A DNA stretch of 64,000 bases from Chitinophaga sp. (GTDB lineage Bacteria > Bacteroidota > Bacteroidia > Chitinophagales > Chitinophagaceae), in the NCBI RefSeq assembly GCF_039596135.1, contig NZ_JBCNKH010000001.1, positions 330,781-394,780 of the forward strand, given 5' to 3'. Positions 1 through 64,000 of the stretch are shown here, one piece after another. Made by a program: the position numbers and the translations under genes. How positions within the stretch are numbered: the first letter of the stretch is position 1; each line of letters opens with the position of its first letter. A model generated the notes under the pieces. The model worked only from the letters and a program-made list of their open reading frames with translations. It made no database searches and was not told the DNA's origin.

Positions 1-163
1 TGATGCGGCAAATGCGTTCTACAGCTTTGTGCTGGGAGATGTCACAGCCCATGCCGTAAACGGTATCGGTCGGATAGATAATCACGCCTCCATCTTTCAG
101 ACATTCCACGATCGTCTTTAAATGACGGGGATTCGGGTTGTCCGGGTGTAAAGTTAAAAGCAT
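1..163 (-). CDS. tsaC: L-threonylcarbamoyladenylate synthase (YrdC/TsaC/Sua5 family), 5' part only; gene continues beyond the left edge
   Basis: Own translation from ATG at 163-161 (minus strand): MLLTLHPDNPNPRHLKTIVECLKDGGVIIYPTDTVYGMGCDISQHKAVERICRI. YPTDTVYG-GCD is the YrdC-fold signature. Track ORF 42..395 is a different frame. Confidence 0.7.
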   Translation of the reverse strand, partial: MLLTLHPDNPNPRHLKTIVECLKDGGVIIYPTDTVYGMGCDISQHKAVERICRI

Positions 164-320
164 ACTGTAAATTTACGATTATACCACCAATTACCAGACC
201 AGCCCTTCTTATTTCCTTACAGCTAATGCACAATATTTGTGTTATTTTATTATACACAGCAAGGCGGACATTAAATAATCTTACTATCTTTCCGCCCAAT
301 TTCCAAAAACCATTTTCTGG

Positions 321-1034
321 ATGAAGTTGAAAGGAATCGTTCCGAGAGTATGGCGGCGCCTGAAGAGAATTTTCCTGATTTTGTTTATCGCGCATCTGGT
401 TTACCTCATCGCACTGAGATGGGTCAATCCCCCTATTACAGTCACGATGATTTCAAGCTGGATTGGCACATGGGGTAGTGATACAAAGTTTCACAAAACA
501 TGGGTAAACTATTCAGAGATCTCTGAATTCACCAAGCTGGCCGTGCTGGCCAGTGAGGACCAGTTATTTCCTGATCATAATGGCTTTGACTTTAAGTCAA
601 TCGAAAAAGCCATGAAGCATAACCAGAAGAGTAAGAAGATCCGTGGGGCCAGCACCATCAGCCAGCAGGTAGCGAAAAACGTATTCCTGTGGCAGGGGAG
701 AAGCTGGTTCAGAAAAGGATTAGAAGTCTATTTCACCTTCATGATTGAGAAGCTGTGGGGCAAAGAGCGCATCCTGGAAGTCTACCTCAATGTAGCCCAG
801 ACAGGCGATGCCGTATTTGGCGTAGAAGCCGCTGCCCAGCAGTATTATCATAAAACAGCTGCGAGCCTCAATAGGGAGCAGTCTGCCATGATTGCCGCCT
901 GCCTGCCTAACCCTGTTAAATATACGGTGGTTCCACCGGCAAGGCCTACCCTGTACAGGCAAAAGAAAATATTGGTGCAAATGCGCTTACTGGCCGGCGA
1001 TCCGGATATATCAGAGCTGATTAGCGCCAAGTAA
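321..1034 (+). CDS. mtgA: monofunctional biosynthetic peptidoglycan transglycosylase (GT51)
   Basis: 237-aa ORF with an N-terminal membrane anchor. GT51 motifs EDQLFPDHNGFD and RGASTISQQVAKN. No transpeptidase domain. Confidence 0.9.
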   Translation: MKLKGIVPRVWRRLKRIFLILFIAHLVYLIALRWVNPPITVTMISSWIGTWGSDTKFHKTWVNYSEISEFTKLAVLASEDQLFPDHNGFDFKSIEKAMKHNQKSKKIRGASTISQQVAKNVFLWQGRSWFRKGLEVYFTFMIEKLWGKERILEVYLNVAQTGDAVFGVEAAAQQYYHKTAASLNREQSAMIAACLPNPVKYTVVPPARPTLYRQKKILVQMRLLAGDPDISELISAK

Positions 1035-1550
1035 CTGGTCTACTACCTTTACAGCTGTTTCCTGCCTTTCCTCAAATGTACCACGGATTTCTGCCCAGGG
1101 CACACCTGAAGATTGTACAATCTCTTTATAGACATTATAAAAGTATTCACGCATAACCGGGTCAGGGTGTTCCCTTTGTGGGTCATCTTCCCATGGAATA
1201 TCAATATAGGTGAGCAGGTAAAGGTCGTATCTTCTCTCTGCAATAGCAGCCAAAATCCAGGGATCACATTCTCCATACTTATGTTCGCTCCATACTTTGA
1301 TCACATGCAAATCGGTATCGCAAACCAGCAGGCGATTTGCCAGCTTAGCTCTTTCTGCTTCAAGTTCCAGCTGCCCCTTTGCAATAGCCAGCAGGTCGGA
1401 TTGCTCATATGAACGCGGCAATTCTTCTATATACTGACGGGCAAACTCAGGCACCCACATCGTTTCATAATGCGACGCCAGGAACTCACTGAGCGTACTT
1501 TTGCCCGTGCTCTCCGGACCAATAACCACTACTTTGTATAGCTCTTCCAT
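1011..1550 (-). CDS. P-loop ATPase resembling the ribosylnicotinamide kinase module of NadR
   Basis: 179-aa ORF with P-loop GPESTGKST. Overlaps the stop of the upstream PnuC gene by 22 nt, the typical pnuC-NR kinase pairing. Confidence 0.7.
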   Translation of the reverse strand: MEELYKVVVIGPESTGKSTLSEFLASHYETMWVPEFARQYIEELPRSYEQSDLLAIAKGQLELEAERAKLANRLLVCDTDLHVIKVWSEHKYGECDPWILAAIAERRYDLYLLTYIDIPWEDDPQREHPDPVMREYFYNVYKEIVQSSGVPWAEIRGTFEERQETAVKVVDQLLGANQL

Positions 1551-2149
1551 ATCTTCTTCCAGGTGAAATAACCCATCACTGCTACAATAAACAGGAAGAT
1601 GGTCAGTACCGCTGTCGCGACTAGTTTTTTATGAAATAATAATGGGACCGCTACCAGGTTGGATATATTCAGTAAGATCCAGTTTTCAATTTTCCGTTTG
1701 GCCAGCAACCACATACCTGCGCACGCTGTGGCGGATACAAAGGCATCTATCACCGGTACGTCTGAATTGGAGAAATGACTCAGCAGGTAATAAAACACTG
1801 CCCACCCAATCAATGCAATTGCCACTGTTATAACCCATTCCATCCTGGATGCCCAGGCAATCGGTACTTCGGGTTCAGCAGGTTTCTTCCTGGCCCAGTG
1901 ATACCAACCGTAAACACTCATTATAAAATAATAAGCATTCAATGTCGCTTCCGCATAGAGCTTAAACTGCTCCCGGGATAACAGGTATACATAAATGCCG
2001 GTGCTGATCAGACCTGTAGGATACAACCAGATGCTGTTCTGTTTACTACATACCACGCTGATGGCCCCAAATATCGCTGCCAGGATTTCCAGCCAGCTCA
2101 TGGCTTTTACTCCTTCTATCAGCGCCTGGTAAAATACATCCACATTCAT
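1529..2149 (-). CDS. pnuC: nicotinamide riboside transporter PnuC
   Basis: 206-aa polytopic membrane ORF with Trp-rich PnuC-like helices (SVYGWYHWARKK). Translationally coupled to the NR kinase-like gene. Confidence 0.8.
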   Translation of the reverse strand: MNVDVFYQALIEGVKAMSWLEILAAIFGAISVVCSKQNSIWLYPTGLISTGIYVYLLSREQFKLYAEATLNAYYFIMSVYGWYHWARKKPAEPEVPIAWASRMEWVITVAIALIGWAVFYYLLSHFSNSDVPVIDAFVSATACAGMWLLAKRKIENWILLNISNLVAVPLLFHKKLVATAVLTIFLFIVAVMGYFTWKKIWKSYTK

Positions 2150-2229
2150 GCCGCAAAGATAAGTGTACCAATCCCCTAAAAAAATCGGGGGGTAGCTGTT
2201 TGAAAATCAGTTTTTCGATTATAGAAGCG

Positions 2230-2295
2230 TCGAAGAAGCATCGAAGAAGCGTCGAACAACGATCGAAGAGCAGTCGAAGAACAGTCGAAGAAAGC
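2230..2295. repeat. 6 x 11-bp tandem repeat (TCGAAGAAGCG-like)
   Basis: Units are TCGAAGAAGCA, TCGAAGAAGCG, TCGAACAACGA, TCGAAGAGCAG, TCGAAGAACAG and TCGAAGAAAGC. Located upstream of pnuC. Confidence 0.85.
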
Positions 2296-2344
2296 TTATA
2301 GAATGGTGATGCAACATAATGACAACCAATCAATAAGTGTAGTT

Positions 2345-2380
2345 TAAATAAAAAAACGCCTATGCAAGAGGCATAAGCGT
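2345..2380 (-). terminator. intrinsic terminator after the PNGase F-related gene
   Basis: Hairpin ACGCCTATGC/GCATAAGCGT (1 mismatch), followed on the minus strand by a T-run. Confidence 0.7.
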
Positions 2381-2391
2381 TTTTCAATACG

Positions 2392-4053
2392 TTATTTTTT
2401 CTCTCCCATTAATACCCCCGACACATTCCACGCACTGAACGCGGTTCCCTCTCTCTTTCCTAATGGGATCGCTACTTTAAATTCATGTACACCCGGTGCC
2501 AGATCTGGTAATGGGATATACACAGCCGGCGTCAGACTACCCGGGCACCAGTTGGACCTGCTAAGATCAGAAGATGATAACCCGTTTGAGAAATTGCCGG
2601 AAGATGGATTCAGCAGGCGGTAAGTACCACAATCCGTTCTCCATGGCACAAAGTGATATACACGCTTGCCATCTACGAATATTTCATTCAGCTTAGGCAC
2701 AAATTCATCGCCATTGCCCCAGCCACCATGGCCAGTAGTGATATAGCGGAGCTGTAAGTTCGTAACCCCTTCCGGAATATTTACTTTCACCGTCAGGGAA
2801 TCATGGTCGAACATAGTACCATATTCCTGCCCTGCCATCTCCATCACGTTAGTAGTATTGAAGATCGGCTGTAAATAGGCTGGCGCATGTAATCCTTCGT
2901 CCTCATTACCTTTAAAGTACTTCAGGCGCAGACTTACAATATGGCCCCCTTTATCATAGTTACCGATGAAGACCCCTAACCATACATCACCTTCCATTCC
3001 TGGCTGTAGCTCTGTAATCTCCTGGCGGAACACCGCAGAATCAGCCCAGTTATAACCGGCGATCTGGCTTCTTTCATTATAGTGATGAATGCCAAAAGGC
3101 GTAAAGAAACGGAGCAGCTCCATGGTAGGCAGGTAATCGTCAGTAGCGACTACGCCCTGGTATTTCTCCTTATAAACAGGTAGATCCTTCACTCCATTTT
3201 GCAGGCCATTCAGGAAAGAACGCTGTTTATTCATAGGAATCATAAATACAGAGCCGGTGCGGTCATAAGCATCCCCGTTTGAATACTGGGCCAGTTCTAC
3301 AAACAGCTGGCGACCTGGTTCGTATTTAGGCAGTTTTACTTTTTTCAGAATTACGGTACCTCCGGCATAGTGATAGGTCACATCACCCTGATTCGCAGCT
3401 GGATTAGGTTTATCATATCCAAAGGATACCTGTTCTTTACTGAATACCGGGATGGTGGTATACCGGCTGTCTATTACCTCGCGGGTATAATTAGCCTGAT
3501 CTACTAATTTACCCATGGTGCCGGCGTCGGGCCAGTTCAGGTCTTTTGGATTGATTTTGCCCTTTTTTACCTCGGTAGCCACTACCTCCATTTCTCCGTT
3601 TCTCACCGTCTTCAGCACAAGTCCCAGTCCGGGAGCCGTACCCAAACCCGGTGTGCCCTTTACATTCAGGGCATTGGTATACCATACTTCCACGGTATTG
3701 GAGCGGATGATTACTTTGGCTTTTTTGCAGAGATAGCCTGCGATAGTCGCTGTATCGGGCAATAGTTCAGGCTTTTCATAATCTTCGATTTTCTTTTTGA
3801 AGGTCACAGCGCTGCCATCCAGGCGTAGCACCTGCATGGTAACATTCTCTGAGTAGTCGATGTATTGCTGTTCTCTGGCATTCCGGTCCTCATCGTTGGT
3901 GATGTGAACTTTATTGCCATCAATGAACAATGTCGATGCATTCTTTTTTAGTTCTTCGCCATGATAGCGCACTTTGTAGTGAACCGTCAGGGCATTTTGT
4001 GCATGAATTTCCGTTGTAAACAGCAAGCTGGCTGCTATAATAAGATATTTCAT
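2392..4053 (-). CDS. secreted peptide-N-glycosidase F-related protein (GLPGLI-like N-terminal region + PNGase F-like C-terminal region)
   Basis: 553 aa with signal peptide MKYLIIAASLLFTTEIHAQ. The PGLGTAPGLGLVLK segment resembles the GLPGLI family. The C-terminal TTGHGGWGNGDEF and CPG motifs recall PNGase F-type proteins of Bacteroidota. Assigned by recall only. Confidence 0.5.
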   Translation of the reverse strand: MKYLIIAASLLFTTEIHAQNALTVHYKVRYHGEELKKNASTLFIDGNKVHITNDEDRNAREQQYIDYSENVTMQVLRLDGSAVTFKKKIEDYEKPELLPDTATIAGYLCKKAKVIIRSNTVEVWYTNALNVKGTPGLGTAPGLGLVLKTVRNGEMEVVATEVKKGKINPKDLNWPDAGTMGKLVDQANYTREVIDSRYTTIPVFSKEQVSFGYDKPNPAANQGDVTYHYAGGTVILKKVKLPKYEPGRQLFVELAQYSNGDAYDRTGSVFMIPMNKQRSFLNGLQNGVKDLPVYKEKYQGVVATDDYLPTMELLRFFTPFGIHHYNERSQIAGYNWADSAVFRQEITELQPGMEGDVWLGVFIGNYDKGGHIVSLRLKYFKGNEDEGLHAPAYLQPIFNTTNVMEMAGQEYGTMFDHDSLTVKVNIPEGVTNLQLRYITTGHGGWGNGDEFVPKLNEIFVDGKRVYHFVPWRTDCGTYRLLNPSSGNFSNGLSSSDLSRSNWCPGSLTPAVYIPLPDLAPGVHEFKVAIPLGKREGTAFSAWNVSGVLMGEKK

Positions 4054-4100
4054 AAGTAGGAGGCCTGATTTTGTAACGTTTGCAATATAGTCGCAAATAG

Positions 4101-4135
4101 AATAAATAAAAAAGCACAGTCAAAAAGACTGTGCT
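4101..4135 (-). terminator. intrinsic terminator after the NifU-family gene
   Basis: Stem AGCACAGTC/GACTGTGCT with loop AAAAA. T-rich tract on the minus strand. Confidence 0.75.
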
Positions 4136-4168
4136 CATTTTTAACACTATCATTCTCTCAACTATGGC

Positions 4169-4762
4169 TTATTCCGCTTCAGCTACCACTTCCTTCACTT
4201 CCGGGATCATGCGCTTCATCATGCCTTCGATACCGGCTTTCAGTGTGATCATGGAAGAAGGGCAACCTGAACATGAGCCTTGCAGCATCAGTTTCACAGT
4301 TCCGTCTTCGTAGTCTTTGAACTGAATGGCACCGCCATCCATTTCAACTGCTGGCTTCACGTAGTTTTCAAGCAATTCTTTAATACGCTTTACCACATCA
4401 GTATCATCTGCACTTACTTCATTTCCGGCTACTGGTTTGTCAACGATTTCGTCTTCGTTAACTACCGGGCGGTTATCTTCCAGGTACTCTTTCAGAAAAG
4501 CTTTTATAGTAGGGATAATATCATTCCAATCAGTTTCAGGAGTCTTTGTCAGCGTGATAAAGTTCGCCATAATAAACACCCCCCTGATGAACGGGAAGCT
4601 GAACAGTTCAGCTGCCAGCGGAGACGGTTTTGCACTTGCTTCATCCGGGAAATCGATATGCTTACCTGGGTACAGGAGCTTGTTAGCAACAAACTTCATG
4701 GTTTCCGGATTCGGCGTCATTTCCGTATATATGCTGATAATGGGATTTCCTGTTTTAATCAT
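4169..4762 (-). CDS. NifU/Nfu family Fe-S cluster assembly protein
   Basis: 197 aa. Nfu_N-like N-terminal half and a C-terminal NifU domain with the CSGCPSS motif. Confidence 0.85.
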   Translation of the reverse strand: MIKTGNPIISIYTEMTPNPETMKFVANKLLYPGKHIDFPDEASAKPSPLAAELFSFPFIRGVFIMANFITLTKTPETDWNDIIPTIKAFLKEYLEDNRPVVNEDEIVDKPVAGNEVSADDTDVVKRIKELLENYVKPAVEMDGGAIQFKDYEDGTVKLMLQGSCSGCPSSMITLKAGIEGMMKRMIPEVKEVVAEAE

Positions 4763-5020
4763 GGTATTCTAAACTTTTGATGGAACAAAGGTAACTACTT
4801 TCAACTAGAATCTGAGGGAATTCAGCCCTTTTAACTATTACTATTTTCAATAGGGATATAGACAAAATCGTATTGATAAAAGTCGAATTATCAATGCCAA
4901 AAAGATACCGGTCCCGGCCGGTAATCAGGCCATGAGAGATTCTCTTTATTGTGTAAAAAAATATTACATGGCACATTATTCTATATATTAACTTTATGGA
5001 AAATAACGCCATCACTGAGT

Positions 5021-5473
5021 ATGCCCACTATCAAAACATTGCATGCACGCAAAAGAATAGCACTGATCGCACACGATCACAAGAAAGCAGAGCTCATAGA
5101 ATGGGCGCTCTACAACAAAGCCGTACTCTGCCGTCATGAACTATACGCTACCGGTACCACAGGCAAGCTCATTGAAGAAAACCTCGACGTACCTGTTAGA
5201 AAATTATTATCCGGACCGCTTGGTGGCGACCAGCAAATAGGCTCTTTGATCGCCGAAGGCAAAATCGATGTCGTGATCTTCTTTTGGGATCCAATGGAAG
5301 CGCTCCCGCATGACCCGGATATCAAAGCCCTGCTCCGCCTCGGTGTGGTATGGAATATCCCTATGGCCAGCAACCGGACCTCTGCAGACTTCCTACTTAC
5401 ATCTCCGCTCATGCACCAGGAATACGAAGTACGCTTACCTGACTATTCACAATATCTCGGTAGAAAAGTATAG
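5021..5473 (+). CDS. mgsA: methylglyoxal synthase
   Basis: Motifs ALIAHDHKK, LYATGTTG, GPLGGDQQIG and HDPDIKALLR. Start moved to ATG 5021 (track ORF begins at 4949 with a non-homologous extension). Confidence 0.9.
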   Translation: MPTIKTLHARKRIALIAHDHKKAELIEWALYNKAVLCRHELYATGTTGKLIEENLDVPVRKLLSGPLGGDQQIGSLIAEGKIDVVIFFWDPMEALPHDPDIKALLRLGVVWNIPMASNRTSADFLLTSPLMHQEYEVRLPDYSQYLGRKV

Positions 5474-5652
5474 TAATCATTTCGTCCTCATCTGACCTTA
5501 TCTTTTCAATAATCTGTCTTTCTTAGAAAGATCGGCACCGTTTGTGCTGCAAAGTACTCCTTACTAACCAGTTAGGTGTTTTCACACACCTCGTTGGAGA
5601 GTAATCGGGTTTCCTTATTTTCGTAACTTTTCAGGTCTTAACGTATTGTAGA

Positions 5653-7200
5653 ATGGTGAAACACTTATTAGTGGCCGCTTTCCTCCTGGCAGGCTTTTTC
5701 AAACCGGTTCAGGCACAGCTGCCACCCAAACGGGAATTGAGAGCGGTATGGATAGCAACAGTAGAGAACATCGATTGGCCTTCCCGCAGAGGGTTACCTG
5801 TTGAACAACAGAAACAGGAATTTATCAACCTTCTCAATACACAGCAGCGCAATGGCATGAATGCCGTGGTGGTACAAATCCGCCCGGTTGCAGACGCTTT
5901 TTATGCATCGCCCTTTGAACCCTGGTCCGAATACCTGACTGGCACACAGGGACAGGCCCCAAATCCTTATTATGACCCACTTCAGTTTATGATTGAAGAG
6001 ACGCATAAAAGAGGGATGGAATTTCATGCCTGGTTAAATCCTTACCGCGCAGTATTCAATGCCAGCCGCAACAATGTGACGCCAAACCATATTTCCAGGA
6101 TGCGCCCACAGTGGTTCCTCACTTATGATAACAAGAAGTACTTTGACCCCGGGGTACCCGAGGTGCGTGAGTATGTCACCCAGATCGTTCGCGACGTAGT
6201 ACGTCGTTATGATATAGATGCTGTTCATTTTGACGACTACTTTTATCCATACCGGGTACCGGGCAAGGAGTTTCCTGACTATGCCTCTTACCGTCAGTAT
6301 GGGCAGGGAATGGAAAAAGACGATTGGCGCAGGTATAATGTAGATACCATCATCCATATGGTGAGCATTGCTATCAAGCAGGAGAAAGCATGGGTGAAGT
6401 TTGGAATTAGTCCGTTCGGCATCTGGAGAAACAAGAATAAGGATCCGGAGGGGTCTTATACCAATGGCGGTACCACCAATTACGATGACCTGTATGCTGA
6501 TGTGCTGAAATGGTTAAAGAATGGCTGGATTGATTATGTGGCGCCGCAGCTGTATTGGGAAAGAGGTCACCGGGTTGCAGACTATGAACTGTTGCTAAAC
6601 TGGTGGGCACAGCATTCCTACGGACGTAATTTATACATCGGGCACGGGGCGTACCGGATTAATAGTAACGCGGCATGGAATAATCCGAATGAACTACCTG
6701 TGCAGATTACGGAAACACGGACCCTCAATACGGTGCAGGGCAGCATCTTCTACAGTGCTAAGTCCTTCAATGGTAATCCAAGAGGGATCGAAGATAGTTT
6801 GCGGAATCACTTCTATCATTATCCGGCTTTACGACCTGTGATGTCATGGCTGAATTTCAGCGCGCCGGAGTCGCCGTACTTTGCGGATGCTTTTGAAAGG
6901 GCCAATGGATTACATCTGCATTGGGTAGACGGAGATACTACCAGTCGTACCAATCAGTATGTGTTGTATCGTTTTGAAGGGCGGGAGGTGATCAACCTGA
7001 ATAACCCGGAGAAGATCCTGACTATTCTGCCACAGAGTCCGGATCCGCAGTATGTGGATAGTACTTATCAGAAAGGGAAGGAGTATACCTATGTTCTGAC
7101 CTCCCTGAATAGATTGCAGAATGAGAGCCTGGCGAGCGATCCGATGTATATTAGAATAGTAAAGGGGAAGACGAAATTTTATTTTGACCCTGAACCATAA
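5653..7200 (+). CDS. glycoside hydrolase-like family 10 (GHL10/DUF187, YngK-like) secreted protein
   Basis: 515 aa with a signal peptide. N-terminal RAVWIATVENIDWPS and a TIM-barrel-like region typical of the GHL10 family. Confidence 0.7.
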   Translation: MVKHLLVAAFLLAGFFKPVQAQLPPKRELRAVWIATVENIDWPSRRGLPVEQQKQEFINLLNTQQRNGMNAVVVQIRPVADAFYASPFEPWSEYLTGTQGQAPNPYYDPLQFMIEETHKRGMEFHAWLNPYRAVFNASRNNVTPNHISRMRPQWFLTYDNKKYFDPGVPEVREYVTQIVRDVVRRYDIDAVHFDDYFYPYRVPGKEFPDYASYRQYGQGMEKDDWRRYNVDTIIHMVSIAIKQEKAWVKFGISPFGIWRNKNKDPEGSYTNGGTTNYDDLYADVLKWLKNGWIDYVAPQLYWERGHRVADYELLLNWWAQHSYGRNLYIGHGAYRINSNAAWNNPNELPVQITETRTLNTVQGSIFYSAKSFNGNPRGIEDSLRNHFYHYPALRPVMSWLNFSAPESPYFADAFERANGLHLHWVDGDTTSRTNQYVLYRFEGREVINLNNPEKILTILPQSPDPQYVDSTYQKGKEYTYVLTSLNRLQNESLASDPMYIRIVKGKTKFYFDPEP

Positions 7201-7201
7201 A

Positions 7202-7270
7202 AGCTAACAGGGGGCGCCGTTGGCACCCCCTGTTAGCTTTGCAAAGAACATCCCCGGGGATGTTCTTTGC
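7202..7270. terminator. two adjacent hairpins between convergent genes (GHL10 gene and pafA)
   Basis: AGCTAACAGGGGGCGCC-GTT-GGCACCCCCTGTTAGCT, then a perfect 15-nt-arm palindrome GCAAAGAACATCCCC/GGGGATGTTCTTTGC. U-tracts are weak. Confidence 0.6.
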
Positions 7271-7272
7271 AA

Positions 7273-8925
7273 TTATTTATAGACCTCCATCACCGCTCTT
7301 CCCACACAACCACTCGGCATCTGTATCTTCAACATTGCCGCCACTGTAGCCGCTATATCCGTCATACTCGTCTTCTCATTAGTATACCCATGCTTCACAT
7401 GCCAGCCCATGAACACCATTGGAATATGTGTATCATAAGGCGCCCATGTACCATGCGTGGTTCCTTTCAGGTTACCTTCATACCATCCCGGATCGGGAAT
7501 CATAATCACCGCACCATCGCGCTTAGGATAATATCCATTGATCGCCATTTGCTTAATTGGCTCAGGCAATGCACTGTTTCCAATATTGTCCAGGTCTGCG
7601 GCAAATTGAATACCCGGTACTGTTTGCAGGTAGTATACCGCTTCTTTTTTCACTGCATCATAATCCAGCTTCGCAGCTTTGATCTTCTGAACATCGAAGT
7701 CAACATGATAGTTGTTAGTACCTTTTACCAGGCTATCTGCACCGAATACATTTTTCAGATCTGCAGTCAGGCCGGATACTATCGCCTTGTCATTCACCAG
7801 TCCTGATGGAATATCATACTCTTTCAGGAAACCTACAGAATGAGAAGCACCATGATCTGCTGTCAGGAATACCAGGTAATTTCCCTTGCCTACTTTCTGA
7901 TCGAGGAAGGTAAAGAATGCGGCCAGATCCTTGTCCAGGCGCAGGTAAGTATCTTCTACCTCAATAGAATTAGGCCCAAACTGGTGGCCTACATAATCGG
8001 TAGAAGCACAGTTGATAGTGAGGAAGTCGGTTACCGGACCACTACCCATGTTATACCCGTTCACAGCGGCTTTTGCAAAATCCAGTGTGAGGGTATTGCC
8101 ACCTGGCGTAGAACGCAGGCTACCCTTGCTTACTTTATAGATAGCAGGCAAATCGTGGGGAAACTTAGGGCTGGTTTCGCCTTTGTAAGTATTCTCCCAG
8201 GTTACGTCGTCTTCAGAGCTCTGTACGTATGTATTGATAGGGTAGAGGGTTTCCCAGGGTTTGGACATCAGTGCTGCCGGTTCGTTTTTAGCATTGAACT
8301 GTTTTACCCACTCAGGGAGTTCTTTCATATAGTAACTGCTGGTCACGAAAGAAGCATTGCTGTCGTCCAGCCAGAAAGCACCGTTTGCAATATGGCCTGC
8401 AGGCAAGATGGAAGCGCGGTCTTTCAGGGATACGCCCACTACTTTAGAGCGGAAGTTAGTTGCCAGTCGCAGTTCGTCTGTGATCGTAGATGCAAGCAGA
8501 CTGCGTGGAGACATTTTTCCTGCGTCGGTGGTAGTACCTACAGGGGTCACGGTAGAATCTTCTGTGCAATAGAATTCTCGGCCGGTGGCCTGGTCTGTCC
8601 AGCCATTGCCGGTGATGCCATGGATAGCAGGCACCGATCCGGTGAAAATAGTGCTATGACCTACGGCAGTGTAAGAGGGAAGGTGGGTAATGAATGCGTT
8701 TTCACAGGTGAAGCCTTCACCCAACAGTCTTTTAAAACCACCGGTTCCGTAGCGGTCAGCGTAACGGTATAGGTAGTCCCAGCGCATCTGGTCTACGACG
8801 ATACCAACTACCAACTTAGGGCGGGCGACTGCTGGTTGTGTCTGTGCCATTACAGTATCTTTCTGGCCGAAGGTACAGGTGAGTACCACCGCCAGGGCGG
8901 ATAATGTTTTGTTCATATTGCTCAT
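7273..8925 (-). CDS. pafA: alkaline phosphatase PafA-type (nucleotide pyrophosphatase/phosphodiesterase superfamily)
   Basis: 550 aa with a signal peptide. Motifs VVDQMRWDY, PSYTAVGHSTIFTG (Thr nucleophile region), FLTADHG and HGTWAPYDTHIP. Confidence 0.8.
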   Translation of the reverse strand: MSNMNKTLSALAVVLTCTFGQKDTVMAQTQPAVARPKLVVGIVVDQMRWDYLYRYADRYGTGGFKRLLGEGFTCENAFITHLPSYTAVGHSTIFTGSVPAIHGITGNGWTDQATGREFYCTEDSTVTPVGTTTDAGKMSPRSLLASTITDELRLATNFRSKVVGVSLKDRASILPAGHIANGAFWLDDSNASFVTSSYYMKELPEWVKQFNAKNEPAALMSKPWETLYPINTYVQSSEDDVTWENTYKGETSPKFPHDLPAIYKVSKGSLRSTPGGNTLTLDFAKAAVNGYNMGSGPVTDFLTINCASTDYVGHQFGPNSIEVEDTYLRLDKDLAAFFTFLDQKVGKGNYLVFLTADHGASHSVGFLKEYDIPSGLVNDKAIVSGLTADLKNVFGADSLVKGTNNYHVDFDVQKIKAAKLDYDAVKKEAVYYLQTVPGIQFAADLDNIGNSALPEPIKQMAINGYYPKRDGAVIMIPDPGWYEGNLKGTTHGTWAPYDTHIPMVFMGWHVKHGYTNEKTSMTDIAATVAAMLKIQMPSGCVGRAVMEVYK

Positions 8926-8997
8926 AATATTGATAATTTCCTGATTGTCATCCGCAAAGATGTGTATTAATTAGGATAAACGACATCCATTCATCAA

Positions 8998-9032
8998 ATG
9001 AACGAGGCGATCCTGTGGATCGCCTCGTTCAT
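8998..9032 (-). terminator. hairpin terminator after the GDPD gene
   Basis: Perfect 15-bp stem TGAACGAGGCGATCC/GGATCGCCTCGTTCA with loop TGT, followed by TTT on both strands. Confidence 0.7.
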
Positions 9033-9056
9033 TTGAATTTCACAATAATGATTTAT

Positions 9057-9968
9057 TTATATCTTATTGATCCTATCCGGATAATCCGTTATGATCCCAT
9101 CTACTCCCATCGCCTTCAACCTTTTCATATCCTCTACATCTACCACGGTCCACGGCACAACTTTCATTCCTTTATTATGACAATAATCCAGCAAATCTTT
9201 CGTCACCAAAGAATAATGCGGGTTGTAGAACGTGGGCAAAAATCCCAGGCCATCCAGCTGCTGTGTAAATGTTACATTCTTATCGCCTGTCAGGAATCCC
9301 AGGGCCACCTTTGGATATTTTTTGTGCAGCACCTGCAATGGCCGCATGTCAAAAGACTGAATCAGTAACCTGTGCCCCAGTTTTTTCAGTTGTTTCACTT
9401 CCATCAGTTTCTGCACATATTCTTCCGGTGCAGGTTGTTCCTTGCCATCTGTCTTTTCAGAAGACTTGATTTCAAGTAAATAATATACTGGTTCCTTATG
9501 GTTTTTCTTATTATATGCTTCTACAGAATCAATCATTTCAGACAGTAATGGGGCATAAGTCCGCAGTCGTTGTTGCTGTGGAAATTTTGGATATGCCTTT
9601 TCTCCTATTCTGAAAGGTCTGATATCACTATAATTCATCTGGTAGAAAATATAGTTCCCTCTTTCGGAGGGCTGAATTTCGCTGCCATCGGGTTTAGTTG
9701 TATACGCCGGGTCAAATGAAGCATCGTGGTACACCACTACTTTTCCGTCTTTTGTAATGTGTACATCGAACTCTAAGGTATTGGCTTTATCTTCAATAGC
9801 TCTATACATGGCGGGAATCGTATTTTCCGGCATCATTCCCCTTGTACCTCTATGTCCTACCTTAAAAAACGTTGGCAGGGGCGAAGCAGCCATCACCGCG
9901 GGCATCACGGCTGCTGCCATCAACAATGTCTGTAAAGATCTCATCTTATTCATTTGATTTAATAACAT
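9057..9968 (-). CDS. glycerophosphodiester phosphodiesterase
   Basis: 303 aa with a signal peptide. GDPD motifs GHRGTRGMMPENT and EFDVHITKDGKVVVYHD. Divergent from a DeoR/GlpR-type regulator. Confidence 0.85.
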   Translation of the reverse strand: MLLNQMNKMRSLQTLLMAAAVMPAVMAASPLPTFFKVGHRGTRGMMPENTIPAMYRAIEDKANTLEFDVHITKDGKVVVYHDASFDPAYTTKPDGSEIQPSERGNYIFYQMNYSDIRPFRIGEKAYPKFPQQQRLRTYAPLLSEMIDSVEAYNKKNHKEPVYYLLEIKSSEKTDGKEQPAPEEYVQKLMEVKQLKKLGHRLLIQSFDMRPLQVLHKKYPKVALGFLTGDKNVTFTQQLDGLGFLPTFYNPHYSLVTKDLLDYCHNKGMKVVPWTVVDVEDMKRLKAMGVDGIITDYPDRINKI

Positions 9969-10169
9969 TCTCTTTTCAAATCTTTCTTTTTATTTCGCCC
10001 TTTCTCCTGGTCCACTTTCGTTTCGACTTTCTATTCGGTGGCTGAAAATAATATTTTGTTAACTAGTTTTCAACACACTATGCCTCAAAAACGCTTTTAT
10101 ACATCAAAAAGCGCACTTTTTCCTAATATTTTTTTCTGTTAACATGTGTAAAATTCAACAACATGAAAG

Positions 10170-10177
10170 TAATTTTG
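10170..10177 (+). promoter_or_regulatory. possible Bacteroidota -7 promoter box (TAnnTTTG) for the DeoR-family gene
   Basis: Exact TAATTTTG, 34 nt upstream of ATG 10211. Confidence 0.35.
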
Positions 10178-10210
10178 TAACCAATTGAAGCAACAAAATC
10201 TTTTGCGCGT

Positions 10211-10981
10211 ATGTCAATGATAAATATCGCTGAGCGACATAAATATATATTAGACCGGTTAGCGGAAAAAGGGTATGTAAATGTAATAGACCTGTGCAAA
10301 GAGCTTGATGTATCTGGAGTAACCATCCGGAAAGACCTCAAGTTACTGGAAGACAAGGCCTTACTGTTCCGTTCGCATGGCGGCGCTACAGTTAATAATC
10401 CTTATATCAACGACAAACCTGTAAATGAAAAAGAAAAACTGCGCCGGGATGAGAAGAATCTCATCGGTGCAGCTGCGGCAACCCTCATCGCACATAATGA
10501 CGCTATAATTATTTCCTCTGGCACAACTGCCCTGGCCCTTGCCAGGAATATTCACCCCAAAGGCCATCTCACTGTCATCACCCCCGCACTCAACGTAGCA
10601 CAGGAACTGCTACGCTATCCGGAAATAGAAGTATTACAACTGGGAGGCATTGTCCGCAACAGTTCTTCTTCCGTGACCGGTAACTATGCCGAACGCATCC
10701 TCGCCGATTTCTCCTGCAGTAAACTGTTCCTCGGCCTCGAAGGCATAGACATTGAATTCGGACTCACAACCACAAATCTAATGGAAGCGCAGCTAAATCA
10801 ACGTATGGTGGCTGCTGCACAAAAAACAATCGTCATTGCCGACTCGTCTAAATTCGGTAGGAGGGGGTTTGGTAAGATATGTGGCCTGGAAGATATCGAT
10901 GAAATTATCACCGATAGCGGTATCTCAGCCCATATTGTAAAAGCCGTAGAAGAAATGGGGATCAATGTGACTATCGTATAG
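10211..10981 (+). CDS. DeoR/GlpR family transcriptional regulator
   Basis: 256 aa. N-terminal wHTH (RHKYILDRLAEKGYVNVIDLCKELDVSGVTIRKDL) and a C-terminal DeoR sugar-phosphate sensor domain. Confidence 0.85.
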   Translation: MSMINIAERHKYILDRLAEKGYVNVIDLCKELDVSGVTIRKDLKLLEDKALLFRSHGGATVNNPYINDKPVNEKEKLRRDEKNLIGAAAATLIAHNDAIIISSGTTALALARNIHPKGHLTVITPALNVAQELLRYPEIEVLQLGGIVRNSSSSVTGNYAERILADFSCSKLFLGLEGIDIEFGLTTTNLMEAQLNQRMVAAAQKTIVIADSSKFGRRGFGKICGLEDIDEIITDSGISAHIVKAVEEMGINVTIV

Positions 10982-11313
10982 TCCTGGTCACCCACTTAAT
11001 ATATTATATAACCCCATTCTATTGGTTGCTATAGCAACCAGTGCGGATTTTCTATGCATATATTAAACTAATTCTCAACACGATCTACTTCACTGAGGGT
11101 AAAATACGTACACTTTTACCGCCCGCACTTATTATATTCTAACAATTGCCTATACTTTTTTAATCTTTTCTAAATTTTTAGTGTTATACGAATGTTTTAA
11201 TAAAAAATACCGGCTTCCTTTAGTATCTTTATACCGTTCCCGAAACAATTACGGTACCTCCACCGCGCCCTGAGAAGGGTGAAGTGTGTGCCAAGGTCAA
11301 AAAATCTAAACGA

Positions 11314-14300
11314 ATGCAAGAAGTGAAGCAATTGCAAGGACTGTACCACCCGGATTTTGAACATGATGCATGCGGAACAGGCTTTACTGTCCATATTAAG
11401 GGCCGTAAATCGCATCAGATCATCCGGGATGCGCTTACCATGTTGGAAAATATGGAACACCGCGGTGCATGTGGCTGTGAACAAAACACCGGTGACGGGG
11501 CAGGGATTCTTATCCAGCTCCCGCACGAGTTTTTGTACGACGAATGTCTGAAAATAGGCATCAGTCTGCCGGAATTTGGTAAATATGGTGTGGGTATGGT
11601 CTTCTTTCCAAAAGAACCACGATGGAGAGAAGAATGCCGCGAGATCCTGGCCCGGGCGGCGGAAAAACTTGGCCTCGATATTCTTGGATATCGTAAAGTT
11701 CCCGTTCGTCCCGATGGCATTGGAGAAAGCGCCCTTTCAGTAGAACCTGAAATCGAACAGGTATTTATCGCCTGTCCTCATCATATTGCCGACAACGACG
11801 AGTTTGAACGTAAACTCTTCGTGCTCCGTAATTATGTGTCCAAAACCGTTAGGAATACTGTTCCTAAGGAAAAAGCACTATTTTACTTTGCCTCCCTCTC
11901 TACTAAAACGATTGTATATAAAGGCCAGCTCACTACCTACCAGGTACGTCATTATTATGCTGACCTGAGCGACGAGAAGATGGTATCTGCCTTTGCAGTG
12001 ATCCACTCCCGTTTCGCTACCAATACTTTCCCAAGCTGGAGACTGGCTCACCCTTACCGCTACATCGCGCACAATGGTGAGATCAATACCCTGAAGGGTA
12101 ACCTCAACTGGCTCCGCGCCGGCGAAAAGGACTTCGTGTCCAAATACTTCTCCCAGGAAGAAATGGACATGCTGCTGCCTATCGTGGAAGAAGGTCAGTC
12201 CGACTCCGCCAGCCTGGATAATGTTGTAGAACTCCTGCTGCTCACCGGCCGTTCCCTCCCTCATGTTATGATGATGCTCATTCCTGAAGCATGGGATGGT
12301 AACGAGGATATGGATCCGGTAAGAAAAGCATTCTACGAATACCACGCTTCTATGATGGAACCATGGGATGGACCTGCCTGTATCTCGTTTACAGACGGTA
12401 AAATCATTGGTGGTACCCTGGATCGTAACGGTCTCCGCCCTGCACGCTTCGTTGTTACTAAAGACGATCGCGTTATCATGGCGTCCGAAGCCGGCGTACT
12501 GCCCGTAGATCCTAAGAACATTAAAGAAAAAGGCCGTCTGCAACCAGGCAAAATGTTCATCGTGGACATGGAAGCCGGCAGAATTATCGGCGATGAGGAA
12601 CTGAAACAGAACATCTGCTCTCAGCAACCTTACGGCGAATGGCTGAACAAATACAAAATCCGTCTCGAAGAGCTGCCTGAACCACGTGTTACTTTCAGTC
12701 ACCTGGAACCAGAACAGATCTTTAAATACCAGCGCGCCTTCGGTTATACCACCGAAGATCTCAATACCATCATCGCTCCAATGGCCCTGGATGGTAAAGA
12801 GCCGATCGGCTCCATGGGTACAGATGCTCCCCTGGCTGTGCTGAGCGATCAACCACAGCACCTGACCAGCTACTTCAAGCAGCTGTTCGCACAGGTGACT
12901 AACCCACCAATCGATCCGATCCGCGAAAGACTCGTAATGTCACTGGCTACCTATGTAGGTAACAATGGCAACCTGCTGGACGAAAATCCCCTGCACTGTC
13001 ATGGTGTGGCCCTGCGTCACCCCATCCTGAGCAACTATGAGCTGGAAAAGATCCGTAGCATAGATACAGGTCTGTTCCAGGCGAAGACCCTGCAAACTTA
13101 CTTCCGTGCCGACGGCAAAGCCGGCTCCATGGAAAAAGGCCTGCAACGTCTGTGCCGCTATGCTGTAGATGCTGTAGAAGATGGTTACGAAGTAATCATC
13201 CTCTCTGACAGGGCGATCGACTCCGAACACGCTGCTATCCCGTCTATCCTCGCTGCATCTGCCGTACACCACCACCTCATCCGCAAAGGATACCGTGGCC
13301 AGGTAGGTATCATCGTGGAAGCCGGCGATGTGTGGGAAGTTCACCACTTTGCCTGCCTGTTAGGGTTTGGGGTAACTGCTATCAACCCTTACCTGGCACT
13401 CAGCACCATCCGTGATATGAAGCTGAACGGCAAACTGGAAACTGAATATGATGTTGACAAACTGAAGAAGAATTATGTCAAGGCTGTCTGCGATGGTCTG
13501 CTGAAAGTCTTCTCCAAAATGGGTATCTCTACCCTGCAATCTTACCAGGGTGCACAGATATTCGAAATATTAGGTATCAACCGCCAGGTAGTAGATAAAT
13601 ACTTTACCGGTGCAGTATCCCGTATCCAGGGTATGGGCCTCGACGAGATCGCCCGCGAAACCCTCGCTAAACACTGGATGGGTTATGGCCGTAAAGAGAC
13701 TCCTGTATCCCGCCTGGGTGTAGGAGGTATCTACCAGTGGAAGAGAAAAGGGGAGTTCCACCTTTTCAACCCAACCACTATCCACCTGCTGCAGTTATCT
13801 ACCCGTATGGGCGACTACAGCATCTTCAAGAAATATTCCAAAGCGGTAAACGACCAGAGTGAAAAAGCTGCTACGCTGCGTAGCACGTTCACCTTCAAGC
13901 GTAACCGTCCGTCTATTACGCTTGATGAAGTAGAATCTGCAGAAAGCATCATGAAACGCTTCGCTACAGGTGCGATGAGCTTTGGCTCTATCTCTCACGA
14001 AGCTCACTCTACACTGGCAATCGCTATGAACCGTATTGGTGCCAAGAGCAATACCGGTGAAGGTGGTGAAGATGAAATGCGCTACGAAAAACTGCCTAAT
14101 GGCGATAGCATGCGCTCTGCTATCAAGCAGGTTGCAAGTGCACGTTTCGGCGTGACCAGCAACTACCTGAGCAATGCAGACGAATTACAGATCAAGATGG
14201 CACAGGGTGCTAAACCCGGAGAGGGTGGCCAGCTGCCCGGCCATAAAGTGGATGACTGGATCGCGAAAGTACGTCACTCTACACCTGGTGTAGGTCTGAT

Positions 14301-15840
14301 TTCTCCGCCTCCGCACCACGATATCTACTCTATCGAGGATCTGGCTCAGCTGATCTTCGACCTGAAAAATGCTAACCGTGCTGCACGCATCAGCGTAAAA
14401 CTGGTGTCTAAAGCAGGTGTTGGTACAATCGCTGCCGGCGTAGCCAAGGCAAAGGCAGATGTGATCCTCATCGCTGGCTTTGACGGCGGTACCGGTGCAT
14501 CTCCGATCAGCTCTATCAAGCACGCTGGTCTGCCATGGGAACTGGGTCTGGCTGAAACTCACCAGACACTGGTAAAGAACAAGCTGCGTGGCCGCGTAGT
14601 CGTACAGGCAGATGGTCAGCTTAAGACAGGCCGCGACATCGCTATCGCTACCCTGCTGGGTGCGGAAGAATGGGGTGTAGCAACTGCTGCACTGGTGGCT
14701 GAAGGTTGTATCATGATGCGTAAATGTCACCTGAACACCTGCCCTGTAGGTGTGGCGACACAGGATCCTGAACTGCGCAAACGCTTCAACGGCGATCCTG
14801 AAAACGTAGTGAACCTGTTCAAATTCCTGGTAGAAGAGTTCCGTGAAATTATGGCTGAACTGGGCTTCCGTACTGTAAACGAAATGGTGGGTCAATCTGA
14901 CTGCCTGCAGGTACGTGAGAACATCACCCACTGGAAATATAAAAACCTGGACGTATCCCAGATTCTGTACAAAGAACCTGCTGACGAAACAACAGCGCTG
15001 TTCAAGTCTGAAGAACAGGATCACGGTATCAGCGAAGTGATTGACTGGCAGCTGCTGAAAGCTGCACAGGCAGCCCTCGACAAAAAAACCAGGGTATTCC
15101 AGCAGTTCAATGTTAAAAATACTGACCGTTCCGTAGGTACAATTCTGAGCAATGAGATCTCTAAACGTTATCAGGGCCCAGGTTTACCAGAAGATACGAT
15201 CCACTTTAAATTCGTTGGTTCTGCCGGCCAGAGCTTCGGGGCATTCAACACCAAAGGTGTAACTCTGGAACTGGAAGGTGAGGCAAATGACTACTTCGGT
15301 AAAGGTCTTTCCGGTGCTAAACTGGTTCTTTATCCAAATGCGGAAGCAGGCTTCAAAGCGGAAGAAAACATCATCGCTGGTAACGTAGCCTTCTATGGCG
15401 CTACCTCTGGTGAAGCTTACATCCGTGGTAAAGCAGGTGAACGTTTCTGTGTACGTAACTCAGGTGCTACCATCGTATCTGAAGGCGTGGGAGACCACGG
15501 CTGCGAATACATGACCGGTGGTAGAGCTGTCATCCTCGGTGAGACCGGCCGTAACTTCGGCGCTGGTATGAGTGGTGGTATTGCTTATGTATACGATGTG
15601 AAAGGCAATTTCGCCGGCCGTTGCAATAAGGAAATGATCGACCTCGATCCCCTAGATCAGGAAGATGCTACCGCACTGCACGACCTGATCACTAAGCACC
15701 ACGCTTACACAAACAGTACTGTGGCTAAGTTCATCCTGAAAGATTGGGAAAACCAGCTGCGTCACTTTGTGAAAGTATTCCCGAAAGAATACAAAGCAGT
15801 GCTGACAGCCTCCCAGGCAAAGGAGAAGGTAGAGAAGTAG
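11314..15840 (+). CDS. gltB: glutamate synthase large subunit
   Basis: About 1508 aa. The Ntn amidotransferase Cys is in EHDACGTGF near the N terminus. FMN/Fe-S central domains and a C-terminal GXGXG region are present. Start taken at ATG 11314 (track begins at GTG 11284). Confidence 0.95.
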   Translation: MQEVKQLQGLYHPDFEHDACGTGFTVHIKGRKSHQIIRDALTMLENMEHRGACGCEQNTGDGAGILIQLPHEFLYDECLKIGISLPEFGKYGVGMVFFPKEPRWREECREILARAAEKLGLDILGYRKVPVRPDGIGESALSVEPEIEQVFIACPHHIADNDEFERKLFVLRNYVSKTVRNTVPKEKALFYFASLSTKTIVYKGQLTTYQVRHYYADLSDEKMVSAFAVIHSRFATNTFPSWRLAHPYRYIAHNGEINTLKGNLNWLRAGEKDFVSKYFSQEEMDMLLPIVEEGQSDSASLDNVVELLLLTGRSLPHVMMMLIPEAWDGNEDMDPVRKAFYEYHASMMEPWDGPACISFTDGKIIGGTLDRNGLRPARFVVTKDDRVIMASEAGVLPVDPKNIKEKGRLQPGKMFIVDMEAGRIIGDEELKQNICSQQPYGEWLNKYKIRLEELPEPRVTFSHLEPEQIFKYQRAFGYTTEDLNTIIAPMALDGKEPIGSMGTDAPLAVLSDQPQHLTSYFKQLFAQVTNPPIDPIRERLVMSLATYVGNNGNLLDENPLHCHGVALRHPILSNYELEKIRSIDTGLFQAKTLQTYFRADGKAGSMEKGLQRLCRYAVDAVEDGYEVIILSDRAIDSEHAAIPSILAASAVHHHLIRKGYRGQVGIIVEAGDVWEVHHFACLLGFGVTAINPYLALSTIRDMKLNGKLETEYDVDKLKKNYVKAVCDGLLKVFSKMGISTLQSYQGAQIFEILGINRQVVDKYFTGAVSRIQGMGLDEIARETLAKHWMGYGRKETPVSRLGVGGIYQWKRKGEFHLFNPTTIHLLQLSTRMGDYSIFKKYSKAVNDQSEKAATLRSTFTFKRNRPSITLDEVESAESIMKRFATGAMSFGSISHEAHSTLAIAMNRIGAKSNTGEGGEDEMRYEKLPNGDSMRSAIKQVASARFGVTSNYLSNADELQIKMAQGAKPGEGGQLPGHKVDDWIAKVRHSTPGVGLISPPPHHDIYSIEDLAQLIFDLKNANRAARISVKLVSKAGVGTIAAGVAKAKADVILIAGFDGGTGASPISSIKHAGLPWELGLAETHQTLVKNKLRGRVVVQADGQLKTGRDIAIATLLGAEEWGVATAALVAEGCIMMRKCHLNTCPVGVATQDPELRKRFNGDPENVVNLFKFLVEEFREIMAELGFRTVNEMVGQSDCLQVRENITHWKYKNLDVSQILYKEPADETTALFKSEEQDHGISEVIDWQLLKAAQAALDKKTRVFQQFNVKNTDRSVGTILSNEISKRYQGPGLPEDTIHFKFVGSAGQSFGAFNTKGVTLELEGEANDYFGKGLSGAKLVLYPNAEAGFKAEENIIAGNVAFYGATSGEAYIRGKAGERFCVRNSGATIVSEGVGDHGCEYMTGGRAVILGETGRNFGAGMSGGIAYVYDVKGNFAGRCNKEMIDLDPLDQEDATALHDLITKHHAYTNSTVAKFILKDWENQLRHFVKVFPKEYKAVLTASQAKEKVEK

Positions 15841-15869
15841 TAACATTAACAATCTAACGACAACCAAAA

Positions 15870-17345
15870 ATGGGCAAACCAACAGGATTCCTGGAATTTA
15901 CAAGAGAGCTGCCTGGAAAGAAAGCTCCTCGGGAAAGAGTCCAGAACTATAACGAATTCGTAGAAAGACTTTCAGATACCAAGCTGAATGAACAGTCTGC
16001 GCGCTGCATGAACTGTGGTGTTCCTTTCTGTCACAGCGGTTGCCCGCTGGGTAACGTAATTCCTGAATTCAACGATGCAGTCTATCACAAAGACTGGAAA
16101 GAAGCATATGAAATCTTAACCAGCACTAACAACTTCCCTGAGTTCACAGGCCGTATCTGTCCTGCGCCTTGCGAAAGTGCATGTGTGTTGGGTATTAATC
16201 AACCTCCTGTGGCGATCGAAGAAATTGAACGCCACATCATCGAAATCGCTTTCGACAAAGGACTGGTACAGGCTAAAACGCCTCGTGTACGCACCGGCAA
16301 GAAAGTAGCAGTAATCGGTTCCGGCCCTGCCGGCCTGGCTGCTGCCGCCCAGCTGAACTATGCGGGTCACCTGGTAACCGTGTTCGAAAGAGACGATGCT
16401 CCCGGAGGCCTGCTCCGCTACGGTATTCCTGACTTCAAACTGGAGAAATGGGTAATAGACCGCCGTGTGAAAGTAATGGAAGAAGAAGGCGTAACCTTCC
16501 AGTGCAATGCCAATGTAGGTGTAAACGTAAGCGTGAACGACCTGCTCCGTGAATACAATGCGATCGTACTGGCTGGTGGTTCCACCATCCCCCGCGACCT
16601 GAATATTCCCGGCCGTCAGCTGAAAGGTGTACACTATGCAATGGACTTCCTGAAACAGCAGAACAAACGCGTAAGCAACCGCGCAGTGAGCGGTGAAGAT
16701 ATTCTGGCTACCGGCAAGCACGTTGTAGTAATTGGTGGTGGTGATACTGGCTCTGACTGTGTAGGTACATCCAACCGTCATGGCGCTGCAACCATCACCC
16801 AGCTGGAACTGATGCCAAAGCCACCCGGAGAACGTACTCCTTATATGCCATGGCCTACTTATCCAATGTTGCTGAAAACAACTACTTCTCACGAAGAAGG
16901 TGCTGACCGCCACTGGGCTATTGGTACCAAAGAGTTTGTAGGTGATGGCAAGGGCAACCTGAAAGGACTGAAACTGGTAGATCTGCAATGGAGCCTGGGC
17001 GTAGATGGTCGTCCCGGTGGATTTACAGAAGTACCTGGTTCTGAAAGAGAGGTTGCCTGCGAACTGGCTTTCCTGGCCATGGGCTTCCTGCATCCGCAGC
17101 ATACCGGATTGTTAGACGATCTGGGTGTTGAGAAAGATGAAAGAGGCAACGTGAAAGCAGGAGAGAAGGCATTCCAGACTTCTATACCTAAGGTGTTTGC
17201 AGCAGGCGATATGCGCCGTGGACAATCACTGGTGGTATGGGCTATCAGTGAAGGCCGTGAATGCGCGCGTAAAGTAGATGAGTTCCTGATGGGTACTTCC
17301 CAGCTGGAAAGCAAAGATGCTTCTTTACCGGCAATGGCAGTGTAA
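15870..17345 (+). CDS. gltD: glutamate synthase small subunit (NADPH)
   Basis: 491 aa. Cys clusters CMNCGVPFCH and CPAPCESAC. Dinucleotide folds VAVIGSGPAGLAAA and VVVIGGGDTGSDC. Lies 29 nt after gltB. Confidence 0.95.
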   Translation: MGKPTGFLEFTRELPGKKAPRERVQNYNEFVERLSDTKLNEQSARCMNCGVPFCHSGCPLGNVIPEFNDAVYHKDWKEAYEILTSTNNFPEFTGRICPAPCESACVLGINQPPVAIEEIERHIIEIAFDKGLVQAKTPRVRTGKKVAVIGSGPAGLAAAAQLNYAGHLVTVFERDDAPGGLLRYGIPDFKLEKWVIDRRVKVMEEEGVTFQCNANVGVNVSVNDLLREYNAIVLAGGSTIPRDLNIPGRQLKGVHYAMDFLKQQNKRVSNRAVSGEDILATGKHVVVIGGGDTGSDCVGTSNRHGAATITQLELMPKPPGERTPYMPWPTYPMLLKTTTSHEEGADRHWAIGTKEFVGDGKGNLKGLKLVDLQWSLGVDGRPGGFTEVPGSEREVACELAFLAMGFLHPQHTGLLDDLGVEKDERGNVKAGEKAFQTSIPKVFAAGDMRRGQSLVVWAISEGRECARKVDEFLMGTSQLESKDASLPAMAV

Positions 17346-17463
17346 ACACATAGTCTAGATGTGAATGTGCGTATCTTTTTTCAAACCTGCTGATCGATAC
17401 AAACACACATTAGTAATAAAGATTCTCATAAGCAGGTTTAGATTTTGTTGTAACCTTCAGCCG

Positions 17464-17490
17464 GGCCGGGTCTTTACCCGGCCTTTTCTT
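17464..17490 (+). terminator. intrinsic terminator of gltBD
   Basis: Stem GGCCGGGT/ACCCGGCC with loop CTTT, then TTTTCTTATTTTT. Confidence 0.8.
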
Positions 17491-17503
17491 ATTTTTGTTC
17501 ATC

Positions 17504-18115
17504 ATGAAAAAGATATTCATTTTTCTCCTTGTTCTCGGAGCCACACATACCGCCTTCGCTCAGATAGGTCATACTATCTACGACACTCACAACTATAAAA
17601 AAGGCATTTACAAGTCCTTCGAGGAGTTCCGTAACAACGAACCTTCCGAGACAGGCAATATTGTAATAAAAGGTAAAACCACTGCCGCCCAGGTTTATCT
17701 CATGTCTGCCCCCACAGAACTGATCGCCATCGACAGCACCGGAAAGGAACATAAAATAAAAAAATACTGGGGCTACTGCGACGGTACTAACTTATATGTC
17801 AGGGACAATGGGCTTCAAAAAATTGAGGAAGTTGGCTATTACTGCTTATACCAGGTTCGCGCCATTTCCTCCGCCACTCCTAATCGCGCCACCGACGGCA
17901 TGGTATTCAGTAATACCCCGCCGGCCGCTGTAAACAAAAAGGTTATCAACCTCGTCACTGGCAACTTCTACGACCTGACTTTATATAATATGAAGAAATT
18001 CATCCTTCCACAGGATACCGCTTTAACAAGGGAATTCTACCAGGATCCTAAAAACAAAGAACGCCTGGTCTACTACATCCAGAAATTTAATCAACGGAAT
18101 ACCCCTAATTGGTAA
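17504..18115 (+). CDS. hypothetical secreted protein
   Basis: ORF with signal peptide MKKIFIFLLVLGATHTAFAQ. No family recognised. Followed by a strong terminator. Confidence 0.5.
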   Translation: MKKIFIFLLVLGATHTAFAQIGHTIYDTHNYKKGIYKSFEEFRNNEPSETGNIVIKGKTTAAQVYLMSAPTELIAIDSTGKEHKIKKYWGYCDGTNLYVRDNGLQKIEEVGYYCLYQVRAISSATPNRATDGMVFSNTPPAAVNKKVINLVTGNFYDLTLYNMKKFILPQDTALTREFYQDPKNKERLVYYIQKFNQRNTPNW

Positions 18116-18136
18116 TTCCACCTATAAATACTCATA

Positions 18137-18171
18137 AAAAGCGCTTTTATCGACGGTAAAAGCGCTTTTTT
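18137..18171 (+). terminator. intrinsic terminator
   Basis: Stem AAAAGCGCTTTTA/TAAAAGCGCTTTT followed by a T-run. Confidence 0.8.
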
Positions 18172-18276
18172 AATTAAACCCCTGCTGTAGGTATAAATTT
18201 TGTTTAATAACTCTATGTTTAAACAAGGGTCCGCCTAATGCGTTTTAACTCAGTATTTTCTATGTAATCCTTTTAA

Positions 18277-21200
18277 ATGACAGCACCCGCAACTAACGAC
18301 GAAAAACATCACGGCCGGCCCTGGTGGCGTTGGCTTATATGGGGAATTGTTATCCTGCTGATCATACCGGTAATGGCTGTACTTGTATTGCAGCTGGAAT
18401 CTGTACAGGATTTCATCCGTCGGCAGGGAGAACAGTATCTCCGGAAAAAATTGCATACAACTGTTCGTATCGGCTATCTCCGTGTACGCGGATGGCAGTA
18501 CCTGGAACTCCGTAATGTATATGTAGCAGATACTTCTAACCAGGCATTGTTCTATTCTGGAAATCTGAAGGTCCGCTACAATTTGTTGGCTTTTCTCAAC
18601 AATGAACTGCGGGTGAACGGCCTTGAATGGGACTCCGTCACGGCCAACGTATACCGTAACCCCCAGGACACTGTTTTCAATTACCAGTTCATTGTAGACG
18701 CCTTTGTGACCAAAGACTCGATCCCAGACACAGTGAGCACAGAAACAGGAACTACACTTCAGTTCCTTATCAAAGATGTAACCCTGAAACATGTATCACT
18801 TCGCTATGCAGATGCGCCCGGAGGTATGACTGCCGTGGTCACCTTTCATGAACTCCATATAGACCCGGATGACCTGCTCGTCAACCAGGGATTGTACGCC
18901 GTTCGCGGATTGAAGATCGATGGGCTCAAAGGTTTCTTCAGGCAGGATTACCGGCCCAAAGTGCTGGCTGCAACGGCGCCACCACCAGCCAAAGATACTG
19001 CCAGCTCACCCTTCCATCTCATTCTCAAGAAATTAGAAATTGAAAATAGCTCCTTCCTCTACGCCGACCAGGGTAGTGGCCTCAGCACCGGTTGGAAAAT
19101 AGGCAAGTTACAACTCCTCAATTCCAGCATCGACCTGGATTCCACACTTATACAGGTAAGTGAACTGTCCATTAAGAATGCGGGAGGTATGCTCACCATG
19201 AATACCCCTAAAGATACTTCCACACCGGCAGATAGCTCTGCTCCCAATACCTGGAAGGTGCTGGCTACCAAAACAGAGCTGGAACACATCAACCTGCGAT
19301 ATGATAACAATACCGCACCTGCTCCAAGAGGCGCCGGTAAAAATGATCCCGACTATAACCACCTGTTCCTCAAAAACTTCGTTGCCCACGTGGGCAACAT
19401 TAGTTATAATCCAGACACCATCAGTGCCGTATTGCACAAACTGTCCGTTCAGGATAAATCAGGTTTTGGCATCAGACAGGGCCACTTCGATGTATTGTAT
19501 ACCCCAACTACTATCGCCCTGCACAACCTCCTGCTCGAAACAAACCGGAGTATTCTGCGTAAACAGATTGTACTGAACGCTCCTGACTGGTCTACCATCT
19601 CTGACAATCCTGATCTCTTACAACTCCAGGCCAACCTCGACTCTACCCACATCACCCTGGCTGAGTTTCTGCCTTTTGTACCGGACAGCCGTAAGAGCCC
19701 GTACATGAAACCCCTGTGGGACAAGGAAATCCTCCTGACGACTTCCCTCAAAGGCAGCCTGGGAAAACTGATGATCGAAACGCTCAATCTCACTGACAAT
19801 AAAGGCAATCGTATCAACGCCAAAGGGGAAGTTGGCCATGTGACAGATGTAGATCACTTGTACGCTAACCTGCCTTCGCTCTACATCCTTTCTGGTAATA
19901 AGGCACTCCGTTCATGGCTACCTCCGGGCACTATGCCGGATACCCCCAGACTGCCGGAGCAGATGATTATCACTGGCAGCTTTCTTGGTGGCATGAAAGA
20001 CATGCAGGCGAAGCTGGACCTAAAGAGTAATGCCGCCAATGCCAGTCTGACTGCTCACCTTATCAACATCACCGATAGTATCCATAGCAGTTATGACCTG
20101 AACCTTGCCTCCTTCCGCGTGCAGCCAGGTTATTTTCTCTATGATACGACCATCGGCTGGATCGGTGGCCGTATCGTGGCCTCGGGCAAGGGATATACCT
20201 TCCCGGGTATAGTTGCCAACGCAGATGCTCATATCAATGAAGCAACTTACAACAAGTATACCTACCACGATGTAACCGTCAAAGCCAATATTGACAACCA
20301 ACAGCTGCATGCCGAAGGCCAGAGTAACGATTCCAGTATCAATCTCACCTTCAATGCTGACGGTACCCTGAATGATACAACCCTTCAGTCTCTGAAAGCC
20401 AATGCCCGGATTATACGGGCAGACCTGTATACCACACACCTGTACAGCGATCCGTTTGAGCTGAAAGGAAATATGGATATGGATTTCAGCAGTCTTACCC
20501 CCAATCGACTGGATGGCAATGCTTTCCTGACTGGATGGCAACTGGCGACCAACGGCCAGGTCTTCGTATTGGATACTATCTCTTTATTAGCTGAATACAA
20601 AGACCAACAATACCTGAACCTTACCGGCCCTTTTGGTTTTATTAATGCTAATGGCAATATCGATTATACCAAAATTGGCGCTGCCTTTGGGCAGATTATC
20701 AACAAGCCATTGAGCCCTTATGATAGCGCCAGGCTGGTACAGGTGCCTGCTGGCCAGCTGTTATCATGGAATGCTTCTTTGACTTTTCCACGTAGCCTGC
20801 AGGCAATGGCGCCGACCTTGCGCATGGAATATCCATTACTCATAAATGGCCGTCTGAATTCTGACAGTAGCCTGCTGGTGCTCAATGCCGCTCTGCCTAA
20901 GCTGAGTTACGATTCTCTCTTACTGGATAGCCTGGCTATCAGCGCCAATATCGTAGATACCTCGCTCAGGGCACAGGTATCCCTGGCAGATATTCATCAT
21001 AAGGTTATGCCCCTGTATCATACCTCCCTGACCGCAGCTGCCACAGGGGGAAAAGTGAACTGGGACCTGCTGCTGGATGATGTAAAACGCCATCCGAAAT
21101 ATAAAGTAGGTGGCTTCGTGGAGTTCCTGCCGGACAGTGCCCTGGCACTTTCGCTAAAACCAGACCTGCTGCTGAACCGCCAGAAATGGCAGGTGGATGA

Positions 21201-23340
21201 GAACAACCGGATCCACATCCGCAATGGTGGCCCCGATACAGCACACATCCAGTTATCTTACAATGACCAGTCCATCACCATCCAGACAAGATCTGATAGT
21301 AGCAGTGCCAATGGCAAACTACCCACCCTTGAAACCAATATTAAGAACTTCAAGCTTTCTACCATTACCGCATTGCTGGCTGCCGACACCTTACTGGCCA
21401 ATGGCGTTCTGAATGCCCAGGCCACTGTGCGCAACCTGGATCAATCCCCGCTGATCAGTTCAAAACTCACCGTCGATAGCCTGACCTTCCGCGCTTCCAG
21501 CCTGGGTACGCTCACAGCAGAGGTGACCACGCCACAGGCAAACCAGTATGACCTGGATATGAGCCTCAAAGGTAATGACAACGACCTGCAGGTAAAAGGT
21601 ACCTACGACTCTACCATCAATGCCACTTTGGATATCAACCAGCTGAACATGAAATCGCTGGAGTCGTTCACCTTTGGCAATATGAGCCGCATGCATGGTA
21701 CCGCCGATGGCCACTTCACCATCACAGGTACTACCGACCAGCCGAAAGCAACCGGTAACCTGCACTTCAATGATGCGGGTGGTACTATTACCTACATAGG
21801 CGCCAGTATGACCATGCCTGATGAGAACATCATCCTGGATGAAAAAGGTGTACAGTTCAACAAATTTGTAATAGCAGACAGTTTACAGAATGAGCTGGTA
21901 CTCGATGGTCGTATCAACACAACAGACTACGCTAACTATAACTTCAACCTCAATATCAACGCAGACAACTTTATGATCCTGGGTAAGCAGGTAGACCCTC
22001 AGCAATTATATTATGGACCAGCCTTTGTAGATACCCGTATCAGGGTAAGGGGCAACCTGGATCTGCCAAGAGTAGATGCTTACGTGAAGCTGCGCGACAA
22101 ATCGAATGTAACCGTAACACTGCCTTCAGAAGAACCGGGTGTAGCCAACAGGGAAGGGGTAATCATATTCGTAGACAAAGACAATCCGCTGGATTCCTCG
22201 CTGGTGAAAAAGGTAGATAGCACCCGGCTGGAAAACCCAAGATTAAAAGGCATCAACTTCTCCGGCAATGCTGAGATCACACCCGAATCTATCATCCGCA
22301 TCATCATTGACCCGGTGAATGGAGACTTTGTAGAGGCGAAAGGTACGGCCAGCCTTAACGCTACCCTCGATGCCAGCAGCAAAATGAGTCTGACAGGCCG
22401 CTACGAAATCTCTGAAGGTAAGTACGAAATGTCCCTGAACCAGCTGATTAAACGCTCCTTCTCCATCGAAAAAGGAAGTGCCATTACATTCAGCGGAGAC
22501 GCTACTGATGCTGACCTGGACATCACTGCAAGGTATACCGTGAATGCAGAAGCTGCAGACCTGGTGCAGGATCAGCTGACCAGTCTCTCCCAGACAGACA
22601 GGAACAAGTACAAACAGAAATTGCCATTTTATGTATACCTCCATATCAAAGGCAACCTGATGAAACCAGATATCTCCTTTGAACTGGATATGCCTGAGGC
22701 AGAACAAAATGCATTTAGTGGTAGTGTATATAACCGTATCAAACAGATTAACCAGATTCCTTCTGAACTGAACAAACAGGTAATGGGTCTGCTGGTACTA
22801 AATAGTTTTATTCCTGAAGATCCCCTGGCCGGCGAGGGAAGCAGTGACTATGGCGTGAGCAATATGGCCCGTCAGAGTGTGAGCAAGATCCTTTCTCAAC
22901 AGCTGAACAACCTGGCAGGAAACCTGATCAAAGGTGTGGACCTCAATTTCGACCTGGAATCGAACGAAGATTATTCTACCGGTTCTGCGCAGCAAACCAC
23001 CAATCTGAAAGTAGGAGCTTCCAAGAGCTTGTTCAACGATCGCCTTTCTGTATCCATTGGTTCCAATGTGATGCTGGAAGGAGAATCGCAGGCGAATCCC
23101 AGCACCCTTGTAGGCGACGTATCAGTAGAATACAAACTGACTCGTGATGGCCGCTATCGTGTAAGGGTGTACCAGCGCCAGGATAATACCACCGTGATCG
23201 AAGGTCAGGTAGTAGAAACCGGCGTCGCCTTTGCATTAATTATGGACTATGACAATTTCCGCGAGATATTCCAGAAAGCGAAAAAAGATAAGAAATCGGA
23301 AAAACTCCGTAACCGGAAGAAAACCAGTACTAAGAAATAA
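18277..23340 (+). CDS. tamB: translocation and assembly module protein TamB-like (DUF490 C-terminus)
   Basis: 1687 aa. N-terminal TM anchor (WLIWGIVILLIIPVMAVLVL), a long beta-rich body and a TamB-like C-terminal region. The stop is 1 nt before the Omp85-family gene. Confidence 0.8.
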   Translation: MTAPATNDEKHHGRPWWRWLIWGIVILLIIPVMAVLVLQLESVQDFIRRQGEQYLRKKLHTTVRIGYLRVRGWQYLELRNVYVADTSNQALFYSGNLKVRYNLLAFLNNELRVNGLEWDSVTANVYRNPQDTVFNYQFIVDAFVTKDSIPDTVSTETGTTLQFLIKDVTLKHVSLRYADAPGGMTAVVTFHELHIDPDDLLVNQGLYAVRGLKIDGLKGFFRQDYRPKVLAATAPPPAKDTASSPFHLILKKLEIENSSFLYADQGSGLSTGWKIGKLQLLNSSIDLDSTLIQVSELSIKNAGGMLTMNTPKDTSTPADSSAPNTWKVLATKTELEHINLRYDNNTAPAPRGAGKNDPDYNHLFLKNFVAHVGNISYNPDTISAVLHKLSVQDKSGFGIRQGHFDVLYTPTTIALHNLLLETNRSILRKQIVLNAPDWSTISDNPDLLQLQANLDSTHITLAEFLPFVPDSRKSPYMKPLWDKEILLTTSLKGSLGKLMIETLNLTDNKGNRINAKGEVGHVTDVDHLYANLPSLYILSGNKALRSWLPPGTMPDTPRLPEQMIITGSFLGGMKDMQAKLDLKSNAANASLTAHLINITDSIHSSYDLNLASFRVQPGYFLYDTTIGWIGGRIVASGKGYTFPGIVANADAHINEATYNKYTYHDVTVKANIDNQQLHAEGQSNDSSINLTFNADGTLNDTTLQSLKANARIIRADLYTTHLYSDPFELKGNMDMDFSSLTPNRLDGNAFLTGWQLATNGQVFVLDTISLLAEYKDQQYLNLTGPFGFINANGNIDYTKIGAAFGQIINKPLSPYDSARLVQVPAGQLLSWNASLTFPRSLQAMAPTLRMEYPLLINGRLNSDSSLLVLNAALPKLSYDSLLLDSLAISANIVDTSLRAQVSLADIHHKVMPLYHTSLTAAATGGKVNWDLLLDDVKRHPKYKVGGFVEFLPDSALALSLKPDLLLNRQKWQVDENNRIHIRNGGPDTAHIQLSYNDQSITIQTRSDSSSANGKLPTLETNIKNFKLSTITALLAADTLLANGVLNAQATVRNLDQSPLISSKLTVDSLTFRASSLGTLTAEVTTPQANQYDLDMSLKGNDNDLQVKGTYDSTINATLDINQLNMKSLESFTFGNMSRMHGTADGHFTITGTTDQPKATGNLHFNDAGGTITYIGASMTMPDENIILDEKGVQFNKFVIADSLQNELVLDGRINTTDYANYNFNLNINADNFMILGKQVDPQQLYYGPAFVDTRIRVRGNLDLPRVDAYVKLRDKSNVTVTLPSEEPGVANREGVIIFVDKDNPLDSSLVKKVDSTRLENPRLKGINFSGNAEITPESIIRIIIDPVNGDFVEAKGTASLNATLDASSKMSLTGRYEISEGKYEMSLNQLIKRSFSIEKGSAITFSGDATDADLDITARYTVNAEAADLVQDQLTSLSQTDRNKYKQKLPFYVYLHIKGNLMKPDISFELDMPEAEQNAFSGSVYNRIKQINQIPSELNKQVMGLLVLNSFIPEDPLAGEGSSDYGVSNMARQSVSKILSQQLNNLAGNLIKGVDLNFDLESNEDYSTGSAQQTTNLKVGASKSLFNDRLSVSIGSNVMLEGESQANPSTLVGDVSVEYKLTRDGRYRVRVYQRQDNTTVIEGQVVETGVAFALIMDYDNFREIFQKAKKDKKSEKLRNRKKTSTKK

Positions 23341-23341
23341 G

Positions 23342-25639
23342 ATGGTTAAAAGCTATAGACATATAACATCCCCAATCCTGGCGGCATTGTTCGTTATGGG
23401 CTTTTATGCCTGTAGTACTACTAAGTCTGTACCCGAAGGCGATCGCCTGTATACCGGTACAAAAGTGAAGTGGGAGGGCAAAAAGCCCAGGGATTACAGT
23501 ACGCTAAGTGCCAGGCTGGAAAGCAGTGTAAGGCCAAAGCCGAACAAGAAATTCCTGGGGATGCCCATCCGGCTCTGGCTCTATAACTTAGGGAAGAAAC
23601 CAAAAGGCAAAGGTCTCAATTACCTGCTGCGCAATAAATGGGGAGAAGCTCCTGTACTGTTAAGCACTGTAAAAGCGGATTATACTGCCAATGTGCTGGA
23701 ACAATACATGGTAGACAATGGGTTCTTCCAGGCGCAGGTCACTTCGGAAATAAAAACTTCAGGAAGTAAAAAAGCGTCGGGGGTATATACCGTGACACCC
23801 AATCATCGTTACCGCATTAAGAGTGTAACTTACGAAACCGATAGTAGTGAGCTGGGTAAAGCCATTGCAGCAGCTTATAAAGGAACATCCCTGAAGATCA
23901 ATCGTCCTTACAGACTGGATAGTGTTAAAGCTGAAAGGGTGAGAATCAATAATATACTGAAAAACAAGGGCTACTATTACTTTACCGCCGATCACCTGCT
24001 GGTGGAAGTAGACAGTACCAACAATGGCATGGTAGATTTGTACCTGAAGGTGAAAGACGAAACGCCACCGCAGGCGAAACGGCCGTACACGATGAAGAAC
24101 ATCACGCTATACCCCGATTATTCACTGGACCAGGATTCGCTCGCCCGCAGGGGTACACCGGTGATATATAACGGTATCCGTATTATAGATTCCAGCAAAA
24201 AGTTCAGGCCGAGTGTATTTGACCGCATGGTGTTCCTGAAACCGGATAGTTTGTACAGGTTGCGTAATCATGACATTACCCTGCATCGCCTCACAGACCT
24301 TGGTACGTTCAAATTTGTGAAAGGACAGTTCCGGCAAGTGAGGGGAGACAGTACCCGGCTCAATGCCAGTTTCTTCCTCACACCGTATCCAAGACGCAGT
24401 TTATCTGCCGAATTGAGAGGTACTTCCAAATCCAACAACTTTGCTGGTTCTGAATTGAAAATCACTGCCAAGAACCGTAACTGGCTCCATTATGCAAATC
24501 TGCTGGAAATATCACTCTCTGGCGGCCTGGAATGGCAGGTAGGTGGTAAGGGTAATACCACTGCGGTAGGTGGCAACTCATATAACCTGAAGGCGGAAGC
24601 GGCGGTAACTATTCCCCGCTTCTACCAGCCATTCTGGAACCTGAATGTACACACCCCATATGTACCCCGCACCCGTATCAGTGTGAGTTACGAACTGTAT
24701 AGTCGCAGTCAGTTATACAACCTGAATGCTTACAACTTCCAGTTCCAGTACATCTGGCGCAAGACCCAGTACCTGGAACATAAGTGGGCCCCGGTATCCA
24801 TCACTTATGTACTGCCTACCAAAACGACAGCGGGGTATGACAGTATATTACGGAATGACCCGAGCCAGCGTGCAGCAATTGAGAAACAATTCATTCTGGG
24901 CGGCAATTACGACATTACCTACGATAATAAAGCGTCCAATAAGGTACATACCTTCTACATGAATGGCAACATTGATTACTCTGGTAACCTGGCAGGATTG
25001 ATCATTCCCAGAAATGATACTGGTATGAAGACCATTTTCGGTAGTCCATTTGCACAATTCATTCGTTTATCTGCCGATGTACGCCATTACTGGAAACTAA
25101 ACCGGGGACTGACCTGGGTGAATAGATTTTTTGCTGGTTATGGTATGCCTTATGGCAATTCTACAACCTTACCATTTGTGAAGCAATACTTCATTGGTGG
25201 TAGCAGCAGTTTGAGGGGGTTCCGCGCCAGAACCCTGGGTCCCGGAAGCTATCGTGACACCAGTAGTAAATACCTGGCTAATGAAGCGGGAGACGTGAAA
25301 CTGGAATATAATTCCGAAATACGTGCCCATCTTACCGGTATATTCAATGCTGCCGTGTTCCTGGATGCAGGTAATATCTGGTTAAAAAAAGAAGTACCTG
25401 AGAAACCGGGTAGTCAGTTCAGCACCGGCAAATTTATAAGTCAGATTGCGGTAGATGCAGGTGCAGGTTTGCGCGTGGATGCGTCTATTCTTGTGGTGCG
25501 ACTGGATCTGGCCTTCCCGTTGCGCAAACCATGGCTGCCGGAAGGAGAGCGATGGGTTATGAAAGATATCAAATTCGGAGATCCGGACTGGCGCAAGGAG
25601 AATCTGATACTGAACATTGCAATTGGTTATCCGTTTTAA
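23342..25639 (+). CDS. BamA/TamA (Omp85) family outer membrane protein
   Basis: 765 aa from ATG 23342. Lipoprotein-like signal (LFVMGFYAC). C-terminal surface-antigen barrel ending NIAIGYPF. The track start at 23249 overlaps tamB and was rejected. Confidence 0.8.
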   Translation: MVKSYRHITSPILAALFVMGFYACSTTKSVPEGDRLYTGTKVKWEGKKPRDYSTLSARLESSVRPKPNKKFLGMPIRLWLYNLGKKPKGKGLNYLLRNKWGEAPVLLSTVKADYTANVLEQYMVDNGFFQAQVTSEIKTSGSKKASGVYTVTPNHRYRIKSVTYETDSSELGKAIAAAYKGTSLKINRPYRLDSVKAERVRINNILKNKGYYYFTADHLLVEVDSTNNGMVDLYLKVKDETPPQAKRPYTMKNITLYPDYSLDQDSLARRGTPVIYNGIRIIDSSKKFRPSVFDRMVFLKPDSLYRLRNHDITLHRLTDLGTFKFVKGQFRQVRGDSTRLNASFFLTPYPRRSLSAELRGTSKSNNFAGSELKITAKNRNWLHYANLLEISLSGGLEWQVGGKGNTTAVGGNSYNLKAEAAVTIPRFYQPFWNLNVHTPYVPRTRISVSYELYSRSQLYNLNAYNFQFQYIWRKTQYLEHKWAPVSITYVLPTKTTAGYDSILRNDPSQRAAIEKQFILGGNYDITYDNKASNKVHTFYMNGNIDYSGNLAGLIIPRNDTGMKTIFGSPFAQFIRLSADVRHYWKLNRGLTWVNRFFAGYGMPYGNSTTLPFVKQYFIGGSSSLRGFRARTLGPGSYRDTSSKYLANEAGDVKLEYNSEIRAHLTGIFNAAVFLDAGNIWLKKEVPEKPGSQFSTGKFISQIAVDAGAGLRVDASILVVRLDLAFPLRKPWLPEGERWVMKDIKFGDPDWRKENLILNIAIGYPF

Positions 25640-25660
25640 TTATTGGTTTAACTTAGCGAT

Positions 25661-26044
25661 ATGCCTATGATTACAAAGAAACAGACCAGACGGATGTTCG
25701 TGCTGTGTAGCGCGATGCTTATTTTATTTTCATCCTGTAGCAGGAAAATTACTGAAAGTGGAAAAGCATCTTATTATGCTGATAAATTCGAGGGAAGGAA
25801 GACCGCCAGTGGCAGTATCTTTCATCAGAACAAAATGACTGCTGCACACCGTACCTTACCATTTGGTACCAAGGTAAAAGTGGTGAACATTGCCAATGGC
25901 CGCAAGGCAAAAGTGACCATCACAGATAGGGGACCATTTGCAGAAGGAAGGGTAATAGATGTATCAAGGAAAGCCGCAAAGAAACTGGGAATGATCAGTA
26001 CTGGCGTGGCGCCTGTAGAAATAAAATATAAAAAGAAGAAATAA
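25661..26044 (+). CDS. rlpA: septal ring lytic transglycosylase RlpA family lipoprotein (DPBB fold)
   Basis: 127 aa with a lipobox-like FSSCS. Motifs ASYYADKFEGRKTASG, AAHRTLPFGTKVKVVN and VTITDRGPF. Confidence 0.85.
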   Translation: MPMITKKQTRRMFVLCSAMLILFSSCSRKITESGKASYYADKFEGRKTASGSIFHQNKMTAAHRTLPFGTKVKVVNIANGRKAKVTITDRGPFAEGRVIDVSRKAAKKLGMISTGVAPVEIKYKKKK

Positions 26045-26046
26045 AA

Positions 26047-26098
26047 AATGTGGGCAGTAACAAAGAGGAATCCCTCCCGTACTGCCCACATTCTTTTT
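26047..26098. terminator. bidirectional hairpin between convergent rlpA and the DJ-1/PfpI gene
   Basis: 12-13-bp stem AATGTGGGCAGTA/TACTGCCCACATT with a 20-nt loop. A-run before and T-run after. Confidence 0.65.
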
Positions 26099-26108
26099 AC
26101 ATGCCTGC

Positions 26109-26660
26109 TTAGGCGTGAACACCTTCTCCAATCTCCTCCACCATTTTCCTGCAAAAAGCAGGCAGATCATGTGGGTTACGACTGGTAACCAGCCCATTAT
26201 CCACTACTACCTCCTCATCAACCCAGTTGGCACCAGCATTCACCAGGTCCGTTTTTAAAGAAGGATAGGAGGTGACCCTTCTACCTTTCAGTTCACCTGT
26301 TTCAATCAACGTCCACGGACCATGGCAGATAGCAGCTATTGGCTTGCTATCATCAAAAAAGCCGCTTACAAAGTTTACGGCCTCCTGATTTTCCCGTAAA
26401 TGATCAGGATTCATCACTCCGCCTGGCAATACCAGGGCATCGTAGTTTTTTGCATTGGCACCACTTACAGTCACGTTAACGGGATAGCTATTACCCCAGT
26501 TTTTTTCTGCCCATGCTTTTACTTCTCCATCATGGAGAGATACAACATCTACTTCCGCACCAGCATTTTTTAATGCTTCCATGGGTTTGGTAAATTCTAC
26601 TTCTTCAAAACCATCTGCCACCAGGATGGCCACTTTCTTATTACTGAGCTTGTTTTCCAT
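26109..26660 (-). CDS. DJ-1/PfpI family type 1 glutamine amidotransferase-like protein
   Basis: 183 aa with nucleophile elbow AAICHGPW. PfpI-like layout. Confidence 0.85.
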   Translation of the reverse strand: MENKLSNKKVAILVADGFEEVEFTKPMEALKNAGAEVDVVSLHDGEVKAWAEKNWGNSYPVNVTVSGANAKNYDALVLPGGVMNPDHLRENQEAVNFVSGFFDDSKPIAAICHGPWTLIETGELKGRRVTSYPSLKTDLVNAGANWVDEEVVVDNGLVTSRNPHDLPAFCRKMVEEIGEGVHA

Positions 26661-27175
26661 AATTCATGTTTTAAAAATGATGGTGTTTAAGTACTAATTA
26701 TGCCAATACAAAAACCCTTCCTTTTAGCTATCCGCTACCAGCCTGACTTCAAACGGATGATTTCCCCATTTGAGTTGTCCACATTTTTACTCACATGCAG
26801 GTATCGTTACTCATTTTTCTTACATTTTTGTAGTATTTATTCTATTTTTTTTGGAATTCTTATGACAGTATTGTTATTTGCAATACAATCAGTGTGACCA
26901 TATACCTTCTGAGAATGACGAGAAATACCATCACAACAAAATGGATGTGAGTGTCATGGGATGTGTTTGAAACTGACTTTTAATTTTTACCCAATCTTTA
27001 TTTGTAATTCCCTTTTTTGGTACTGACGTATTTGTTGTTCCGTAAATTTTACGGAAGCGGAAGTATTATATTACCTGGTCTCCATATCCTATCTTAATAA
27101 CCAATCTTTTGCTGCCGGTGGAACGTTCGCCGGCAGTACCTTTTACAAAGGAAAGGCACAACCATTATCTTTAGA

Positions 27176-27207
27176 AGCGCTTTGCTATATAGCAGAGCGC
27201 TTTTTTT
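27176..27207 (+). terminator. orphan intrinsic terminator immediately upstream of corA
   Basis: Stem AGCGCTTTGCT/AGCAGAGCGCT (one G-U pair) with loop ATAT, then TTTTTTT. No annotated upstream plus-strand gene. Confidence 0.6.
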
Positions 27208-27222
27208 GTTTACATTTATAAC

Positions 27223-28329
27223 ATGCGCAAGTCTAAGTCCATCATACCCATTCCCATTCCAGATGTACTGAACCCTTTCAAGGTAAGGAAGCAACGGATT
27301 ATGAACTATAACCCTGTGACAGGCCCTGCTTCACGCCCGCCGGGAAGATGTGAGAAAGTAACAATTTTTGATTATACGCCTGTTCATGTTACAGAGAGTT
27401 CCGGCGAAGACCATCGCATGATCTTCAAATATATTGATACACCCGAAACGACATGGATCAATGTAGATGGAATCAATAAGGAAACAGTGCATGAGATCTG
27501 TACTAAAATAGGCATTCACCTGCTGCTGGAAGAAGATATCATGAGTATCGGGCAGCGCGCTAAGATGGATGAGATAGGGGTACACCTGTTTGCCTTGCTG
27601 CCCATGGCGTATTACAATATAGAAGCAGCAGCGATAGAATATGAACAGGTAAGCATTGTAGTGGGAAAAAATTATGTCATTTCCTTCCAGGAGGAAGCCA
27701 CCAGAGACGTATTCGATCATGTAAGAGAAAAACTGCGAATAGATAATTCAAGAATCCGCAATGCAGGGGCGGATTATTTATGTTATACCCTACTGGATGT
27801 GATTGTGGATAGTTACTTCCTGATTCTTGATAAACTGGGTGACCGTATAGAACTGATGGAAGACCTGGTGCAGCACCAGCCGAATACCCGCACGCTGGCG
27901 CGGATCAACTACCTGCGCCGGGAGTTATTATTGTTTAAAAGAGCGATCTCCCCGGTACGGGACCTGATCAATGGATTTATGAAAAGCGAAAGTCCGCTGC
28001 TGGATGAGCGGACTATGAAATATTTTAAAGACGTGTATGACCATATCATACAGGCCAACGACCTGGCGGAGAACTACCGCGAGGCACTCCTGAATGTGCA
28101 GGAACAGTACCATACCCAGATTAACCTGAAGATGAATGAGATCATGAAGGTACTAGCGGTAGTGACCACCCTGATGGCGCCATTGACCCTGGTAGCAGGA
28201 ATTTACGGGATGAACTTTGAGTACATGCCAGAACTGCATACGCATAACGGGTATTATATTGTATTGGGCTCTATGACCTTCATGCTGGTGGGCATGATTA
28301 TCTTCTTCAGAAAAAGAGGGTGGTTCTGA
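27223..28329 (+). CDS. corA: magnesium/cobalt transporter CorA
   Basis: 368 aa. Two C-terminal TM helices with the YGMNF signature. Alternative start ATG 27301 (MNYNPVT) is possible because a terminator hairpin ends 16 nt before 27223. Confidence 0.88.
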   Translation: MRKSKSIIPIPIPDVLNPFKVRKQRIMNYNPVTGPASRPPGRCEKVTIFDYTPVHVTESSGEDHRMIFKYIDTPETTWINVDGINKETVHEICTKIGIHLLLEEDIMSIGQRAKMDEIGVHLFALLPMAYYNIEAAAIEYEQVSIVVGKNYVISFQEEATRDVFDHVREKLRIDNSRIRNAGADYLCYTLLDVIVDSYFLILDKLGDRIELMEDLVQHQPNTRTLARINYLRRELLLFKRAISPVRDLINGFMKSESPLLDERTMKYFKDVYDHIIQANDLAENYREALLNVQEQYHTQINLKMNEIMKVLAVVTTLMAPLTLVAGIYGMNFEYMPELHTHNGYYIVLGSMTFMLVGMIIFFRKRGWF

Positions 28330-28833
28330 TTATTTCTTTTTGAAGATGGGTACGGTAGAGCAGGGTTCTCCGTACATGATACTTTTTGCCACCGGGCGCA
28401 GCAGACGGGTGATTTCCACATAAGCAGCTTCACCTGCGCCTTTATCTCCACAACCTTTTACAACTACTCGTTTGTCTTCGTAGGCAGTCATGTCTATAGC
28501 ATTCAGGCGCTTCATGAACTGGGTTTTGAAGACTTCTTCTTTAGAACCAAAGGCAGCGTAGTGTGCAATAGGCTCCAGGTAGGTCATGACCAGCATGTAG
28601 GCCCAGAAGGGAATTACGGCATCTGCGGAGCAAATGATGGCGACATTCTTATTTTTATATTGTTCCCAGTCTAATCCTTGAAGGGCGGCACGGAAATCTT
28701 TTTCTTTCAGGATCATCTCCATGAAAAGATATTGTTTCAGGTCGAATACAACAGTTTCTTCCTGAGGATAGTAGTCTTCCAGATCTAATGTGAGGAGTCC
28801 ACTTTGCGCTACTTTGTTTACTATCTCTTCCAT
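28330..28833 (-). CDS. DUF2480 family protein
   Basis: 167 aa. The N-terminus MEEIVNKVAQSGLLTLDLEDYYP is typical of the Bacteroidota DUF2480 family (recall). Stop abuts the corA stop. Confidence 0.65.
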   Translation of the reverse strand: MEEIVNKVAQSGLLTLDLEDYYPQEETVVFDLKQYLFMEMILKEKDFRAALQGLDWEQYKNKNVAIICSADAVIPFWAYMLVMTYLEPIAHYAAFGSKEEVFKTQFMKRLNAIDMTAYEDKRVVVKGCGDKGAGEAAYVEITRLLRPVAKSIMYGEPCSTVPIFKKK

Positions 28834-28906
28834 GAATCAAATTTACTAAAATAATCGCGATGCAAAGTTTCGACCCCGGCAGAGCCGGAATCGAAACTTT
28901 GTCCAA

Positions 28907-28937
28907 ATAAAAAGCCCCCGGTAAATTACCGGGGGCT
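28907..28937 (-). terminator. intrinsic terminator after the PpiD-like gene
   Basis: Stem AGCCCCCGGTA/TACCGGGGGCT. T-run on the minus strand. Confidence 0.8.
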
Positions 28938-28963
28938 TAATATCTATCAGTTATTACTATTCC

Positions 28964-31087
28964 TTAAAAGAATTTAGCACGATTGTCTTCAATCTTATTC
29001 AGTTTCTTCAGCACTTCATACAGCTGACCACCCTGATCCAGTGTACCTTTCACAGTTTGCTCATACTGAGTTGCGATAGAAACAGGATCCAGACTCTGCG
29101 TATTTGGTACGAAGTTGTCAACCTTCACTACATACACACCCGCGTTACCTTCAATTGGTGCGGTTACTTTACCCACACCCCATGCTTTATTGAAGATAGC
29201 ACCTACTACTCTTGGTTCAAAACCCATAGAAGCAATAAATGGAGTAGAGAAATTTACATTGTCAGCTTTCAGCTGAGGCTGATTTACAGCAGCGGCAGCA
29301 GCTTCCAGGGTAGCTGGAGATTTCAGCTTAGCAATCAGCTGCTCAGCTTTCTTCTCTTTCTTCACCAGTCCTTCTACTTCCGGTCTTACTTCATCCAGCG
29401 TTTTAGTACCTTCTGCACGGATACCAGTCAATACAGCTACTACATATTTACCATCGAAGGTGAACACAGTGCTCACATCACCTTTCTTAGCATCGTAAGC
29501 CCAGCGAACCAGTTCACGTGCCTGGCCAATACCTGGAATTACGAAATCCATCGGACGGAGATTATCAGCAATACGTTTGTTCAGACCTTTTTCCTGAACA
29601 GTCTTTTCGAAAGTCTTTGCATCGTGGTTCTGTGCAGCAAATTCATTGGCTGCAGCATAAGCTTTGCTATCAGTTTCATTGCTCGCTTCAACTGGTTTAC
29701 CCAGGTAAGCTACTTTCAGCGCAGGGCCAAAGTTCTTCTGGCTCATAATCTGGATCAGGTGATAGCCAAACTGAGTTTTTACCACTTTCAGTTCGCCAGT
29801 TTTACCATCCAGCGCAAAGTTTTTGAATTCAGGAACGAAGGAAGAAGACGGAGTTACATCATATTCACCGCCATTTTCTTTGCTACCTGGATCATCAGAG
29901 TACTGAGAAACCAGGGCTTTGAAGTCTGCGCCGCCTTTTACAGCTGATTCGATGCTATCGATACGGATCTTAGCCAGGGAATCAGACAGACCACCAGGGT
30001 TCTGAGGATTAGCAGAAGCAATTAATATATGACGCACCTTTACGCTATCTGGTAAAGTTTTGCGATCCATCATCTTTGCGTATACGATCAGGTTGTTGTC
30101 GTAATAAGGTCCAAACGTGCTACCTACTGGCAGACTAGCGATGGTATCTTTCTGAGGAACCATCAGTGCGGATTTAGCAACATAACCATCAAAGTATGGA
30201 ATATCGGAATTGCGTTTTACGAAGTTTTCGATGCCCGCAACACCGGTAGTATCCATTTCATCTTTTGCTTCGAGCAATACTTTCAGTGCAGCAGCAGTAT
30301 CCTGTGCGGAAGGCAGTGCATTGAAAGAGATATAGTCTACACGACGACCTTCTTCTGATTTGAAGTTAGCCTTATGTTTATTAATATATGCATTCAGTTC
30401 GCCATCGGTTACCGCGATAGTAGAATCCGGGATAGATGCATATGGAACAGATACATAAGATACGTTTGCAAACTGTGAATTATCTTTTATCTGAGCTTCA
30501 GCCAGCCATTTAGGATAATATACGCCACCTTTAATGAGGGATACATATTTTTCCTGCATTCTCGACCTTACAATATAGCTTTCCATTTGTTTCAGCGCAT
30601 TTCTCATTCTGCCGGTCTGATCCTGACCTACAGAAGACAGTGCCTGCTGTAAAGCAGCGCGGTCAAACTGACCAGTTTTTCTGTCTGTGAACTGCTGTAA
30701 TACAATTGGGTTCGGTTCTTTACCATTGAACTGATCTACCAGTTCATTTTCAGTTACCTGAATACCCAGTTTATCATACTGGGCAGTCATGATTTGTTCG
30801 CTCACGAACTGGTTCCAGGCCTGCTCACGCGCATACTGCTGAACTTGTTCATTCAGGGTACCGGTTGGGCTTTGCTGACGTGCAGCAGCTTCGGCATCCT
30901 GGATCATTTGCTGATACTGGGTGAAATCTAACTCTTCACCATTTACTTTACCCACTGTAGTAGAGCGGCGCATGAGGGAGTTTCTGCCGAAAAAGGCATC
31001 CTGCAGCAGGAAACTGACAATAGCCACGCAGATCACTACTACGATCACCACGGCATATTTATCCCTGATCTTCTGAATAACTGACAT
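28964..31087 (-). CDS. membrane-anchored peptidylprolyl isomerase / periplasmic chaperone (PpiD/SurA-like)
   Basis: 707 aa with an N-terminal TM anchor. SurA_N-like chaperone regions flank a parvulin segment (VRHILIAS ... FGYHLIQ). Confidence 0.8.
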   Translation of the reverse strand: MSVIQKIRDKYAVVIVVVICVAIVSFLLQDAFFGRNSLMRRSTTVGKVNGEELDFTQYQQMIQDAEAAARQQSPTGTLNEQVQQYAREQAWNQFVSEQIMTAQYDKLGIQVTENELVDQFNGKEPNPIVLQQFTDRKTGQFDRAALQQALSSVGQDQTGRMRNALKQMESYIVRSRMQEKYVSLIKGGVYYPKWLAEAQIKDNSQFANVSYVSVPYASIPDSTIAVTDGELNAYINKHKANFKSEEGRRVDYISFNALPSAQDTAAALKVLLEAKDEMDTTGVAGIENFVKRNSDIPYFDGYVAKSALMVPQKDTIASLPVGSTFGPYYDNNLIVYAKMMDRKTLPDSVKVRHILIASANPQNPGGLSDSLAKIRIDSIESAVKGGADFKALVSQYSDDPGSKENGGEYDVTPSSSFVPEFKNFALDGKTGELKVVKTQFGYHLIQIMSQKNFGPALKVAYLGKPVEASNETDSKAYAAANEFAAQNHDAKTFEKTVQEKGLNKRIADNLRPMDFVIPGIGQARELVRWAYDAKKGDVSTVFTFDGKYVVAVLTGIRAEGTKTLDEVRPEVEGLVKKEKKAEQLIAKLKSPATLEAAAAAVNQPQLKADNVNFSTPFIASMGFEPRVVGAIFNKAWGVGKVTAPIEGNAGVYVVKVDNFVPNTQSLDPVSIATQYEQTVKGTLDQGGQLYEVLKKLNKIEDNRAKFF

Positions 31088-31233
31088 ATATTATATAGTC
31101 TAAATTTTTTAAGGAAAGCAAAAATAGAATAAAATAACTGTAACTACAAAACAGTTTTTTTTGGCTCAAACCCAATACAGTAAAGGGTTTCATCGAAAAT
31201 TACGGTATAAGTATTTTATCTTTCATTCACAGG

Positions 31234-31242
31234 TTATCCACA
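31234..31242 (+). promoter_or_regulatory. perfect DnaA box TTATCCACA
   Basis: Exact 9-mer. Preceded by TCATTCACA (31223-31231) with a 2-nt spacer. Confidence 0.6.
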
Positions 31243-31457
31243 TTAAGGTTAAAAAAGACAGTATTGTATACACTCTAAACCAGCTCCCAGAGGTCCGCTA
31301 CTGACGTTTATTTCGGGCTTAAACCACTTAACGATTTTAAGGGTTCAATATTCACATTTTAGATTGTCCAGATTCTTGATTCACATCTAAATGTGTACAA
31401 AAGTGAAAGTAAAACTAAAAATGGGAAATGCATAGAGAAATAATTTTTGAGCTCGTT

Positions 31458-31466
31458 TTATCCACA
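31458..31466 (+). promoter_or_regulatory. perfect DnaA box TTATCCACA
   Basis: Exact 9-mer in the 767-bp non-coding region upstream of nadA. Confidence 0.6.
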
Positions 31467-31854
31467 TGACCTGTTAAAAAACCGGCCTTTTGTGTTCAAT
31501 AACCTCTGAAAAACCCAGGTTCGATGACCGTAAAACTAAATTTGTTATTTCTTTAAATGTTGGTCTGAAGAAAAAATGGCTCGTTTTGTGAATTGTTATA
31601 CCCTGTAGTTAACATTTTTTTAATACTGGATACTCAAACAAAATATTCACGCAATACGAAATCCACCGATGTGGATATAAGTAGCAAAAATCAATGCTAT
31701 GGCCGAAATGGGCTGTTAATTTCATGTGAATAGAACAGGCAAAAAGAATAACAACTACATTTGTACACGGTGGCAAAAATTACTTTCCCCATATTCACAG
31801 CCCTAATAGTAGTGGGTTTTTCTTTTTTAAAAAGAATAAATTATAAATATAGAT

Positions 31855-32862
31855 ATGATAAGGGAGCTCGAAATCGCAAAAAAAGATTTGCAACGAAAAG
31901 GTTTTTTGGATTTGCCGGTCAATTCGCATTTAGATCTTTTTGAGGAAATCGAAAGATTGAAAAAAGAAAAAAATGCAATCGTCCTCGCGCACTATTATCA
32001 GGAACCAGATATTCAGGATGTAGCAGATTATATCGGTGACAGTCTCGGACTTAGTCAACAGGCTGCCAAAACCGATGCTGACATAATCGTTTTTGCCGGG
32101 GTGCACTTTATGGCCGAAACCGCAAAAATTCTGAGTCCGCAAAAAAAGGTGCTCTTACCCGACCTGAAAGCGGGTTGTTCACTGGCTGACAGCGCACCTC
32201 CGGAGCTGTTCCGCAAGTTCAAAGAAAAACATCCGGACCACCTGGTTATTTCCTACATCAACTGTTCTGCCGGGATTAAAGCACTCAGCGACATCATTTG
32301 TACCTCATCTAATGCCGAAAAGATCATCGAGAGCGTACCGAAGGACCAGCCGATCATTTTTGCCCCCGACAGGAATTTAGGGGCTTATTTGGCCAAAAAA
32401 ACGGGTAGAAACATGTTGCTCTGGAATGGTGCCTGCATGGTTCACGAGATCTTCTCCCTGGAAAAGATCTCCCGACTCAAAATTCGCCATCCAAAGGCCA
32501 AGGTGCTGGCACATCCGGAATGTGAGGCAGCTGTACTGGAAGTAGCTGACTATATAGGCTCCACTACCGGTATCCTGAACTTTTCCAAAAAGGATGACGC
32601 CAGGGAATACATCGTGGTGACTGAAACAGGGATCCTTCATCAGATGCAGAAAGAAAATCCGGGCAAAACTTTTATACCGGCACCGCCCAACAATGCCTGT
32701 GCTTGTAATGACTGTCCGCACATGAAACTTAATACGCTGGAAAAGCTTTACCTGTGTATGGAATACGAACAGCCGGAAATCACTATGAACGAACAACTCC
32801 GTATAGCGGCCAAAAAGCCCATTGAAAGGATGCTGGAGATTAGTGCCCAGGCTGGTTTATAA
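31855..32862 (+). CDS. nadA: quinolinate synthase
   Basis: 335 aa. Motifs [29 protein letters not shown] and the Cys ligand region CNDCPHMK. Confidence 0.95.
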
Positions 32863-32912
32863 TTTAAAATATTGAAATTCAAATAGTTACGAAATAATTA
32901 TTTGAATGGAAG

Positions 32913-32942
32913 ACCCGGTTATTCATTTAACCGGGTTTTTTT
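32913..32942 (+). terminator. intrinsic terminator of nadA
   Basis: Stem ACCCGGTT/AACCGGGT followed by TTTTTTT. Confidence 0.8.
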
Positions 32943-33082
32943 GTGCCCATGAATGCCCTGTAGTTTTACTATACTATATATAATGGTGGGGATATCTATG
33001 GGATTAAATTGTGGAAGGCTTCCTGAATGAACCGCTTGAGAATTGAATAAAATTTCAATGCCTGGGGGTTGGTAGGGTATAT

Positions 33083-33189
33083 TTAATTCTCAGGGCCTTC
33101 ACAAATGCAGATTATATACCCCTTTATCCACAGTTCATTCACAGAATGTGAAAATTAAGACTGAAAATAAAAATGAAGGCGCTGAGAAT
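33083..33189. repeat. 107-bp repeat unit A bounded by inverted TTAATTCTCAGGGCCTTCA / TGAAGGCGCTGAGAAT arms
   Basis: Aligns along its length with unit B (shared TTTAATTCTCA..GCCTTCA.AAA.GCAGAT ... TTATCCACA ... TGAAAATAAAAATGAAGGC.CTGAGA). Confidence 0.75.
33124..33132 (+). promoter_or_regulatory. perfect DnaA box TTATCCACA
   Basis: Exact 9-mer. Followed by TCATTCACA (33135-33143) after a 2-nt spacer. Lies inside 107-bp repeat unit A. Confidence 0.6.
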
Positions 33190-33580
33190 CGCGTAGAATT
33201 ATTCTGTTCCGCCCATTGTCGACTTCGCTTCATTCTAAAGCCCTTCAATTACAATTTTACTTTTCTTATTAACAAAATTCTTACACGTCCCCTATGTGTA
33301 TAATGAAATCAATAGGTAATTGACATATGATGTGTATTACCCTATAATTAAATGTGAAAGTATTGTTGAATGAAGGCCCTGAGATTTTAATGGAAAACGC
33401 AAACAAGGGTAGGGTAGTGTTTGTTTAATTCTCAGGGGCTTTAAAAAAGAAGGCTTTATAGTTGCGATGAAATTTGACTATCTGGGGTGCAATAAATGTC
33501 ATTAAATTCTCAGGGTGTTCGTGTATAAAGGGCGTGAGAATTATGTGGAAATGTTAATAATGGGAATTGAAGAGGTCTAT

Positions 33581-33687
33581 TTAATTCTCAACGCCTTCAT
33601 AAAAGCAGATATTTTCCACTATTATCCACATTAAATTAACAAAGCGCGAGAAATAAATTGAAAATAAAAATGAAGGCCCTGAGAGTT
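33581..33687. repeat. 107-bp repeat unit B bounded by inverted TTAATTCTCAACGCCTTCA / TGAAGGCCCTGAGAGTT arms
   Basis: Homologous to unit A, with the same length and a central DnaA box. Confidence 0.75.
33622..33630 (+). promoter_or_regulatory. perfect DnaA box TTATCCACA
   Basis: Exact 9-mer. Preceded by TTTTCCACT (33612-33620). Lies inside 107-bp repeat unit B. Confidence 0.6.
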
Positions 33688-33800
33688 ACGCACAGTATGA
33701 TCAACTGGGTATAACCCGGACTATTTGATTCTCAGGGCTTTCAAATATGAAATTAGTCAGTGCCTTTTTCCACAAATGTGGGTAAATGCCTATTCACAAT

Positions 33801-34499
33801 TCACAAAAGTCCACCGTTTACATTGAGCACTGTACCGTTTATGTATGAATTATGCACAACTGTTTCGATGAGGTTAGACACATCCTGTGGATTACCTATT
33901 CTGCCTACAGCGATACCCTGTGCGTAGTTTTCAAAGGCAGCGCTTTTCTCCTCCTTGTTCAGAAAATTCCACCAATCGGTGTCAATTACACCTGGTGAAA
34001 CGGCATTGATGCGTAATGGTTTCAATTCCTTGGCGAGGATAGGTACCATCAATTCCAGGGCGCCGTTGATGGCTGCCAGACCGGCTGTACCTGGTAGTTT
34101 GGCTGTGGAAGATGCTGCTGTGATGATAGTAATGCTCCCATTTTTGTCTAGCCAGGGAAGTGCGGCCTGAATTGTTTGCAGGTGTGGCCAGAATTTGCCT
34201 TCAAACCCGGCACGCAGATCCTCCAGGTCTAATGTGGCGAATGGGCCGCCTCCTTTGGCACTGCTCAGGGTAAGGATCAGGTGATGAAATTGGCCATTCC
34301 GGGTAAAGAACTCTTTCAATGCAGTAACATTAGCACTATCTAAAGAGACAGCAGTGATACCGGGGGCTGCCGTTCTGGCTGCAGCTAGTTTTTCTTCACT
34401 ACGACCGGTGACTGTTACTGATGCACCTTTATCGGCAAGCAATTTTGCGGTAGCAAGTCCAATTCCGGATGTACCACCGGCGATGATTATTTTTTCCAT
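33801..34499 (-). CDS. SDR family oxidoreductase
   Basis: 232 aa with a Rossmann motif AGGTSGIGLATAK and short-chain dehydrogenase length and layout. Confidence 0.8.
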   Translation of the reverse strand: MEKIIIAGGTSGIGLATAKLLADKGASVTVTGRSEEKLAAARTAAPGITAVSLDSANVTALKEFFTRNGQFHHLILTLSSAKGGGPFATLDLEDLRAGFEGKFWPHLQTIQAALPWLDKNGSITIITAASSTAKLPGTAGLAAINGALELMVPILAKELKPLRINAVSPGVIDTDWWNFLNKEEKSAAFENYAQGIAVGRIGNPQDVSNLIETVVHNSYINGTVLNVNGGLL

Positions 34500-34580
34500 T
34501 TGTACGTATTGTTTGTTTCAACCGTACAAAGTTGCAAAAGGAAGGAGGGAAGAAATTGTTCGGATGATGCGGAAAATTGA

Positions 34581-35498
34581 TCAGATCATGCTTCTGTAAT
34601 GAAGTGGGGTATTCCCGGTCAGTTTGCGGAAGAAATGATTGAAGGCAGCTGGTTCGCTGAAGTCTAACTGATAAGCAATTTCTGAAATAGAGAGGGCGGT
34701 ATTTTGTAATAATACTTTTGCTTCCTGTACCAGCATTTCCTGGATAGCATCTGAAGCGGTGCGGCTGGTAGTATTTTTTATCACCCGGTTTAGGTGGTTT
34801 GGAGTAACGTGAAGCATACGGGCATAATCGCTCACTTGCCGGTATTGTAAGAAGTGCTGGCTCACCAGTTTATAAAATCGGGTGACCATATGGGTAGTTG
34901 CCGGGCCATCATTAACAGGTAATTGTCTTTCATAAGATCTCCTGGCGGTCAAAAGCAGAAGGTAAGCGTACATTTTGATAGCGGTCAGTTTACCTGAGTG
35001 GTCCGCCTTTAGTTCAGCATCTATCTTATTTATAAAAGTTACTATTTCGTTGATTTCCTGTTCGTTGCATTTTAATAACTGGGAACCTGAATAGTTATAG
35101 AACGGAAATTCAGCACCCATTTGTACATGTGGGAGCAGATCCTGGAGAAAGGAGGGTTCGAATAATATATAATAGCCAAAGATATCGGCACTGGCATTGG
35201 ATTTACTGTGTACCTGTCCTGGGATAGAGAAGGTTAGACTAAAAGGTTCCACATCGAAATGTTCCAGCCCTAGTTGCATATGGATATTTCCCTGCAGGAT
35301 AATACCAACTCTGTAGAAAGTAGATTTTGCCGGACCATAATCCGGAATCATGCCTTCGGATGAGTACAATTCAAATCCAGGGATCTGCTGTTGTACTGGT
35401 AGGTTGTTATATCCAAAGATCACATTGGAGGAGGTGCGGTGACGTTCCTTATGGAATGGATCCAGGTGATGGGTGGGCAAGGAATTGGATGAGGGCAT
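34581..35498 (-). CDS. AraC family transcriptional regulator
   Basis: 305 aa. C-terminal double HTH (VSDYARMLHVTPNHLNRVIK ... IAYQLDFSEPAAFNHFFRK). Confidence 0.85.
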   Translation of the reverse strand: MPSSNSLPTHHLDPFHKERHRTSSNVIFGYNNLPVQQQIPGFELYSSEGMIPDYGPAKSTFYRVGIILQGNIHMQLGLEHFDVEPFSLTFSIPGQVHSKSNASADIFGYYILFEPSFLQDLLPHVQMGAEFPFYNYSGSQLLKCNEQEINEIVTFINKIDAELKADHSGKLTAIKMYAYLLLLTARRSYERQLPVNDGPATTHMVTRFYKLVSQHFLQYRQVSDYARMLHVTPNHLNRVIKNTTSRTASDAIQEMLVQEAKVLLQNTALSISEIAYQLDFSEPAAFNHFFRKLTGNTPLHYRSMI

Positions 35499-35528
35499 GG
35501 GTCGATATTTTTGAGAAGAAGGATATCT

Positions 35529-35768
35529 TTAGGAGAGTTCTTCTACCCAGATATAATCTGCTTCTGTTTTACGGAGGGAAAGATTATATCCAGCAACCAT
35601 GATTGAGATGGGATCTCCAAGAGGTGCAATTTTTTCAATCTTTACTGTTTCACCGGGCACACATCCCATTTCCATTAATTTGATATGCAAGTCATCACTT
35701 TCGAAAGCAGTAATTACGGCACTTTTTCCTATGGCAAGGGTGGACAATTTAATCGCACTTTTTTTCAT
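35529..35768 (-). CDS. feoA: FeoA family protein
   Basis: 79 aa SH3-like FeoA pattern (LSTLAIGKSAVITAF ... LMEMGCVPGETVKIE ... PISIMVAGYNLSLRKTEA). Confidence 0.8.
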   Translation of the reverse strand: MKKSAIKLSTLAIGKSAVITAFESDDLHIKLMEMGCVPGETVKIEKIAPLGDPISIMVAGYNLSLRKTEADYIWVEELS

Positions 35769-35898
35769 CTCATGTGGTGTTTAATCGATGGTGCAAAGGT
35801 ACTGGCTACTGGGGAGACCCCCAAAGATAGTGTGCTGTTAATCAGAAATTTCACTATACTTTTACATATAGAATTACATTATAAAACAGCGGTGGTAT

Positions 35899-36330
35899 AT
35901 GGCGATCAATTTTACTTCCCATGAGGTAAAGGTAAACCTAAAAAATAAGACCAGGTTAAAGGCTTACATTAAGGAGAAGTTTGCAAGGGAGGGGCAACAA
36001 CTTAAGAACTTGCAGTATGTGTTTTGTTCAGATGATTATCTTTTAGAGATCAATCAGCAGTTTTTGCAGCATGATACTTATACAGATATTGTAACTTTTG
36101 AATTGGGTACTGATCCAAAGGTTACAGAAGGGGAGATCTATATAAGCATAGATAGAGTAAAGGATAATGCAGAGAAATTTAAGGTACCTGTGGAACAAGA
36201 GTTGCACAGGGTGATTTTTCATGGTGCACTCCATTTATGTGGGTATAAGGATAAGTCAAAGGAGCAGTCGGCTACTATGAGGGCAAAGGAAAATGAATGT
36301 TTGACGGAATATTTGGGTGTGTTACTATAG
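35899..36330 (+). CDS. ybeY: rRNA maturation RNase YbeY
   Basis: 143 aa with the zinc-site motif HRVIFHGALHLCGYKD. Confidence 0.9.
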   Translation: MAINFTSHEVKVNLKNKTRLKAYIKEKFAREGQQLKNLQYVFCSDDYLLEINQQFLQHDTYTDIVTFELGTDPKVTEGEIYISIDRVKDNAEKFKVPVEQELHRVIFHGALHLCGYKDKSKEQSATMRAKENECLTEYLGVLL

Positions 36331-36573
36331 ATGTTCCACGTGGAACATTTTAAAATTTGTTAAGGGCTACCTCATAGAGGTAGCCTTTTTTATTGCAACT
36401 TCAACATAGCTATAGTCTGGTCTTAGTGCCGAAAGATCACCAATAGATCACCAAAAGGTCACCTCAATATCCCCGGGATATTGAGGTGACCTTTTGGTGA
36501 TAGGTTAGTGCGCTAGTTATGGTAAGACTATGCTATAGTTAGCATATAGTTTTAAATGTTCCACGTGGAACAT
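36331..36573. repeat. nested inverted-repeat element between ybeY and mnmG
   Basis: The identical 18-bp palindrome ATGTTCCACGTGGAACAT occurs at 36331-36348 and 36556-36573. With TTTAAAA flanks these form about 24-bp inverted termini. A central perfect 26-nt-arm hairpin lies at 36448-36500. Confidence 0.8.
36365..36392 (+). terminator. intrinsic terminator of ybeY
   Basis: Stem GGCTACCT/AGGTAGCC with a short loop, then TTTTTTATT. Confidence 0.75.
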
Positions 36574-36593
36574 AATATGTGCGTCCTTGGTTG

Positions 36594-36601
36594 TACCTTT
36601 G
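36594..36601 (+). promoter_or_regulatory. possible Bacteroidota -7 promoter box (TAnnTTTG) for mnmG
   Basis: Exact TACCTTTG, 23 nt upstream of ATG 36624 and 21 nt downstream of the second ATGTTCCACGTGGAACAT palindrome. Confidence 0.35.
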
Positions 36602-36623
36602 CATTTCTATTATAAATAAAGTT

Positions 36624-38492
36624 ATGTTTCCATCTTACGATGTTATAGTGGTAGGCGCAGGACATGCCGGTTGCGAAGCAGCGGCGGCTGCCGCGAATAT
36701 GGGTTCAAAGGTTCTTTTGGTAACCATGAACATGCAGACTATTGCCCAAATGAGTTGCAACCCAGCTATGGGTGGTATAGCAAAAGGGCAAATAGTAAGA
36801 GAGATCGATGCTATGGGTGGATACTCTGGTATCGTGACTGACCAGTCCATGATCCAGTTCCGTATGTTGAACAGATCTAAGGGGCCTGCTATGTGGAGCC
36901 CTCGTACTCAAAATGATAGAATGCTCTTTGCTGCCAAGTGGAGAGAAGCATTGGAACAAACACCCAATGTAGATTTCTATCAGGATATGGTGAAAGGTCT
37001 TCTTGTAAAAGATGGCATTTGCTATGGTGTAGTGACAGGCCTTGGACATGAAATCAAATCAAAAAGTGTAGTGCTCACCAACGGAACTTTTCTGAATGGG
37101 GTAATGCACATAGGCGATAAACAATTTGGTGGAGGTAGGGTTGCTGAAAAAGCTGCAACCGGAATCACCGAACAGTTGGTTTCTCTTGGATTCGAAAGTG
37201 ATCGCCTCAAAACTGGAACGCCTCCCCGCATAGATGCCCGAAGTTTAGATTATTCAAAGATGGAAGAGCAAAAGGGTGATGATGTCATCACCGGTTTCTC
37301 TTACTTGGATATTGAGAAGATTAAACCTGAGCAACAAAGAAGTTGCTTCATTACCTACACCAGCGATGAAGTACATGAAATGCTGAAGACGGGTTTCGAC
37401 CGGTCACCAATGTTCCAGGGTAGAATACAGGGTAGGGGACCCCGCTATTGTCCAAGTATCGAAGACAAAATAAATAGGTTCGCCGAAAGAGACAGACACC
37501 AGTTGTTCGTAGAACCGGAAGGTTGGAACACCGTAGAAATTTATGTAAACGGATTTTCCACTTCCCTTCCTGAAGATGTACAATATAAAGCCCTGCAGTT
37601 AGTGCCGGGTTTTGAAAATGTCAAGATGTTCCGTCCGGGTTATGCCATCGAGTATGATTATTTTCCACCTACCCAATTGCAGTTTTCGCTGGAGACCAAA
37701 CATATTCAAAACCTGTTCTTCGCAGGTCAGATCAATGGTACTACCGGTTATGAGGAAGCAGCTTGTCAGGGTTTGATGGCAGGTATCAATGCTCACCTCA
37801 AGGCAACCGGCCAGGCACCTTTTGTACTGAAAAGGAGTGAAGCATATATTGGGGTTCTCATCGATGACCTGATCAACAAGGGTACAGATGAACCTTACCG
37901 TATGTTTACCTCCCGTGCAGAATTCAGAACAATACTCCGCCAGGATAATGCAGACCTGAGACTAACTGAGCAGAGTTATAAAATTGGTTTGGCAGGAGAG
38001 AACAGGATGGAAAAAGTGAGAACGAAATCAGAAGGCGTAGAAAAAATTAAAGCTATTCTGAAAGAACTACCGATCGATCCTGAAGATATTAACCACTTCA
38101 TGGTAGAGAAAAATACCTCTCCACTGACTCAAAGGATTCGTGCTTACCAGATTTTGTTACGTCCATCTATGGATATTTTCTCTATGAAAAACAATGTAAC
38201 AAAAATGAAAAATGCACTCGCAGCATTCGATGATGAAACTTTGGAACAGGCAGAAATCCAGATCAAATACGAAACGTATATCGAAAAGGAAAATGAACTG
38301 GTAAAAAGAATGAGTCAACTCGAAGACCTGATAATTCCAGATAGTTTTGATTATACAAAATTGGTATCTCTGAGTGCAGAGGCAAGACAGAAATTTAATA
38401 AAATCAGACCCCGTACATTAGGGCAGGCATCCAGGATTAGTGGGGTAAATCCAAGTGATGTACAGATCCTGATGGTATATATGGGGAGGTAA
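36624..38492 (+). CDS. mnmG: tRNA uridine 5-carboxymethylaminomethyl modification enzyme MnmG (GidA)
   Basis: 622 aa from ATG 36624. FAD fold YDVIVVGAGHAGCEAA, motif SCNPAMGG, and a conserved C-terminal RISGVNPSD. The track start at 36579 is an upstream extension. Confidence 0.95.
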   Translation: MFPSYDVIVVGAGHAGCEAAAAAANMGSKVLLVTMNMQTIAQMSCNPAMGGIAKGQIVREIDAMGGYSGIVTDQSMIQFRMLNRSKGPAMWSPRTQNDRMLFAAKWREALEQTPNVDFYQDMVKGLLVKDGICYGVVTGLGHEIKSKSVVLTNGTFLNGVMHIGDKQFGGGRVAEKAATGITEQLVSLGFESDRLKTGTPPRIDARSLDYSKMEEQKGDDVITGFSYLDIEKIKPEQQRSCFITYTSDEVHEMLKTGFDRSPMFQGRIQGRGPRYCPSIEDKINRFAERDRHQLFVEPEGWNTVEIYVNGFSTSLPEDVQYKALQLVPGFENVKMFRPGYAIEYDYFPPTQLQFSLETKHIQNLFFAGQINGTTGYEEAACQGLMAGINAHLKATGQAPFVLKRSEAYIGVLIDDLINKGTDEPYRMFTSRAEFRTILRQDNADLRLTEQSYKIGLAGENRMEKVRTKSEGVEKIKAILKELPIDPEDINHFMVEKNTSPLTQRIRAYQILLRPSMDIFSMKNNVTKMKNALAAFDDETLEQAEIQIKYETYIEKENELVKRMSQLEDLIIPDSFDYTKLVSLSAEARQKFNKIRPRTLGQASRISGVNPSDVQILMVYMGR

Positions 38493-38527
38493 AACTCGTA
38501 TTTTAAATTTTTATTTATAGAATAAAA

Positions 38528-38561
38528 AATACATGCTTTTGTCGGGCATGTATTTTTTTTT
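38528..38561 (+). terminator. intrinsic terminator of mnmG
   Basis: Stem AATACATGC/GCATGTATT followed by a 9-T run. Confidence 0.8.
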
Positions 38562-38820
38562 GACTATATTCGTTCTATAAGTACTGAATCATATCCCTCA
38601 ATTAAACGACATAACTATGAGCACTGGACCAAAACATATTTTTCCTTTAGTATGATTCCTGCTTAAACCTTATGAAATTATCCACCTTTAGAAAATAATA
38701 CTGAACATACGTTTTTATAAATTCCTGTATTCGTAGCTTAAGAAATTTGTCATGAAAGGTAAGGTATTGCCTTGCCTATATATTACTTAAAGTGAAGGTT
38801 AAATTAGAAGTATAAAAAAC

Positions 38821-38855
38821 ACCCGGTCCGTTTCTTCGGACTGGGTTCTTTTTTT
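38821..38855. terminator. orphan terminator-like hairpin (bidirectional context)
   Basis: Stem ACCCGGTCCG/CGGACTGGGT (one G-U pair). A-run upstream and TCTTTTTTT downstream. Confidence 0.6.
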
Positions 38856-38892
38856 AAAGAAGATCTATGAAATTCATAGTCGCCACCAAAAA

Positions 38893-38928
38893 ACAGGACT
38901 TTCCCGAAGGAAAAGCCTTGTTTTTTTG
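38893..38928 (+). terminator. orphan terminator-like hairpin
   Basis: Imperfect stem ACAGGACTTTCC/GGAAAAGCCTTGT with loop CGAA, then TTTTTTT. Confidence 0.5.
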
Positions 38929-39117
38929 TAATTAATTGAAAACCAATTTGTTGTATTTAATAAAGTCGACCTCATTATCTCCTTAAATTTCGACGATCAT
39001 TGAATCGCCTTTATCTGAGTTCCAAAATAAGGGTCGAATTAAAATTACCCCCTTAAAATGCGTTTTCCTGATTTTAGATACTTTTAGTAATTTGTTTAGG
39101 CATAACAATTCCCGAAT

Positions 39118-40260
39118 ATGATAAAAATATTACTCACCAGCACAGCTCTACTACTTGCTTCTACTTTGCTTGCTCAAACTGATACATCTGCCGCTGAAAA
39201 GTATTTACTTATAGGTGCCTATACCAAAACACCGGATGAAGGTATCAGCGTCTATGCTTTCAATACCAAAACTGGTATCTTCCGTTTTGTAAGCACTGCC
39301 AAGAATGTAGAGAACCCTTCGTACCTCGTTATCTCCCCGGATCATAAGTATGTGTATGCGGTGAATGAAACCAATGGTAATAATCCGGGCAATGTGAGTG
39401 CATTTGAATGGGATACTATTTCCGGCCAACTTACTTTCTTGAATAAACAACCTTCAGGCGGTGACGACCCTTGTTACCTTACTACCGACCAGGATGGAAA
39501 ATATGTGGTAGTTGCAAATTACTCAGGAGGTAGTTTCTCTATCCTGCCGGTAAAACCAGATGGGCGCCTGGAAGCACCTGTGCAAACTATTGAACACACG
39601 GGTTCCGGACCTAATAAAGAGCGACAGGAAAAACCACATGTACATTGTGTGTATTTTAGTCCGGACCATCAGCAACTATATGTATCCGATCTGGGCATCG
39701 ACCAGGTAGCGATCTACAATTATCGCCAGGGCGATGTGCAACCACTGGTACCTGCCAATCCTGGTTTTGCACCGTTCCCTCCGGGTTCCGGTCCCCGTCA
39801 CCTCATATTTCATCCCAATGGAAAATGGGTTTATGTAGTACATGAACTGGATGGAAAAGTCACTGCTTTCCATTATGACAAAGGCAAGCTAACACCTTTC
39901 CAGGCAGTGTCCATCCTGCCGGACAATTTCAAAGGCAAGCCATGGGCTGCTGATCTCCACATCTCTCCGGATGGGAAATTTTTATACGCTACCAATCGTG
40001 ATCCCCTCAATAATATTCTGACTTTTTCTATCAACTCCAAAACGGGGAACCTCTTGAAAAAGGGAGAGACGGGGACAGGTGGAAAAACCCCGAGAAATTT
40101 TGTGATCGACCCGAGTGGCAACTATCTGCTGGTCGCTCATCAGAATTCAAATAATGTGACTGTTTTTAAAAGAGATAAAGTCACCGGGCTCCTCAAAAAA
40201 CAAAAGGAAGACTTAAAGACACCAGCCCCGGTATGTTTGAAATTCATAGGCAGTAATTAA
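39118..40260 (+). CDS. lactonase family protein (7-bladed beta-propeller, 6-phosphogluconolactonase-like)
   Basis: 380 aa with a signal peptide. Repeated blade pattern with GxxPRH/PRNF motifs (GSGPRHLIFHPNGKWVYVVHE, GKTPRNFVIDPSGNYLLVAHQ). Confidence 0.78.
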   Translation: MIKILLTSTALLLASTLLAQTDTSAAEKYLLIGAYTKTPDEGISVYAFNTKTGIFRFVSTAKNVENPSYLVISPDHKYVYAVNETNGNNPGNVSAFEWDTISGQLTFLNKQPSGGDDPCYLTTDQDGKYVVVANYSGGSFSILPVKPDGRLEAPVQTIEHTGSGPNKERQEKPHVHCVYFSPDHQQLYVSDLGIDQVAIYNYRQGDVQPLVPANPGFAPFPPGSGPRHLIFHPNGKWVYVVHELDGKVTAFHYDKGKLTPFQAVSILPDNFKGKPWAADLHISPDGKFLYATNRDPLNNILTFSINSKTGNLLKKGETGTGGKTPRNFVIDPSGNYLLVAHQNSNNVTVFKRDKVTGLLKKQKEDLKTPAPVCLKFIGSN

Positions 40261-40306
40261 ATCGCATTGGCATAACTTTTTCGGTGAATACTTAAAAGAT
40301 CAAGCC

Positions 40307-40681
40307 ATGAAAAATAAAGACTTAAAAAATAAAGCAGAAAATGAACACATTCCAAACCAGGATGAAATAGCAGCGAAAAGAGAGCAGACATTTCCGGGGT
40401 ATCCTACTTATCCTGCCAGCGAAGACATTATGAACCAGGAAGAGAGAGAAGAACTGGATGTGGAAGGTGTAACAGGATCCCGTAGAATCAACAATGAAAT
40501 AGCCCGGGAAGAAGGCTCCATTCCACAGGAATTTGATGATGAAGATGACCTGGATGTACCAGGCGGTGAGCTGGATGATGAAGATGAAATAATTGGTGAA
40601 GAAGATGAAGAAAATAATTATTACAGCTTAGGTGGAGACAGGCATGAAGACCTGGATGAAACGAACGAAGATGATATTTAA
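40307..40681 (+). CDS. hypothetical highly acidic protein
   Basis: 124-aa ORF with a very D/E-rich C-terminal half. No family recognised. Ends 4 nt from the convergent cls stop. Confidence 0.45.
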   Translation: MKNKDLKNKAENEHIPNQDEIAAKREQTFPGYPTYPASEDIMNQEEREELDVEGVTGSRRINNEIAREEGSIPQEFDDEDDLDVPGGELDDEDEIIGEEDEENNYYSLGGDRHEDLDETNEDDI

Positions 40682-40685
40682 TCAC

Positions 40686-42164
40686 CTACAATAATGGTGT
40701 CAGCAATCTGCACACTGCATCTATAAAACGCTGCCAGATAGAACGGTGTTTCCAGGTGCGCCGATCAATTTGAACGGCATCCTGTAAATCCTGTTCAAAA
40801 GCAGCGTTTAACTTATGTACTATCGGTCGGTCATATAATACTACAGCAATTTCACTGTTTAGATAAAAGCTCCTGTTATCAAGATTGACGGTGCCTATTA
40901 TGGCCAGGTTATCATCGACAACGATGGTCTTGGCATGAATAAATCCCTTTTGATAAAAATAGACTTTTGCACCTGCGTCTAACATGGGTTTCACATATGA
41001 TTGTGCCGCATGTTGTACAAAAAAGGAATCACCTTGTGAGGGCAATAGCAACTCAACATTTTTTCCTGCCAGTGCAGCCATTTGCAATGCACTCAGAATC
41101 TGATCATTAGGAATGAAATAAGGATTACTGATGCGGATACTTCTTCTCGCTACATTGATTGCCATGAGAATAGTTTGCATTGACATGGGGAAATCTGAAT
41201 CAGGTCCGCTGGCTACGATATCCGCAAAGCAATGTTCTTTGATACGGGAGCGATGAAAGTAAGGATCACTGAATGGAAATGTATTCTTACTGCAATAGCG
41301 ATAACTCATCATAAACTGTAACTGCAACAGGTTAACCACATCGCCTTCCAGTTGTAAATGTGTGTCTCTCCAGAACACAGGATGCTTGCCATTGTTAAGA
41401 TAGCGGTCATCCATATTAATACCACCCGTGAAACCGATATTGCCATCTATGACAATGATCTTGCGGTGATTACGATAATTTGCATTCAGGTAGAAGTTGA
41501 TGAGTACAGGCGAAAACTTAAATACTTCTGCACCATGTTCTTCCAGCAGATCGGGGATGTCGCCGATATCACTGCAACCCAGGTCATCGTATACAAATCT
41601 GACTTCTATACCTGCTTTCAATTTCTCTACGAGTATGTTTGCTACCTCATTGCCTACATCATCTGCGGCAAAGATGTAGTACTCCATGTGTATATGGTGT
41701 TTGGCTTCCCTGAGTGCTTTCATCACGGCAGGAAATTTCTCTTCACCATTGAGTAAGATCTGTACTTTATTATTCTGAGACAGAACGGAGTTCCTGGTAT
41801 TCAGCAACATAGCAGAGATTTCCTGTTTGCTGGCTACGTGATTGCGGAGAGCGAGCTGCATATGCTCAATTTCTCTACGCTGTGATTCCCAGTATCTTAG
41901 CATCAAAGTCTCGTCTTTACTGCCTTTTAGGGTAAAGCGGCGACGTTTGCGCAGGTCACGGCCCAGGTAGTAGTATACAATTAATCCGAGGATGGGGACG
42001 AACACCAGTAACATGATGTACGCCAATGCTTTAACAGGGTTGCGATTTTCCAGCAGGATAGTACCAACTACCCCTATAAAAGAAAGGCTGATCAATACAT
42101 AGCCCATGATCTTGATGGCAATATGCCAATCCGTGCCCCAAAGAAAGTATAATACCTGATACAC
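40686..42164 (-). CDS. cls: cardiolipin synthase (PLD superfamily)
   Basis: 492 aa. Two N-terminal TM helices and two HKD motifs (NHRKIIVIDG...GGIN and IHAKTIVVDD...GTVNLD). Confidence 0.9.
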   Translation of the reverse strand: MYQVLYFLWGTDWHIAIKIMGYVLISLSFIGVVGTILLENRNPVKALAYIMLLVFVPILGLIVYYYLGRDLRKRRRFTLKGSKDETLMLRYWESQRREIEHMQLALRNHVASKQEISAMLLNTRNSVLSQNNKVQILLNGEEKFPAVMKALREAKHHIHMEYYIFAADDVGNEVANILVEKLKAGIEVRFVYDDLGCSDIGDIPDLLEEHGAEVFKFSPVLINFYLNANYRNHRKIIVIDGNIGFTGGINMDDRYLNNGKHPVFWRDTHLQLEGDVVNLLQLQFMMSYRYCSKNTFPFSDPYFHRSRIKEHCFADIVASGPDSDFPMSMQTILMAINVARRSIRISNPYFIPNDQILSALQMAALAGKNVELLLPSQGDSFFVQHAAQSYVKPMLDAGAKVYFYQKGFIHAKTIVVDDNLAIIGTVNLDNRSFYLNSEIAVVLYDRPIVHKLNAAFEQDLQDAVQIDRRTWKHRSIWQRFIDAVCRLLTPLL

Positions 42165-42309
42165 GTGTGTTGATGGTTATGTAATAAAGGTAATACTGAA
42201 AATTATAAAGTGTTAATTTTCTATCTCATCAGGTATTGTACCAAATAATTATTAATATCATTCGTTCTAAAATAATTAGTAATTTTTTTGTTGTAATAAC
42301 AAACTGTAC

Positions 42310-45300
42310 ATGCAGGAATCAATCCTCTCCAAACTGGAAGCCTCAAGAAGGGAGCTACTCGACCTGGGACTGCGTAACCCTTTATTAAACTACCGCTTAC
42401 CGGTTAGTCGTGGAGTTCATATCGATCAGGAAAAGAGTGCCAACGTATATGAAGTGTTGGTGAAGCAGGGAAAGGCGATGACGTTTTTACCCAAACCAGG
42501 AAATAAAGAAAACAAGGAAAAAGCTATTACCCCGGAAGATAATACAGCCAGTATGCTGGACGACCCCAATGCATTTTTGAAAGAAGAAGTATTGGTAACT
42601 CCACCTGCTACTGACAATGCAGAACTTCCGAAGGAAGAGCAAAAAGAAGGATCTACCGCGCTACCTGAAACAGTAGTGTATGATACCCGTTTGCAAACTA
42701 CTGAAGCTGCTGCCGCACTACAAAACAGATTGCTCAATACTTACTATGCTGCACGTACCAGTTTGGAAGAACAAGGTGTGAATATTCTCTTCCTTACATT
42801 AGGTATGCTGCAGTGGTATGAAAAAGATAATACCAAAGAAGCAAGACAGGCGCCTTTGATATTGATACCGGTATCACTGGAAAGAAGTAGTGCCCGGGAA
42901 CGTTTTCGTTTGCGCTATACCGGTAGTGATGTAGAAATGAACTTAAGCTTACAAACCAAAATTAAAACTGATTTCGGAATTGTGTTGCCTGACATGCCGG
43001 AAACGGATGAAATTTCTATTAATGACTACCTGCAGGAAATAGCAGATGCGGTATATGGTATGCCGAAGTGGGAAGTGAAAATGGATACTGTTGAATTAGG
43101 ATTTTTCTCCTTCGGAAAACTAATGTTGTACCACGACCTGGATAGTGAAAACTGGCCTGCAGATGAACAACCGGTTGTACATCCTGTATTACAGAGTTTA
43201 TTCGGTGCAGGATTCAGTGAAGGGGAATCTGGTGTAAGTGATGAAACATTTATCGACACTGAAACCAATGCCCATGAAATGCACCAGGTAGTAGATGCAG
43301 ATGGTTCACAATTGCTTGCCATGCTCGCTGTGCAGGAAGGAAAAAACCTGGTGATACAGGGACCTCCCGGTACAGGTAAATCACAAACCATTACGAACCT
43401 GATTGCAAATGCAATTGGTGAAGGAAAGAAAGTACTCTTCGTTGCAGAAAAAATGGCAGCGCTGGAAGTGGTGAAGAGAAGGCTGGATAGTATTCAACTG
43501 GGCGATGCATGTTTAGAACTGCATAGTCATAAAGCAAATAAAAAAGAACTACACCAGGAACTGCGTCGTACACTGGAATTAGGTAAACCAGCAATCATGC
43601 AACTACAACAGGAAGTTGCGTTACTACATGAGTACAGACGTGAGTTGAATGATTACTGTTTAGCAGTGAATGCGCCTGTTGGTAAAAGTGGATTGACACC
43701 GCAACAACTGATGGGTTACCTGTTGCAATTAAAAGAAGCAGCAGGTGATCTGATTTTACCACGTATACCTATTCCTGACATTGCAAACTGGGAAGCCAGC
43801 AATATGCAACGTGCAGAGAATATGGCGAACAGAATCACTGCGCGATTAGGTGAAACAGGAATGCCGTCTGCATTATTGTTCTGGGGAAGTCAGCTAACTA
43901 TATTAACACCATCAGAACAGGAGAAGCTCATACCACTCATGCAACAAACTGTTGCCACTATCAAAAGCCTGCAACATGAAAGTGCAATGATTGCTGCGCA
44001 GGTAGGTATGCCCATGCCATTGAATAAGAAAGATACAATGGATCTTTCTTATGTAGTGCAGATGGCTTCTGTACGTCCTGATCTGGCAGGTGTGAATATT
44101 TCGAATGTAGCCTGGCTGCAAAGAAAAGAAGACATCAAAGAACTGTTGCAGACAGGAAAAAGATTAGCACAGATTCGCCAGGTGTATGATTCAATACTGA
44201 TACCAGAAGCATGGGAACAAAATGTGTTGGAGATCAGACAAAACCTGTTAGCATATGGTGAGAAATGGTTCAAGTTTGCTATTGGTGATTACAATCGAAG
44301 TAATCGCCAGCTGGCTGCTTTGTGTAGAAATGGTGCGCCTTCTGATGTGGCTGCGAAACTTGCTTGTGTAGACGCTATTATGGAAGCAAAGCGATTGGAT
44401 AAACAGGTGCAGGACTACGAAACACTTGCCAGGGATTTGTTTGGTCAGCGCTGGCAAAAAGGATTCAGTAACTGGAATGAGCTGGAAACAATCTCTAATT
44501 ATTTAAGTGATGTACACAGACAGGTTAATATAGGTTCATGCGATAAAGTGATTCTCTCTTATCTTGAAAAAAATGAACCGGTTGCTGCGGCAAAGCAATA
44601 CCTGGATACGCTGTTAAAATATTTACAGCAACATGGTACTGCTATCGAACAAATAGTTACAGCGACTGCATTCAATGAACAGATTCGTTACAAAGAAATC
44701 ACTCCTTTATTACAACGTTCTTACGAAGATCAGATTGTACTGTTGGAATCATGGATAGCAGGGTTGCCAGAAATCCATCTGATGATATCGTGGAATAATT
44801 TAGCAACATCTGCTATCAATGAAGGATTGGAATCTTTGATAGATGCAGTGGTTTATTGGCCGGAAGCACAGAAAGGATTGAAACCGGCTTTGCAAAAAAC
44901 ATGGTATGAATACCTGTATGAACAGGCATTGGTGAAGCATGCAGCACTGAGAAAATTTGAAAGAGCGAGTCATGAATCATCAGTGAAGCAGTTTGTAAAA
45001 CTGGATACACTCGATCTGCAATATAATCGTGCGCGTGCTGCGTTGAAACATTGGGATGGTATACCACCATTAGATGCGGGTGGACAAGTGAATGTACTAC
45101 GTACTGAATTCAATAAGAAAGCAAGACATATGCCTATCCGCAAACTGGTACAGGTAGCAGGATTGGCAATACAGGCTATCAAACCGGTATTTATGATGAG
45201 CCCATTGTCTATTGCTAACTTTTTACCACCAGGATCATTGCAGTTTGACCTGGTGATTTTTGATGAGGCTTCGCAGGTAAGACCGGTAGATGCATTAGGT

Positions 45301-47079
45301 GCATTGCTGAGAGGAAAGCAATTGGTTGTAGTTGGTGATAGCAAACAGATGCCACCAGGCAGTTTCTTTGATTCATTATTGAAAGAAACTGATGACGAAG
45401 AAAATGTAACTGCCGATATGCCAAGTATATTAGGGATGTGTGATGCACAGGGTGCACCACAACGTATGTTGCGCTGGCACTATCGTAGTCGTCATGAATC
45501 ATTGATCACATTATCTAATCAGGAATTTTACGAGAACAAACTGGTGATCTTTCCAAGCCCTGGTGCTACACATCAGATGGGATTGATTTATCATCACCTG
45601 AAAGATACTGTTTACGATCGTGGTAAGACGCGTACCAACCCGCAGGAAGCAAATGCTATTACAGAAGCAGTGATCAGGCATGCAAAAGAACATCCTGATT
45701 TAAGCTTAGGGGTAGTAGCATTTAGTACGGCACAGATGCAGGCGATACAGGAATCGCTGGAAGCAGCGAGAAAGAAACTGCCTGAAGTAGAATCATTCTT
45801 TAAAGCACATCCGCATGAACCATTCTTTGTAAAGAACCTGGAAAATGTACAGGGGGATGAGCGTGATGTTATTTACATCAGTATAGGATATGGCCGTACG
45901 GCAGATGGATCTGTAAGTTTAGCATTTGGTCCTTTGAATAATGAAGGCGGTGAGAAGAGGCTGAATGTATTAATTACGCGTGCAAAACAGAGATGCGAAG
46001 TATTTACGAACCTGACGGCTGATGACATAGATCTGAACCGTACGGATAGTGAAGGTGTGAAAGCGTTGAAGAACTTCCTCTACTTTGCACAGCATGGACA
46101 ATTGTATACATCATCTGCTGATGGATGGCCGGCAAGAATTCCTTTTGAGGAAGAAGTAGCGAAACACTTGCAGGCAGCAGGATATACTGTACATAAACAG
46201 GTGGGTAGTAAAGGCTTCTTTATTGATCTGGCTATTTCTGATCCTGAACATCCGGGTAAATATATTATAGGTATTGTGTGTGATGGTGAGGGGTATAATT
46301 CTGCACGTTCCGCCAGAGACAGAGATCGGTTGAGGCAACAGGTAATGGAAGATATGGGATGGAACTTGTATCATGTATGGAGTACGGATTGGTTCAGGCA
46401 TCCTGCCAGGGAAATTAAGCGATTATTAGCTGCGGTTGAACAGGCAAAAACGAATGAAGTAATTCCGGAACCGGAGCAGGAGGTAGCAGAAGATTTTACT
46501 ATGGTGAGAGAAGATGAAGATATGACGATGCCTGAATTACCATTGTATGAAACTGCCATACTGCCGATGGAAATATCTACGAAAGAATTGCATGCGCATG
46601 GGTTGGATAAACTAAGAAGCTGGTTAGAAAAAATTGTGCAGGTAGAGAGCCCGGTGCATACAGAAGAAGTAGCAAGAAGATTGATTGAGGCGGCAGGTGT
46701 AGCAAGAGTGGGTAGCCGTATACGTGAAACGTTGAAGCAGGCAATATCAAGTGCGGAGGAGAGTGGTAGTATAGTGGTGAAAGAACCATTCCTGTGGGAT
46801 GCAAAAATGGAAGTACCGGTATTGAGGAATAGGGCGAATATGCCTGCGGCATCAAGGAAAGTAATGTATATAGCACCGGAGGAAATGACGGTAGCAATAG
46901 AGAAAGTAGTGAGAGATGCGGTAGCGATTACAGAAGAAGCCGTGATACCGTTAGTGGCGAAGGCATTAGGTTTTACAAGGGCGACGGAAGATTTGAAAAC
47001 GGAATTATCAGGTGCGATAAAACAAGCGATTGAAGCAGGGGTGATACGTGAGGACGATGAATGGCTAAAAATAAATTAA
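42310..47079 (+). CDS. DUF4011-type Upf1-like SF1 helicase fused to a Vsr/DUF559-like PD-(D/E)xK endonuclease and a DUF3320-like C-terminus
   Basis: 1589 aa. N-terminus LLDLGLRNPLLNYR (DUF4011-like). Walker A GPPGTGKS (nt 43360-43383). Motif II DEASQ (45262-45276). VVGDSKQMPP, WHYRSRHESL, VITRAKQR. Nuclease-like FFIDLAISD...IGIVCDGEGYNSARSARDRDRLRQQVMEDMGWNLYHVWSTDWF. Confidence 0.85.
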   Translation: MQESILSKLEASRRELLDLGLRNPLLNYRLPVSRGVHIDQEKSANVYEVLVKQGKAMTFLPKPGNKENKEKAITPEDNTASMLDDPNAFLKEEVLVTPPATDNAELPKEEQKEGSTALPETVVYDTRLQTTEAAAALQNRLLNTYYAARTSLEEQGVNILFLTLGMLQWYEKDNTKEARQAPLILIPVSLERSSARERFRLRYTGSDVEMNLSLQTKIKTDFGIVLPDMPETDEISINDYLQEIADAVYGMPKWEVKMDTVELGFFSFGKLMLYHDLDSENWPADEQPVVHPVLQSLFGAGFSEGESGVSDETFIDTETNAHEMHQVVDADGSQLLAMLAVQEGKNLVIQGPPGTGKSQTITNLIANAIGEGKKVLFVAEKMAALEVVKRRLDSIQLGDACLELHSHKANKKELHQELRRTLELGKPAIMQLQQEVALLHEYRRELNDYCLAVNAPVGKSGLTPQQLMGYLLQLKEAAGDLILPRIPIPDIANWEASNMQRAENMANRITARLGETGMPSALLFWGSQLTILTPSEQEKLIPLMQQTVATIKSLQHESAMIAAQVGMPMPLNKKDTMDLSYVVQMASVRPDLAGVNISNVAWLQRKEDIKELLQTGKRLAQIRQVYDSILIPEAWEQNVLEIRQNLLAYGEKWFKFAIGDYNRSNRQLAALCRNGAPSDVAAKLACVDAIMEAKRLDKQVQDYETLARDLFGQRWQKGFSNWNELETISNYLSDVHRQVNIGSCDKVILSYLEKNEPVAAAKQYLDTLLKYLQQHGTAIEQIVTATAFNEQIRYKEITPLLQRSYEDQIVLLESWIAGLPEIHLMISWNNLATSAINEGLESLIDAVVYWPEAQKGLKPALQKTWYEYLYEQALVKHAALRKFERASHESSVKQFVKLDTLDLQYNRARAALKHWDGIPPLDAGGQVNVLRTEFNKKARHMPIRKLVQVAGLAIQAIKPVFMMSPLSIANFLPPGSLQFDLVIFDEASQVRPVDALGALLRGKQLVVVGDSKQMPPGSFFDSLLKETDDEENVTADMPSILGMCDAQGAPQRMLRWHYRSRHESLITLSNQEFYENKLVIFPSPGATHQMGLIYHHLKDTVYDRGKTRTNPQEANAITEAVIRHAKEHPDLSLGVVAFSTAQMQAIQESLEAARKKLPEVESFFKAHPHEPFFVKNLENVQGDERDVIYISIGYGRTADGSVSLAFGPLNNEGGEKRLNVLITRAKQRCEVFTNLTADDIDLNRTDSEGVKALKNFLYFAQHGQLYTSSADGWPARIPFEEEVAKHLQAAGYTVHKQVGSKGFFIDLAISDPEHPGKYIIGIVCDGEGYNSARSARDRDRLRQQVMEDMGWNLYHVWSTDWFRHPAREIKRLLAAVEQAKTNEVIPEPEQEVAEDFTMVREDEDMTMPELPLYETAILPMEISTKELHAHGLDKLRSWLEKIVQVESPVHTEEVARRLIEAAGVARVGSRIRETLKQAISSAEESGSIVVKEPFLWDAKMEVPVLRNRANMPAASRKVMYIAPEEMTVAIEKVVRDAVAITEEAVIPLVAKALGFTRATEDLKTELSGAIKQAIEAGVIREDDEWLKIN

Positions 47080-47080
47080 C

Positions 47081-47111
47081 AAAAAGGTCCTGCCAGAGGC
47101 AGGACCTTTTT
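47081..47111. terminator. bidirectional terminator shared by the helicase-nuclease gene and the vWA/AAA+ operon
   Basis: AAAAAGGTCCTGCC-AGA-GGCAGGACCTTTTT lies in the 38-nt gap between the two convergent stop codons. Confidence 0.85.
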
Positions 47112-47117
47112 GTTAAT

Positions 47118-48248
47118 TTATTTTTTTAATACAAGATCTTCTCTTGCTGCCCAGGTATTTATATCCTGTTTACTCAACGCGGCTGCCATCATATCGGGAA
47201 ACTTATCCGGCGTACATGCAAATACAGGAATACCCAAATTGGAAAGGAACTGTGCATTGTCATGATCGTAATAAGGTGCACCATCATCATTCAATGCGAG
47301 TAATACAATGACCTGTACACCAGCGGCTACTAATTCGGCAGCGCGCTTACGCATACGATCATTACTACCCCCTTCAAATAAGTCAGTGATTAACACTAAT
47401 ACGGTATCTGTTGGCCTGGTAATAATCTGCTGGCAATAATTTAGTGCTAACTGTATATCTGTGCCACCACCCAACTGTACACCGAATAACAAATCGACCG
47501 GATCTTTCAGTTCTTCTGTCAGATCAGCCACAGATGTGTCGAAGACCACCATCTTTGTTTTGATAGCAGGAATAGATGCCATTACAGAACCGAAAATACC
47601 GGAGTATACAACTGATGTACCCATAGAGCCACTCTGGTCCAGGCAGAGCACGACGTCTTTTAATGAGGTCGTTTTGCGGCCATAGCCAATGCGGGTTTCA
47701 GGAATAATTGTTTTATACTCAGGCTGATAGTGACGCAGGTTTTTTAAGATGGTCGCATGCCAGTTGATTTCATTATGTTTAGGACGACGATTCCTGATAC
47801 TGCGATGTAAGCTACCGGTGATTGCCTGTTGTGTGGGCTGTGTGAGTTTCTTCAATAGTTCTTCCACGACCCTGCGTACTACCTGTCTGGCAGTATCTTT
47901 TGTTTTGTCAGGAATGGCGTGGCGCAATGTTAATAAGGTTGCTACCAAGTGAACATCAGGTTCTACATTTTCCAGCATCTCTTTTTCAAAGAGCATCTGT
48001 GTAATGTTCAATCGCTGCAGTGCATCGCGCTGCATGACCTGCACCACAGAAGCAGGGAAGAATGTACGGATGTCACCGAGCCAACGGCTTACGTTAGGAG
48101 AGGAGGGACCGAGTCCGCCTTTCTTTTCACTATCGTAGAGTGCTTCCAGTGCCTGGTCCATTTTCAATTCGTCGCCAGTGAGATTGAAACCTGTGCCGTC
48201 AGATTCTTTACCACCGAGTACGAGTCGCCATTTATGTAAGTTGTCCAT
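47118..48248 (-). CDS. CoxE-type von Willebrand factor A domain protein (YehP-like)
   Basis: 376 aa. The N-terminal helical region is typical of the VWA_CoxE family. MIDAS motif DQSGS at nt 47639-47625. Start is 4 nt after the upstream stop. Confidence 0.8.
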   Translation of the reverse strand: MDNLHKWRLVLGGKESDGTGFNLTGDELKMDQALEALYDSEKKGGLGPSSPNVSRWLGDIRTFFPASVVQVMQRDALQRLNITQMLFEKEMLENVEPDVHLVATLLTLRHAIPDKTKDTARQVVRRVVEELLKKLTQPTQQAITGSLHRSIRNRRPKHNEINWHATILKNLRHYQPEYKTIIPETRIGYGRKTTSLKDVVLCLDQSGSMGTSVVYSGIFGSVMASIPAIKTKMVVFDTSVADLTEELKDPVDLLFGVQLGGGTDIQLALNYCQQIITRPTDTVLVLITDLFEGGSNDRMRKRAAELVAAGVQVIVLLALNDDGAPYYDHDNAQFLSNLGIPVFACTPDKFPDMMAAALSKQDINTWAAREDLVLKK

Positions 48249-48252
48249 TGAT

Positions 48253-50478
48253 TTAGTTTTTAAAGCCCAGCATTTTCATCACAATCGGAATACCTTTTTC
48301 TGCACGTGTTGCATCAAAATGCACTTCGGCAGTTGTTGATACAGCATTGCCTGTAGTAACACCGCTCTTTGCTTTTTCACCGAGCTTTCTTCTTTCAGGT
48401 TTACTGAATCCTGAAAATGTTCTTCTCAGTAAAGGTAGCAATTGAGTAAATGTATCCTGGTTCAGCTGATTCATCCAGTTGTTTACCACTGTCCACAGAT
48501 CATTGTCTACTAACAATAATGTGCCACTGCCTTTTAAGAAGCCTTCCAGCCATGCTGCAGCTACTGCAGGAGGATTGGCGGTAGACATGGCATAACTGAA
48601 TGCTTTCACCAGCTCTGCACCTGTAATTTGCCTGTGATCAGACAGTAAGCGGGTAGCATATCCACCGATCACGGCGGAGGTGTTATTATTATGAGCGATA
48701 TAAGATAATGTCTGTTGCCATTGTGTGCTAAGATCATCCTGTTGCAATAAGAGAATCGCATCGTTCATGTTGTAGAATAACTCCAGCAATTGTAATGCGG
48801 CATCTTCTGCAATACTTGTACAGGCAGCAGGCAAACTGATGCAGGTGCGGGTGATCATACCGTTAATGATACCTTCTACCAGCGCTGCGTCTGTTTTACG
48901 TACGTTGCCATATCTGCTTATTTGTACCAGGTTTGGTAGTACCGTCATTAGCTGCATGACATCGCCGGTAGCAGCAGCGAGGTTATTGATTTGCTGGATC
49001 AATAAGTCGATAGCAGCATCCAATTCGGCGGGAATAGCGCTTTCCAGTAAGTCGCATACTTCTTTCAGGGTAGTAGCTGATTGTGCCCGATATTTTACAT
49101 AACTGTTGGTTGCCTCTTCTACAGTGTTGCCCCAGCTACCCCGTTCAATGATATCAATGGATAAAGACGGATCCCATTGTAAGCGCCATTGTTCCTTGAA
49201 AGTGCCTTTGCCGGATACATCGTATCGGTCCCCCCATTTGATACCTAGCAATTCCAGGCGGTGCAGGAAGATGCTTCGCTCCAGGTCATTTTCTTTTCTG
49301 AGGTCTAAAGTGTAATCTTTGAAATCGGCGGTCTGTGGTAAGCGCAGTTTCTTTTGCAGCTTTTCAATGTCTGTCTGTAATGGTGGACGAGGTACATCGA
49401 TAGGTACTTCACCAATCTTATCACTGACGATCAATGCTTTTTCAATCAGTTTGACCAGGATGTCTTCCCCATTACACAATACACTCAACGTGGCTTCATT
49501 CAGTTCTTCCAAACCGGGTCTTGGTAAACCACGTAAGGATGCTAATGCAGTTGCCAGACGAACAGCTTCCATCACATGTGCAACAGAAATATCTTTTTGT
49601 TCTTCCCTGAAGAGTCTTGCTACGCGTGCCATCCAGCGGGAGCCATCATCGGTGGGATAGTGCCACAGGTGCTCATACCAACCGGGTGAATTGATGCCTG
49701 CACCATAACCACTGTTGTAACTCAAACGGTTATATGTCCAGGGTACCCACGATACCGCCGTTTTTACTTTGGGCAATCCTTTCAGCAGTTCATTGTCATC
49801 TTTTGCTTTGGGCATGTGCGTGAGTGCTGGTGCATGCCATGCACCACATACTACGGCAATTTCTGTGTACATTTCCTTTTCTGCCTGCCGGATGGTTTTA
49901 CGCATCCAGGCTTCACGCAATTGTTCTTCCCTGTCGTAGGGGAGCGGGAGGTCTGTACGCAGGGCATGCATGCCTTCGGTAATGGCATCGAATACCTGCT
50001 CTTCATCCTGCCGGTATTCAAATTCATGTTCCCACCAGGTTTCTTCTTCTTCAAAACCGGCAGCAGCAGCCAGCCATGCAATAGGATTGCGCCTGAGCGT
50101 TTCTGCATCCGGAATAGCAATGCTATTATTTAAAGAAGAATCAGCAGTAGGTTGATGACGCAGGTCAAACTGATACGCCATTGGCAGATCCATGAATTTA
50201 ACAGGAATCTTATTTTGTCTTGCATATAGTATTGCCTGCCACTCCGGAGAGAATTCCGAGAATGGATAGAACACTGCTTTTTTTGGATCATCGGGTTGGA
50301 ATACGAGAATCGCTACCGGAGGTTTCAATTCATCATGTCCCACCCATTCCAGTATACCATCGGCATCTGGCGGGCCTTCTACCAGCACGATGTCCGGTTT
50401 GATCTTTTCCAGGGCAGCGCGCACTCTCCTGGCAGAGCCGGGACCATGATGCCGTATGCCCAGTATATGAGTTGACAT
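48253..50478 (-). CDS. DUF5682-like protein (YehM-like), function unknown
   Basis: 741 aa. N-terminus MSTHILGIRHHGPGSARRVRAALEKIKPDIVLVEGPPD, as I recall for the DUF5682/YehM family. Start is 9 nt after the AAA+ stop. Confidence 0.7.
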   Translation of the reverse strand: MSTHILGIRHHGPGSARRVRAALEKIKPDIVLVEGPPDADGILEWVGHDELKPPVAILVFQPDDPKKAVFYPFSEFSPEWQAILYARQNKIPVKFMDLPMAYQFDLRHQPTADSSLNNSIAIPDAETLRRNPIAWLAAAAGFEEEETWWEHEFEYRQDEEQVFDAITEGMHALRTDLPLPYDREEQLREAWMRKTIRQAEKEMYTEIAVVCGAWHAPALTHMPKAKDDNELLKGLPKVKTAVSWVPWTYNRLSYNSGYGAGINSPGWYEHLWHYPTDDGSRWMARVARLFREEQKDISVAHVMEAVRLATALASLRGLPRPGLEELNEATLSVLCNGEDILVKLIEKALIVSDKIGEVPIDVPRPPLQTDIEKLQKKLRLPQTADFKDYTLDLRKENDLERSIFLHRLELLGIKWGDRYDVSGKGTFKEQWRLQWDPSLSIDIIERGSWGNTVEEATNSYVKYRAQSATTLKEVCDLLESAIPAELDAAIDLLIQQINNLAAATGDVMQLMTVLPNLVQISRYGNVRKTDAALVEGIINGMITRTCISLPAACTSIAEDAALQLLELFYNMNDAILLLQQDDLSTQWQQTLSYIAHNNNTSAVIGGYATRLLSDHRQITGAELVKAFSYAMSTANPPAVAAAWLEGFLKGSGTLLLVDNDLWTVVNNWMNQLNQDTFTQLLPLLRRTFSGFSKPERRKLGEKAKSGVTTGNAVSTTAEVHFDATRAEKGIPIVMKMLGFKN

Positions 50479-50487
50479 AATATGCGT

Positions 50488-51564
50488 TTACAGGTCCCGG
50501 AATGCCCGGTAAATATCTTTCCACTCGTCTCTTGTTTTGATGACAGTTTCGAGGTATTCCTGCCATACAATTTTATCCTGCACAGGATCTTTGATTACAG
50601 CGCCGATAATACCTGCTGCAAGATCTGCTGCTTTGAGCGCGCCATCCCCAAAGTAAGCCGCCATTGCCAGCCCATTGTTCACTACAGAAATAGCTTCGGC
50701 AGTGCTGAGTGTTCCGCTTGGTACTTTGATCTTGGTCTTGCCATCGGCAGTAATACCGCTACGCAGTTCACGGAAGATGGTAACGATACGACGAATCTCT
50801 GCCAGTGCTGGTTTTTCGGCCGGGAGGTCCATTACTTTTTCATAGCTTTCTACTCTTCTCTTCACGATGTCGATCTCTTCTTCCATATTGTCAGGAACAG
50901 GAAGAATAACGGTATTAAAACGGCGTTTTAAGGCGCTGGAAAGGTCGTTTACACCTTTGTCCCTGTTATTGGCTGTGGCGATGATATTAAAGCCTTTTTG
51001 GGCCATTATTGCTGTGTTCAGCTCAGGGATAGGGAGTGTTTTTTCAGAGAGGATGGTGATGAGTGTATCCTGTACATCTGCACCGATACGGGTCAGCTCT
51101 TCAATACGGGCGATCTTACCATCTTTCATAGCGCGCATCACGGGTGTTTCCACGATAGCGCCTGTGGTAGGACCTTCTGCCAGCAGGCGGGCATAGTTCC
51201 AGCCATAACGGATGGCTTCTTCACCGGTACCGGCAGTACCCTGTACGATCATGGTAGAATCACCGCTAATAGCTGCTGCAAGATGTTCGCTCACCCAGCT
51301 TTTGGCAGTACCTGGCAAACCGTAGAGCAACAATGCCCGGTCGGTAGTAAGGGTTGCTACGGCGATTTCCATGAGACGGCGGTTACCAATGTATTTAGGT
51401 TGTACTTCAAATCCATTTTTCAGGGTACCACCAATGAGGTAAGTAACAACAGCTTGTGGAGATAGTTTCCACATATAAGGACGCTTTTCAGTATCCTGCT
51501 TTTGCAGTTCTTCCAGTTCCTGTGCGAACAGCTGTTCCGCGTGTTGACGTAAAATGTTGGACAT
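50488..51564 (-). CDS. MoxR/AAA_5-type AAA+ ATPase (YehL-like)
   Basis: 358 aa. Walker A GLPGTAKS (nt 51321-51298), Walker B-like KIARIEE, ATANNRD and ALKRRF. Confidence 0.85.
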   Translation of the reverse strand: MSNILRQHAEQLFAQELEELQKQDTEKRPYMWKLSPQAVVTYLIGGTLKNGFEVQPKYIGNRRLMEIAVATLTTDRALLLYGLPGTAKSWVSEHLAAAISGDSTMIVQGTAGTGEEAIRYGWNYARLLAEGPTTGAIVETPVMRAMKDGKIARIEELTRIGADVQDTLITILSEKTLPIPELNTAIMAQKGFNIIATANNRDKGVNDLSSALKRRFNTVILPVPDNMEEEIDIVKRRVESYEKVMDLPAEKPALAEIRRIVTIFRELRSGITADGKTKIKVPSGTLSTAEAISVVNNGLAMAAYFGDGALKAADLAAGIIGAVIKDPVQDKIVWQEYLETVIKTRDEWKDIYRAFRDL

Positions 51565-51587
51565 TTTTTATCTGCTTAAAAAGGTGA

Positions 51588-53063
51588 TCATTTTGTATTC
51601 AAGAAAGCTTTATTGATCGCTGCTTTGCAGGTCAATAATCTTTTGATATGTTCTGAGGTATTCTTCCAGGTGGCCTGGTAGGCGGGTAGTTCAGGGGTAA
51701 AGCTTTCCAGTTCGCCTGCGATTAACAAGGGTATATTCTGTACCTGCTTGTCAAAGAAGTTGCGGTTGTACTGGTAAGGGTTTTTAGCAATCCATTTGAA
51801 CAGTTCCCTGGTAATGGGCAGGCCCCATTCATAATCGCGTTCGCTGAGAAAGCGGATCATGAATTGTGGTTCTTTTTCAAAGTATTTGAGCGCATAAGCT
51901 TCCTGTTCGTGAACGGGTAATGCCTCCAGCGCATCTTTGAAAAACTCTTTACTTTCTTTCAGGATCAGCTGTAGCCATTCCAGGTCTTTGAAGCGGATAG
52001 CTGCTAAACCTAATGCCTGCATGAAATGCTGTGTGATCTCTGTATTATTAAAATAAGAGAGTACGCCTTTTTTATCAGTGTCCAGGTAGTTTTCCCACCA
52101 GGCAGGAGGTACATAAGTCGTGAGCTGAAAGAGAATGAAAGCATCGTCGCTCACACTTTTGGAACTACTTAATAATTGAATACCGGAATCAGCAATCCGT
52201 TTATCAGAAGGGAGTTGCAATGAGATGTCCAGCGACTTTTTATTCAGCAATCCTTTTTTAGTAGGGGTGATGCTTTGTTGTAATAACTGCCAGTAAGCCT
52301 GGATGATAGAAGACGTGGGCAATTGTTTGAGCAATGTCCAGGTTTCGTCTTTTACTTTTGAGCTTTTGTCAGTGAGCAGTGTTTCCAGCCAGGGCACATC
52401 TTCTTCGCCGGCATTGATTTGCAACACTTTCAGGAGTTCGGCACGGGTGGCAGCGTTTTCCTGTGACCATGTTTGCTGCAGCCATTCCCTGGCTTGTGCG
52501 GGGTTTTCCTGTCTTATAGTAGACAGTACCTGTTTGCGATCTTCCAGTGATCCTGTCTGCCAGTGATCTTCGTTGGTATCTGCTTTTTTGAATGCCCAGG
52601 CAGGATTGAGTTGCCCCAGCCATTCACCTCTTTTACCACAAACGGTGACAGTCAGACTTCTCCATTGTTTTTCCCTGATAGACATATCCATCAGGATAGG
52701 AATGAATTCAGGTGGCGCCAGTTGTTGTGCTGCTGCGCAGGCTTCCATCCAATAGAGGATCAGTGCCTGCAGACCCATGTCGATGGCAGTGTATAATGCC
52801 TGCCATGCAGCAGCACTGCAATAGGGCAGTACTTCGGCAGGTGCAGCTTCGAGGGTGACGCTACTGTCCTGCAGGGCAGTGACGCCGCTCTGGCGATAGT
52901 TGAGCGCAATAGCGGCAAGGTGCAGAAACTGTGTTTCCACATCCAGCGATTTATCTCCCAATACGGTATCAGCTACAGCAGATAATGCAGGGGGGAGATC
53001 GTCTTTGCGCAGTTGTTTTTTGCCTGTACCTAACAGGACGGTGTTAACAATATTATTCCACAT
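51588..53063 (-). CDS. DUF5691-like all-helical protein, function unknown
   Basis: 491 aa from ATG 53063 (MWNNIVNTVLLGTGKK). The track start at 53114 would overlap the SWIM gene by 35 nt. Helical-repeat-like composition. Always next to the SWIM protein in this cluster type (recall). Confidence 0.65.
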   Translation of the reverse strand: MWNNIVNTVLLGTGKKQLRKDDLPPALSAVADTVLGDKSLDVETQFLHLAAIALNYRQSGVTALQDSSVTLEAAPAEVLPYCSAAAWQALYTAIDMGLQALILYWMEACAAAQQLAPPEFIPILMDMSIREKQWRSLTVTVCGKRGEWLGQLNPAWAFKKADTNEDHWQTGSLEDRKQVLSTIRQENPAQAREWLQQTWSQENAATRAELLKVLQINAGEEDVPWLETLLTDKSSKVKDETWTLLKQLPTSSIIQAYWQLLQQSITPTKKGLLNKKSLDISLQLPSDKRIADSGIQLLSSSKSVSDDAFILFQLTTYVPPAWWENYLDTDKKGVLSYFNNTEITQHFMQALGLAAIRFKDLEWLQLILKESKEFFKDALEALPVHEQEAYALKYFEKEPQFMIRFLSERDYEWGLPITRELFKWIAKNPYQYNRNFFDKQVQNIPLLIAGELESFTPELPAYQATWKNTSEHIKRLLTCKAAINKAFLNTK

Positions 53064-53079
53064 AAGTTTTGTCCCGCGA

Positions 53080-54375
53080 TTACAATAGTTTATAAGAGCC
53101 GTTGTGCCATGCACCTAAAGGTTCGTATTGTTGTTCTTTGCCCAGCAGCGCCATGTTCAGCGGTTGACCGCCGCTGAGGGCGAGTAGCTTCCAGATGTTT
53201 GCATAGCCGGTTTTCAGTGGCATCAGTCTTTCTTCCTGGTCTTTGAGCCACCATTGCAAATTGTGTTGTACAGGGGTTAGTTGCTGTACAATGTAAGGTC
53301 GCTCGCTGCGCACAGGCATCAGTTCGAACAGTGAAGTTTCTGTATCTGTGACCTGTGTCCAGCCTTGCATACCTGTTACTTCAGGCAGGGAGATGTTGGA
53401 GACAGGATATTTAATGATAGCTCTGAGTGGCGTAGGTGAAGGGAAGTAGACCAGTTCGCCCAGTAGTGCAATACCCGGTGTAATCAATACTTCGGGCCGG
53501 GTCTGGTTCTTGACATAAAATTGTAGTACCAGGGCAGACCGCTGACTATGCTGACCATAGAGCCAGTAGCGCTCTGTGACCAGGTTTTCTTCTTCATTGA
53601 TCTGTTTACTGAGTACCAGCCAGGTATCTTTGATGCCTGTTTGTTGCTTGAGGGCTTCCTGGTTCTGGGTAAAGCCGATTAACGTGCGGAGTTCCTGTTG
53701 TAGCGGTTCATTCAAACCAGCACTTTGGGTATACCCCTGTACTACAAGATAGATGCGTAGCAGCTGATCGAGAAAGGCATTCTGCCAGCCTTCGCTATAG
53801 AAGTTCGTTTCGCCAAGGGCGCGTACCATTCCGGCAAGACCGGATGCCTGTGCATCGACCATTCTCCTGGCCATATTTTCCCAGTAAGCGTCTCCTTTTT
53901 CAGGGATCTGCAGCAGTCCATTGCGAACAATGTCTTTCATCCAGAGCATGAGTTCTGTGATACCATCAGCTACTTTTTGCTGGCGTGCCTGTAGTCTTTT
54001 GGCCTGTGCATTTTCGTCTACGGGTTTATCAGTTTTTTCTACTTTCTTTTCAGCCCGTTTGGATAGCCATTCACTCACCCATGCAGGAGGGGTATTGTCT
54101 GTGAAGGTATCTTTTTGCCGGGCATACAGGAGCATGAGTCCAATACCGTGTTTGCAGGGGAATTTACGACTGGGGCAGCTGCATTTGAAGGCTACGTTTA
54201 CGATGTCTACCTGGGTTTGATACGGCTTGCTGCCGCTACCCTGGCATTCCCCCCATAAGGCGTCGGTGTTGGCGCCTTTGCTTACCCATTTTCCCGGACT
54301 TGCCAATGCGGATCCCGCTTTTCGGGAAGCGTCGTCCGGGGCTAAACCTATTACATGTTCTTCTGTCAGGAGCAA
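53080..54375 (-). CDS. SWIM zinc finger domain protein (YehQ-like)
   Basis: 431 aa. SWIM CxCxnCxH = C65-S-C67-PSRKFP-C74-K-H76 (nt 54183-54148). Apparent TTG start with no in-frame ATG nearby. Begins 16 nt after the upstream membrane-protein gene. Confidence 0.75.
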   Translation of the reverse strand: MLLTEEHVIGLAPDDASRKAGSALASPGKWVSKGANTDALWGECQGSGSKPYQTQVDIVNVAFKCSCPSRKFPCKHGIGLMLLYARQKDTFTDNTPPAWVSEWLSKRAEKKVEKTDKPVDENAQAKRLQARQQKVADGITELMLWMKDIVRNGLLQIPEKGDAYWENMARRMVDAQASGLAGMVRALGETNFYSEGWQNAFLDQLLRIYLVVQGYTQSAGLNEPLQQELRTLIGFTQNQEALKQQTGIKDTWLVLSKQINEEENLVTERYWLYGQHSQRSALVLQFYVKNQTRPEVLITPGIALLGELVYFPSPTPLRAIIKYPVSNISLPEVTGMQGWTQVTDTETSLFELMPVRSERPYIVQQLTPVQHNLQWWLKDQEERLMPLKTGYANIWKLLALSGGQPLNMALLGKEQQYEPLGAWHNGSYKLL

Positions 54376-54391
54376 TGGAGTAGATATTTAA

Positions 54392-54730
54392 TTATACAAA
54401 GATGAATGAATACAGCCGGACGTAAATCATGACGATGTACGCCAGCAGGATGACTGCGTTCAATACCAGCAGCCAGTTGTAATCAATGACGGAGTATTTC
54501 TTTTTGATCACAAGAATGATCAGGGTAAGCAGACCTACAAAGAGCAGGGCAGGAGCAATCAGGGTTAGTTTATTTGGGATGACGAAGTGTGCATTTTCCA
54601 GTCTTTTGCTCCACGGTTGTTCGCCGGTGATAAAAGGGAGTGCGCCTACAAATACGATGATGACAAATAAACGGATAGCCGATTTTGCTGCGATTTTGCT
54701 GATCTTAAGAGCCCTTGTTTCCTTTTCCAT
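54392..54730 (-). CDS. small integral membrane protein (3 predicted TM helices)
   Basis: 112-aa ORF with three long hydrophobic segments. Packed between two same-strand genes with gaps of 20 and 16 nt. Confidence 0.55.
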   Translation of the reverse strand: MEKETRALKISKIAAKSAIRLFVIIVFVGALPFITGEQPWSKRLENAHFVIPNKLTLIAPALLFVGLLTLIILVIKKKYSVIDYNWLLVLNAVILLAYIVMIYVRLYSFIFV

Positions 54731-54750
54731 GATTGATTAATTAGTGGTCA

Positions 54751-55665
54751 CTAAGTTCGGGATTTAGTATTTAAAATCAATAGCCAATGGATAAGCGTTC
54801 CTGCGAATAGGCTCAGTACGCTGAGAAGGGTCATCCATGTATTTTCTTCGGCAAAGCCGCCAATGAATAGCCAGCAGAAAAAGTAGATGTGGAACCATGC
54901 GGGCACCAGCCAGGTGATAAAGGGTAGTTTGAACGGTTGTCGTTTCATTTTAATGATCTCAATTGCGGTTAGTATTGCAAAGAAAAGGAGGGTAAATACC
55001 AACTTATCTGCGCTCAGAATATTAAAATGATTTTTTAGAAAAAAAGATATGGGAAAAAGGGTAACATATAAGGCGACTTGTGAAATAAGGATGGCGAATA
55101 TTGGAATGGCTATTTTCCAGGTGCGGGTCTTTTCGAGATAGCGGGAAAAGAGGGAATAGAAGAATACGACACATAACCAGCCGTAGAAATTACCCCAGGG
55201 TACACCGAAGTATTGAGCGGTAAGGGCAACGGATGGATTGATGATGGTTTCCCAGTTCCAATGCCACATGTGCAGGCGGTAGGCCACTACATCCATGCTC
55301 CAGTCAATGTTCAGGGCGAGCAGTGCTTCCATAGCGGCGGCGGGCCAGATGCGCATGTTCATACTTTCGGTGATCAGGCGGGAGGTGTACATGATGATGC
55401 CCCAGCCGGCGCCGATGCCTACCGGGATGTCACCGATCATGAGGAGGAAGTGACCGTATCTGTAACCGGCATTGGCTCTTACATTTATATATTCCAGGAG
55501 GAGGCCGAAACCAAGCCCGCCGAGGAGGTAAGCGAGTTTGGAGATGCCTTGTTTACAGGCGTGGTACAGGCATAATAAAAAGAGGATGTACATGCAGATT
55601 TCGGTAAGGGGATAGCAGATGGCGGGGGGATAGCCGTAAGGCATATCGGCAAATGGACGATTCAT
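54751..55665 (-). CDS. polytopic membrane protein, possibly DUF422/carotenoid-biosynthesis-associated family
   Basis: 305 aa from ATG 55665 (MNRPFADMPYG), with about 8 hydrophobic helices. The segment AGYRYGHFLLMIGDIPVGIGAGWGIIMY recalls the DUF422 family. The track extension to 55797 is created by a tandem repeat. Confidence 0.55.
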   Translation of the reverse strand: MNRPFADMPYGYPPAICYPLTEICMYILFLLCLYHACKQGISKLAYLLGGLGFGLLLEYINVRANAGYRYGHFLLMIGDIPVGIGAGWGIIMYTSRLITESMNMRIWPAAAMEALLALNIDWSMDVVAYRLHMWHWNWETIINPSVALTAQYFGVPWGNFYGWLCVVFFYSLFSRYLEKTRTWKIAIPIFAILISQVALYVTLFPISFFLKNHFNILSADKLVFTLLFFAILTAIEIIKMKRQPFKLPFITWLVPAWFHIYFFCWLFIGGFAEENTWMTLLSVLSLFAGTLIHWLLILNTKSRT

Positions 55666-55707
55666 TATAGTAGATTTTGATTGGCCTGCGGCAGCAAGGA
55701 AGAACCA

Positions 55708-55842
55708 TTTTTTTAGGCAGACGCCTGATGTGAGATTTTCTTTGGCAGCAGCGAGGATTTTTTTTAGGTTAATGCCTGTGGCAAGTTTTCTATGCAACAG
55801 GGAGGAAAATCTTTTTTAGGTTAATGCCTGAATTGAGATTCC
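55708..55842. repeat. about 2.6 copies of a 50-54-bp tandem repeat overlapping the 3' end of the MFS gene
   Basis: TTTTTTTAGGCAGACGCCTGATGTGAGATTTTC, TTTTTTTTAGGTTAATGCCTGTGGCAAGTTTTC and TTTTTTAGGTTAATGCCTGAATTGAGATTCC. The third copy encodes the MFS C-terminus and stop codon. Confidence 0.75.
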
Positions 55843-57134
55843 TCTTTATTCATATAAGAAGTCTGCCTGGTATCGCGCAGGAACACATATACTACCAGGG
55901 AAATGAACACACAGATCGTCACATACCAATAATACCAGGGTTCATGCCCAATTTTTTTACAATACAGTGCAATGTATTCCGCAGTGCCGCCAAAGATAGC
56001 GACCGTCAGTGCATAAGGTAAGCCTACACCTAATGCCCGTACCTGCGAAGGGAATAATTCTGCTTTCACCACTGCATTGATAGAAGTATATCCACTTACT
56101 ATCAGCAGGGCTGTCAATAATAAAAGGAATGCAGCCGTCTCCGAGCTGGCATGACTCACCGCAGTGAGGATAGGTACTGTAAATAAGGTACCTGCTACCC
56201 CAAATGTTATCAATAAAGGTTTCCTTCCTATTTTATCACTCAGCAGGCCACAGAGTGGTTGTATGCAGGCGTAAATAAGCATGAGCCAGAAGGTGAGTAC
56301 AGTTGACCTTTCTTTGGTAAGGTGTACTGTATTCACCAGGAACTTTTGCATATAAGTAGTGTAGGTATAAAATGCCAATGTACCACCCATTGTCAATCCC
56401 ACTACAGTCAGAATTGCTCTTGGATGTTCATTAAACAGTACTTTCAGTGAACCGCGTTTTACATCATCTTTCTTTACGGAGATGGTTTCCTCCATATGGC
56501 GGCGGATGATTAGTGCAAAAAGGGAGAGGAGTGCGCCGATTACAAATGGTATACGCCATCCCCAGGTATGCAGTTGATCGGGAGTAAGAAATACTTTTTG
56601 CAATACTAATTGTACTCCCAGTGCGATGAGTTGTCCACCGATGAGGGTTACATATTGAAAGCTGGAATAAAAGCCTCTTTTATCGGGGGTAGATATTTCA
56701 CTCAGGTAGGTAGCAGAAGTTCCATATTCCCCACCCACGCTCAGGCCTTGTAATAACCGTGCCAGCAATAATAATACAGGGGAAAACAAACCAGCAGTCT
56801 GATACGTAGGAGCGACGGCAATCATGAGGCTACCCAGTGACATGAGTAATACAGACAATGTCATAGCCGTTTTGCGGCCTGTACGATCAGCTATAGTTCC
56901 AAAGAGCCAACCACCTACCGGGCGCATGAGAAAACCAACGGCAAAGATGGCTGCAGTATCCAGTAGCTGAGCAGTAGGATTCCCTTTGGGAAAAAAGGAA
57001 GGAGCAAAGTAAATTGCAAATGCAGCATAGGCATACCAGTCGTACCATTCTACGAGGTTGCCAATGGAACCGGTGAAGATAGCCCTGATACGAAGCAGTG
57101 TAGTCATTGATCCCTTGTGCGAGTCGATATTCAT
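55821..57134 (-). CDS. MFS transporter, metabolite:H+ symporter family (ProP/KgtP-like)
   Basis: 437 aa and 12 TM helices. NLVEWYDWYAYA near the N terminus and the loop 2-3 motif GGWLFGTIADRTGRK. Confidence 0.85.
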   Translation of the reverse strand: MNIDSHKGSMTTLLRIRAIFTGSIGNLVEWYDWYAYAAFAIYFAPSFFPKGNPTAQLLDTAAIFAVGFLMRPVGGWLFGTIADRTGRKTAMTLSVLLMSLGSLMIAVAPTYQTAGLFSPVLLLLARLLQGLSVGGEYGTSATYLSEISTPDKRGFYSSFQYVTLIGGQLIALGVQLVLQKVFLTPDQLHTWGWRIPFVIGALLSLFALIIRRHMEETISVKKDDVKRGSLKVLFNEHPRAILTVVGLTMGGTLAFYTYTTYMQKFLVNTVHLTKERSTVLTFWLMLIYACIQPLCGLLSDKIGRKPLLITFGVAGTLFTVPILTAVSHASSETAAFLLLLTALLIVSGYTSINAVVKAELFPSQVRALGVGLPYALTVAIFGGTAEYIALYCKKIGHEPWYYWYVTICVFISLVVYVFLRDTRQTSYMNKEESQFRH

Positions 57135-57212
57135 AGTGTGGTGTAAGGTGGATCGTAAAAATAAGGCTTATATTGCTGTACACTAGCATTAAATTTCAAA
57201 AGAGTCATACAC

Positions 57213-57887
57213 ATGGATGCAATCACAAAAGCAAAGAAAGCCGCTGGCGAAAAGGCCGCTGCTTTGGTACAACCAGGTATGCTGGTAGGATTGGGTACAG
57301 GATCTACCGCTTACTGGGCGATCGAAAAGATCGGTCAAATGGTAAAGGAAGGATTGAATATTCAGGCAGTGGCAACCTCCCTTGCTTCGGAAAAACAGGC
57401 GCTGGCACTGGGTATACCGATTACTTCGTTTAGCGAAATCCAGCAGCTGGACCTGGATATTGACGGGGCGGATGAAATCAGCGAAGAGGGACAACTGATA
57501 AAGGGTGGCGGTGGTTCCCTGCTCAGGGAAAAGATTGTGGCACTGGCCAGTAGAAGACGTGTGATCGTGGGTGACGAAAGAAAATATGTAAAGACGCTTG
57601 GAAAATTTCCATTACCGATAGAAGTCGTACCTTTTGGCTGGGAGCTGGTGTTTAAAACACTGCAGGCCCTGCAGGGACATCCTACCCTTAGAACGAAAGA
57701 CGATCAGCCTTATATTACGGACAACAGCAATTACATTATCGATTGTTCATTTGGCATAATCCGCGAACCGGAACAGCTGCATCAACAATTAAAAGCGCTT
57801 ACCGGCGTTGTAGAGACAGGCCTGTTCCTGAATCTGAAACCCACTGTGATCATTGCCTATGAAAACGGAGATGTAAAAACCATCTGA
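57213..57887 (+). CDS. rpiA: ribose-5-phosphate isomerase A
   Basis: 224 aa. Motifs GLGTGSTA, DIDGADE and KGGGGSLLREK. Confidence 0.92.
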   Translation: MDAITKAKKAAGEKAAALVQPGMLVGLGTGSTAYWAIEKIGQMVKEGLNIQAVATSLASEKQALALGIPITSFSEIQQLDLDIDGADEISEEGQLIKGGGGSLLREKIVALASRRRVIVGDERKYVKTLGKFPLPIEVVPFGWELVFKTLQALQGHPTLRTKDDQPYITDNSNYIIDCSFGIIREPEQLHQQLKALTGVVETGLFLNLKPTVIIAYENGDVKTI

Positions 57888-57927
57888 GAAGATTGAGCGC
57901 CAGACCTTTTGAAAAACCTGCATCTTT

Positions 57928-58482
57928 ATGTTATACACAACAATTGTCGCTATCTGGCTGGCTTCGGAGATTTTTCTGAACCGTATTTTCCGTTCCGGTC
58001 CCCAGGAAAGACAGAAAGCAGACAGAAAATCGTTGCTTTGGATATGGGTGACGATTATGGCTACGCTGCCACTGGGATCTTTTGTAGCGGAGCATACAGC
58101 AGCCCCGATCACGAGCTATCGTTATATTTCTAAAGTCGGCATAGCGGTGATAGTATTAGGTATGTTGTTCCGGTTCTGGTCGATCTATACGTTGGGACAT
58201 TATTTTACGGTAGATGTAGCGATCCGGGATGATCACAGGATAATACAACATGGAGTGTATAAATATTTGCGGCATCCGGCGTACCTGGGATCGCTGGTAT
58301 CTTTTGTAGGGAATGGAATTGCGATGAATAATTACATTGCTTTTCTGATTACCGTATTACCTGTCACCGGTGCATTTTTGTATAGAATGTATGTAGAGGA
58401 ACAGGTGTTGATTAATAACTTCGGAGAGGAGTATCTACAGTATAAAAAGAAAACATGGCGACTGATACCGTTCGTGTTTTAA
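57928..58482 (+). CDS. isoprenylcysteine carboxyl methyltransferase (ICMT/PEMT-like) family membrane protein
   Basis: 184 aa multi-TM protein with motif HGVYKYLRHPAYLGSL. Confidence 0.75.
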   Translation: MLYTTIVAIWLASEIFLNRIFRSGPQERQKADRKSLLWIWVTIMATLPLGSFVAEHTAAPITSYRYISKVGIAVIVLGMLFRFWSIYTLGHYFTVDVAIRDDHRIIQHGVYKYLRHPAYLGSLVSFVGNGIAMNNYIAFLITVLPVTGAFLYRMYVEEQVLINNFGEEYLQYKKKTWRLIPFVF

Positions 58483-58496
58483 AAAATAAAAAGAAT

Positions 58497-59330
58497 ATGA
58501 GCTATACTACTTTCATTCAGCCGAAAGAGGCCCTTGAAAATTTACATGATCCTAACTTCCTGTTTGTTGATTGCAGCTATTCCCTGGCTGATAAAAAATG
58601 GGGTATAGAGGAATATAAGAAAGCACACATTCCGGGTGCGGTCTATGCTGACCTGCATTATGACCTGTCCGGCGAAATTATAGCTGGTAAAACCAGCCGG
58701 CATCCATTACCAAAGAAAGATGCTTTGGTAAAGACTTTTTCGAAACTGGGTATTGATGCAGATGTACAGGTAGTGGCATATGATGCGACTGCGGGTTTCA
58801 TGGCGGCTGCCAGATTGTGGTGGTTACTGCGCTGGGCAGGGCATGAGAAGGTAGCGGTATTGAATGGTGGTAAAGGAGTATGGGCAGCGCAGGGATATCC
58901 GTTGACGGCTGATATTATGCCTACGCAGCCAAAGCAGTTTGTAGCGCATTTTAATGATAATATGCTCGCTTCTGTGAATGAAGTAATGGCTTCTATTGAA
59001 GCTGGTAATACCTGCCTGGTTGATAGCAGAACTGCAGATAGATATGCGGGTCAGAATGAAACGATCGACCCGGTAGCAGGTCATATTCCAACCGCTATCT
59101 CTAAACCATTCAATGCGCAGATTGGTACAGAAGGTGTAGCAGCAGCTGCTGTATACAAGGAGCATTTCAAAGATGAATTTGCAAAAGGGAATGTGGTGTT
59201 TTATTGCGGCTCTGGTGTAACGGCAGCCTACAATGTATTGCTGTCGGTATATGCAGGGTATCCTATTCCCAAACTGTATGCGGGTTCATGGAGTGAATGG
59301 ATCACAGATCCTGCACGCCCTGTAGCATAA
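58497..59330 (+). CDS. sseA: 3-mercaptopyruvate sulfurtransferase (tandem rhodanese)
   Basis: 277 aa from ATG 58497. Two rhodanese domains. The active-site loop CGSGVTA is the MST-type signature (as opposed to CRKGVTA). Confidence 0.82.
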   Translation: MSYTTFIQPKEALENLHDPNFLFVDCSYSLADKKWGIEEYKKAHIPGAVYADLHYDLSGEIIAGKTSRHPLPKKDALVKTFSKLGIDADVQVVAYDATAGFMAAARLWWLLRWAGHEKVAVLNGGKGVWAAQGYPLTADIMPTQPKQFVAHFNDNMLASVNEVMASIEAGNTCLVDSRTADRYAGQNETIDPVAGHIPTAISKPFNAQIGTEGVAAAAVYKEHFKDEFAKGNVVFYCGSGVTAAYNVLLSVYAGYPIPKLYAGSWSEWITDPARPVA

Positions 59331-59346
59331 TCAAAACAACTGTAAT

Positions 59347-59709
59347 ATGGTCATTATTGCGAAGATCTTTGTAGGCCTGGTCGCACTTGAGCATCTGTAT
59401 ATTTTATGGATGGAAATGTTTGCGTGGGAAACTGCCGGGAAACGAACTTTTAAGCAGTTGCCTGCTGAGCTATTTAAACCAACCAAAGGGCTGGCAGCTA
59501 ACCAGGGATTATACAATGGATTTTTATCGGCAGGGTTAGTCTGGTCATTCTTTATCAGTGATCCTGAATGGCAGAAAAATGTAGCGGTGTTCTTTTTGAG
59601 TTGTGTGGTAATCGCTGGAGTCTTTGGGGCCCTGACGGCGACTAAGAAAATCTTCTTTGTGCAGGGGCTACCGGCATTGATTGGATTGGTACTAACTTTG
59701 TTAGCCTAA
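59347..59709 (+). CDS. DUF1304 family membrane protein
   Basis: 120 aa with 4 TM helices. N-terminus VGLVALEHLYILWMEMFAW is typical of DUF1304. Confidence 0.7.
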   Translation: MVIIAKIFVGLVALEHLYILWMEMFAWETAGKRTFKQLPAELFKPTKGLAANQGLYNGFLSAGLVWSFFISDPEWQKNVAVFFLSCVVIAGVFGALTATKKIFFVQGLPALIGLVLTLLA

Positions 59710-59730
59710 AGATGTATTTTTGGTGTCACT

Positions 59731-60432
59731 ATGAGAAATGTAAGCAAAGATTTCAATCCGACCATCAATCAGTCGTTCTACATAACCCGTAATCTGTTGA
59801 TCAGTAATCTGAAGAAACATTTTAACGTGCTTCATGGCCGTATGTTGGACTTTGGTTGCGGTAGCAAGCCTTATAAGACCCTTATTAACGTAGATGAATA
59901 TATAGGCGTAGATTTTCAGGGTGAGGGACATAGCCATGAGAATGAGCAGATAGATGTGTTTTATGACGGCCTTACATTGCCGCTGGAAGACAATTCGTTT
60001 GACAGTGTATTGTCGACCGAAGTGTTTGAGCACGTATTCAACCTTGAGGATATGATTTCTGAGTTGCACAGGGTAATGAAGCCGGGCGCCACAATACTGA
60101 TTACGATGCCGTTTCTGATTGCTGAACATGAGGCACCGAATGATTGCAGCCGTTATACTTCCTATGGATTAAAGAGCCTGCTGGAGCGTAAGGGGTTTGA
60201 AATTGCTTACTACGAAAAGCTGGGTACTTCTATTCAGACACAGGCCCAGATCAGGATGTCGTATATAGATAGTTCTATTTTGTCCAAGCTGAATTTCTTT
60301 ATGCCATTGAGGAAACTGGTGACTAATGTTACTTTTGCTCTGATGAATATATGGGTAATGGTGTTGAATGCGATTTTGCCGAAACGATATGATGCGTTTT
60401 TGAATCATATTGTGATCTGTAAGAAGAAATAA
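59731..60432 (+). CDS. class I SAM-dependent methyltransferase
   Basis: 233 aa. SAM motif I MLDFGCGSKPY and post-I/II elements (FDSVLSTEVFEHV, MKPGATILI). Confidence 0.8.
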   Translation: MRNVSKDFNPTINQSFYITRNLLISNLKKHFNVLHGRMLDFGCGSKPYKTLINVDEYIGVDFQGEGHSHENEQIDVFYDGLTLPLEDNSFDSVLSTEVFEHVFNLEDMISELHRVMKPGATILITMPFLIAEHEAPNDCSRYTSYGLKSLLERKGFEIAYYEKLGTSIQTQAQIRMSYIDSSILSKLNFFMPLRKLVTNVTFALMNIWVMVLNAILPKRYDAFLNHIVICKKK

Positions 60433-60446
60433 ACTACTGATATAAG

Positions 60447-60471
60447 GGCCATCTGCAAGATGGCCTTTTTT
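60447..60471 (+). terminator. intrinsic terminator after the SAM methyltransferase gene
   Basis: Stem GGCCATCT/AGATGGCC with loop GCA, then TTTTTTATTTTT. Confidence 0.8.
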
Positions 60472-60497
60472 ATTTTTGAAGGTTGGATATAGAGGTG

Positions 60498-60530
60498 TCG
60501 AACTAGCATCGAAGAAGCGTCGAAGAAGAC
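60498..60530. repeat. 3 x 11-bp tandem repeat of the same family (TCGAACTAGCA TCGAAGAAGCG TCGAAGAAGAC)
   Basis: Same orientation and a similar left flank (ATAGAGGTG vs ATAGAAGCG) as the 2230-2295 array. Lies between two terminators. Confidence 0.8.
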
Positions 60531-60544
60531 GTGGACCTATAATA

Positions 60545-60584
60545 GACATAAAAAAAGCGATTACTATAGTAATCGCTTTTTTTT
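60545..60584 (-). terminator. intrinsic terminator after tRNA-Phe
   Basis: Palindrome AGCGATTACTA/TAGTAATCGCT flanked by A-run and T-run. Confidence 0.8.
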
Positions 60585-60587
60585 CTG

Positions 60588-60660
60588 TGGTGAGGGCCGG
60601 AATCGAACCGGCGACACAAGGATTTTCAGTCCTTTGCTCTACCAACTGAGCTACCACACC
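60588..60660 (-). tRNA. tRNA-Phe (GAA)
   Basis: Minus-strand read: GGTGTGGTAGCTCAGTTGGTAGAGCAAAGGACTGAAAATCCTTGTGTCGCCGGTTCGATTCCGGCCCTCACCA. Cloverleaf with anticodon loop CTGAAAA (GAA) and T-loop GGTTCGATTCC. No encoded CCA. Confidence 0.93.
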
Positions 60661-60735
60661 ATCTCTTTTCTCACATCCTTCTCTCGAAGGGAGTGCAAAG
60701 ATAACAAAATATGATTTTAAAATCCAAATATTATT

Positions 60736-61509
60736 CTAAGAAATTGTTGCAGTTGCACGAATTTCCTCCAAAATTCCTGTCCACAGTGCATTTCGCTGCT
60801 CCAATGCTTCGCGGCATGCGATAGCAGCTTCTTCCCATTTGCGGCTATCATCGCCACAAAGCTCCTGTACCATCTCCATTCCGAGGTGACTGTGGTGATC
60901 GCCATCCACTTCAATATGACGCTCCAGGTAATACTTGAACAGGCTGATCTGTCCGGGGAACTGCTTGTCCAGATCGTTTACCAGTGCTACGAACATATCA
61001 GGGATCAGGTCTTCCCGCCCAAAGGTGAAGACAGCGGCCTGCACATGTATCGGGGCTTTTTCGATCAGGTCAAATGTATGCTGCACAAATGCTTTGGCAG
61101 CAGGAGGGAAGGTGTTGAATATATCGCTAAGGGCTATATCTTTTTGCAGGGACAGCAGGGCATTTTCCATTACGGATGTATCAGCGCCTACCTGTTTCAT
61201 GGCATCCAGGTACAGTTCAAAATGGCTCACCCGTTTGCCATCAGGATCTATATCACTCTCCTCGCCGGTAACGATCTCATTGATCAGAAAGCGGGTGGCA
61301 GCACTCCCTACGGGTACCCATGGCAGGTTGGTACAGGTGAGGTTGCGTTGCAATGATTTTAAGAGTGACATGAAATCCCATACGGCAAATACATGGTACT
61401 GCATGAAAGACCGGATGTCGTCCATGCGTTGCATTTCAGTGTATAATGAATGTTGAATAATCTGTTCCCTTACAGGAGCAATTGCTGCCCTGATAATATT
61501 ATGTCCCAT
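60736..61509 (-). CDS. DUF3050 family protein (heme-oxygenase-like fold)
   Basis: 257 aa from ATG 61509 (MGHNII). FMQYHVFAVWDFMSLLKSLQ is typical of DUF3050. Start lies 8 nt after the recQ stop. Confidence 0.68.
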   Translation of the reverse strand: MGHNIIRAAIAPVREQIIQHSLYTEMQRMDDIRSFMQYHVFAVWDFMSLLKSLQRNLTCTNLPWVPVGSAATRFLINEIVTGEESDIDPDGKRVSHFELYLDAMKQVGADTSVMENALLSLQKDIALSDIFNTFPPAAKAFVQHTFDLIEKAPIHVQAAVFTFGREDLIPDMFVALVNDLDKQFPGQISLFKYYLERHIEVDGDHHSHLGMEMVQELCGDDSRKWEEAAIACREALEQRNALWTGILEEIRATATIS

Positions 61510-61519
61510 AGTTGGTTTT

Positions 61520-63730
61520 TTAGTTCCCGTATACAACGAGGAACTTAATACGCATCAATTTCAATTGTTCAAGAGTGTAGTCGCTATCGATGAGTTCTTC
61601 GCGGGCCAGGGCCAGACTGGAAGTCTCACAGCCTTTGAAGTAGTCCATTATTTCGTCCTGGGCGTAGTCGTCCAGTTCCTCGTCGATGCAGTAGTCGAGA
61701 TTAAGTTTGGTACCGCTTGCCACGATAGTTTCCATTTCGTCCAGCAATTGGGGAATAGTGAGTTCCTTGTTGCGGGCGATGGTTTCCAGCGGCATTTTCT
61801 TATCGATATTCTGGATAATGAACACTTTCAGACCGCTCTTATTGACCACGCTTTTCATGACAAAATCGTCCGGTTTCACGATGTCATTTTCCTCTACATA
61901 TTTAGAGATAACATCTACGAACTGTTTGCCATAGCGAACGGCCTTTCCCTTGCTCACACCCTGTATTTTTTCCAGTTCCTGTACGGTAGTAGGGTACTGG
62001 GTAGCCATATCTTCGAGAGAGGTTTCGAGGAAGATGACGAATGGCGGTAGGTTCTTTTCTTTTGCTACCTTTTTACGGAGCTCTTTCAGCATTTCGAAGA
62101 GAACAGGATCGGCAGAAGCCTGGGCTTCTGCGGCTACTTCGTCTTCTTCATTGCCTTCTTCTTCAAATTGGTGGTTGAGTGAGACCATGATAGAGTAAGG
62201 AGTTTTGAGGAACTTTTTACCCTTATCAGTGATCTTTAGCAGGCCATATTCTTCGATGTCTTTAGCGATCAGGTCTTCCAGCATCATCTGACGGATGAGG
62301 GAATTCCAGAAATGTGCATCGAATTCTTTACCCTCGCCGAACACTTCCAGCTGGTTGTGCTGGTAGGTAGTGATCTGCGGGTTGATTTTGCCGGTGATGA
62401 TATTGACAACGTAGTCAGTGCCAAAGCGTTCTTCCAGGGACTGGATGGCTTTGAGTACAATGACTACGCGGTTTTTGACTTCTATTTTCTCTTTTGGATT
62501 GCGGCAGTTATCGCAGGCGCCGTTACACTGGTCTTCCTGGTATTTTTCACCGAAGTAGTGGAGGATTACTTTACGGCGGCAGGCAGAGCTTTCGGCGTAG
62601 GCAACGGTTTCGTTGATGAGCTGGGCGCCCATTTCCCTTTCGCTGAGTGGCTTGTCGCGCATCAGGTGTTCCAGCTTCTGCACGTCTTTGTAAGAGTAGA
62701 AGCAGACGCAGATACCTTCCAGTCCATCACGACCGGCGCGGCCTGTTTCCTGGTAGTAGTTCTCCAGGCTCTTAGGAATGTTGTAGTGTATAACGAAGCG
62801 AACATCTGGTTTATCGATACCCATACCGAAAGCGATAGTAGCCACGATAACCTCACACTCTTCGTGCAGGAACATATCCTGGCGCTGTGCGCGGGTGCTT
62901 GCATCAAGACCTGCATGGTAAGCGACGGCTTTAATATTATTGGCCGTCAGCATATCTGCCAGTTCTTCGGTGGTTTTACGATTCAGGGTATAGATGATAC
63001 CGCTTTTACCTTTATGCTGGTGAATGAATTTGACAATTTCGCGGATGGTTTGTTCCTTTTTCCTTTTGGGGCGGATCTCATAATAGAGGTTGGGCCTGTT
63101 GAAGGAGGAAAGGAATACCTGGGGATCGCGGAGGCCCAGGTTTTTGACAATATCGCTTTGTACTTTAGGAGTTGCGGTGGCGGTGAGGGCGATGATAGGC
63201 AGATCGGAGTTAATCATTTCTATCATTTCCTTGAGGCGGCGATATTCAGGGCGGAAATCGTGTCCCCACTCTGAGATACAGTGCGCTTCGTCCACTGCTA
63301 TGAAAGATATTTCCAGTTCCTTGAAGAACTCCAGGTTTTCGGCCTTGGTCAATGTTTCCGGGGCTACGTACAACATTTTAGTCTTTCCGGAAAGGAGATC
63401 AGTTCTTACTTTCTTGATTTGAGCTTTAGAAAGGGTAGAATTCAGAAAATGCGCTACATTATCCTTGCTACTGTAGGAGCGAACAAGATCTACCTGGTTT
63501 TTCATTAAAGCTATGAGCGGAGAGACGATCAGCGCACATCCTGGACTCATTAATGCCGGTAGCTGGTAGCAGAGAGATTTTCCACCGCCTGTTGGCATTA
63601 TTACAAAAGTATCTTTGCGGGCAAGAATGCTTTTAATGATAATTTCCTGATTCCCTTTGAAAGAATCGAATCCAAAATGTTCCCGCAATGCATCTATCAA
63701 ACTTACCTTTACAACAGCCATTGCATTCAA
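61520..63730 (-). CDS. recQ: ATP-dependent DNA helicase RecQ
   Basis: 736 aa. Motifs FKGNQEIII, MPTGGGKSLCYQLPA, DEAHCISEWGHDFRP, TIAFGMGIDKPDVRFV and QETGRAGRDG, a zinc-binding Cys cluster, and a C-terminal HRDC-like region. Confidence 0.95.
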   Translation of the reverse strand: MNAMAVVKVSLIDALREHFGFDSFKGNQEIIIKSILARKDTFVIMPTGGGKSLCYQLPALMSPGCALIVSPLIALMKNQVDLVRSYSSKDNVAHFLNSTLSKAQIKKVRTDLLSGKTKMLYVAPETLTKAENLEFFKELEISFIAVDEAHCISEWGHDFRPEYRRLKEMIEMINSDLPIIALTATATPKVQSDIVKNLGLRDPQVFLSSFNRPNLYYEIRPKRKKEQTIREIVKFIHQHKGKSGIIYTLNRKTTEELADMLTANNIKAVAYHAGLDASTRAQRQDMFLHEECEVIVATIAFGMGIDKPDVRFVIHYNIPKSLENYYQETGRAGRDGLEGICVCFYSYKDVQKLEHLMRDKPLSEREMGAQLINETVAYAESSACRRKVILHYFGEKYQEDQCNGACDNCRNPKEKIEVKNRVVIVLKAIQSLEERFGTDYVVNIITGKINPQITTYQHNQLEVFGEGKEFDAHFWNSLIRQMMLEDLIAKDIEEYGLLKITDKGKKFLKTPYSIMVSLNHQFEEEGNEEDEVAAEAQASADPVLFEMLKELRKKVAKEKNLPPFVIFLETSLEDMATQYPTTVQELEKIQGVSKGKAVRYGKQFVDVISKYVEENDIVKPDDFVMKSVVNKSGLKVFIIQNIDKKMPLETIARNKELTIPQLLDEMETIVASGTKLNLDYCIDEELDDYAQDEIMDYFKGCETSSLALAREELIDSDYTLEQLKLMRIKFLVVYGN

Positions 63731-64000
63731 AATTTAAAACAAATAAACTCTAAAGAAAGTAACAAATTATGGATATTGTTTATGTGTTTTTTAGGGGACA
63801 CGAAGTTAATTAAAAATGCATTGACACCCAATTAAATTTATCCGAAATGAGGTACAGTATTGCTTTAGCATGTGATTTTGTGGCAGGGTCAACAGGTAGG
63901 GGCTGCGGCAGGTGTAGGGGGAATGGGGTAGGGGAATGATTCAGCACAACTCATTATAAAATAGGTCCATGTATAGGACTTAATCTCCCTAATACTGGTT

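Follow-up and report, generated by a model that had tools for sequence, protein, structure and literature searches.

The locus around nadA in this Chitinophaga genome raises the question of whether a gene for quinolinate synthase sits within a chromosomal replication origin and, if so, whether the origin occupies one or both of its flanks. The window, i.e., the whole stretch of DNA that was analysed, is 64 kb long. A sequence-only reading had proposed a bipartite origin in it, with DnaA-box clusters in two long non-coding regions (31088-31854 and 32863-33800) on either side of nadA. Both non-coding regions were recovered here, as were its calls of nadA and mnmG (gidA), and no dnaA gene was found within the 64-kb window. 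The window comes from a different species from C. pinensis: in the nearest genome found, nadA shares 92% identity with the copy here. Chitinophaga bacteria live in soil and the rhizosphere, and few genetic tools exist for them. To our knowledge, no origin from the class Chitinophagia has been tested experimentally, and our literature search found nothing specific on a Chitinophaga oriC or on a link between nadA and oriC. The main components of the locus are:

31088-31854, unstranded: DnaA-box cluster I in the ppiD-nadA spacer, the proposed core of oriC (box density and conservation).
31855-32862, + strand: nadA (quinolinate synthase), the gene between the clusters (Pfam NadA, E = 1e-126).
32863-33800, unstranded: DnaA-box cluster II, in a zone of palindromic repeats, with seven boxes of at most one mismatch.
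32912-32942, + strand: putative intrinsic terminator of nadA, a hairpin followed by a T-run, read from the sequence.
36579-38492, + strand: mnmG/gidA (Pfam GIDA, E = 7e-162).

The window has exactly four copies of the perfect DnaA box TTATCCACA, always on the + strand and at the positions reported earlier (31234, 31458, 33124 and 33622). By chance, 0.68 copies would be expected (the earlier estimate was about 0.5), and none of 100 shuffles reached four. All four of the one-mismatch boxes previously listed (31670, 33295, 33766 and 33777) are present, and two more were detected at 33850 and 33886, within the 3' end of an SDR gene. Boxes with at most one mismatch number 26 in the window, 10 of which fall in the 2.7 kb between 31234 and 33886, where about one would be expected. 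The pairing of boxes that had been described was also found: TCATTCACA, which we take to be the sequence of the E. coli R5M box, lies at 31223 and 33135, and each copy is separated from a perfect box by 2 nt. Upstream of nadA, boxes are enriched across Chitinophagaceae and Sphingobacteriaceae; no such enrichment was seen in Saprospiraceae or cyanobacteria.

When boxes with at most one mismatch are counted, the ppiD-nadA spacer has a density of 7.85 per kb across 36 Chitinophaga species, compared with 0.47 per kb elsewhere. In a 50-species alignment, to which the conservation values below refer, the conserved islands of the spacer coincide with boxes and with a block of DnaA-trios directly upstream of the least stable tract. 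The following features were annotated in the spacer:

31119-31126, - strand: Bacteroidetes-type -7 motif TATTTTTG, read from the sequence, in a 96%-conserved island (31117-31137).
31223-31242, + strand: head-to-tail pair TCATTCACA-gg-TTATCCACA, both boxes 94-96% conserved, the second perfect.
31348-31356, + strand: DnaA box variant ATATTCACA, with island TATTCACA 95% conserved.
31377-31385, + strand: DnaA box variant TGATTCACA, with island ATTCACA 91% conserved.
31458-31466, + strand: perfect DnaA box, with island TTTATCCACA 92% conserved.
31537-31544, + strand: TAAATTTG, a -7 promoter-like motif pointing to nadA, in conserved islands at 31530-31549.
31670-31678, - strand: DnaA box TGTGGATAT with one mismatch, TGTGGAT 100% conserved.
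31725-31733, - strand: DnaA box variant TGTGAATAG, which is TGTGGATAG in most relatives.
31756-31763, + strand: -7 motif TACATTTG (TAnnTTTG), in a 100%-conserved island (31747-31765).
31783-31799, + strand: tandem boxes, a weak CTTTCCCCA and then (A)TATTCACA, as in the published C. pinensis and Niastella elements.
31800-31814, - strand: GCC spacer and DnaA-trios, bottom strand 3'-GAT TAT CAT CAC-5', identical to the C. pinensis DSM 2588 entry.
31817-31862, unstranded: AT-rich candidate DNA unwinding element (DUE), identified as a stability minimum.

The segment at 31792-31814 (TATTCACA GCC CTAATAGTAGTG) is the complement of the basal unwinding system (BUS) given for DoriC entry ORI93020100, C. 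pinensis DSM 2588 (Pelliciari et al. 2021, PMC8287927, supplementary file 3), and a closely similar version is listed there for Niastella. The ppiD-nadA spacer is the orthologue of the C. pinensis site, with 23 nt (box 2, GCC and four trios) identical between the two; the first tandem box is weak in both species (CTTTCCCCA here and GTTTTCACA there). The C. pinensis entry is itself a computational prediction. As regards the reliability of DoriC in Bacteroidetes, its prediction for C. hutchinsonii was confirmed by oriC plasmids (PMC3531139).

In 57 Chitinophaga species, exact copies of the 24-nt core of the block at 31791-31814 were found, one in each genome and invariably 58-64 nt upstream of the nadA start codon. 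Abutting box pairs upstream of nadA occur across Chitinophagales. Tandem boxes followed by a 3-nt spacer and a run of four or more NTA triplets precede nadA in 28 of 79 loci, against a background of 0.10 runs per kb. The periodicity of the trios is retained among relatives: beyond the 57 species with the exact block, 28 loci keep the TA of each triplet while the first base varies. Under the BUS rule of Pelliciari et al. 2021 (a box with at most two mismatches, a spacer of at most 16 bp and at least three NAN trios, with the strand read 3' to 5'), the block consists of box ATATTCACA (two mismatches), a 3-bp spacer and four trios, the trios numbering only four. The same rule has 70 matches within the window and is too permissive to be specific, so the assignment of the candidate unwinding element rests on conservation and position. 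A role for the block as a nadA 5' UTR element or operator is also conceivable, because a likely promoter precedes it and the nadA start codon follows it.

Directly after the trio block lies the least stable 40-mer of the 64 kb (31823-31862; -36.9 kcal/mol compared with a mean of -52.7). Three AT-rich tracts had been listed earlier, and only the part of one of them at 31817-31854 is suitably placed for an unwinding element. That tract, originally given as 31800-31854, is AT-rich from 31817 onwards but begins with the GC-containing conserved block. The tract at 31088-31140 holds the conserved -7 motif at 31119-31126, which is probably the ppiD promoter; the tract is probably a promoter region and not an unwinding element. 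As for the two motifs directed at nadA, TACATTTG is the probable nadA promoter, from which transcription would cross the unwinding region, and we infer that TAAATTTG (31537-31544) may be a promoter as well.

These features suggest how initiation might proceed. DnaA would bind first to the strong boxes at 31234 and 31458 and then to the weaker conserved ones. A DnaA filament could extend from the abutting boxes (31783-31799), over the 3-bp GCC spacer, onto the four trios and melt the AT-rich tract at 31817-31862, where the helicase would be loaded. Transcription of nadA from the TACATTTG motif through this tract might aid opening.

Base composition and neighbouring genes provide further evidence. 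Within the window, GC skew is -0.038 to the left of the site and +0.087 to the right. After controlling for gene strand, the effect of side is +0.070 +/- 0.013, and the cumulative minimum, calculated within the window only, lies at 32.8 kb. The switch from negative to positive skew at the locus is therefore independent of gene orientation. Gene orientation itself is uninformative, as had been noted before, with 33% (left) and 43% (right) of coding bases running with the presumed forks. Further to the right, at a distance of 2.5-3 kb from the locus, are two parS-like sites and mnmG:

36332-36347, unstranded: parS-like site TGTTCCACGTGGAACA, a perfect palindrome, conserved after ybeY in other Chitinophaga species.
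36557-36572, unstranded: second parS-like site, a perfect palindrome, conserved in the genus.

We consider it very likely that this Chitinophaga species initiates replication of its chromosome at this locus. The earlier suggestion of a chromosomal origin is supported by several independent computational lines, namely orthology to the DoriC site, conservation of the boxes, the stability minimum, the skew reversal, and the adjoining parS sites and mnmG. The analysis indicates that the candidate origin adjoins nadA across Chitinophagales, and probably in Sphingobacteriales likewise, at a distance from any dnaA gene.

The arrangement can be compared with characterised origins. In B. subtilis, incA/B and incC flank dnaA, and two box clusters are likewise split by a gene. 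The unwinding modules are also similar: in both, abutting boxes are accompanied by a short GC spacer, by 3'-NAT-5' trios and by an AT-rich tract. The candidate differs from B. subtilis in that the intervening gene is nadA and not dnaA, that there are only four trios, and that the 64-kb window holds no dnaA. H. pylori (oriC1, dnaA, oriC2) also has two box sub-regions split by one gene, with the unwinding element in one of them, beside the gene. The gene is not the one found in H. pylori, and here the sub-region with the unwinding element is strongly conserved and its counterpart varies within the genus. Of the features typical of a bipartite oriC, the locus thus has two clusters split by a gene, with nadA in the place of dnaA. 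E. coli oriC has in common with it the boxes TTATCCACA and TCATTCACA (R5M) and an adjacent mnmG/gidA. In E. coli oriC, a GC-rich spacer followed by CTAATA... stands beside the box nearest the unwinding element, an arrangement which the candidate resembles. Unlike E. coli oriC, the candidate has parS sites and lacks 13-mer repeats and GATC clusters, and its TCATTCACA boxes lie 2 nt from a perfect box and not across an IHF site.

An extension of the origin to the other side of nadA is plausible. In the 36 Chitinophaga species, the zone downstream of nadA contains 2.43 boxes per kb, about five times the 0.47 per kb found elsewhere. At least two boxes are present in 18 of the 36 species; 13 were scored as having none, although for some of these the zone-finding step failed or the zone was very short. 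The boxes here are mostly on the + strand, compared with 24% across the genus. Some species have long regular arrays in this zone, in which boxes alternate with T-rich tracts. A box array at 18.5 kb in one relative (L006) was discarded as irrelevant, being inside repetitive coding sequence. We found no description of a nadA-downstream cluster in the literature. The boxes of cluster II in this window are:

33124-33143, + strand: perfect box and TCATTCACA, in reversed pair order; four diverged strains keep the perfect box although their flanking sequence has changed.
33295-33303, - strand: DnaA box TGTGTATAA with one mismatch.
33622-33630, + strand: perfect box in a paralogous copy of the 33124 module, unchanged in related strains.
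33766-33805, unstranded: cluster of weak boxes TTTTCCACA, TGTGGGTAA, TATTCACA and ATTCACA (box scan).

One relative (L001) has a perfect box at the position equivalent to the weak-box cluster. The boxes at 33124 and 33622 are paralogous and not independent, because they are housed in two copies of one module of ~125 bp (33063-33190 and 33561-33688; repeat families D2 and D6). Between strains, cluster II evolves far faster than cluster I. Two clusters do flank nadA, as the earlier bipartite model stated, but the bipartite character is no more than plausible because cluster II evolves quickly and recurs (at least two boxes) in only about half of the genus. The cluster II boxes probably form an accessory DnaA-binding module, which could loop to the core or serve as a local DnaA reservoir and which may have arisen within a genus-specific palindrome array.

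An alternative, which we think somewhat unlikely, is that only cluster I is the origin and that cluster II is a DnaA-titrating or DnaA-recycling locus, comparable to datA or DARS, that tunes the timing of initiation without belonging to the initiation complex. Cluster II resembles E. coli datA and DARS in combining strong boxes with the lack of a conserved unwinding module; the rule-level BUS matches in it are not conserved, and it has no extreme stability minimum. It evolves quickly and can be counted as dispensable in evolution, because only 18 of the 36 species have at least two boxes there, and its perfect boxes are nonetheless kept among strains, all of which would fit a titration locus. 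However, cluster II lies within a repeat array right beside the origin, 1.3 kb away and not hundreds of kb as for datA and DARS, a position closer to that of the second half of the origin in B. subtilis or H. pylori, and no IHF-type site was identified in it. Sequence alone does not separate a titration locus from an accessory origin module.

The accessory module that we favour for the cluster II boxes is embedded in an array of palindromes:

33027-33743, unstranded: six repeat units with inverted 16-nt arms TGAAGGCCCTGAGAAT / ATTCTCAGGGCCTTCA (arm scan).
33086, 33174, 33232, 33371, 33428, 33506, 33526, 33584, 33671 and 33728: the ten arms of the array, with degenerate arms at 33027 and 33451.
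33320-33348, + strand: TTGACA-17-TATAAT, a 12/12 match to the sigma-70 consensus, within the cluster II zone.

Only two other matches to the arms with three mismatches occur in the 64 kb; they are far off and resemble chance matches. No further copy of the array palindrome with at most two mismatches was detected in the rest of the window. The genus-wide conserved form is a 38-bp palindrome, ATTCTCAG-N15-CTGAGAAT (also written ATTCTCAG-CGnnTTnnnAAnnCG-CTGAGAAT), whose spacing is quantised with a period of ~82 bp (82-83 bp). The canonical palindrome was identified in 13 Chitinophaga species, at one locus per genome and always on the contig carrying nadA and the candidate origin, and adjacency to nadA was confirmed for most of the 13-species loci. 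The numerous hits in Microlunatus ginsengisoli come from an unrelated family whose matches to the palindrome are due to chance. REP/BIME elements and F sopC consist of tandem units, each with an inverted repeat and in regular phasing, and the array resembles them in this respect. The restriction of the palindrome to one locus per genome in the collection-wide scan distinguishes it from REP/BIME and rules out a dispersed REP/BIME, REPIN or MITE family. The array also differs from F sopC in having no adjacent partner partition gene, and canonical parS sites are already nearby. No description of the palindrome array was found in the literature.

We also asked whether the array encodes a structured RNA. 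At the gathering threshold, the only Rfam match in the window was a tRNA at 60588, and the relaxed threshold gave noise alone, with no NAD+ (nadA-motif) riboswitch. A first look at covariation in 36 exact-core units hinted at compensatory changes beyond the core itself. When 78 units were tested formally, 75.2% of cells were paired compared with 74.6% in shuffled data, with 116 of 500 shuffles at least as high. With no Rfam match and no significant covariation, a structured RNA family was rejected, and the palindrome is treated here as a conserved sequence and not a proven structure because the formal test failed to confirm covariation.

The zone could instead be unrelated to replication and consist of small transcription units or terminators, or of sites for an unrelated regulator, with its boxes incidental or serving local transcription only; we regard this as unlikely. 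A conserved, terminator-like ATATTTTTT follows each canonical palindrome on the + strand only, several units form stable hairpins (z-scores of -3.5 to -6.4), the zone contains the perfect sigma-70-type promoter listed above, and some species (E66) carry quite different repeats here. Against it stand the fivefold enrichment of boxes across the genus and the regular alternation of boxes with T-rich tracts in some species; it receives no backing from Rfam or covariation, and no RNA data from this organism were found in its support, the RNA runs listed being filed under a different organism label, probably that of a eukaryotic host.

A more ambitious proposal, improbable in our estimation, is that the zone is a second, lineage-specific origin module, in which a phased ~82-bp palindrome array would recruit an origin-associated protein or extrude hairpins under torsional stress, with DnaA boxes gained in the repeat junctions in some lineages, including this one. 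If correct, this would make the zone a novel type of oriC accessory element, in an origin split by a gene other than dnaA. The weakest alternative, that the whole locus is not an origin and comprises DnaA-regulated promoters of nadA and ppiD, with the true origin elsewhere, e.g., beside dnaA, could draw on the three conserved promoter-like motifs among the boxes, the box overlapping the region upstream of the presumed nadA promoter and the absence of dnaA from the window, but we judge it highly improbable given the eight or more conserved boxes of the spacer, its tandem boxes with their trios and its extreme stability minimum, a skew reversal that does not depend on gene strand, the adjoining parS sites, and the choice of the orthologous C. 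pinensis site by the whole-genome method of DoriC.

The site of the candidate origin is ordinary, in that the same position has already been predicted as oriC in relatives; the new part is the adjoining palindrome array. The array, which is specific to this locus, is a concrete candidate for a binding site of a new, origin-associated type; if it has nothing to do with replication, what is left is an ordinary orthologue of an origin already predicted in a database. The boxes, tandem-box/trio block, unwinding tract, promoter-like motifs and parS sites together form a genus-wide map of the candidate origin, which could be used for building oriC-based replicative plasmids for Chitinophaga. A contig set from a diverged relative (X25), possibly derived from RNA, covers mainly coding regions.

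Four copies of the perfect DnaA box TTATCCACA are present in the 64-kb window, always on the + strand (31234, 31458, 33124 and 33622), against an expectation of 0.68, and none of 100 shuffles reached four. Allowing at most one mismatch, the window contains 26 boxes, ten of which lie within 31234-33886 where approximately one is expected. The sequence-only reading had placed the perfect boxes in two non-coding regions on either side of nadA; both regions were confirmed, as was the orientation of the perfect boxes, and the intervening gene is clearly nadA. The four one-mismatch boxes that it listed were all found again, together with both copies of the partner box TCATTCACA, each 2 nt from a perfect box. 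The boxes at 33124 and 33622 are not independent because they are carried by two copies of a ~125 bp module. Besides ppiD, the neighbours of nadA include an SDR gene, an AraC-family regulator, ybeY and mnmG/gidA; no dnaA gene was found among the remaining large ORFs scanned in the 64-kb window. A pnuC-type nicotinamide mononucleotide transporter gene and an AAA_28 (NadR-like kinase) gene are located at 1011-2149, 30 kb from nadA, and the proximity of these NAD salvage genes to nadA is probably a coincidence.

The ppiD-nadA spacer (cluster I, 31088-31854) was aligned first for five species and then for fifty. In both alignments the spacer is variable except for conserved islands, which are DnaA boxes. 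The conservation map also contains three Bacteroidetes-type -7 motifs (TAnnTTTG).

Features of the ppiD-nadA spacer and its neighbour
28964-31087, - strand: PpiD-like isomerase gene, neighbour of the nadA locus
31119-31126 (reverse complement), - strand: -7 promoter-like motif in front of ppiD
31223: conserved island TCATTCACA
31234: conserved island TTATCCACA
31349: conserved island TATTCACA
31379: conserved island ATTCACA
31457: conserved island TTTATCCACA
31537-31544, + strand: -7 promoter-like motif
31670: conserved island TGTGGAT
31756-31763, + strand: -7 promoter-like motif
31793-31816: almost invariant block ATTCACAGCCCTAATAGTAGTGGG

The basal unwinding system (BUS) listed for C. pinensis DSM 2588 (DoriC ORI93020100) reads, 3' to 5', CAAAAGTGT ATAAGTGT CGG GATTATCATCAC (Pelliciari et al. 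2021, supplementary table, PMC8287927). Positions 31792-31814 of the window (TATTCACA GCC CTAATAGTAGTG) are the exact complement of its last three parts, and the Niastella koreensis BUS is a close variant (PMC8287927). When one genome was scanned for each species, 57 species had the 24-nt block, each as a single exact copy; they are Chitinophaga throughout save one metagenome-assembled genome labelled Flavihumibacter. The block is without exception 58-64 nt ahead of the nadA start codon. In 28 of 79 nadA loci outside Chitinophaga, an abutting box pair is accompanied by a spacer of 3 nt and four or more NTA triplets, at most 260 nt from nadA (background, 0.10 such runs per kb). The triplets in these loci vary only in their first base, which matches the expectation for 3'-NAT-5' DnaA-trios. 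The published BUS search rule is loose (70 matches in the 64-kb window), so the argument for an unwinding block rests on conservation and position. The position is supportive, since no 40-mer in the window is less stable than 31823-31862 (-36.9 kcal/mol versus a mean of -52.7), which comes directly after the trios.

The block may also have a role in the nadA 5' UTR, as the motif at 31756-31763 would place it inside the nadA transcript. The same transcript would cross the AT-rich tract as well as the trios, which fits transcriptional assistance of opening. The first AT-rich tract listed in the sequence-only reading (31088-31140) contains a conserved -7 motif, and its simplest interpretation is as the promoter region of ppiD. 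Between that motif and the first box pair is a small hairpin (AAACCC-N-GGGTTT, 31168-31192), 88-91% conserved across 50 species. Two further conserved islands in cluster I, TTAAC-ATTTTT-TTAA (31609-31623) and TGTTAATTT (31714-31722), correspond to no DnaA box or promoter motif; alphaproteobacterial CtrA boxes have the same TTAA-N7-TTAA spacing as the first of them.

NadA shares 92% identity with its counterpart in Chitinophaga sp. YR573 and 86-88% with those of other Chitinophaga. The 1 kb upstream of nadA contains 2-9 boxes (at most one mismatch) in most Chitinophagaceae and Sphingobacteriaceae loci, against a background of 0.1-0.6 per kb; the same 1-kb count revealed no enrichment in Saprospiraceae, Lewinellaceae or cyanobacteria.

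GC skew in the window changes from -0.038 left of the locus to +0.087 right of it, and the cumulative G-C curve is lowest at 32.8 kb. A gene-wise regression attributed 0.047 +/- 0.013 to gene orientation and, separately, 0.070 +/- 0.013 to side, the shift across the locus being ~0.14 for genes of both strands. The negative-to-positive direction is that of an origin, not a terminus. Skew is higher on the right flank in 43 of 53 related loci, which are non-independent owing to shared synteny. Two identical parS-like sites, perfect palindromes of sequence TGTTCCACGTGGAACA, lie between ybeY and mnmG (36332-36347 and 36557-36572), and one to four are found at the same position in each of five other Chitinophaga loci (L094, L099, L117, L091 and L096).

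Conservation, the stability minimum, the skew switch and the parS-like sites lend good computational support to the origin interpretation, and the locus is very probably the chromosomal origin. Its core is similar to basal unwinding systems of the B. subtilis type and orthologous to an origin predicted in DoriC. A core origin at this site had already been predicted for a relative; the only features beyond existing database content are the palindrome array specific to this locus and the layout split by nadA. OriC plasmids have confirmed DoriC predictions in one Bacteroidetes species, Cytophaga hutchinsonii (PMC3531139). The two-cluster layout recalls the bipartite origins of B. subtilis and H. 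pylori, but there the middle gene is dnaA, whereas here it is nadA, so this defining feature is absent. The box sequences and the mnmG neighbour are reminiscent of E. coli oriC, but 13-mers and GATC clusters are absent here.

Seven boxes (at most one mismatch) lie in cluster II (32863-33800). In a comparison of 36 Chitinophaga species, box density is 2.43 per kb in the post-nadA non-coding zone, 7.85 in the upstream spacer and 0.47 in the rest of the loci. Only 18 of the 36 have at least two boxes in the post-nadA zone and 13 scored none, some of these zeros being zone-finding artefacts or very short zones. The boxes are mostly in the opposite orientation to those of the window, and in some species the zone contains long, regular TGTGGAWAA arrays with alternating T-rich tracts. 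Three loci (L003, 12000-13100; L092 and L104, distal post-nadA zone) have ~10-20 such boxes with a period of ~62 or 125 bp, far denser than any part of the window, and the species concerned may have their main DnaA-binding region downstream of nadA. At the same position, Chitinophaga sp. E66 (11250-12300 of its locus) has approximately nine tandem ~125 bp repeats of an unrelated family, with neither DnaA boxes nor the arm motif of the array described below; the site seems prone to gaining tandem repeats. A related strain (sequencing run X2) has 0 differences over 30900-32196 versus 34 over 32422-33795, indicating that the zone evolves fast between close strains. Both perfect boxes of cluster II are unchanged in four diverged strains despite changed flanking bases, a pattern that hints at selection, though with weak statistical support. 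Judged from these sequences, cluster II is a real, recurrent, non-universal DnaA-box module that may belong to the initiation complex, serve as a titration site or do neither.

Cluster II lies within a set of repeats that the sequence-only reading did not report. Ten arms related to ATTCTCAGGGCCTTCA occur in both orientations at 33086-33743; the only other matches in the 64 kb are two remote ones with 3 mismatches each, which look like chance. Genus-wide, the density of the 7-nt cores TTCTCAG and CTGAGAA is 2.44 per kb in the post-nadA zone and 0.19 outside. Their spacing is quantised (TTCTCAG to CTGAGAA 22 nt, return 52 or 60 nt, unit 82-83 nt), and 78 units give the consensus ATTCTCAG-CGnnTTnnnAAnGCG-CTGAGAAT, followed by ATATTTTTT on the + strand only. 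In the window, three of five inter-arm junctions are expanded, and two expansions hold perfect DnaA boxes. A collection-wide scan found the canonical palindrome in 13 Chitinophaga species, always on the nadA/origin contig and nowhere else in those genomes, which rules out a dispersed element of the REP or MITE type. The array matches no Rfam family. An early hint of compensatory change did not hold up in a formal count (75.2% of cells paired versus 74.6% in shuffles), so conservation applies to the sequence itself and not just to the fold. Some window units fold far better than shuffles (z -3.5 to -6.4) and others do not. The array may comprise phased binding sites for an unknown dimeric protein; it may also be a succession of terminators on the + strand or of small transcription units, or hairpin-extruding DNA.

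Beside the box at 33295, the repeat zone contains a perfect 12/12 E. coli sigma-70 consensus (TTGACA-17 nt-TATAAT, 33320-33348, + strand), with a chance expectation of ~0.001 in 3 kb by our own estimate. Such a match is unexpected in a Bacteroidota genome, where the main sigma factor uses TTG / TAnnTTTG. Further right, 42310-54375 encodes a 1589-aa helicase-nuclease (DUF4011, AAA_11/12, REase_MTES_1575, DUF3320) adjoining an operon for VWA_CoxE, DUF5682, an AAA_5 ATPase, DUF5691 and a 431-aa protein without a Pfam match, a layout reminiscent of conflict or defence systems based on NTPases. Over 43-47 kb the GC skew is unusually high, reaching 0.25.

What the first reader, a model, noticed from the sequence alone, without database searches (positions are those of the whole stretch)
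42310..47079. 1589-aa DUF4011 - Upf1-like SF1 helicase - Vsr/DUF559-like nuclease - DUF3320 fusion, a single-gene defence-like architecture
Seen in the sequence:
- a DUF4011-like N-terminus (LLDLGLRNPLLNYR)
- a complete SF1 helicase motif set (GPPGTGKS, DEASQ, VVGDSKQMPP, WHYRSRHESL, VITRAKQR)
- a PD-(D/E)xK, Vsr-like block (FFIDLAISD ... IGIVCDGEGYNSARSARDRDRLRQQ ... YHVWSTDWF)
- a roughly 200-aa C-terminal extension

Established knowledge: Upf1-like helicases fused to nucleases occur in several validated anti-phage proteins. As I recall, the single-gene Hhe system reported in the 2020 Gao et al. defence-gene screen has this DUF4011-helicase-Vsr layout. That recollection needs an HMM check.

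Inference: this is a stand-alone nucleic-acid-targeting immunity or repair enzyme. It converges on the SWIM/MoxR/vWA operon and shares one bidirectional terminator with it (47081-47111).
Basis: partly seen in the sequence, partly recalled or inferred. Interest (0 to 1): 0.7.

Follow-up and report, generated by a model that had tools for sequence, protein, structure and literature searches.

The report
Hhe/ProA-like helicase-nuclease, candidate phage defence
This is an intact 1589-residue single-gene helicase fused to a nuclease-like domain, from a widespread and already catalogued family of candidate anti-phage proteins; it is a relative of Hhe rather than Hhe itself, and two usual nuclease active-site residues are replaced.

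Summary
The ORF (42310-47079, +) and its domain order are real: DUF4011, a Upf1-like SF1 helicase split by a 545-aa insert, an MTES_1575 (Vsr/DUF559-like) nuclease fold, and DUF3320 (tandem winged helices).

It is not Hhe: the NCBIfam Hhe model scores 1018 bits against a cut-off of 2000. It matches the untested PADLOC candidate PDC-S37 end to end (2053 bits). It just passes NCBI's "anti-phage protein ProA" model (1575 vs 1500) but lacks that model's first ~350 positions.

It acts alone. No partner gene is conserved, and the link to the SWIM/MoxR/vWA operon is only positional.

The organism is a Chitinophaga. There the gene sits in a variable slot beside cardiolipin synthase:
- empty in C. vietnamensis
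- occupied by other candidate defence genes in C. japonensis
- vertically kept, where present, down to 58% identity, with dN/dS about 0.04

The window protein reads IVCDGEGYN where Hhe and ProA read IECDGAAYH. The Glu and His found in about 70-76% of relatives are gone, so cleavage activity is uncertain.

Verdict: a new member of a known candidate-defence family, of modest interest.

The parts
42165..42309 (.). 145-bp AT-rich divergent intergenic region between cardiolipin synthase (- strand) and the helicase gene; presumed promoter region
   Evidence: Sequence read. No Bacteroidota-type TAnnTTTG motif was found in 42101-42312 by a simple regex. The sigma-70 scan is not appropriate for Bacteroidota. 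The promoter is not located.
42310..47079 (+). Complete CDS, 1589 aa: PDC-S37 / ProA-like helicase-nuclease
   Evidence: ORF. PADLOC PDC-S37 scores 2053 bits over 1-1587 vs 1-1545/1550. NCBIfam ProA scores 1574.6 bits against a cut-off of 1500. dN/dS is 0.036-0.044 against 93-95% identical orthologues.
42310..43299 (+). N-terminal module, residues 1-330 (Pfam DUF4011 = 15-217); fold unknown; includes a variable acidic low-complexity linker at about 63-124
   Evidence: Pfam hit 6e-42. The AF2 model has mean pLDDT 66, with a confident beta-sheet core at about 127-267, and no PDB fold match with E<0.4. Many residues are invariant down to 33% identity.
43300..43569 (+). Helicase RecA1 first part with Walker A GPPGTGKS (residues 351-358; K357)
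   Evidence: AAA_11 332-405. K357 is invariant in 142/142 relatives. dN/dS is 0.000-0.013.
43570..45204 (+). 545-aa insert between Walker A and Walker B (residues 421-965); specific to this subfamily
   Evidence: Matched by the PDC-S37 profile (457 bits). The Hhe profile matches only residues 866-965 of it. Least conserved of the large regions in alignment A2. dN/dS is 0.045-0.059. No structure prediction was run on this part.
45205..46029 (+). Rest of the SF1B helicase core: motif II DEASQ (985-989), III VVGDSKQMPP, IV-like WHYRSRHESL, VI LITRAKQR
   Evidence: AAA_12 1047-1234. PDB sequence hits to the Sen1 helicase core over 970-1228. D985, E986, Q1013, R1059 and R1224 are invariant in 142/142. 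dN/dS is 0.002-0.006.
46144..46434 (+). MTES_1575 (Vsr/DUF559-like PD-(D/E)xK) nuclease fold, residues 1279-1375; V1323 (46276-46278) and N1330 (46297-46299) replace the family's usual Glu and His
   Evidence: Pfam hit 2e-35. The AF2 model matches 3HRL (DUF559), 3R3P (I-Bth0305I) and RAP domains with Foldseek probability about 1.0. E1280, D1306, D1325, Y1329, R1338, R1342 and S1358 are invariant in 142/142. Position 1323 is E in 99/142 and position 1330 is H in 108/142.
46585..47076 (+). C-terminal DUF3320 region = tandem winged-helix domains (residues 1426-1589)
   Evidence: Pfam DUF3320 1426-1473. The AF2 model has pLDDT about 90 here. Fold matches to the tandem winged helices of SelB (probability 0.96-0.99). 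Anantharaman et al. 2013 (PMC3710099) equate DUF3320 with wHTH.
47067..47125 (.). Bidirectional intrinsic-terminator-like hairpin shared with the convergent vWA gene
   Evidence: Arms of 28 nt, 100% complementary, with a 3-nt loop and T-runs on both strands.
42165..54750 (.). Variable slot between cardiolipin synthase and the carotenoid-synthase-like gene; here it holds the helicase, the vWA/DUF5682/MoxR/DUF5691/SWIM operon and a 112-aa ORF
   Evidence: C. vietnamensis has the two flanking genes directly adjacent. C. japonensis has PDC-S02 in the slot. C. pendula has the helicase plus RtcB/PrfH. No flanking repeats were found in 41900-55000. No integrase or tRNA gene was seen in the slot: Pfam and NCBIfam hits of its genes are, and the only tRNA found in 30000-64000 is tRNA-Phe at 60587-60660.

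Best explanation
**What it is.** The gene encodes a stand-alone, about 180-kDa nucleic-acid surveillance enzyme. It belongs to the DUF4011 / Upf1-like SF1B helicase / Vsr-like nuclease family. More precisely, it belongs to the Bacteroidota-type subfamily with a DUF3320 winged-helix tail, which PADLOC lists as candidate PDC-S37. That subfamily is sister to the anti-phage proteins Hhe and ProA.

**Most likely role.** It is an accessory, single-gene defence against invading DNA (phage or plasmid).

**Proposed mechanism.**
- The N-terminal DUF4011 module and the 545-aa insert between Walker A and Walker B hold or gate the motor. (Inferred.)
- On engaging a suitable nucleic-acid substrate, the SF1B core hydrolyses ATP and translocates 5'->3'. 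(Inferred from the Upf1/IGHMBP2/Sen1 family.)
- The tandem winged helices and the Vsr-like domain bind the DNA and nick or cut it. (Inferred from the fold, and from the loss of Hhe defence when its Vsr-domain residue E1731 is mutated; bioRxiv 10.1101/2022.06.16.496414.)

**What is shown.** The architecture, the invariance of the motor motifs, strong purifying selection on every domain, family membership by HMM, the absence of any conserved partner, and presence/absence polymorphism at the locus.

**What is not shown.** Any activity, any target, or any phage phenotype.

**Caveat specific to this protein.** The Glu and His of the family's IECDGxxYH motif are V1323 and N1330. Either cleavage runs on the remaining invariant E1280/D1306/D1325 set, or the domain only binds DNA.
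For: - **Defence-family HMMs.** PADLOC PDC-S37 matches full-length at 2053 bits, and PADLOC Hhe gives 747 bits. NCBIfam ProA gives 1574.6 bits, above its 1500 cut-off.
- **Similarity to named anti-phage proteins.** 41-42% identity to E. coli/Klebsiella Hhe in the two core blocks, and 32-33% to a full-length ProA.
- **Hhe is a validated, accessory defence gene.** It is reported active against lambda, T3, T7 and PhiV-1 and dependent on its Vsr-domain residue E1731. It occurs in 309 of 5426 complete E. coli genomes. In the one E. coli genome inspected it lies in an island with type I R-M and two DUF262 genes.
- **The gene's slot in Chitinophaga is variable.** It is empty in C. vietnamensis. It holds PADLOC candidate PDC-S02, with PDC-S01 nearby, in C. 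japonensis. Its contents differ again in C. oryzae and C. costaii.
- **Mobile context elsewhere.** A 51% identical copy lies on a Hymenobacter plasmid beside a 1053-aa SIR2 protein and a recombinase.
- **Horizontal transfer.** The tree within Bacteroidota disagrees with taxonomy, and Chitinophaga holds two lineages of the gene.
- **Stand-alone.** No partner gene is conserved in 34 loci.
- **Functional protein.** All helicase motifs and most nuclease-fold residues are invariant in 142 relatives. dN/dS is about 0.04.
Against: - PDC-S37 is only a bioinformatic candidate. No paper was found for it or for ProA.
- The protein lacks the first ~350 positions of the ProA profile and passes that cut-off only marginally.
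- Where present at the cls locus, the gene is vertically inherited and as stable as its housekeeping flanks. Helicase identity runs 95/73/58%, against lactonase 92/69/56% and cardiolipin synthase 95/82/71%.
- No integrase or flanking repeats were found.
- In 21 non-syntenic loci, the 124 nearest neighbours are mostly TonB/SusD/ABC-type genes. No PADLOC family among the 25 most frequent was hit by more than 2 of them.
- A large DUF4011 gene is reported as core in all P. aeruginosa isolates, where it merely flanks a defence hotspot. I did not check whether that gene belongs to this family. If it does, that is a route by which guilt-by-association lists can pick up non-defence genes.
- V1323 and N1330 replace the Glu and His of the nuclease motif. 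The Glu is probably the residue whose mutation abolishes Hhe defence.
Confidence: 0.5

Rival explanations
1. Housekeeping genome-maintenance helicase. It would be a Sen1/IGHMBP2-like 5'->3' translocase that clears R-loops, stalled transcription complexes or protein-DNA roadblocks, or processes damaged DNA. The Vsr-like and winged-helix domains would serve as the DNA-binding or incision module. Its appearance in defence catalogues would come only from homology and neighbourhood statistics.
For: - Long vertical retention next to cls/lactonase/MnmG/YbeY, at the same divergence rate as those genes.
- dN/dS of about 0.04 with no fast-evolving domain.
- Neighbours in other Bacteroidota are mostly metabolic or transport genes.
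- In C. vietnamensis the copy lies beside a uracil-DNA glycosylase and near a MutS-family gene.
- The closest solved relatives are the Sen1 and IGHMBP2 helicase cores.
- A DUF4011 gene is reported as core in P. aeruginosa, and a copy was found on the Ralstonia megaplasmid in 105 plasmid records.
Against: - The gene is missing from the slot in C. japonensis, C. oryzae, C. costaii and C. vietnamensis.
- The tree is incongruent with taxonomy.
- Copies exist on plasmids beside SIR2 or IS elements.
- Some Ralstonia copies are interrupted by a group II intron or IS5, so the gene is dispensable there.
- The nearest named relatives are annotated as anti-phage.
Confidence: 0.27
2. Nuclease-dead derivative. 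In the cls-linked Chitinophaga lineage the Vsr-like domain has lost catalysis (E->V/M/T, H->N/Q) and is kept as a DNA-recognition module. The protein would then act purely as an ATP-driven translocase or remodeller, for example stripping proteins or blocking replication of foreign DNA, or as a sensor. This could sit within either a defence or a housekeeping role.
For: - The window reads IVCDGEGYN against IECDGAAYH in Hhe and ProA.
- The whole syntenic clade lacks the Glu. At that position the residue varies freely (V, M, T, N, S, D, I, C, L, Q), while neighbouring residues are invariant.
- The Hhe E1731A mutant loses defence, and the only Glu nearby in RefSeq Hhe is the IECDG Glu, E1727.
- From memory, not tested here: the motif D-G-x-x-Y-H lines up with Vsr H64-G-C-F-W-H69, and H69 is catalytic in Vsr.
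Against: - E1280, D1306, D1311, D1325, R1338 and R1342 stay invariant in the same sequences.
- The domain's dN/dS is 0.03-0.05. That fits a still-functional metal site.
- The mapping of E1731 is inferred from a 4-residue offset and is not verified.
- 13 relatives have M/H and 5 have E/A, so the two positions are lost independently. They may simply be non-essential in this subfamily.
Confidence: 0.15
3. Functional partner of the adjacent SWIM / DUF5691 / MoxR / DUF5682 / vWA operon, the two forming one system that shares a terminator.
For: The helicase and the operon are adjacent and convergent in the window and in C. silvisoli, a Chitinophaga MAG, C. agri, C. rhizophila and C. pinensis. Both lie within the same variable slot.
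Against: - They are convergently transcribed.
- C. pendula keeps the helicase at the same place without the operon.
- None of 27 other loci (L003-L029), from other Bacteroidota, other phyla and archaea, has any of the five operon genes within 10 kb.
- No conserved neighbour cluster was found.
- The operon proteins hit no PADLOC model.
Confidence: 0.04
4. It is simply an orthologue of Hhe (the Gao et al. 2020 system).
For: Same order of DUF4011, SF1 helicase and MTES_1575 nuclease. 41-42% identity in the cores. The PADLOC Hhe model scores 747 bits.
Against: - NCBIfam Hhe scores 1018 bits, below its 2000 cut-off, while true Hhe scores 2735.
- The Hhe profile does not cover residues 420-865 or 1390-1589.
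- Hhe has no DUF3320.
- Hhe is a deep outgroup to the Bacteroidota clade, at 33.6% identity over shared columns.
Confidence: 0.03

Closest known systems
PADLOC PDC-S37 (single-gene 'phage defence candidate', PADLOC-DB v2.0.0)
   Same: End-to-end profile match: protein 1-1587 against profile 1-1545/1550, 2053 bits. Every segment of the protein is covered, including the insert and the C-terminal tail. It is a single gene, in line with the absence of any conserved partner.
   Different: Nothing architectural differs. PDC-S37 is a bioinformatic candidate with no published test that I could find. This member carries V/N at two usually conserved nuclease positions.
ProA (NCBIfam NF058533.1, 'anti-phage protein ProA'); full-length example on a Klebsiella michiganensis IncFIB plasmid (L041:3612-9503, 1963 aa)
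   Same: DUF4011, SF1 helicase, MTES_1575 nuclease and the DUF3320 tail all in the same order. The score of 1574.6 is above the curated cut-off of 1500.
   Different: The window protein lacks profile positions 1-353, an N-terminal domain of about 370 aa with no Pfam match. Identity is only 32-33%. ProA has IECDG..YH/VECDG..YH where the window has IVCDG..YN. The pass is marginal, whereas the full-length ProA scores 2222. The source publication was not found.
Hhe (Gao et al. 2020; NCBIfam NF042953.1; PADLOC PDLC02194), 1911 aa in E. coli and Klebsiella
   Same: A single-gene DUF4011 / Upf1-like helicase / MTES_1575 (Vsr-like) nuclease. 41-42% identity in the DUF4011+RecA1 block and the RecA2+nuclease block.
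   Different: - Score below the family cut-off (1018 vs 2000).
- A different, longer insert.
- No DUF3320 tail.
- Hhe is present in 309 of 5426 complete E. coli genomes and on Klebsiella IncF plasmids; in the E. coli genome and the Klebsiella plasmid inspected it lies beside DUF262 genes, with a type I R-M system (E. coli) or IS elements (plasmid).
- The Chitinophaga gene sits between housekeeping genes and is vertically inherited.
MTES_1575-type polyvalent proteins (Anantharaman, Makarova, Burroughs, Koonin, Aravind 2013, PMC3710099)
   Same: SF1 helicase, 'novel Vsr-REase', then two wHTH domains that overlap DUF3320. The nuclease domain here is the Pfam family named after that protein.
   Different: MTES_1575 itself also carries HEPN and transglutaminase domains. 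Neither is present here.
Mokosh MkoA / MkoC helicases
   Same: Upf1-like (AAA_11/AAA_12) helicase core. Partial PADLOC hits of 102 and 83 bits to the motor only.
   Different: Mokosh pairs or fuses the helicase with a PLD nuclease. It has no DUF4011, Vsr-like domain or DUF3320. The adjacent PLD protein here is a bona fide cardiolipin synthase (TIGR04265, 454 bits against a cut-off of 290), not MkoB.
Eukaryotic Upf1-like SF1B helicases (IGHMBP2, Sen1)
   Same: These are the only solved structures with detectable sequence similarity. The similarity covers the RecA1 and RecA2 motifs.
   Different: Similarity is restricted to the motor (E 6e-9 to 2e-4). They have no DUF4011, nuclease or DUF3320.

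Membership tests
PADLOC PDC-S37 | Full-length match to the PDC-S37 HMM as the best PADLOC hit | tested here: met
   PDLC05009, E=0, 2053.5 bits, protein 1-1587 vs profile 1-1545/1550. All five segments match when scanned separately.
PADLOC PDC-S37 | Single-gene system (no obligatory partner) | tested here: met
   All-against-all clustering of neighbours in 34 loci finds no cluster that travels with the helicase outside close relatives.
PADLOC PDC-S37 | Demonstrated anti-phage activity | not testable with these tools
   It is a candidate only. No paper mentions PDC-S37 in the searchable library.
ProA (NCBIfam NF058533.1) | Score at or above the curated equivalog cut-off (1500 bits) | tested here: met
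   1574.6 bits. This is marginal: a full-length ProA scores 2222 and a Ralstonia relative 1522.
ProA (NCBIfam NF058533.1) | Full-length architecture including the N-terminal ~350-residue region of the profile | tested here: not met
   The match starts at profile position 354. The ORF starts 145 bp after the divergent cls gene, so there is no room for an upstream exon or domain.
ProA (NCBIfam NF058533.1) | DUF3320 / winged-helix C-terminal tail | tested here: met
   Pfam DUF3320 at 1426-1473. Fold matches to the tandem winged helices of SelB. ProA also has DUF3320.
Hhe (NCBIfam NF042953.1 / Gao_Hhe) | Score at or above the curated equivalog cut-off (2000 bits) | tested here: not met
   1018.1 bits in two stretches. 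E. coli/Klebsiella Hhe scores 2735.
Hhe (NCBIfam NF042953.1 / Gao_Hhe) | DUF4011 - SF1 helicase - Vsr-like (MTES_1575) nuclease domain order | tested here: met
   Pfam on both proteins.
Hhe (NCBIfam NF042953.1 / Gao_Hhe) | Intact nuclease motif IECDGxxYH, whose Glu is probably the residue required for defence (E1731A) | tested here: not met
   The window has IVCDGEGYN (V1323, N1330) and Hhe has IECDGAAYH. The E1731A phenotype is from bioRxiv 10.1101/2022.06.16.496414. Mapping E1731 to the IECDG Glu (E1727 in RefSeq Hhe) is inferred, not verified.
Hhe (NCBIfam NF042953.1 / Gao_Hhe) | DefenseFinder Gao_Hhe model call | not testable with these tools
   DefenseFinder models are not available here. 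The PADLOC Hhe model gives a partial hit of 747 bits that is outscored by PDC-S37.
Upf1-like SF1B helicases | Complete motif set (Walker A, DExx, III, IV, VI) and AAA_11/AAA_12 signatures | tested here: met
   K357, D985, E986, Q1013, R1059 and R1224 are invariant in 142/142 relatives.
Vsr / DUF559-like PD-(D/E)xK nucleases | The fold | tested here: met
   Pfam MTES_1575 2e-35. The AF2 model (pLDDT 79.6) matches 3HRL, 3R3P and RAP domains with Foldseek probability about 1.0 and target-normalised TM-scores of 0.63-0.78. Foldseek E-values are only 7e-3 to 0.1.
Vsr / DUF559-like PD-(D/E)xK nucleases | Catalytic competence | tested here: inconclusive
   E1280, D1306 and D1325 are invariant, but the usual Glu (1323) and His (1330) are V and N.

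The most novel reading that the evidence does not exclude
The cls-linked Chitinophaga lineage would be a 'domesticated' descendant of an Hhe/ProA-type defence helicase-nuclease. It has been fixed at one chromosomal locus since before the divergence of C. pendula and C. sancti. It has lost the canonical Glu/His of its Vsr-like active site while keeping every motor motif under strong constraint. It now works without DNA cleavage, as an ATP-driven translocase or sensor used for genome maintenance or for a non-degradative form of immunity. The free variation at position 1323 across many Bacteroidota lineages would then mark repeated, independent shifts of this kind.
Probability: 0.15. Interest if true: 0.55.

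Novelty: new member of a known kind. Interest (0 to 1): 0.3.

Why it matters
There are thousands of homologues: more than 8000 database clusters passed E<=1e-10 in a capped search. They are widespread in Bacteroidota and also occur in Planctomycetota, Acidobacteriota, Pseudomonadota and archaea. Defence finders label them from homology alone.

This case shows three things:
- The label should read 'PDC-S37 / ProA-like', not 'Hhe'.
- Such a gene can be vertically stable and sit among housekeeping genes while still being dispensable at the genus level.
- A sizeable part of the subfamily, including this protein, has lost two signature nuclease residues.

That gives a concrete and cheap experiment for deciding whether these proteins defend by cutting DNA at all: test wild type against V1323E/N1330H and D1306A. 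It also warns against counting every such hit as a working defence system in defensome surveys of soil Bacteroidota.

Tried and rejected
- **Literature.** Nothing was found on PDC-S37 or on an anti-phage 'ProA', so the experimental basis of the ProA name is unknown to me. Searches on 'HheA' and 'Gao_Hhe' gave only noise.
- **Solved structures by sequence.** Only the IGHMBP2 and Sen1 motor cores were hit. There is no Hhe or ProA structure. The nuclease domain alone gave only a non-significant RAP-domain hit, E 0.33.
- **Fold of the DUF4011 module.** The AF2 model had pLDDT 66 and no PDB match (best E 0.43), so the fold stays unassigned.
- **Conserved partner gene.** None was found.
- **Link to the vWA/MoxR/SWIM operon.** Rejected.
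- **Mokosh-like pairing with the adjacent PLD protein.** Rejected, because that protein is a cardiolipin synthase above the TIGR04265 cut-off.
- **Mobile-element hallmarks around the slot.** No direct repeats. No integrase among the genes annotated. No tRNA closer than 60587. G+C content is not distinctive.
- **Phage-borne copies.** Only 3 weak partial hits in 50,697 phage records.
- **ProA in E. coli genomes by DNA similarity.** No match.
- **Promoter.** The sigma-70 scan is uninformative for Bacteroidota, and no TAnnTTTG motif was seen upstream.
- **Defence enrichment of neighbours.** I could not count how many of the 124 neighbour proteins have any PADLOC hit, because the tool lists only the top 25 families. 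The defence enrichment of neighbourhoods therefore remains semi-quantitative.


Full report
**1.

A single ATG-initiated ORF of 1589 codons runs from 42310 to 47079 on the + strand.

Pfam gives five domains:
- DUF4011, residues 15-217, 6e-42
- AAA_11, the first Upf1-like SF1 helicase half
- AAA_12, the second helicase half
- the restriction-endonuclease-fold family MTES_1575, residues 1279-1375, 2e-35
- DUF3320, residues 1426-1473, 2e-15

Walker A (K357) and Walker B (D985/E986) are separated by a 545-residue insert.

The only solved structures with sequence similarity are the IGHMBP2 and Sen1 helicase cores, so 'Upf1-like' is right.

The shared terminator is a perfect inverted repeat with 28-nt arms at 47067-47125.

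**2. Which family it belongs to**

| Model | Result |
|---|---|
| PADLOC PDC-S37 | 2053 bits, end to end (1-1587 vs 1-1545/1550) |
| PADLOC Hhe | 747 bits; matches only 124-416 and 866-1389, not most of the insert or the C-terminal 200 aa |
| NCBIfam Hhe equivalog | 1018 bits, below its 2000 cut-off |
| NCBIfam 'anti-phage protein ProA' | 1574.6 bits vs cut-off 1500; profile positions 1-353 unmatched |

I fetched reference proteins from plasmids and E. coli genomes to calibrate these scores:
- True Hhe (1911 aa, E. coli and Klebsiella) scores 2735 on its own model and has no DUF3320.
- A full-length ProA (1963 aa, K. michiganensis plasmid) scores 2222. It has an extra N-terminal region of about 370 aa with no Pfam match, followed by the same four modules as the window protein.

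BLASTP identity is 41-42% to Hhe in two core blocks and 32-33% to ProA.

In a neighbour-joining tree built on 1451 shared columns, the Bacteroidota proteins form one tight clade. Hhe and ProA are deep, roughly equidistant outgroups.

The gene is therefore a member of the PDC-S37 subfamily. It is a sister of Hhe and ProA and a full member of neither. I found no paper on PDC-S37 or ProA.

**3. Folds**

An AF2 model of residues 1240-1589 (mean pLDDT 79.6) matches two sets of solved structures:
- DUF559/Vsr-like nucleases 3HRL and 3R3P, and RAP domains, with Foldseek probability about 1.0
- the tandem winged helices of SelB

This agrees with Anantharaman et al. 2013 (PMC3710099). They described MTES_1575 as an SF1 helicase, a novel Vsr-type REase and two wHTH domains overlapping DUF3320.

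The DUF4011 module (model pLDDT 66) has no PDB fold match.

**4. Organism and locus history**

The window comes from a Chitinophaga close to C. silvisoli and C. sancti. The helicase is 95% identical to the C. silvisoli protein, and the cardiolipin synthase is 96% identical to that of C. sancti.

What lies beside the cardiolipin synthase gene (cls) in each species:

| Species | Content of the slot |
|---|---|
| Window, C. silvisoli, a Chitinophaga MAG, C. agri, C. rhizophila, C. pinensis | helicase, then the vWA/DUF5682/MoxR/DUF5691/SWIM operon |
| C. pendula | helicase (58% identical), then PrfH-like RF-1/RtcB instead of the operon |
| C. japonensis | a DUF1016/YhcG nuclease (PADLOC PDC-S02, 4.5e-142), with PDC-S01 nearby |
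| C. oryzae, C. costaii | unrelated genes |
| C. vietnamensis | empty: the carotenoid-synthase-like gene directly abuts cls |

In the first two rows the upstream order is also conserved: YbeY - MnmG - lactonase - small ORF - cls - helicase.

C. vietnamensis does carry a helicase copy, but elsewhere in the genome, beside a uracil-DNA glycosylase. That copy belongs to a different lineage.

Window coordinates 42165-54750 are therefore a variable slot. I found no flanking repeats, integrase or nearby tRNA gene.

Where the gene is present at this slot, its divergence tracks that of its flanks:

| Gene | Identity to the window across three steps of divergence |
|---|---|
| Helicase | 95 / 73 / 58% |
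| Lactonase | 92 / 69 / 56% |
| Cardiolipin synthase | 95 / 82 / 71% |

This indicates vertical descent with losses.

**5. Context elsewhere**

- No partner gene is conserved in 34 loci.
- In 21 non-syntenic loci the six nearest genes are mostly TonB/SusD/ABC-type. Among the 25 most frequent PADLOC families, none was hit by more than 2 of the 124 proteins; these were reverse-transcriptase models and mad3.
- A 51% identical copy lies on a Hymenobacter plasmid beside a 1053-aa SIR2 protein and a recombinase.
- Some Ralstonia megaplasmid copies are interrupted by a group II intron or IS5.
- Phage genomes essentially lack the gene.
- E. coli Hhe is present in 309 of 5426 complete genomes. In the one genome inspected it lies in an island with type I R-M and two DUF262 genes.
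- A large DUF4011 gene is reported to be core in P. aeruginosa and to flank a defence hotspot (bioRxiv 10.1101/2022.11.11.516204). I did not check that it belongs to this family. It is a reminder that neighbourhood-based candidate lists can include non-defence genes.

**6. Selection and active sites**

dN/dS against the 93-95% identical orthologues is 0.036-0.044 overall:
- 0.000-0.013 in the motor
- 0.03-0.05 in the nuclease fold
- 0.045-0.059 in the insert

In 142 relatives, all helicase motif residues are invariant. So are E1280, D1306, D1325, Y1329, R1338, R1342 and S1358 of the nuclease fold.

Two positions of the family signature IECDGxxYH behave differently:

| Position | Usual residue | In the window |
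|---|---|---|
| 1323 | Glu in 99/142 | Val |
| 1330 | His in 108/142 | Asn |

The whole cls-linked Chitinophaga clade lacks the Glu, carrying V, M or T instead. Many Sphingobacteriia and Flavobacteriia copies also lack one or both residues, and the replacements vary freely.

A preprint reports that E1731A abolishes Hhe's defence, which was weak in their assay. In RefSeq Hhe the only nearby Glu is E1727, the IECDG Glu. The residue needed in Hhe is therefore probably the one missing here. This mapping is inferred, not verified.

Whether this protein still cuts DNA cannot be decided in silico.

**7. Interpretation**

| Reading | Confidence |
|---|---|
| Accessory, single-gene nucleic-acid surveillance enzyme of the Hhe/ProA/PDC-S37 kind | about 0.5 |
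| Housekeeping genome-maintenance helicase | about 0.27 |
| Nuclease-dead derivative acting as a translocase or sensor | about 0.15 |
| Functional partner of the vWA/MoxR/SWIM operon | 0.04 |
| Hhe proper | 0.03 |

In the leading reading, the protein most probably acts against invading DNA through ATP-driven 5'->3' translocation. This is coupled to DNA binding and possibly incision by the Vsr-like and winged-helix C-terminus. DUF4011 and the insert would be regulatory or sensing parts. That mechanism is inferred from the domains and from Hhe.

The last two readings are contradicted: the operon link by the synteny data and Hhe membership by the HMM cut-offs.

**8. Verdict**

The locus shows both accessory and long-term resident behaviour.

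This is a new member of a known, catalogued candidate family. The one feature worth following up is the eroded nuclease signature.

Noticed in passing
window 47118-54375 (- strand), plus the 112-aa ORF at 54392-54730: A five-gene operon, in order of transcription on the - strand: SWIM-zinc-finger protein, DUF5691, MoxR-type AAA_5 ATPase, DUF5682 (741 aa) and VWA_CoxE. It has no PADLOC or NCBIfam family. It is itself a variable cassette. It is present with the helicase in the window, C. silvisoli, C. agri, C. rhizophila and C. pinensis. It is absent from the same slot in C. pendula, C. japonensis, C. vietnamensis, C. oryzae and C. costaii. Its function is unknown.
   Followed up: partly
window 42165-54750; loci L032, L036, L037, L038, L045: The site between cardiolipin synthase and the carotenoid-synthase-like/MFS/RpiA genes behaves as a chromosomal hotspot in Chitinophaga. 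Its cargo differs by species: helicase plus vWA operon; helicase plus RtcB/PrfH/230-aa ORF/DMP19/ADH; PDC-S02 nuclease (with PDC-S01 nearby); a 677-aa protein with no family; or nothing. No integrase or repeats were seen in the window.
   Followed up: partly
window 46276-46278 and 46297-46299 (V1323, N1330); alignment of 142 relatives: Two signature positions of the Vsr-like domain (the Glu and His of IECDGxxYH) vary freely in many Bacteroidota lineages, while flanking residues are invariant. Thirteen relatives have M/H, and others have N/A, D/G, S/A, C/E and so on. This looks like repeated relaxation at the catalytic centre in an otherwise highly constrained protein.
   Followed up: yes
window 40307-40681 (+), 124-aa ORF: A small ORF between the lactonase and cls genes. 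It is conserved in position in all syntenic Chitinophaga loci (51-89% identity) but has no Pfam, NCBIfam or PADLOC family.
   Followed up: no
L032 14675-17403 (C. pendula): An RtcB RNA ligase, an RF-1-family (PrfH-like) protein and an unannotated 230-aa ORF sit directly downstream of the helicase. This is where the window has the vWA operon. None hits PADLOC.
   Followed up: partly
plasmid hits H33 (AP024158.1) and H21 (CP071915.1), Ralstonia solanacearum megaplasmid: The ProA-like gene of some Ralstonia strains is split by a group II intron reverse transcriptase/maturase or an IS5-family element, while about 100 other records have it intact. This is natural knock-out material for testing dispensability.
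   Followed up: no
L043 4404-7565 and 8962-13791 (Hymenobacter sp. HDW8 plasmid): A 51% identical helicase-nuclease lies next to a 1053-aa SIR2-family protein and a recombinase on a 303-kb plasmid. The search reported 3 matching places in this record; the other two were not examined.
   Followed up: partly
L041 3612-4730 (K. michiganensis ProA, residues 1-370): The N-terminal ~370 residues that distinguish full-length ProA from the window protein have no Pfam match at E<=1e-4. This domain may be the part that defines ProA's specificity.
   Followed up: no
L044 7823-8497 and 17344-19458 (C. vietnamensis): The second-lineage Chitinophaga copy of the helicase sits beside a uracil-DNA glycosylase gene and about 4 kb from a MutS_V/MSSS (MutS2-like) gene. 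This may be chance, but it is worth checking in other genomes as a hint of a repair context.
   Followed up: no
window 1-30000: This part of the window was not examined beyond base composition. G+C rises to 0.49-0.51 at 12-22 kb, against 0.39-0.44 around the helicase.
   Followed up: no

What the first reader, a model, noticed from the sequence alone, without database searches (positions are those of the whole stretch)
47118..54375. Five-gene SWIM / DUF5691-like / MoxR AAA+ / DUF5682-like / CoxE-vWA operon of unknown function (yehLMPQ-like)
Seen in the sequence: five same-strand ORFs sit with gaps of 16, 23, 9 and 4 nt, which suggests translational coupling.
- A 431-aa protein with an N-terminal SWIM finger (FKCSCPSRKFPCKH) and an apparent TTG start.
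- A roughly 491-aa all-helical protein.
- A 358-aa MoxR/AAA_5-type ATPase with Walker A GLPGTAKS, an unusual Walker B-like KIARIEE (Glu-Glu instead of Asp-Glu), and ALKRRF.
- A 741-aa protein beginning ILGIRHHGPGSARRV...PDIVLVEGPPD.
- A 376-aa CoxE-type vWA protein with MIDAS motif DQSGS.

Established knowledge: MoxR AAA+ and vWA pairs act as ATP-driven remodelling or cofactor-insertion modules (RavA-ViaA, CbbQ-CbbO, NorQ-NorD, CoxD-CoxE). MoxR-vWA cores also recur in computationally predicted NTP-dependent conflict systems. From memory, the sizes and order of the last three genes match the uncharacterised E. coli K-12 yehL/yehM/yehP genes, with yehQ as the SWIM partner. The two largest components are known only as DUFs.

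Inference: this is a multi-subunit ATP-dependent machine with no assigned biology. It sits back-to-back with a helicase-nuclease of defence-type architecture, which makes an anti-phage or anti-mobile-DNA role a testable hypothesis. A housekeeping chaperone role is the main alternative.
Basis: partly seen in the sequence, partly recalled or inferred. Interest (0 to 1): 0.85.

Follow-up and report, generated by a model that had tools for sequence, protein, structure and literature searches.

The report
YehL-type MoxR–VWA five-gene machine
This is an intact copy of a widespread but never-studied five-protein ATP-driven machine (relatives are the E. coli yehL/yehM/yehP genes); its largest protein appears to carry a TraB/Tiki-type hydrolase domain, and its gene neighbourhoods do not support the suggested anti-phage role.

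Summary
Five minus-strand ORFs lie at the stated coordinates, with gaps of 16, 23, 9 and 4 nt. Their Pfam assignments are exactly as predicted: SWIM, DUF5691, AAA_5/MoxR, DUF5682 and VWA_CoxE.

The host is a Chitinophaga, and the locus lies in core chromosome. The cassette is a known but uncharacterised kind:
- YehL is a named MoxR subfamily.
- The AAA, DUF5682 and VWA proteins are 38, 29 and 35% identical to E. coli YehL, YehM and YehP.
- In 54 of 66 evaluable loci from 13 phyla, the five genes are colinear.
- All catalytic motifs are invariant, including the "unusual" Glu-Glu Walker B (72 of 72).

New here: the first 250 residues of DUF5682 model as a TraB/Tiki/ChaN/Ere-fold domain with invariant His, Glu and Arg motifs. 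A DUF4132 (YehI-like) protein is a recurrent optional sixth gene.

The defence idea is not supported by context:
- No component hits PADLOC.
- Among 237 immediate neighbours in 47 loci, credible defence genes are rare.
- The ProA helicase is adjacent only in the closest relatives.
- yehLMPQ is present in 5353 of 5426 E. coli genomes.

Best reading: an ATP- and MIDAS-gated cytoplasmic hydrolase complex whose target is unknown. It is a new member of a known kind, of moderate interest.

The parts
53080..54375 (-). SWIM-finger protein, 431 aa, TTG start. The finger CSCPSRKFPCKH is at 54148-54183. It is followed by about 340 residues with no family match.
   Evidence: ORF. Pfam SWIM: 21.8 bits against a cut-off of 19.6. 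C-x-C...C-x-H is invariant in 60 of 60 homologues. A 431-aa gene call is made on an identical public contig. No solved relative was found.
51588..53063 (-). DUF5691 protein, 491 aa. It is all-helical and HEAT-like, and it is the fastest-evolving component.
   Evidence: Pfam DUF5691 8e-92, plus a weak HEAT_2 match. Median identity between phyla is 23%. It is fused to the SWIM protein in a single 994-aa ORF in a Planctomycetota genome (L076).
50488..51564 (-). YehL-subfamily MoxR AAA+ ATPase, 358 aa. Walker A is at 51298-51321. The Glu-Glu Walker B is at 51097-51102.
   Evidence: Pfam AAA_5 1.3e-35. 38% identical to E. coli YehL, E 1e-76. Walker A Lys, Glu-Glu, sensor-1 Asn and Arg-Arg-Phe are each invariant in 72 of 72. 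The closest solved relatives are Midasin (1.5e-13) and NorQ (3.6e-4).
48253..50478 (-). DUF5682 / YehM-like protein, 741 aa. It has an N-terminal alpha/beta domain, followed by about 490 residues of helical repeats.
   Evidence: Pfam DUF5682 4e-275. 29% identical to YehM over 518 residues. The AlphaFold model has pLDDT 84.5. The full-length fold search gives only weak ARM/HEAT matches.
49729..50478 (-). N-terminal domain of DUF5682 (residues 1-250), a putative TraB/Tiki/ChaN/Ere-fold hydrolase. Motifs: GIRHH at 50446-50460, Glu34 at 50377-50379, REAWM at 49903-49917 and GAWH at 49834-49845.
   Evidence: Domain model pLDDT 80.8. The best BFVD match is a 'TraB family protein' at E 5.8e-6. PDB matches: Tetrahymena complex IV subunit 5e-4, EreC 0.011, ChaN 0.085. 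Four motifs occur in the same order and spacing as in the E. coli TraB-family protein YbaP. R9, H10, H11, E34, E79, D97, E154, R188, E189 and H215 are invariant in 44 diverse sequences that include YehM.
47118..48248 (-). CoxE-type VWA protein, 376 aa. The MIDAS motif DQSGS is at 47625-47639. The N-terminal ~190 residues match no family.
   Evidence: Pfam VWA_CoxE 1.6e-44. 35% identical to YehP, E 4e-78. MIDAS Asp, Ser and Ser are invariant in 69 of 69, Thr in 68 of 69 and the final Asp in 69 of 69.
47073..47119 (.). Bidirectional intrinsic terminator. It closes both the cassette and the convergent ProA gene.
   Evidence: A perfect 20-bp stem with T runs on both strands.

Best explanation
The locus is a complete 'type A' member of the YehL-subfamily MoxR/VWA cassette. 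Its order is SWIM protein, DUF5691, YehL-like AAA+, YehM-like DUF5682, YehP-like CoxE-VWA. It is a self-contained, horizontally exchanged operon of five soluble cytoplasmic proteins.

Proposed mechanism, with shown and inferred steps marked:
1. The MoxR ATPase and the MIDAS-bearing VWA protein form the usual motor-and-adaptor pair. Inferred from family knowledge; all catalytic motifs are intact, which is shown.
2. Their co-encoded partner is DUF5682. Its N-terminal 250 residues are a TraB/Tiki/ChaN/Ere-type hydrolase domain. The fold and motifs are shown at moderate strength; the activity is inferred. ATP hydrolysis remodels or gates this enzyme, or loads its metal. Inferred.
3. The SWIM protein and the HEAT-like DUF5691 act as the recognition and scaffold module. 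They are fused in one lineage and are the most variable parts. Inferred.
4. The output is hydrolytic, probably proteolytic, processing of a specific intracellular target that is not yet known. Inferred.

The biological role is unresolved. The genomic evidence fits a conditionally used maintenance or stress module better than a defence-island system.
For: Identity of the cassette:
- Pfam assignments.
- Homology to YehL, YehM and YehP.
- YehL is one of the named MoxR subfamilies (PMC3893208).

A unit under selection:
- 55 of 66 evaluable loci have all five genes, and 54 are colinear.
- They come from 13 phyla.
- Walker A, Glu-Glu, sensor 1, Arg-Arg-Phe, MIDAS and the SWIM ligands are all invariant.
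- There is a natural SWIM+DUF5691 fusion.

Hydrolase domain:
- Confident models.
- Best viral-library match is a TraB family protein at E 5.8e-6, probability 1.0.
- PDB matches to EreC, ChaN and BcR135, and to a Tetrahymena complex IV subunit. That complex is reported to contain a TraB-family subunit (PMC10060162).
- Four motifs are shared with YbaP in order and spacing. His-to-Glu is 24 residues here and 26 in YbaP. Glu-to-Arg is 154 and 161. Arg-to-His is 27 and 24.
- These residues are invariant across the family.

Cytoplasmic and soluble: no hydrophobic segment or signal peptide in any of the five proteins.

Not island-like:
- Neighbours are heterogeneous metabolic genes.
- Credible defence hits among neighbours are rare.
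- E. coli yehLMPQ occurs in 5353 of 5426 genomes as a single chromosomal copy.
- There is essentially no presence in phages.
Against: - The TraB assignment is not significant at the sequence level. Pfam gives no hit on the isolated domain, and hhalign against YbaP gives E 0.48.
- TM-scores are only 0.3-0.48.
- Histidine phosphatases (Sts-1, PGM) also appear among the weak matches, and the RHH motif could be read that way.
- Not all members of the superfamily are enzymes; ChaN binds haem.
- No interaction, ATPase activity, hydrolase activity or substrate is shown.
- The patchy distribution, inter-phylum transfer (13 of 76 nearest neighbours lie in another phylum) and a fast-evolving component are also what a conflict system would show.
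- Some genomes carry DUF5682 alone.
Confidence: 0.45

Rival explanations
1. This is an anti-phage or anti-mobile-DNA (conflict) system. The SWIM/DUF5691 module senses an invader. The MoxR-VWA pair sets an ATP-dependent threshold. DUF5682 is the effector, for example a protease that arrests the cell.
For: - In this genome the cassette lies next to an HMM-confirmed anti-phage helicase-nuclease, ProA / PDC-S37.
- In Niastella it lies next to a MoxR-vWA-beta-propeller ternary system, bpX0-3.
- It has a patchy, horizontally exchanged distribution, biased to large-genome and multicellular lineages such as Cyanobacteria, Chloroflexota, Planctomycetota, Chitinophagaceae, Streptomyces and Myxococcota.
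- DUF5691 diverges fast, at 23% median identity.
- In E. coli the operon is silenced by H-NS (PMC3686432).
Against: - No component matches any PADLOC v2 or NCBIfam defence model above noise.
- The 237 flanking genes of 47 loci yield one ProA, one MkoA-like helicase and one kinase. The remaining hits are generic: histidine kinases scoring as 'mad3' and SufS scoring as SspA/DndA.
- ProA adjacency is confined to close relatives.
- The operon is present in 98.7% of E. coli genomes at one locus.
- The motor and adaptor are unusually conserved for a conflict system: 72% and 62% median identity between phyla.
- There is no nuclease, TIR, SIR2, pore-forming or other classic effector domain.
- The paper that defines MoxR-vWA conflict systems does not mention SWIM, TraB, yeh or DUF4132.
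Confidence: 0.2
2. This is a classical MoxR-VWA maturation chaperone that inserts or repairs a metal or Fe-S cofactor in a client enzyme encoded elsewhere. DUF5682, SWIM and DUF5691 act as non-catalytic adaptors or metal carriers.
For: - Every characterised MoxR-VWA pair works this way: NorQ-NorD, CoxD-CoxE, CbbQ-CbbO and RavA-ViaA (family knowledge; PMC9976466 and PMC3893208 listed).
- The VWA protein is of the CoxE type.
- NorQ is among the closest solved relatives.
- The complete suf operon lies directly upstream on the same strand in two Chitinophaga genomes. Suf genes, a cysteine desulfurase or SufE lie within 10 kb in three further lineages.
- ChaN, a member of the TraB superfamily, is a cofactor-binding protein.
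- The operon is core in E. coli.
Against: - Suf adjacency occurs in only 5 of about 77 loci (4 lineages), and no other candidate client recurs.
- The invariant His/Glu/Arg constellation in DUF5682 looks catalytic.
- Characterised systems usually sit beside their client, whereas this cassette travels alone.
Confidence: 0.2
3. This is a nucleic-acid or ribonucleoprotein remodelling machine, in effect a 'split midasin'. The AAA_5 ring and the MIDAS domain pull a factor off DNA, RNA or ribosomes. SWIM, and in the E. coli type WGR/DUF4132, provide nucleic-acid recognition.
For: - Midasin is the closest solved relative of the ATPase, at 1.5e-13.
- SWIM fingers occur in DNA-handling proteins (family knowledge).
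- The E. coli cluster is preceded by a WGR protein (YehF) and by DUF4132 proteins (YehH/YehI).
- YehI-like proteins are embedded in or appended to the cassette in 9 loci.
- A Streptomyces version carries a 1639-aa protein annotated as 'DNA-binding protein'.
Against: - No nucleic-acid-binding or nuclease domain was detected in any of the five window proteins.
- The Midasin similarity is generic to AAA_5.
- There is no DUF4132 or WGR gene in this 64-kb window.
Confidence: 0.1

Closest known systems
E. coli K-12 yehL-yehM-yehP-yehQ, with yehF/yehH/yehI upstream. This is the YehL subfamily of MoxR AAA+ ATPases.
   Same: - The core triad AAA_5, DUF5682, VWA_CoxE is colinear.
- Identities are 38, 29 and 35%.
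- The invariant motifs are the same, including the Glu-Glu Walker B.
- A SWIM-finger protein is part of the operon.
- The function is unknown in both.
   Different: - The gene order differs. Here SWIM and DUF5691 come first; in E. coli SWIM comes last.
- There is no DUF5691 in E. coli, where a DUF4132 protein (YehI) precedes the triad. B. mycoides p322 has the same layout.
- YehQ is 614 aa with two SWIM matches, and is alignable only over the finger.
- DUF5691 and the DUF4132 proteins are not detectably homologous.
Characterised MoxR-VWA pairs: NorQ-NorD, CoxD-CoxE, CbbQ-CbbO and RavA-ViaA
   Same: An AAA+ MoxR motor is paired with a MIDAS-containing VWA adaptor. The VWA protein is of the CoxE type. 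NorQ is a detectable relative at 3.6e-4.
   Different: Those pairs sit next to, or act on, a known client enzyme. Here three additional conserved proteins travel with the pair, and no external client is evident.
TraB/PrgY/GumN, Tiki, ChaN and erythromycin-esterase superfamily
   Same: The N-terminal domain of DUF5682 matches this fold in two independent libraries. It carries the G-x-x-H, Glu, R-x-x-x-M and G-A-x-H motifs in the same order and spacing as E. coli YbaP.
   Different: - There is no significant sequence-profile match.
- The domain is cytoplasmic, whereas from my own knowledge most characterised members are membrane-bound or extracytoplasmic.
- It is fused to about 490 residues of helical repeats.
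- It is embedded in an AAA+/VWA operon.
MoxR-vWA ternary conflict systems (Kaur, Burroughs, Iyer and Aravind 2020, eLife; PMC7159879)
   Same: Both have a MoxR and CoxE-like vWA core plus extra components. Both occur in similar large-genome lineages. One such system lies next to the cassette in Niastella.
   Different: - The ATPase scores below the bpMoxR cut-off: 21.6 bits against 27.
- There is no VMAP, iSTAND, beta-propeller or effector-associated domain.
- The paper does not mention SWIM, TraB, yeh or DUF4132.
Midasin / Rea1
   Same: It combines AAA_5 modules with a MIDAS domain and long helical linkers. It is the best solved match of the ATPase.
   Different: Midasin is a single eukaryotic polypeptide of about 4900 aa with six AAA modules. 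Here the parts are separate proteins, and a hydrolase-like domain is added.

Membership tests
YehL-type MoxR/VWA cassette (yehLMPQ-like) | AAA_5 MoxR ATPase homologous to YehL, with the subfamily's R-x-E-E-L-T-R Walker B | tested here: met
   38% identity, E 1e-76. Glu-Glu is invariant in 72 of 72 sequences, including YehL.
YehL-type MoxR/VWA cassette (yehLMPQ-like) | DUF5682 (YehM) gene immediately downstream of the ATPase gene | tested here: met
   Pfam 4e-275. 29% identical to YehM. The gap is 9 nt.
YehL-type MoxR/VWA cassette (yehLMPQ-like) | CoxE-type VWA protein (YehP) with an intact MIDAS, immediately downstream | tested here: met
   Pfam 1.6e-44. 35% identical to YehP. The MIDAS residues are invariant.
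YehL-type MoxR/VWA cassette (yehLMPQ-like) | SWIM-finger protein in the same operon | tested here: met
   Pfam SWIM above its cut-off. The zinc ligands are invariant in 60 of 60. Orthology to YehQ beyond the finger is not shown.
YehL-type MoxR/VWA cassette (yehLMPQ-like) | Conserved colinear same-strand arrangement across genomes | tested here: met
   54 of 66 evaluable loci. The annotated Rhizobium plasmid copy has the same five genes.
MoxR-VWA chaperone pairs | Intact Walker A and B, sensor 1 and Arg finger in the ATPase, and an intact MIDAS in the VWA partner | tested here: met
MoxR-VWA chaperone pairs | ATPase activity, physical AAA+-VWA interaction and a defined client | not testable with these tools
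   This needs biochemistry. No recurrent external client gene was found.
TraB/Tiki/ChaN/Ere superfamily (N-domain of DUF5682) | Shared alpha/beta fold | tested here: met
   - BFVD TraB family protein: E 5.8e-6, probability 1.0, TM 0.39 (query) and 0.48 (target).
- PDB: 7w5z_E 5e-4, EreC 0.011, ChaN 0.085, BcR135 about 1.
- Strength is moderate. TM-scores are low, and histidine phosphatases also appear among the weak matches.
TraB/Tiki/ChaN/Ere superfamily (N-domain of DUF5682) | Motifs G-x-x-H, Glu after strand 2, R-x-x-x-M helix and G-A-x-H after the last core strand, in that order | tested here: met
   Read directly against E. coli YbaP, with matching spacing. The residues are invariant in the family.
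TraB/Tiki/ChaN/Ere superfamily (N-domain of DUF5682) | Statistically significant sequence or profile similarity | tested here: not met
   Pfam scan of residues 1-278 gives no TraB or ChaN hit at E<=1. hhalign against YbaP gives E 0.48. The PDB profile search finds nothing.
TraB/Tiki/ChaN/Ere superfamily (N-domain of DUF5682) | Hydrolase (peptidase or esterase) or cofactor-binding activity | not testable with these tools
   This needs an enzyme assay.
Known anti-phage defence systems | A component matches a model of a described or candidate defence system | tested here: not met
   PADLOC v2 gives only noise-level hits (IetA 3e-4 over 34 residues, PDC-M34B 0.0035). NCBIfam gives none.
Known anti-phage defence systems | Enrichment next to defence genes across genomes | tested here: not met
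   237 immediate neighbours of 47 loci give about 3 credible hits. The flanks are metabolic. This is a crude test: there was no genome-wide background, and the PADLOC version dates from 2023.
Known anti-phage defence systems | Protection in phage or plasmid challenge | not testable with these tools
   Experimental.
MoxR-vWA ternary conflict systems (Kaur et al. 2020) | bpMoxR-type ATPase plus a VMAP, iSTAND or beta-propeller third component with effector domains | tested here: not met
   bpMoxR scores 21.6 bits, below the cut-off of 27. None of those domains is present in the cassette. The paper does not mention the accessory families seen here.

The most novel reading that the evidence does not exclude
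The cassette is a new class of ATP-gated cytoplasmic protease machine. A MoxR/VWA motor licenses a TraB/Tiki-type protease (DUF5682/YehM) once a SWIM/HEAT sensor has bound its ligand. The machine is used as an abortive-infection or conflict system, or alternatively as a regulated proteolytic switch. This would be a mechanism unlike any described defence or proteolysis system, and one also present in nearly every E. coli.
Probability: 0.15. Interest if true: 0.8.

Novelty: new member of a known kind. Interest (0 to 1): 0.5.

Why it matters
This cassette is one of the larger conserved multi-protein systems in bacteria that still has no function.
- DUF5682 has 4276 clusters at 50% identity in public data.
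- The five-gene cassette was found in 13 phyla among the 80 genome loci kept.
- A version of it is in 98.7% of complete E. coli genomes.

It contains one of the MoxR subfamilies for which I found no experimental study. The work here gives concrete handles for experiments:
- A probable catalytic domain, with named invariant residues: His10, His11, Glu34, Arg188, Glu189 and His215 of DUF5682.
- A defined minimal gene set.
- Two architectural types, and an optional DUF4132 partner.
- A weak but testable link to suf genes.

It also warns against reading a defence role from one adjacent helicase. The particular Chitinophaga copy in this window is an ordinary member of the family.

Tried and rejected
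- **Sequence and profile searches of the PDB.** DUF5682, the SWIM protein, DUF5691 and the VWA protein gave nothing usable.
- **Full-length fold search of DUF5682.** It returned only weak helical-repeat matches, because the C-terminal repeats dominate. Re-predicting the N-domain alone was needed.
- **hhalign of the DUF5682 family against E. coli YbaP.** Not significant, E 0.48. YbaP did not retrieve the Tetrahymena chain from the PDB by sequence, so I could not confirm that 7w5z_E is the TraB-family subunit mentioned in PMC10060162.
- **DUF5691 as a homologue of YehQ, YehI or the DUF4132 proteins.** Rejected.
- **The upstream MFS, 348-aa and 112-aa membrane genes as part of the system.** Rejected as conserved parts, because they recur only in close Chitinophaga.
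- **Plasmid and phage carriage.** The E. coli 'plasmid' hits are chromosome-sized or hybrid records. The single phage hit is an UNVERIFIED faecal metagenome scaffold. The PHROG hits to DUF5682 and VWA are high-numbered families of unknown function, probably prophage-boundary artefacts.
- **Literature.** No paper in the library mentions DUF5682, DUF5691 or yehLMPQ as a system. No paper on ProA was found.
- **Promoter scan.** Uninformative for a Bacteroidota genome.

Full report
**1. The observation**

ORF listing and translation show five minus-strand genes at the stated coordinates:

| Gene | Coordinates | Length |
|---|---|---|
| SWIM protein | 54375..53080 | 431 aa, TTG start |
| DUF5691 | 53063..51588 | 491 aa, ATG start |
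| AAA+ | 51564..50488 | 358 aa |
| DUF5682 | 50478..48253 | 741 aa |
| VWA | 48248..47118 | 376 aa |

- The gaps are 16, 23, 9 and 4 nt.
- An independent gene call on an identical public contig gives the same five products, including the 491-aa start for DUF5691.
- Pfam returns exactly the predicted families: SWIM 21.8 bits (cut-off 19.6), DUF5691 8e-92, AAA_5 1.3e-35, DUF5682 4e-275 and VWA_CoxE 1.6e-44.
- All quoted motifs were read back from the DNA.
- The cassette ends at a perfect 20-bp bidirectional terminator (47073-47119). It shares this terminator with the convergent 1589-aa helicase gene.
- Upstream, an MFS transporter gene and two small membrane-protein genes continue the tight same-strand spacing with no terminator between them. 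They may be co-transcribed with the cassette.

**2. Where it sits**

- The DUF5682 protein is identical to a 'Chitinophaga sp.' protein and 94% identical to that of C. sancti.
- The 64-kb window is ordinary core chromosome. It holds gltBD, TamB/Omp85-type genes, corA, a SurA-like PPIase, mnmG, cardiolipin synthase, rpiA and tRNA-Phe.
- There is no integrase, no transposase and no marked compositional break.

**3. What it is**

The AAA+, DUF5682 and VWA proteins are clear homologues of E. coli K-12 YehL, YehM and YehP. Identities are 38, 29 and 35%, with E 1e-76, 4e-41 and 4e-78, and the genes lie in the same order. YehL is one of the named subfamilies of MoxR AAA+ ATPases (PMC3893208, PMC11432383). 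I found no functional study. No paper in the library mentions DUF5682 or DUF5691.

YehQ shares only the SWIM-finger region with the window's SWIM protein. E. coli has no DUF5691. Instead a WGR protein (YehF) and DUF4132 proteins (YehH, a pseudogene, and YehI) precede yehL.

**4. Census**

- DUF5682 has 4276 clusters at 50% identity with E<=1e-3.
I analysed the 80 best loci.
- Of 66 loci with enough flanking DNA, 55 carry all five genes, and 54 have them in the order SWIM, DUF5691, AAA, DUF5682, VWA on one strand.
- The loci come from Bacteroidota, Cyanobacteriota, Chloroflexota, Acidobacteriota, Planctomycetota, Verrucomicrobiota, Pseudomonadota, Deinococcota, Actinomycetota, Bacillota, Armatimonadota, Desulfobacterota and Myxococcota.
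- An annotated Rhizobium megaplasmid shows the same five genes.
- A second architecture (DUF4132, AAA, DUF5682, VWA, SWIM) is seen in E. coli and in Bacillus mycoides p322. A Streptomyces variant has a 1257-aa DUF5682.
- A YehI-like DUF4132 protein of about 980 aa occurs in 9 type-A loci. It lies directly after the VWA gene, or inside the cassette between AAA and DUF5682 or between DUF5682 and VWA. It is therefore a recurrent optional sixth component. The window has none.
- In one Planctomycetota genome the SWIM protein and DUF5691 are fused in a single 994-aa ORF.
- Five loci have DUF5682 alone.

**5. Selection and spread**

Every catalytic signature is invariant across 60-72 homologues:
- Walker A Lys.
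- The R-x-E-E-L-T-R Walker B. The Glu-Glu is a subfamily hallmark shared with YehL.
- Sensor-1 Asn and Arg-Arg-Phe.
- MIDAS D-x-S-G-S, Thr and Asp.
- The SWIM C-x-C...C-x-H ligands.

Median identity between phyla falls steadily along the components:

| Component | Median identity between phyla |
|---|---|
| AAA | 72% |
| VWA | 62% |
| DUF5682 | 46% |
| SWIM | 37% |
| DUF5691 | 23% |

Within-phylum medians are barely higher, and 13 of 76 nearest neighbours lie in another phylum. The cassette is therefore exchanged horizontally as a unit. The motor and adaptor are extremely constrained, and the SWIM/DUF5691 pair is variable.

**6. The largest protein**

- A 76-sequence alignment gave a confident AlphaFold model of DUF5682, with pLDDT 84.5. 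It has an alpha/beta domain (residues 1-250) followed by helical repeats.
- The full-length fold search was dominated by the repeats, so I re-predicted the N-domain alone. That model has pLDDT 80.8.
- Its best match in the viral structure library is a 'TraB family protein' at E 5.8e-6, probability 1.0.
- In the PDB the top matches are a Tetrahymena complex IV subunit (5e-4), erythromycin esterase EreC (0.011), ChaN (0.085) and BcR135. Tetrahymena complex IV is reported to include a TraB-family subunit (PMC10060162). From my own knowledge, these proteins belong to the Tiki/TraB/ChaN/Ere superfamily.
- Read directly against the E. coli TraB-family protein YbaP, four motifs line up in order and spacing. 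These residues are invariant in 44 diverse family members that include YehM.

| Motif | E. coli YbaP | DUF5682 (window) |
|---|---|---|
| 1 | LIGSIHMGS | ILGIRHHGPGS |
| 2 | ALIVEADV | IVLVEGPPD |
| 3 | QRNLAWRDKLR | LREAWMRKTIR |
| 4 | VVAVGALH | AVVCGAWH |

Caveats:
- There is no significant sequence-profile match.
- TM-scores are 0.3-0.48.
- Histidine phosphatases also appear among the weak matches.

All five proteins lack hydrophobic segments and signal peptides. This would therefore be a cytoplasmic TraB/Tiki-type domain.

**7. The defence hypothesis**

- The neighbouring helicase really is of a named anti-phage family: NCBIfam ProA equivalog at 1574.6 bits (cut-off 1500), and PADLOC PDC-S37 at 2053 bits.
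- However, it is a separate, convergent transcription unit.
- The adjacency recurs only in C. tropicalis, where the whole region is syntenic.
- None of the five proteins matches a PADLOC or NCBIfam defence model above noise.
- No neighbour family occurs in more than 9 of about 80 loci.
- I scanned the three genes on either side of the cassette in 47 loci, 237 proteins in all. The PADLOC hits at E<=1e-10 were one ProA, one MkoA-like helicase and one PD-T4-6-like kinase.
- The remaining hits are generic. 'mad3' corresponds to histidine kinases, 'SspA/DndA' to SufS, 'DrmC' to cardiolipin synthase and 'QatD' to TatD.
- Pfam shows more than 150 different, mostly metabolic, families in each batch.
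- In E. coli the operon is present in 5353 of 5426 complete genomes as a single chromosomal copy. It is derepressed in hns/stpA mutants (PMC3686432).
- Phage carriage is essentially nil, and plasmid carriage is mostly on megaplasmids.

My test is crude: it used no genome-wide background and a 2023 database. The patchy, horizontally mobile distribution and the adjacency to a MoxR-vWA-beta-propeller system in Niastella keep defence alive as a minority reading.

**8. A lead in the other direction**

- In C. niastensis and a related MAG, the complete suf operon (sufB, C, D, S, E and an FeS_assembly_P gene) lies directly upstream on the same strand.
- Suf genes, a cysteine desulfurase or SufE lie within 10 kb in Flectobacillus, Mailhella and Pedosphaera.
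- That is five loci in four lineages, against my rough chance expectation of about one. This is suggestive only.
- It fits the established cofactor-insertion role of MoxR-VWA pairs.

**9. Verdict**

The locus is an intact, ordinary member of the YehL-type MoxR/VWA cassette. This is a known but functionally blank kind of system.

I commit to the following mechanism, at about 0.45:
- An AAA+ motor and a MIDAS adaptor gate or mature the TraB/Tiki-like hydrolase DUF5682.
- SWIM and DUF5691 (or DUF4132) act as the recognition and scaffold module.
- The complex acts on an unknown cytoplasmic target.

The rivals are defence (about 0.2), a cofactor chaperone for an external client (about 0.2) and nucleic-acid or RNP remodelling (about 0.1). 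The identity of the cassette itself is near certain.

Noticed in passing
window 42310-47079 (+): A 1589-aa helicase-nuclease with DUF4011, AAA_11, AAA_12, MTES_1575 and DUF3320 domains. It passes the NCBIfam equivalog 'anti-phage protein ProA' (1574.6 bits, cut-off 1500) and matches PADLOC PDC-S37 and Hhe. It is convergent with the cassette, and adjacent to it only in this genome and in C. tropicalis.
   Followed up: partly
window 47073-47119: A perfect 20-bp-stem hairpin flanked by T runs on both strands. It is a bidirectional terminator shared by the VWA gene and the ProA gene.
   Followed up: yes
window 54392-57134 (-): An MFS transporter (437 aa), a 348-aa polytopic membrane protein (weak Caroten_synth match) and a 112-aa membrane protein lie on the same strand, with gaps of 16-23 nt and no terminator before the SWIM gene. 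They may be co-transcribed with the cassette. They are conserved only in close Chitinophaga.
   Followed up: partly
L010:114-5796 and L008 (Chitinophaga); also L043, L073, L004: The complete suf Fe-S assembly operon lies directly upstream of the cassette on the same strand in two genomes. Suf genes, a cysteine desulfurase or SufE lie within 10 kb in three other lineages. This is more than I would expect by chance, but the numbers are small.
   Followed up: partly
L008, L010, L011, L015, L018, L043, L069, L070 (remnant in L006); E. coli L002:10280-13912; B. mycoides L091:3391-6825: A DUF4132 (YehI-like) protein of about 980-1200 aa is a recurrent extra partner. It is appended after the VWA gene, inserted inside the cassette, or placed before the ATPase gene in the E. 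coli/Bacillus architecture.
   Followed up: yes
L076:5628-8612: A natural fusion of the SWIM protein and DUF5691 in a single 994-aa ORF in a Planctomycetota MAG.
   Followed up: partly
L003, L039, L056, L071, L072, L079: DUF5682 genes with none of the four partners within 10 kb (Nostocaceae, Leptolyngbyaceae, Saprospiraceae and others). In L003 the neighbours include an AAA ATPase, an SLFN_AlbA_2 protein and a MerR regulator. This is unexplained.
   Followed up: no
L006:1-5956 (Niastella vici): A MoxR-vWA-beta-propeller ternary system (bpMoxR, BpX2, bpX0/1, bpX3) lies immediately upstream of the cassette on the same strand.
   Followed up: no
E. coli yehP (L002:17968-19104): A 2009 study reported a functional +1 ribosomal frameshift site in yehP (PMC2790909). 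I did not check whether the site is conserved in the Chitinophaga VWA gene.
   Followed up: no
L016 (QFQQ01000029.1): A contig labelled 'MAG: Citrobacter freundii' carries a cassette 62% identical to the Chitinophaga one and groups with Bacteroidota. It is probably a mis-binned contig.
   Followed up: no
window 11284-25639: Core genes: glutamate synthase large and small subunits (11284-17345), and a TamB-like (1687 aa) / Omp85-like (796 aa) pair (18277-25639). The higher G+C here (0.49-0.51) reflects these genes.
   Followed up: partly
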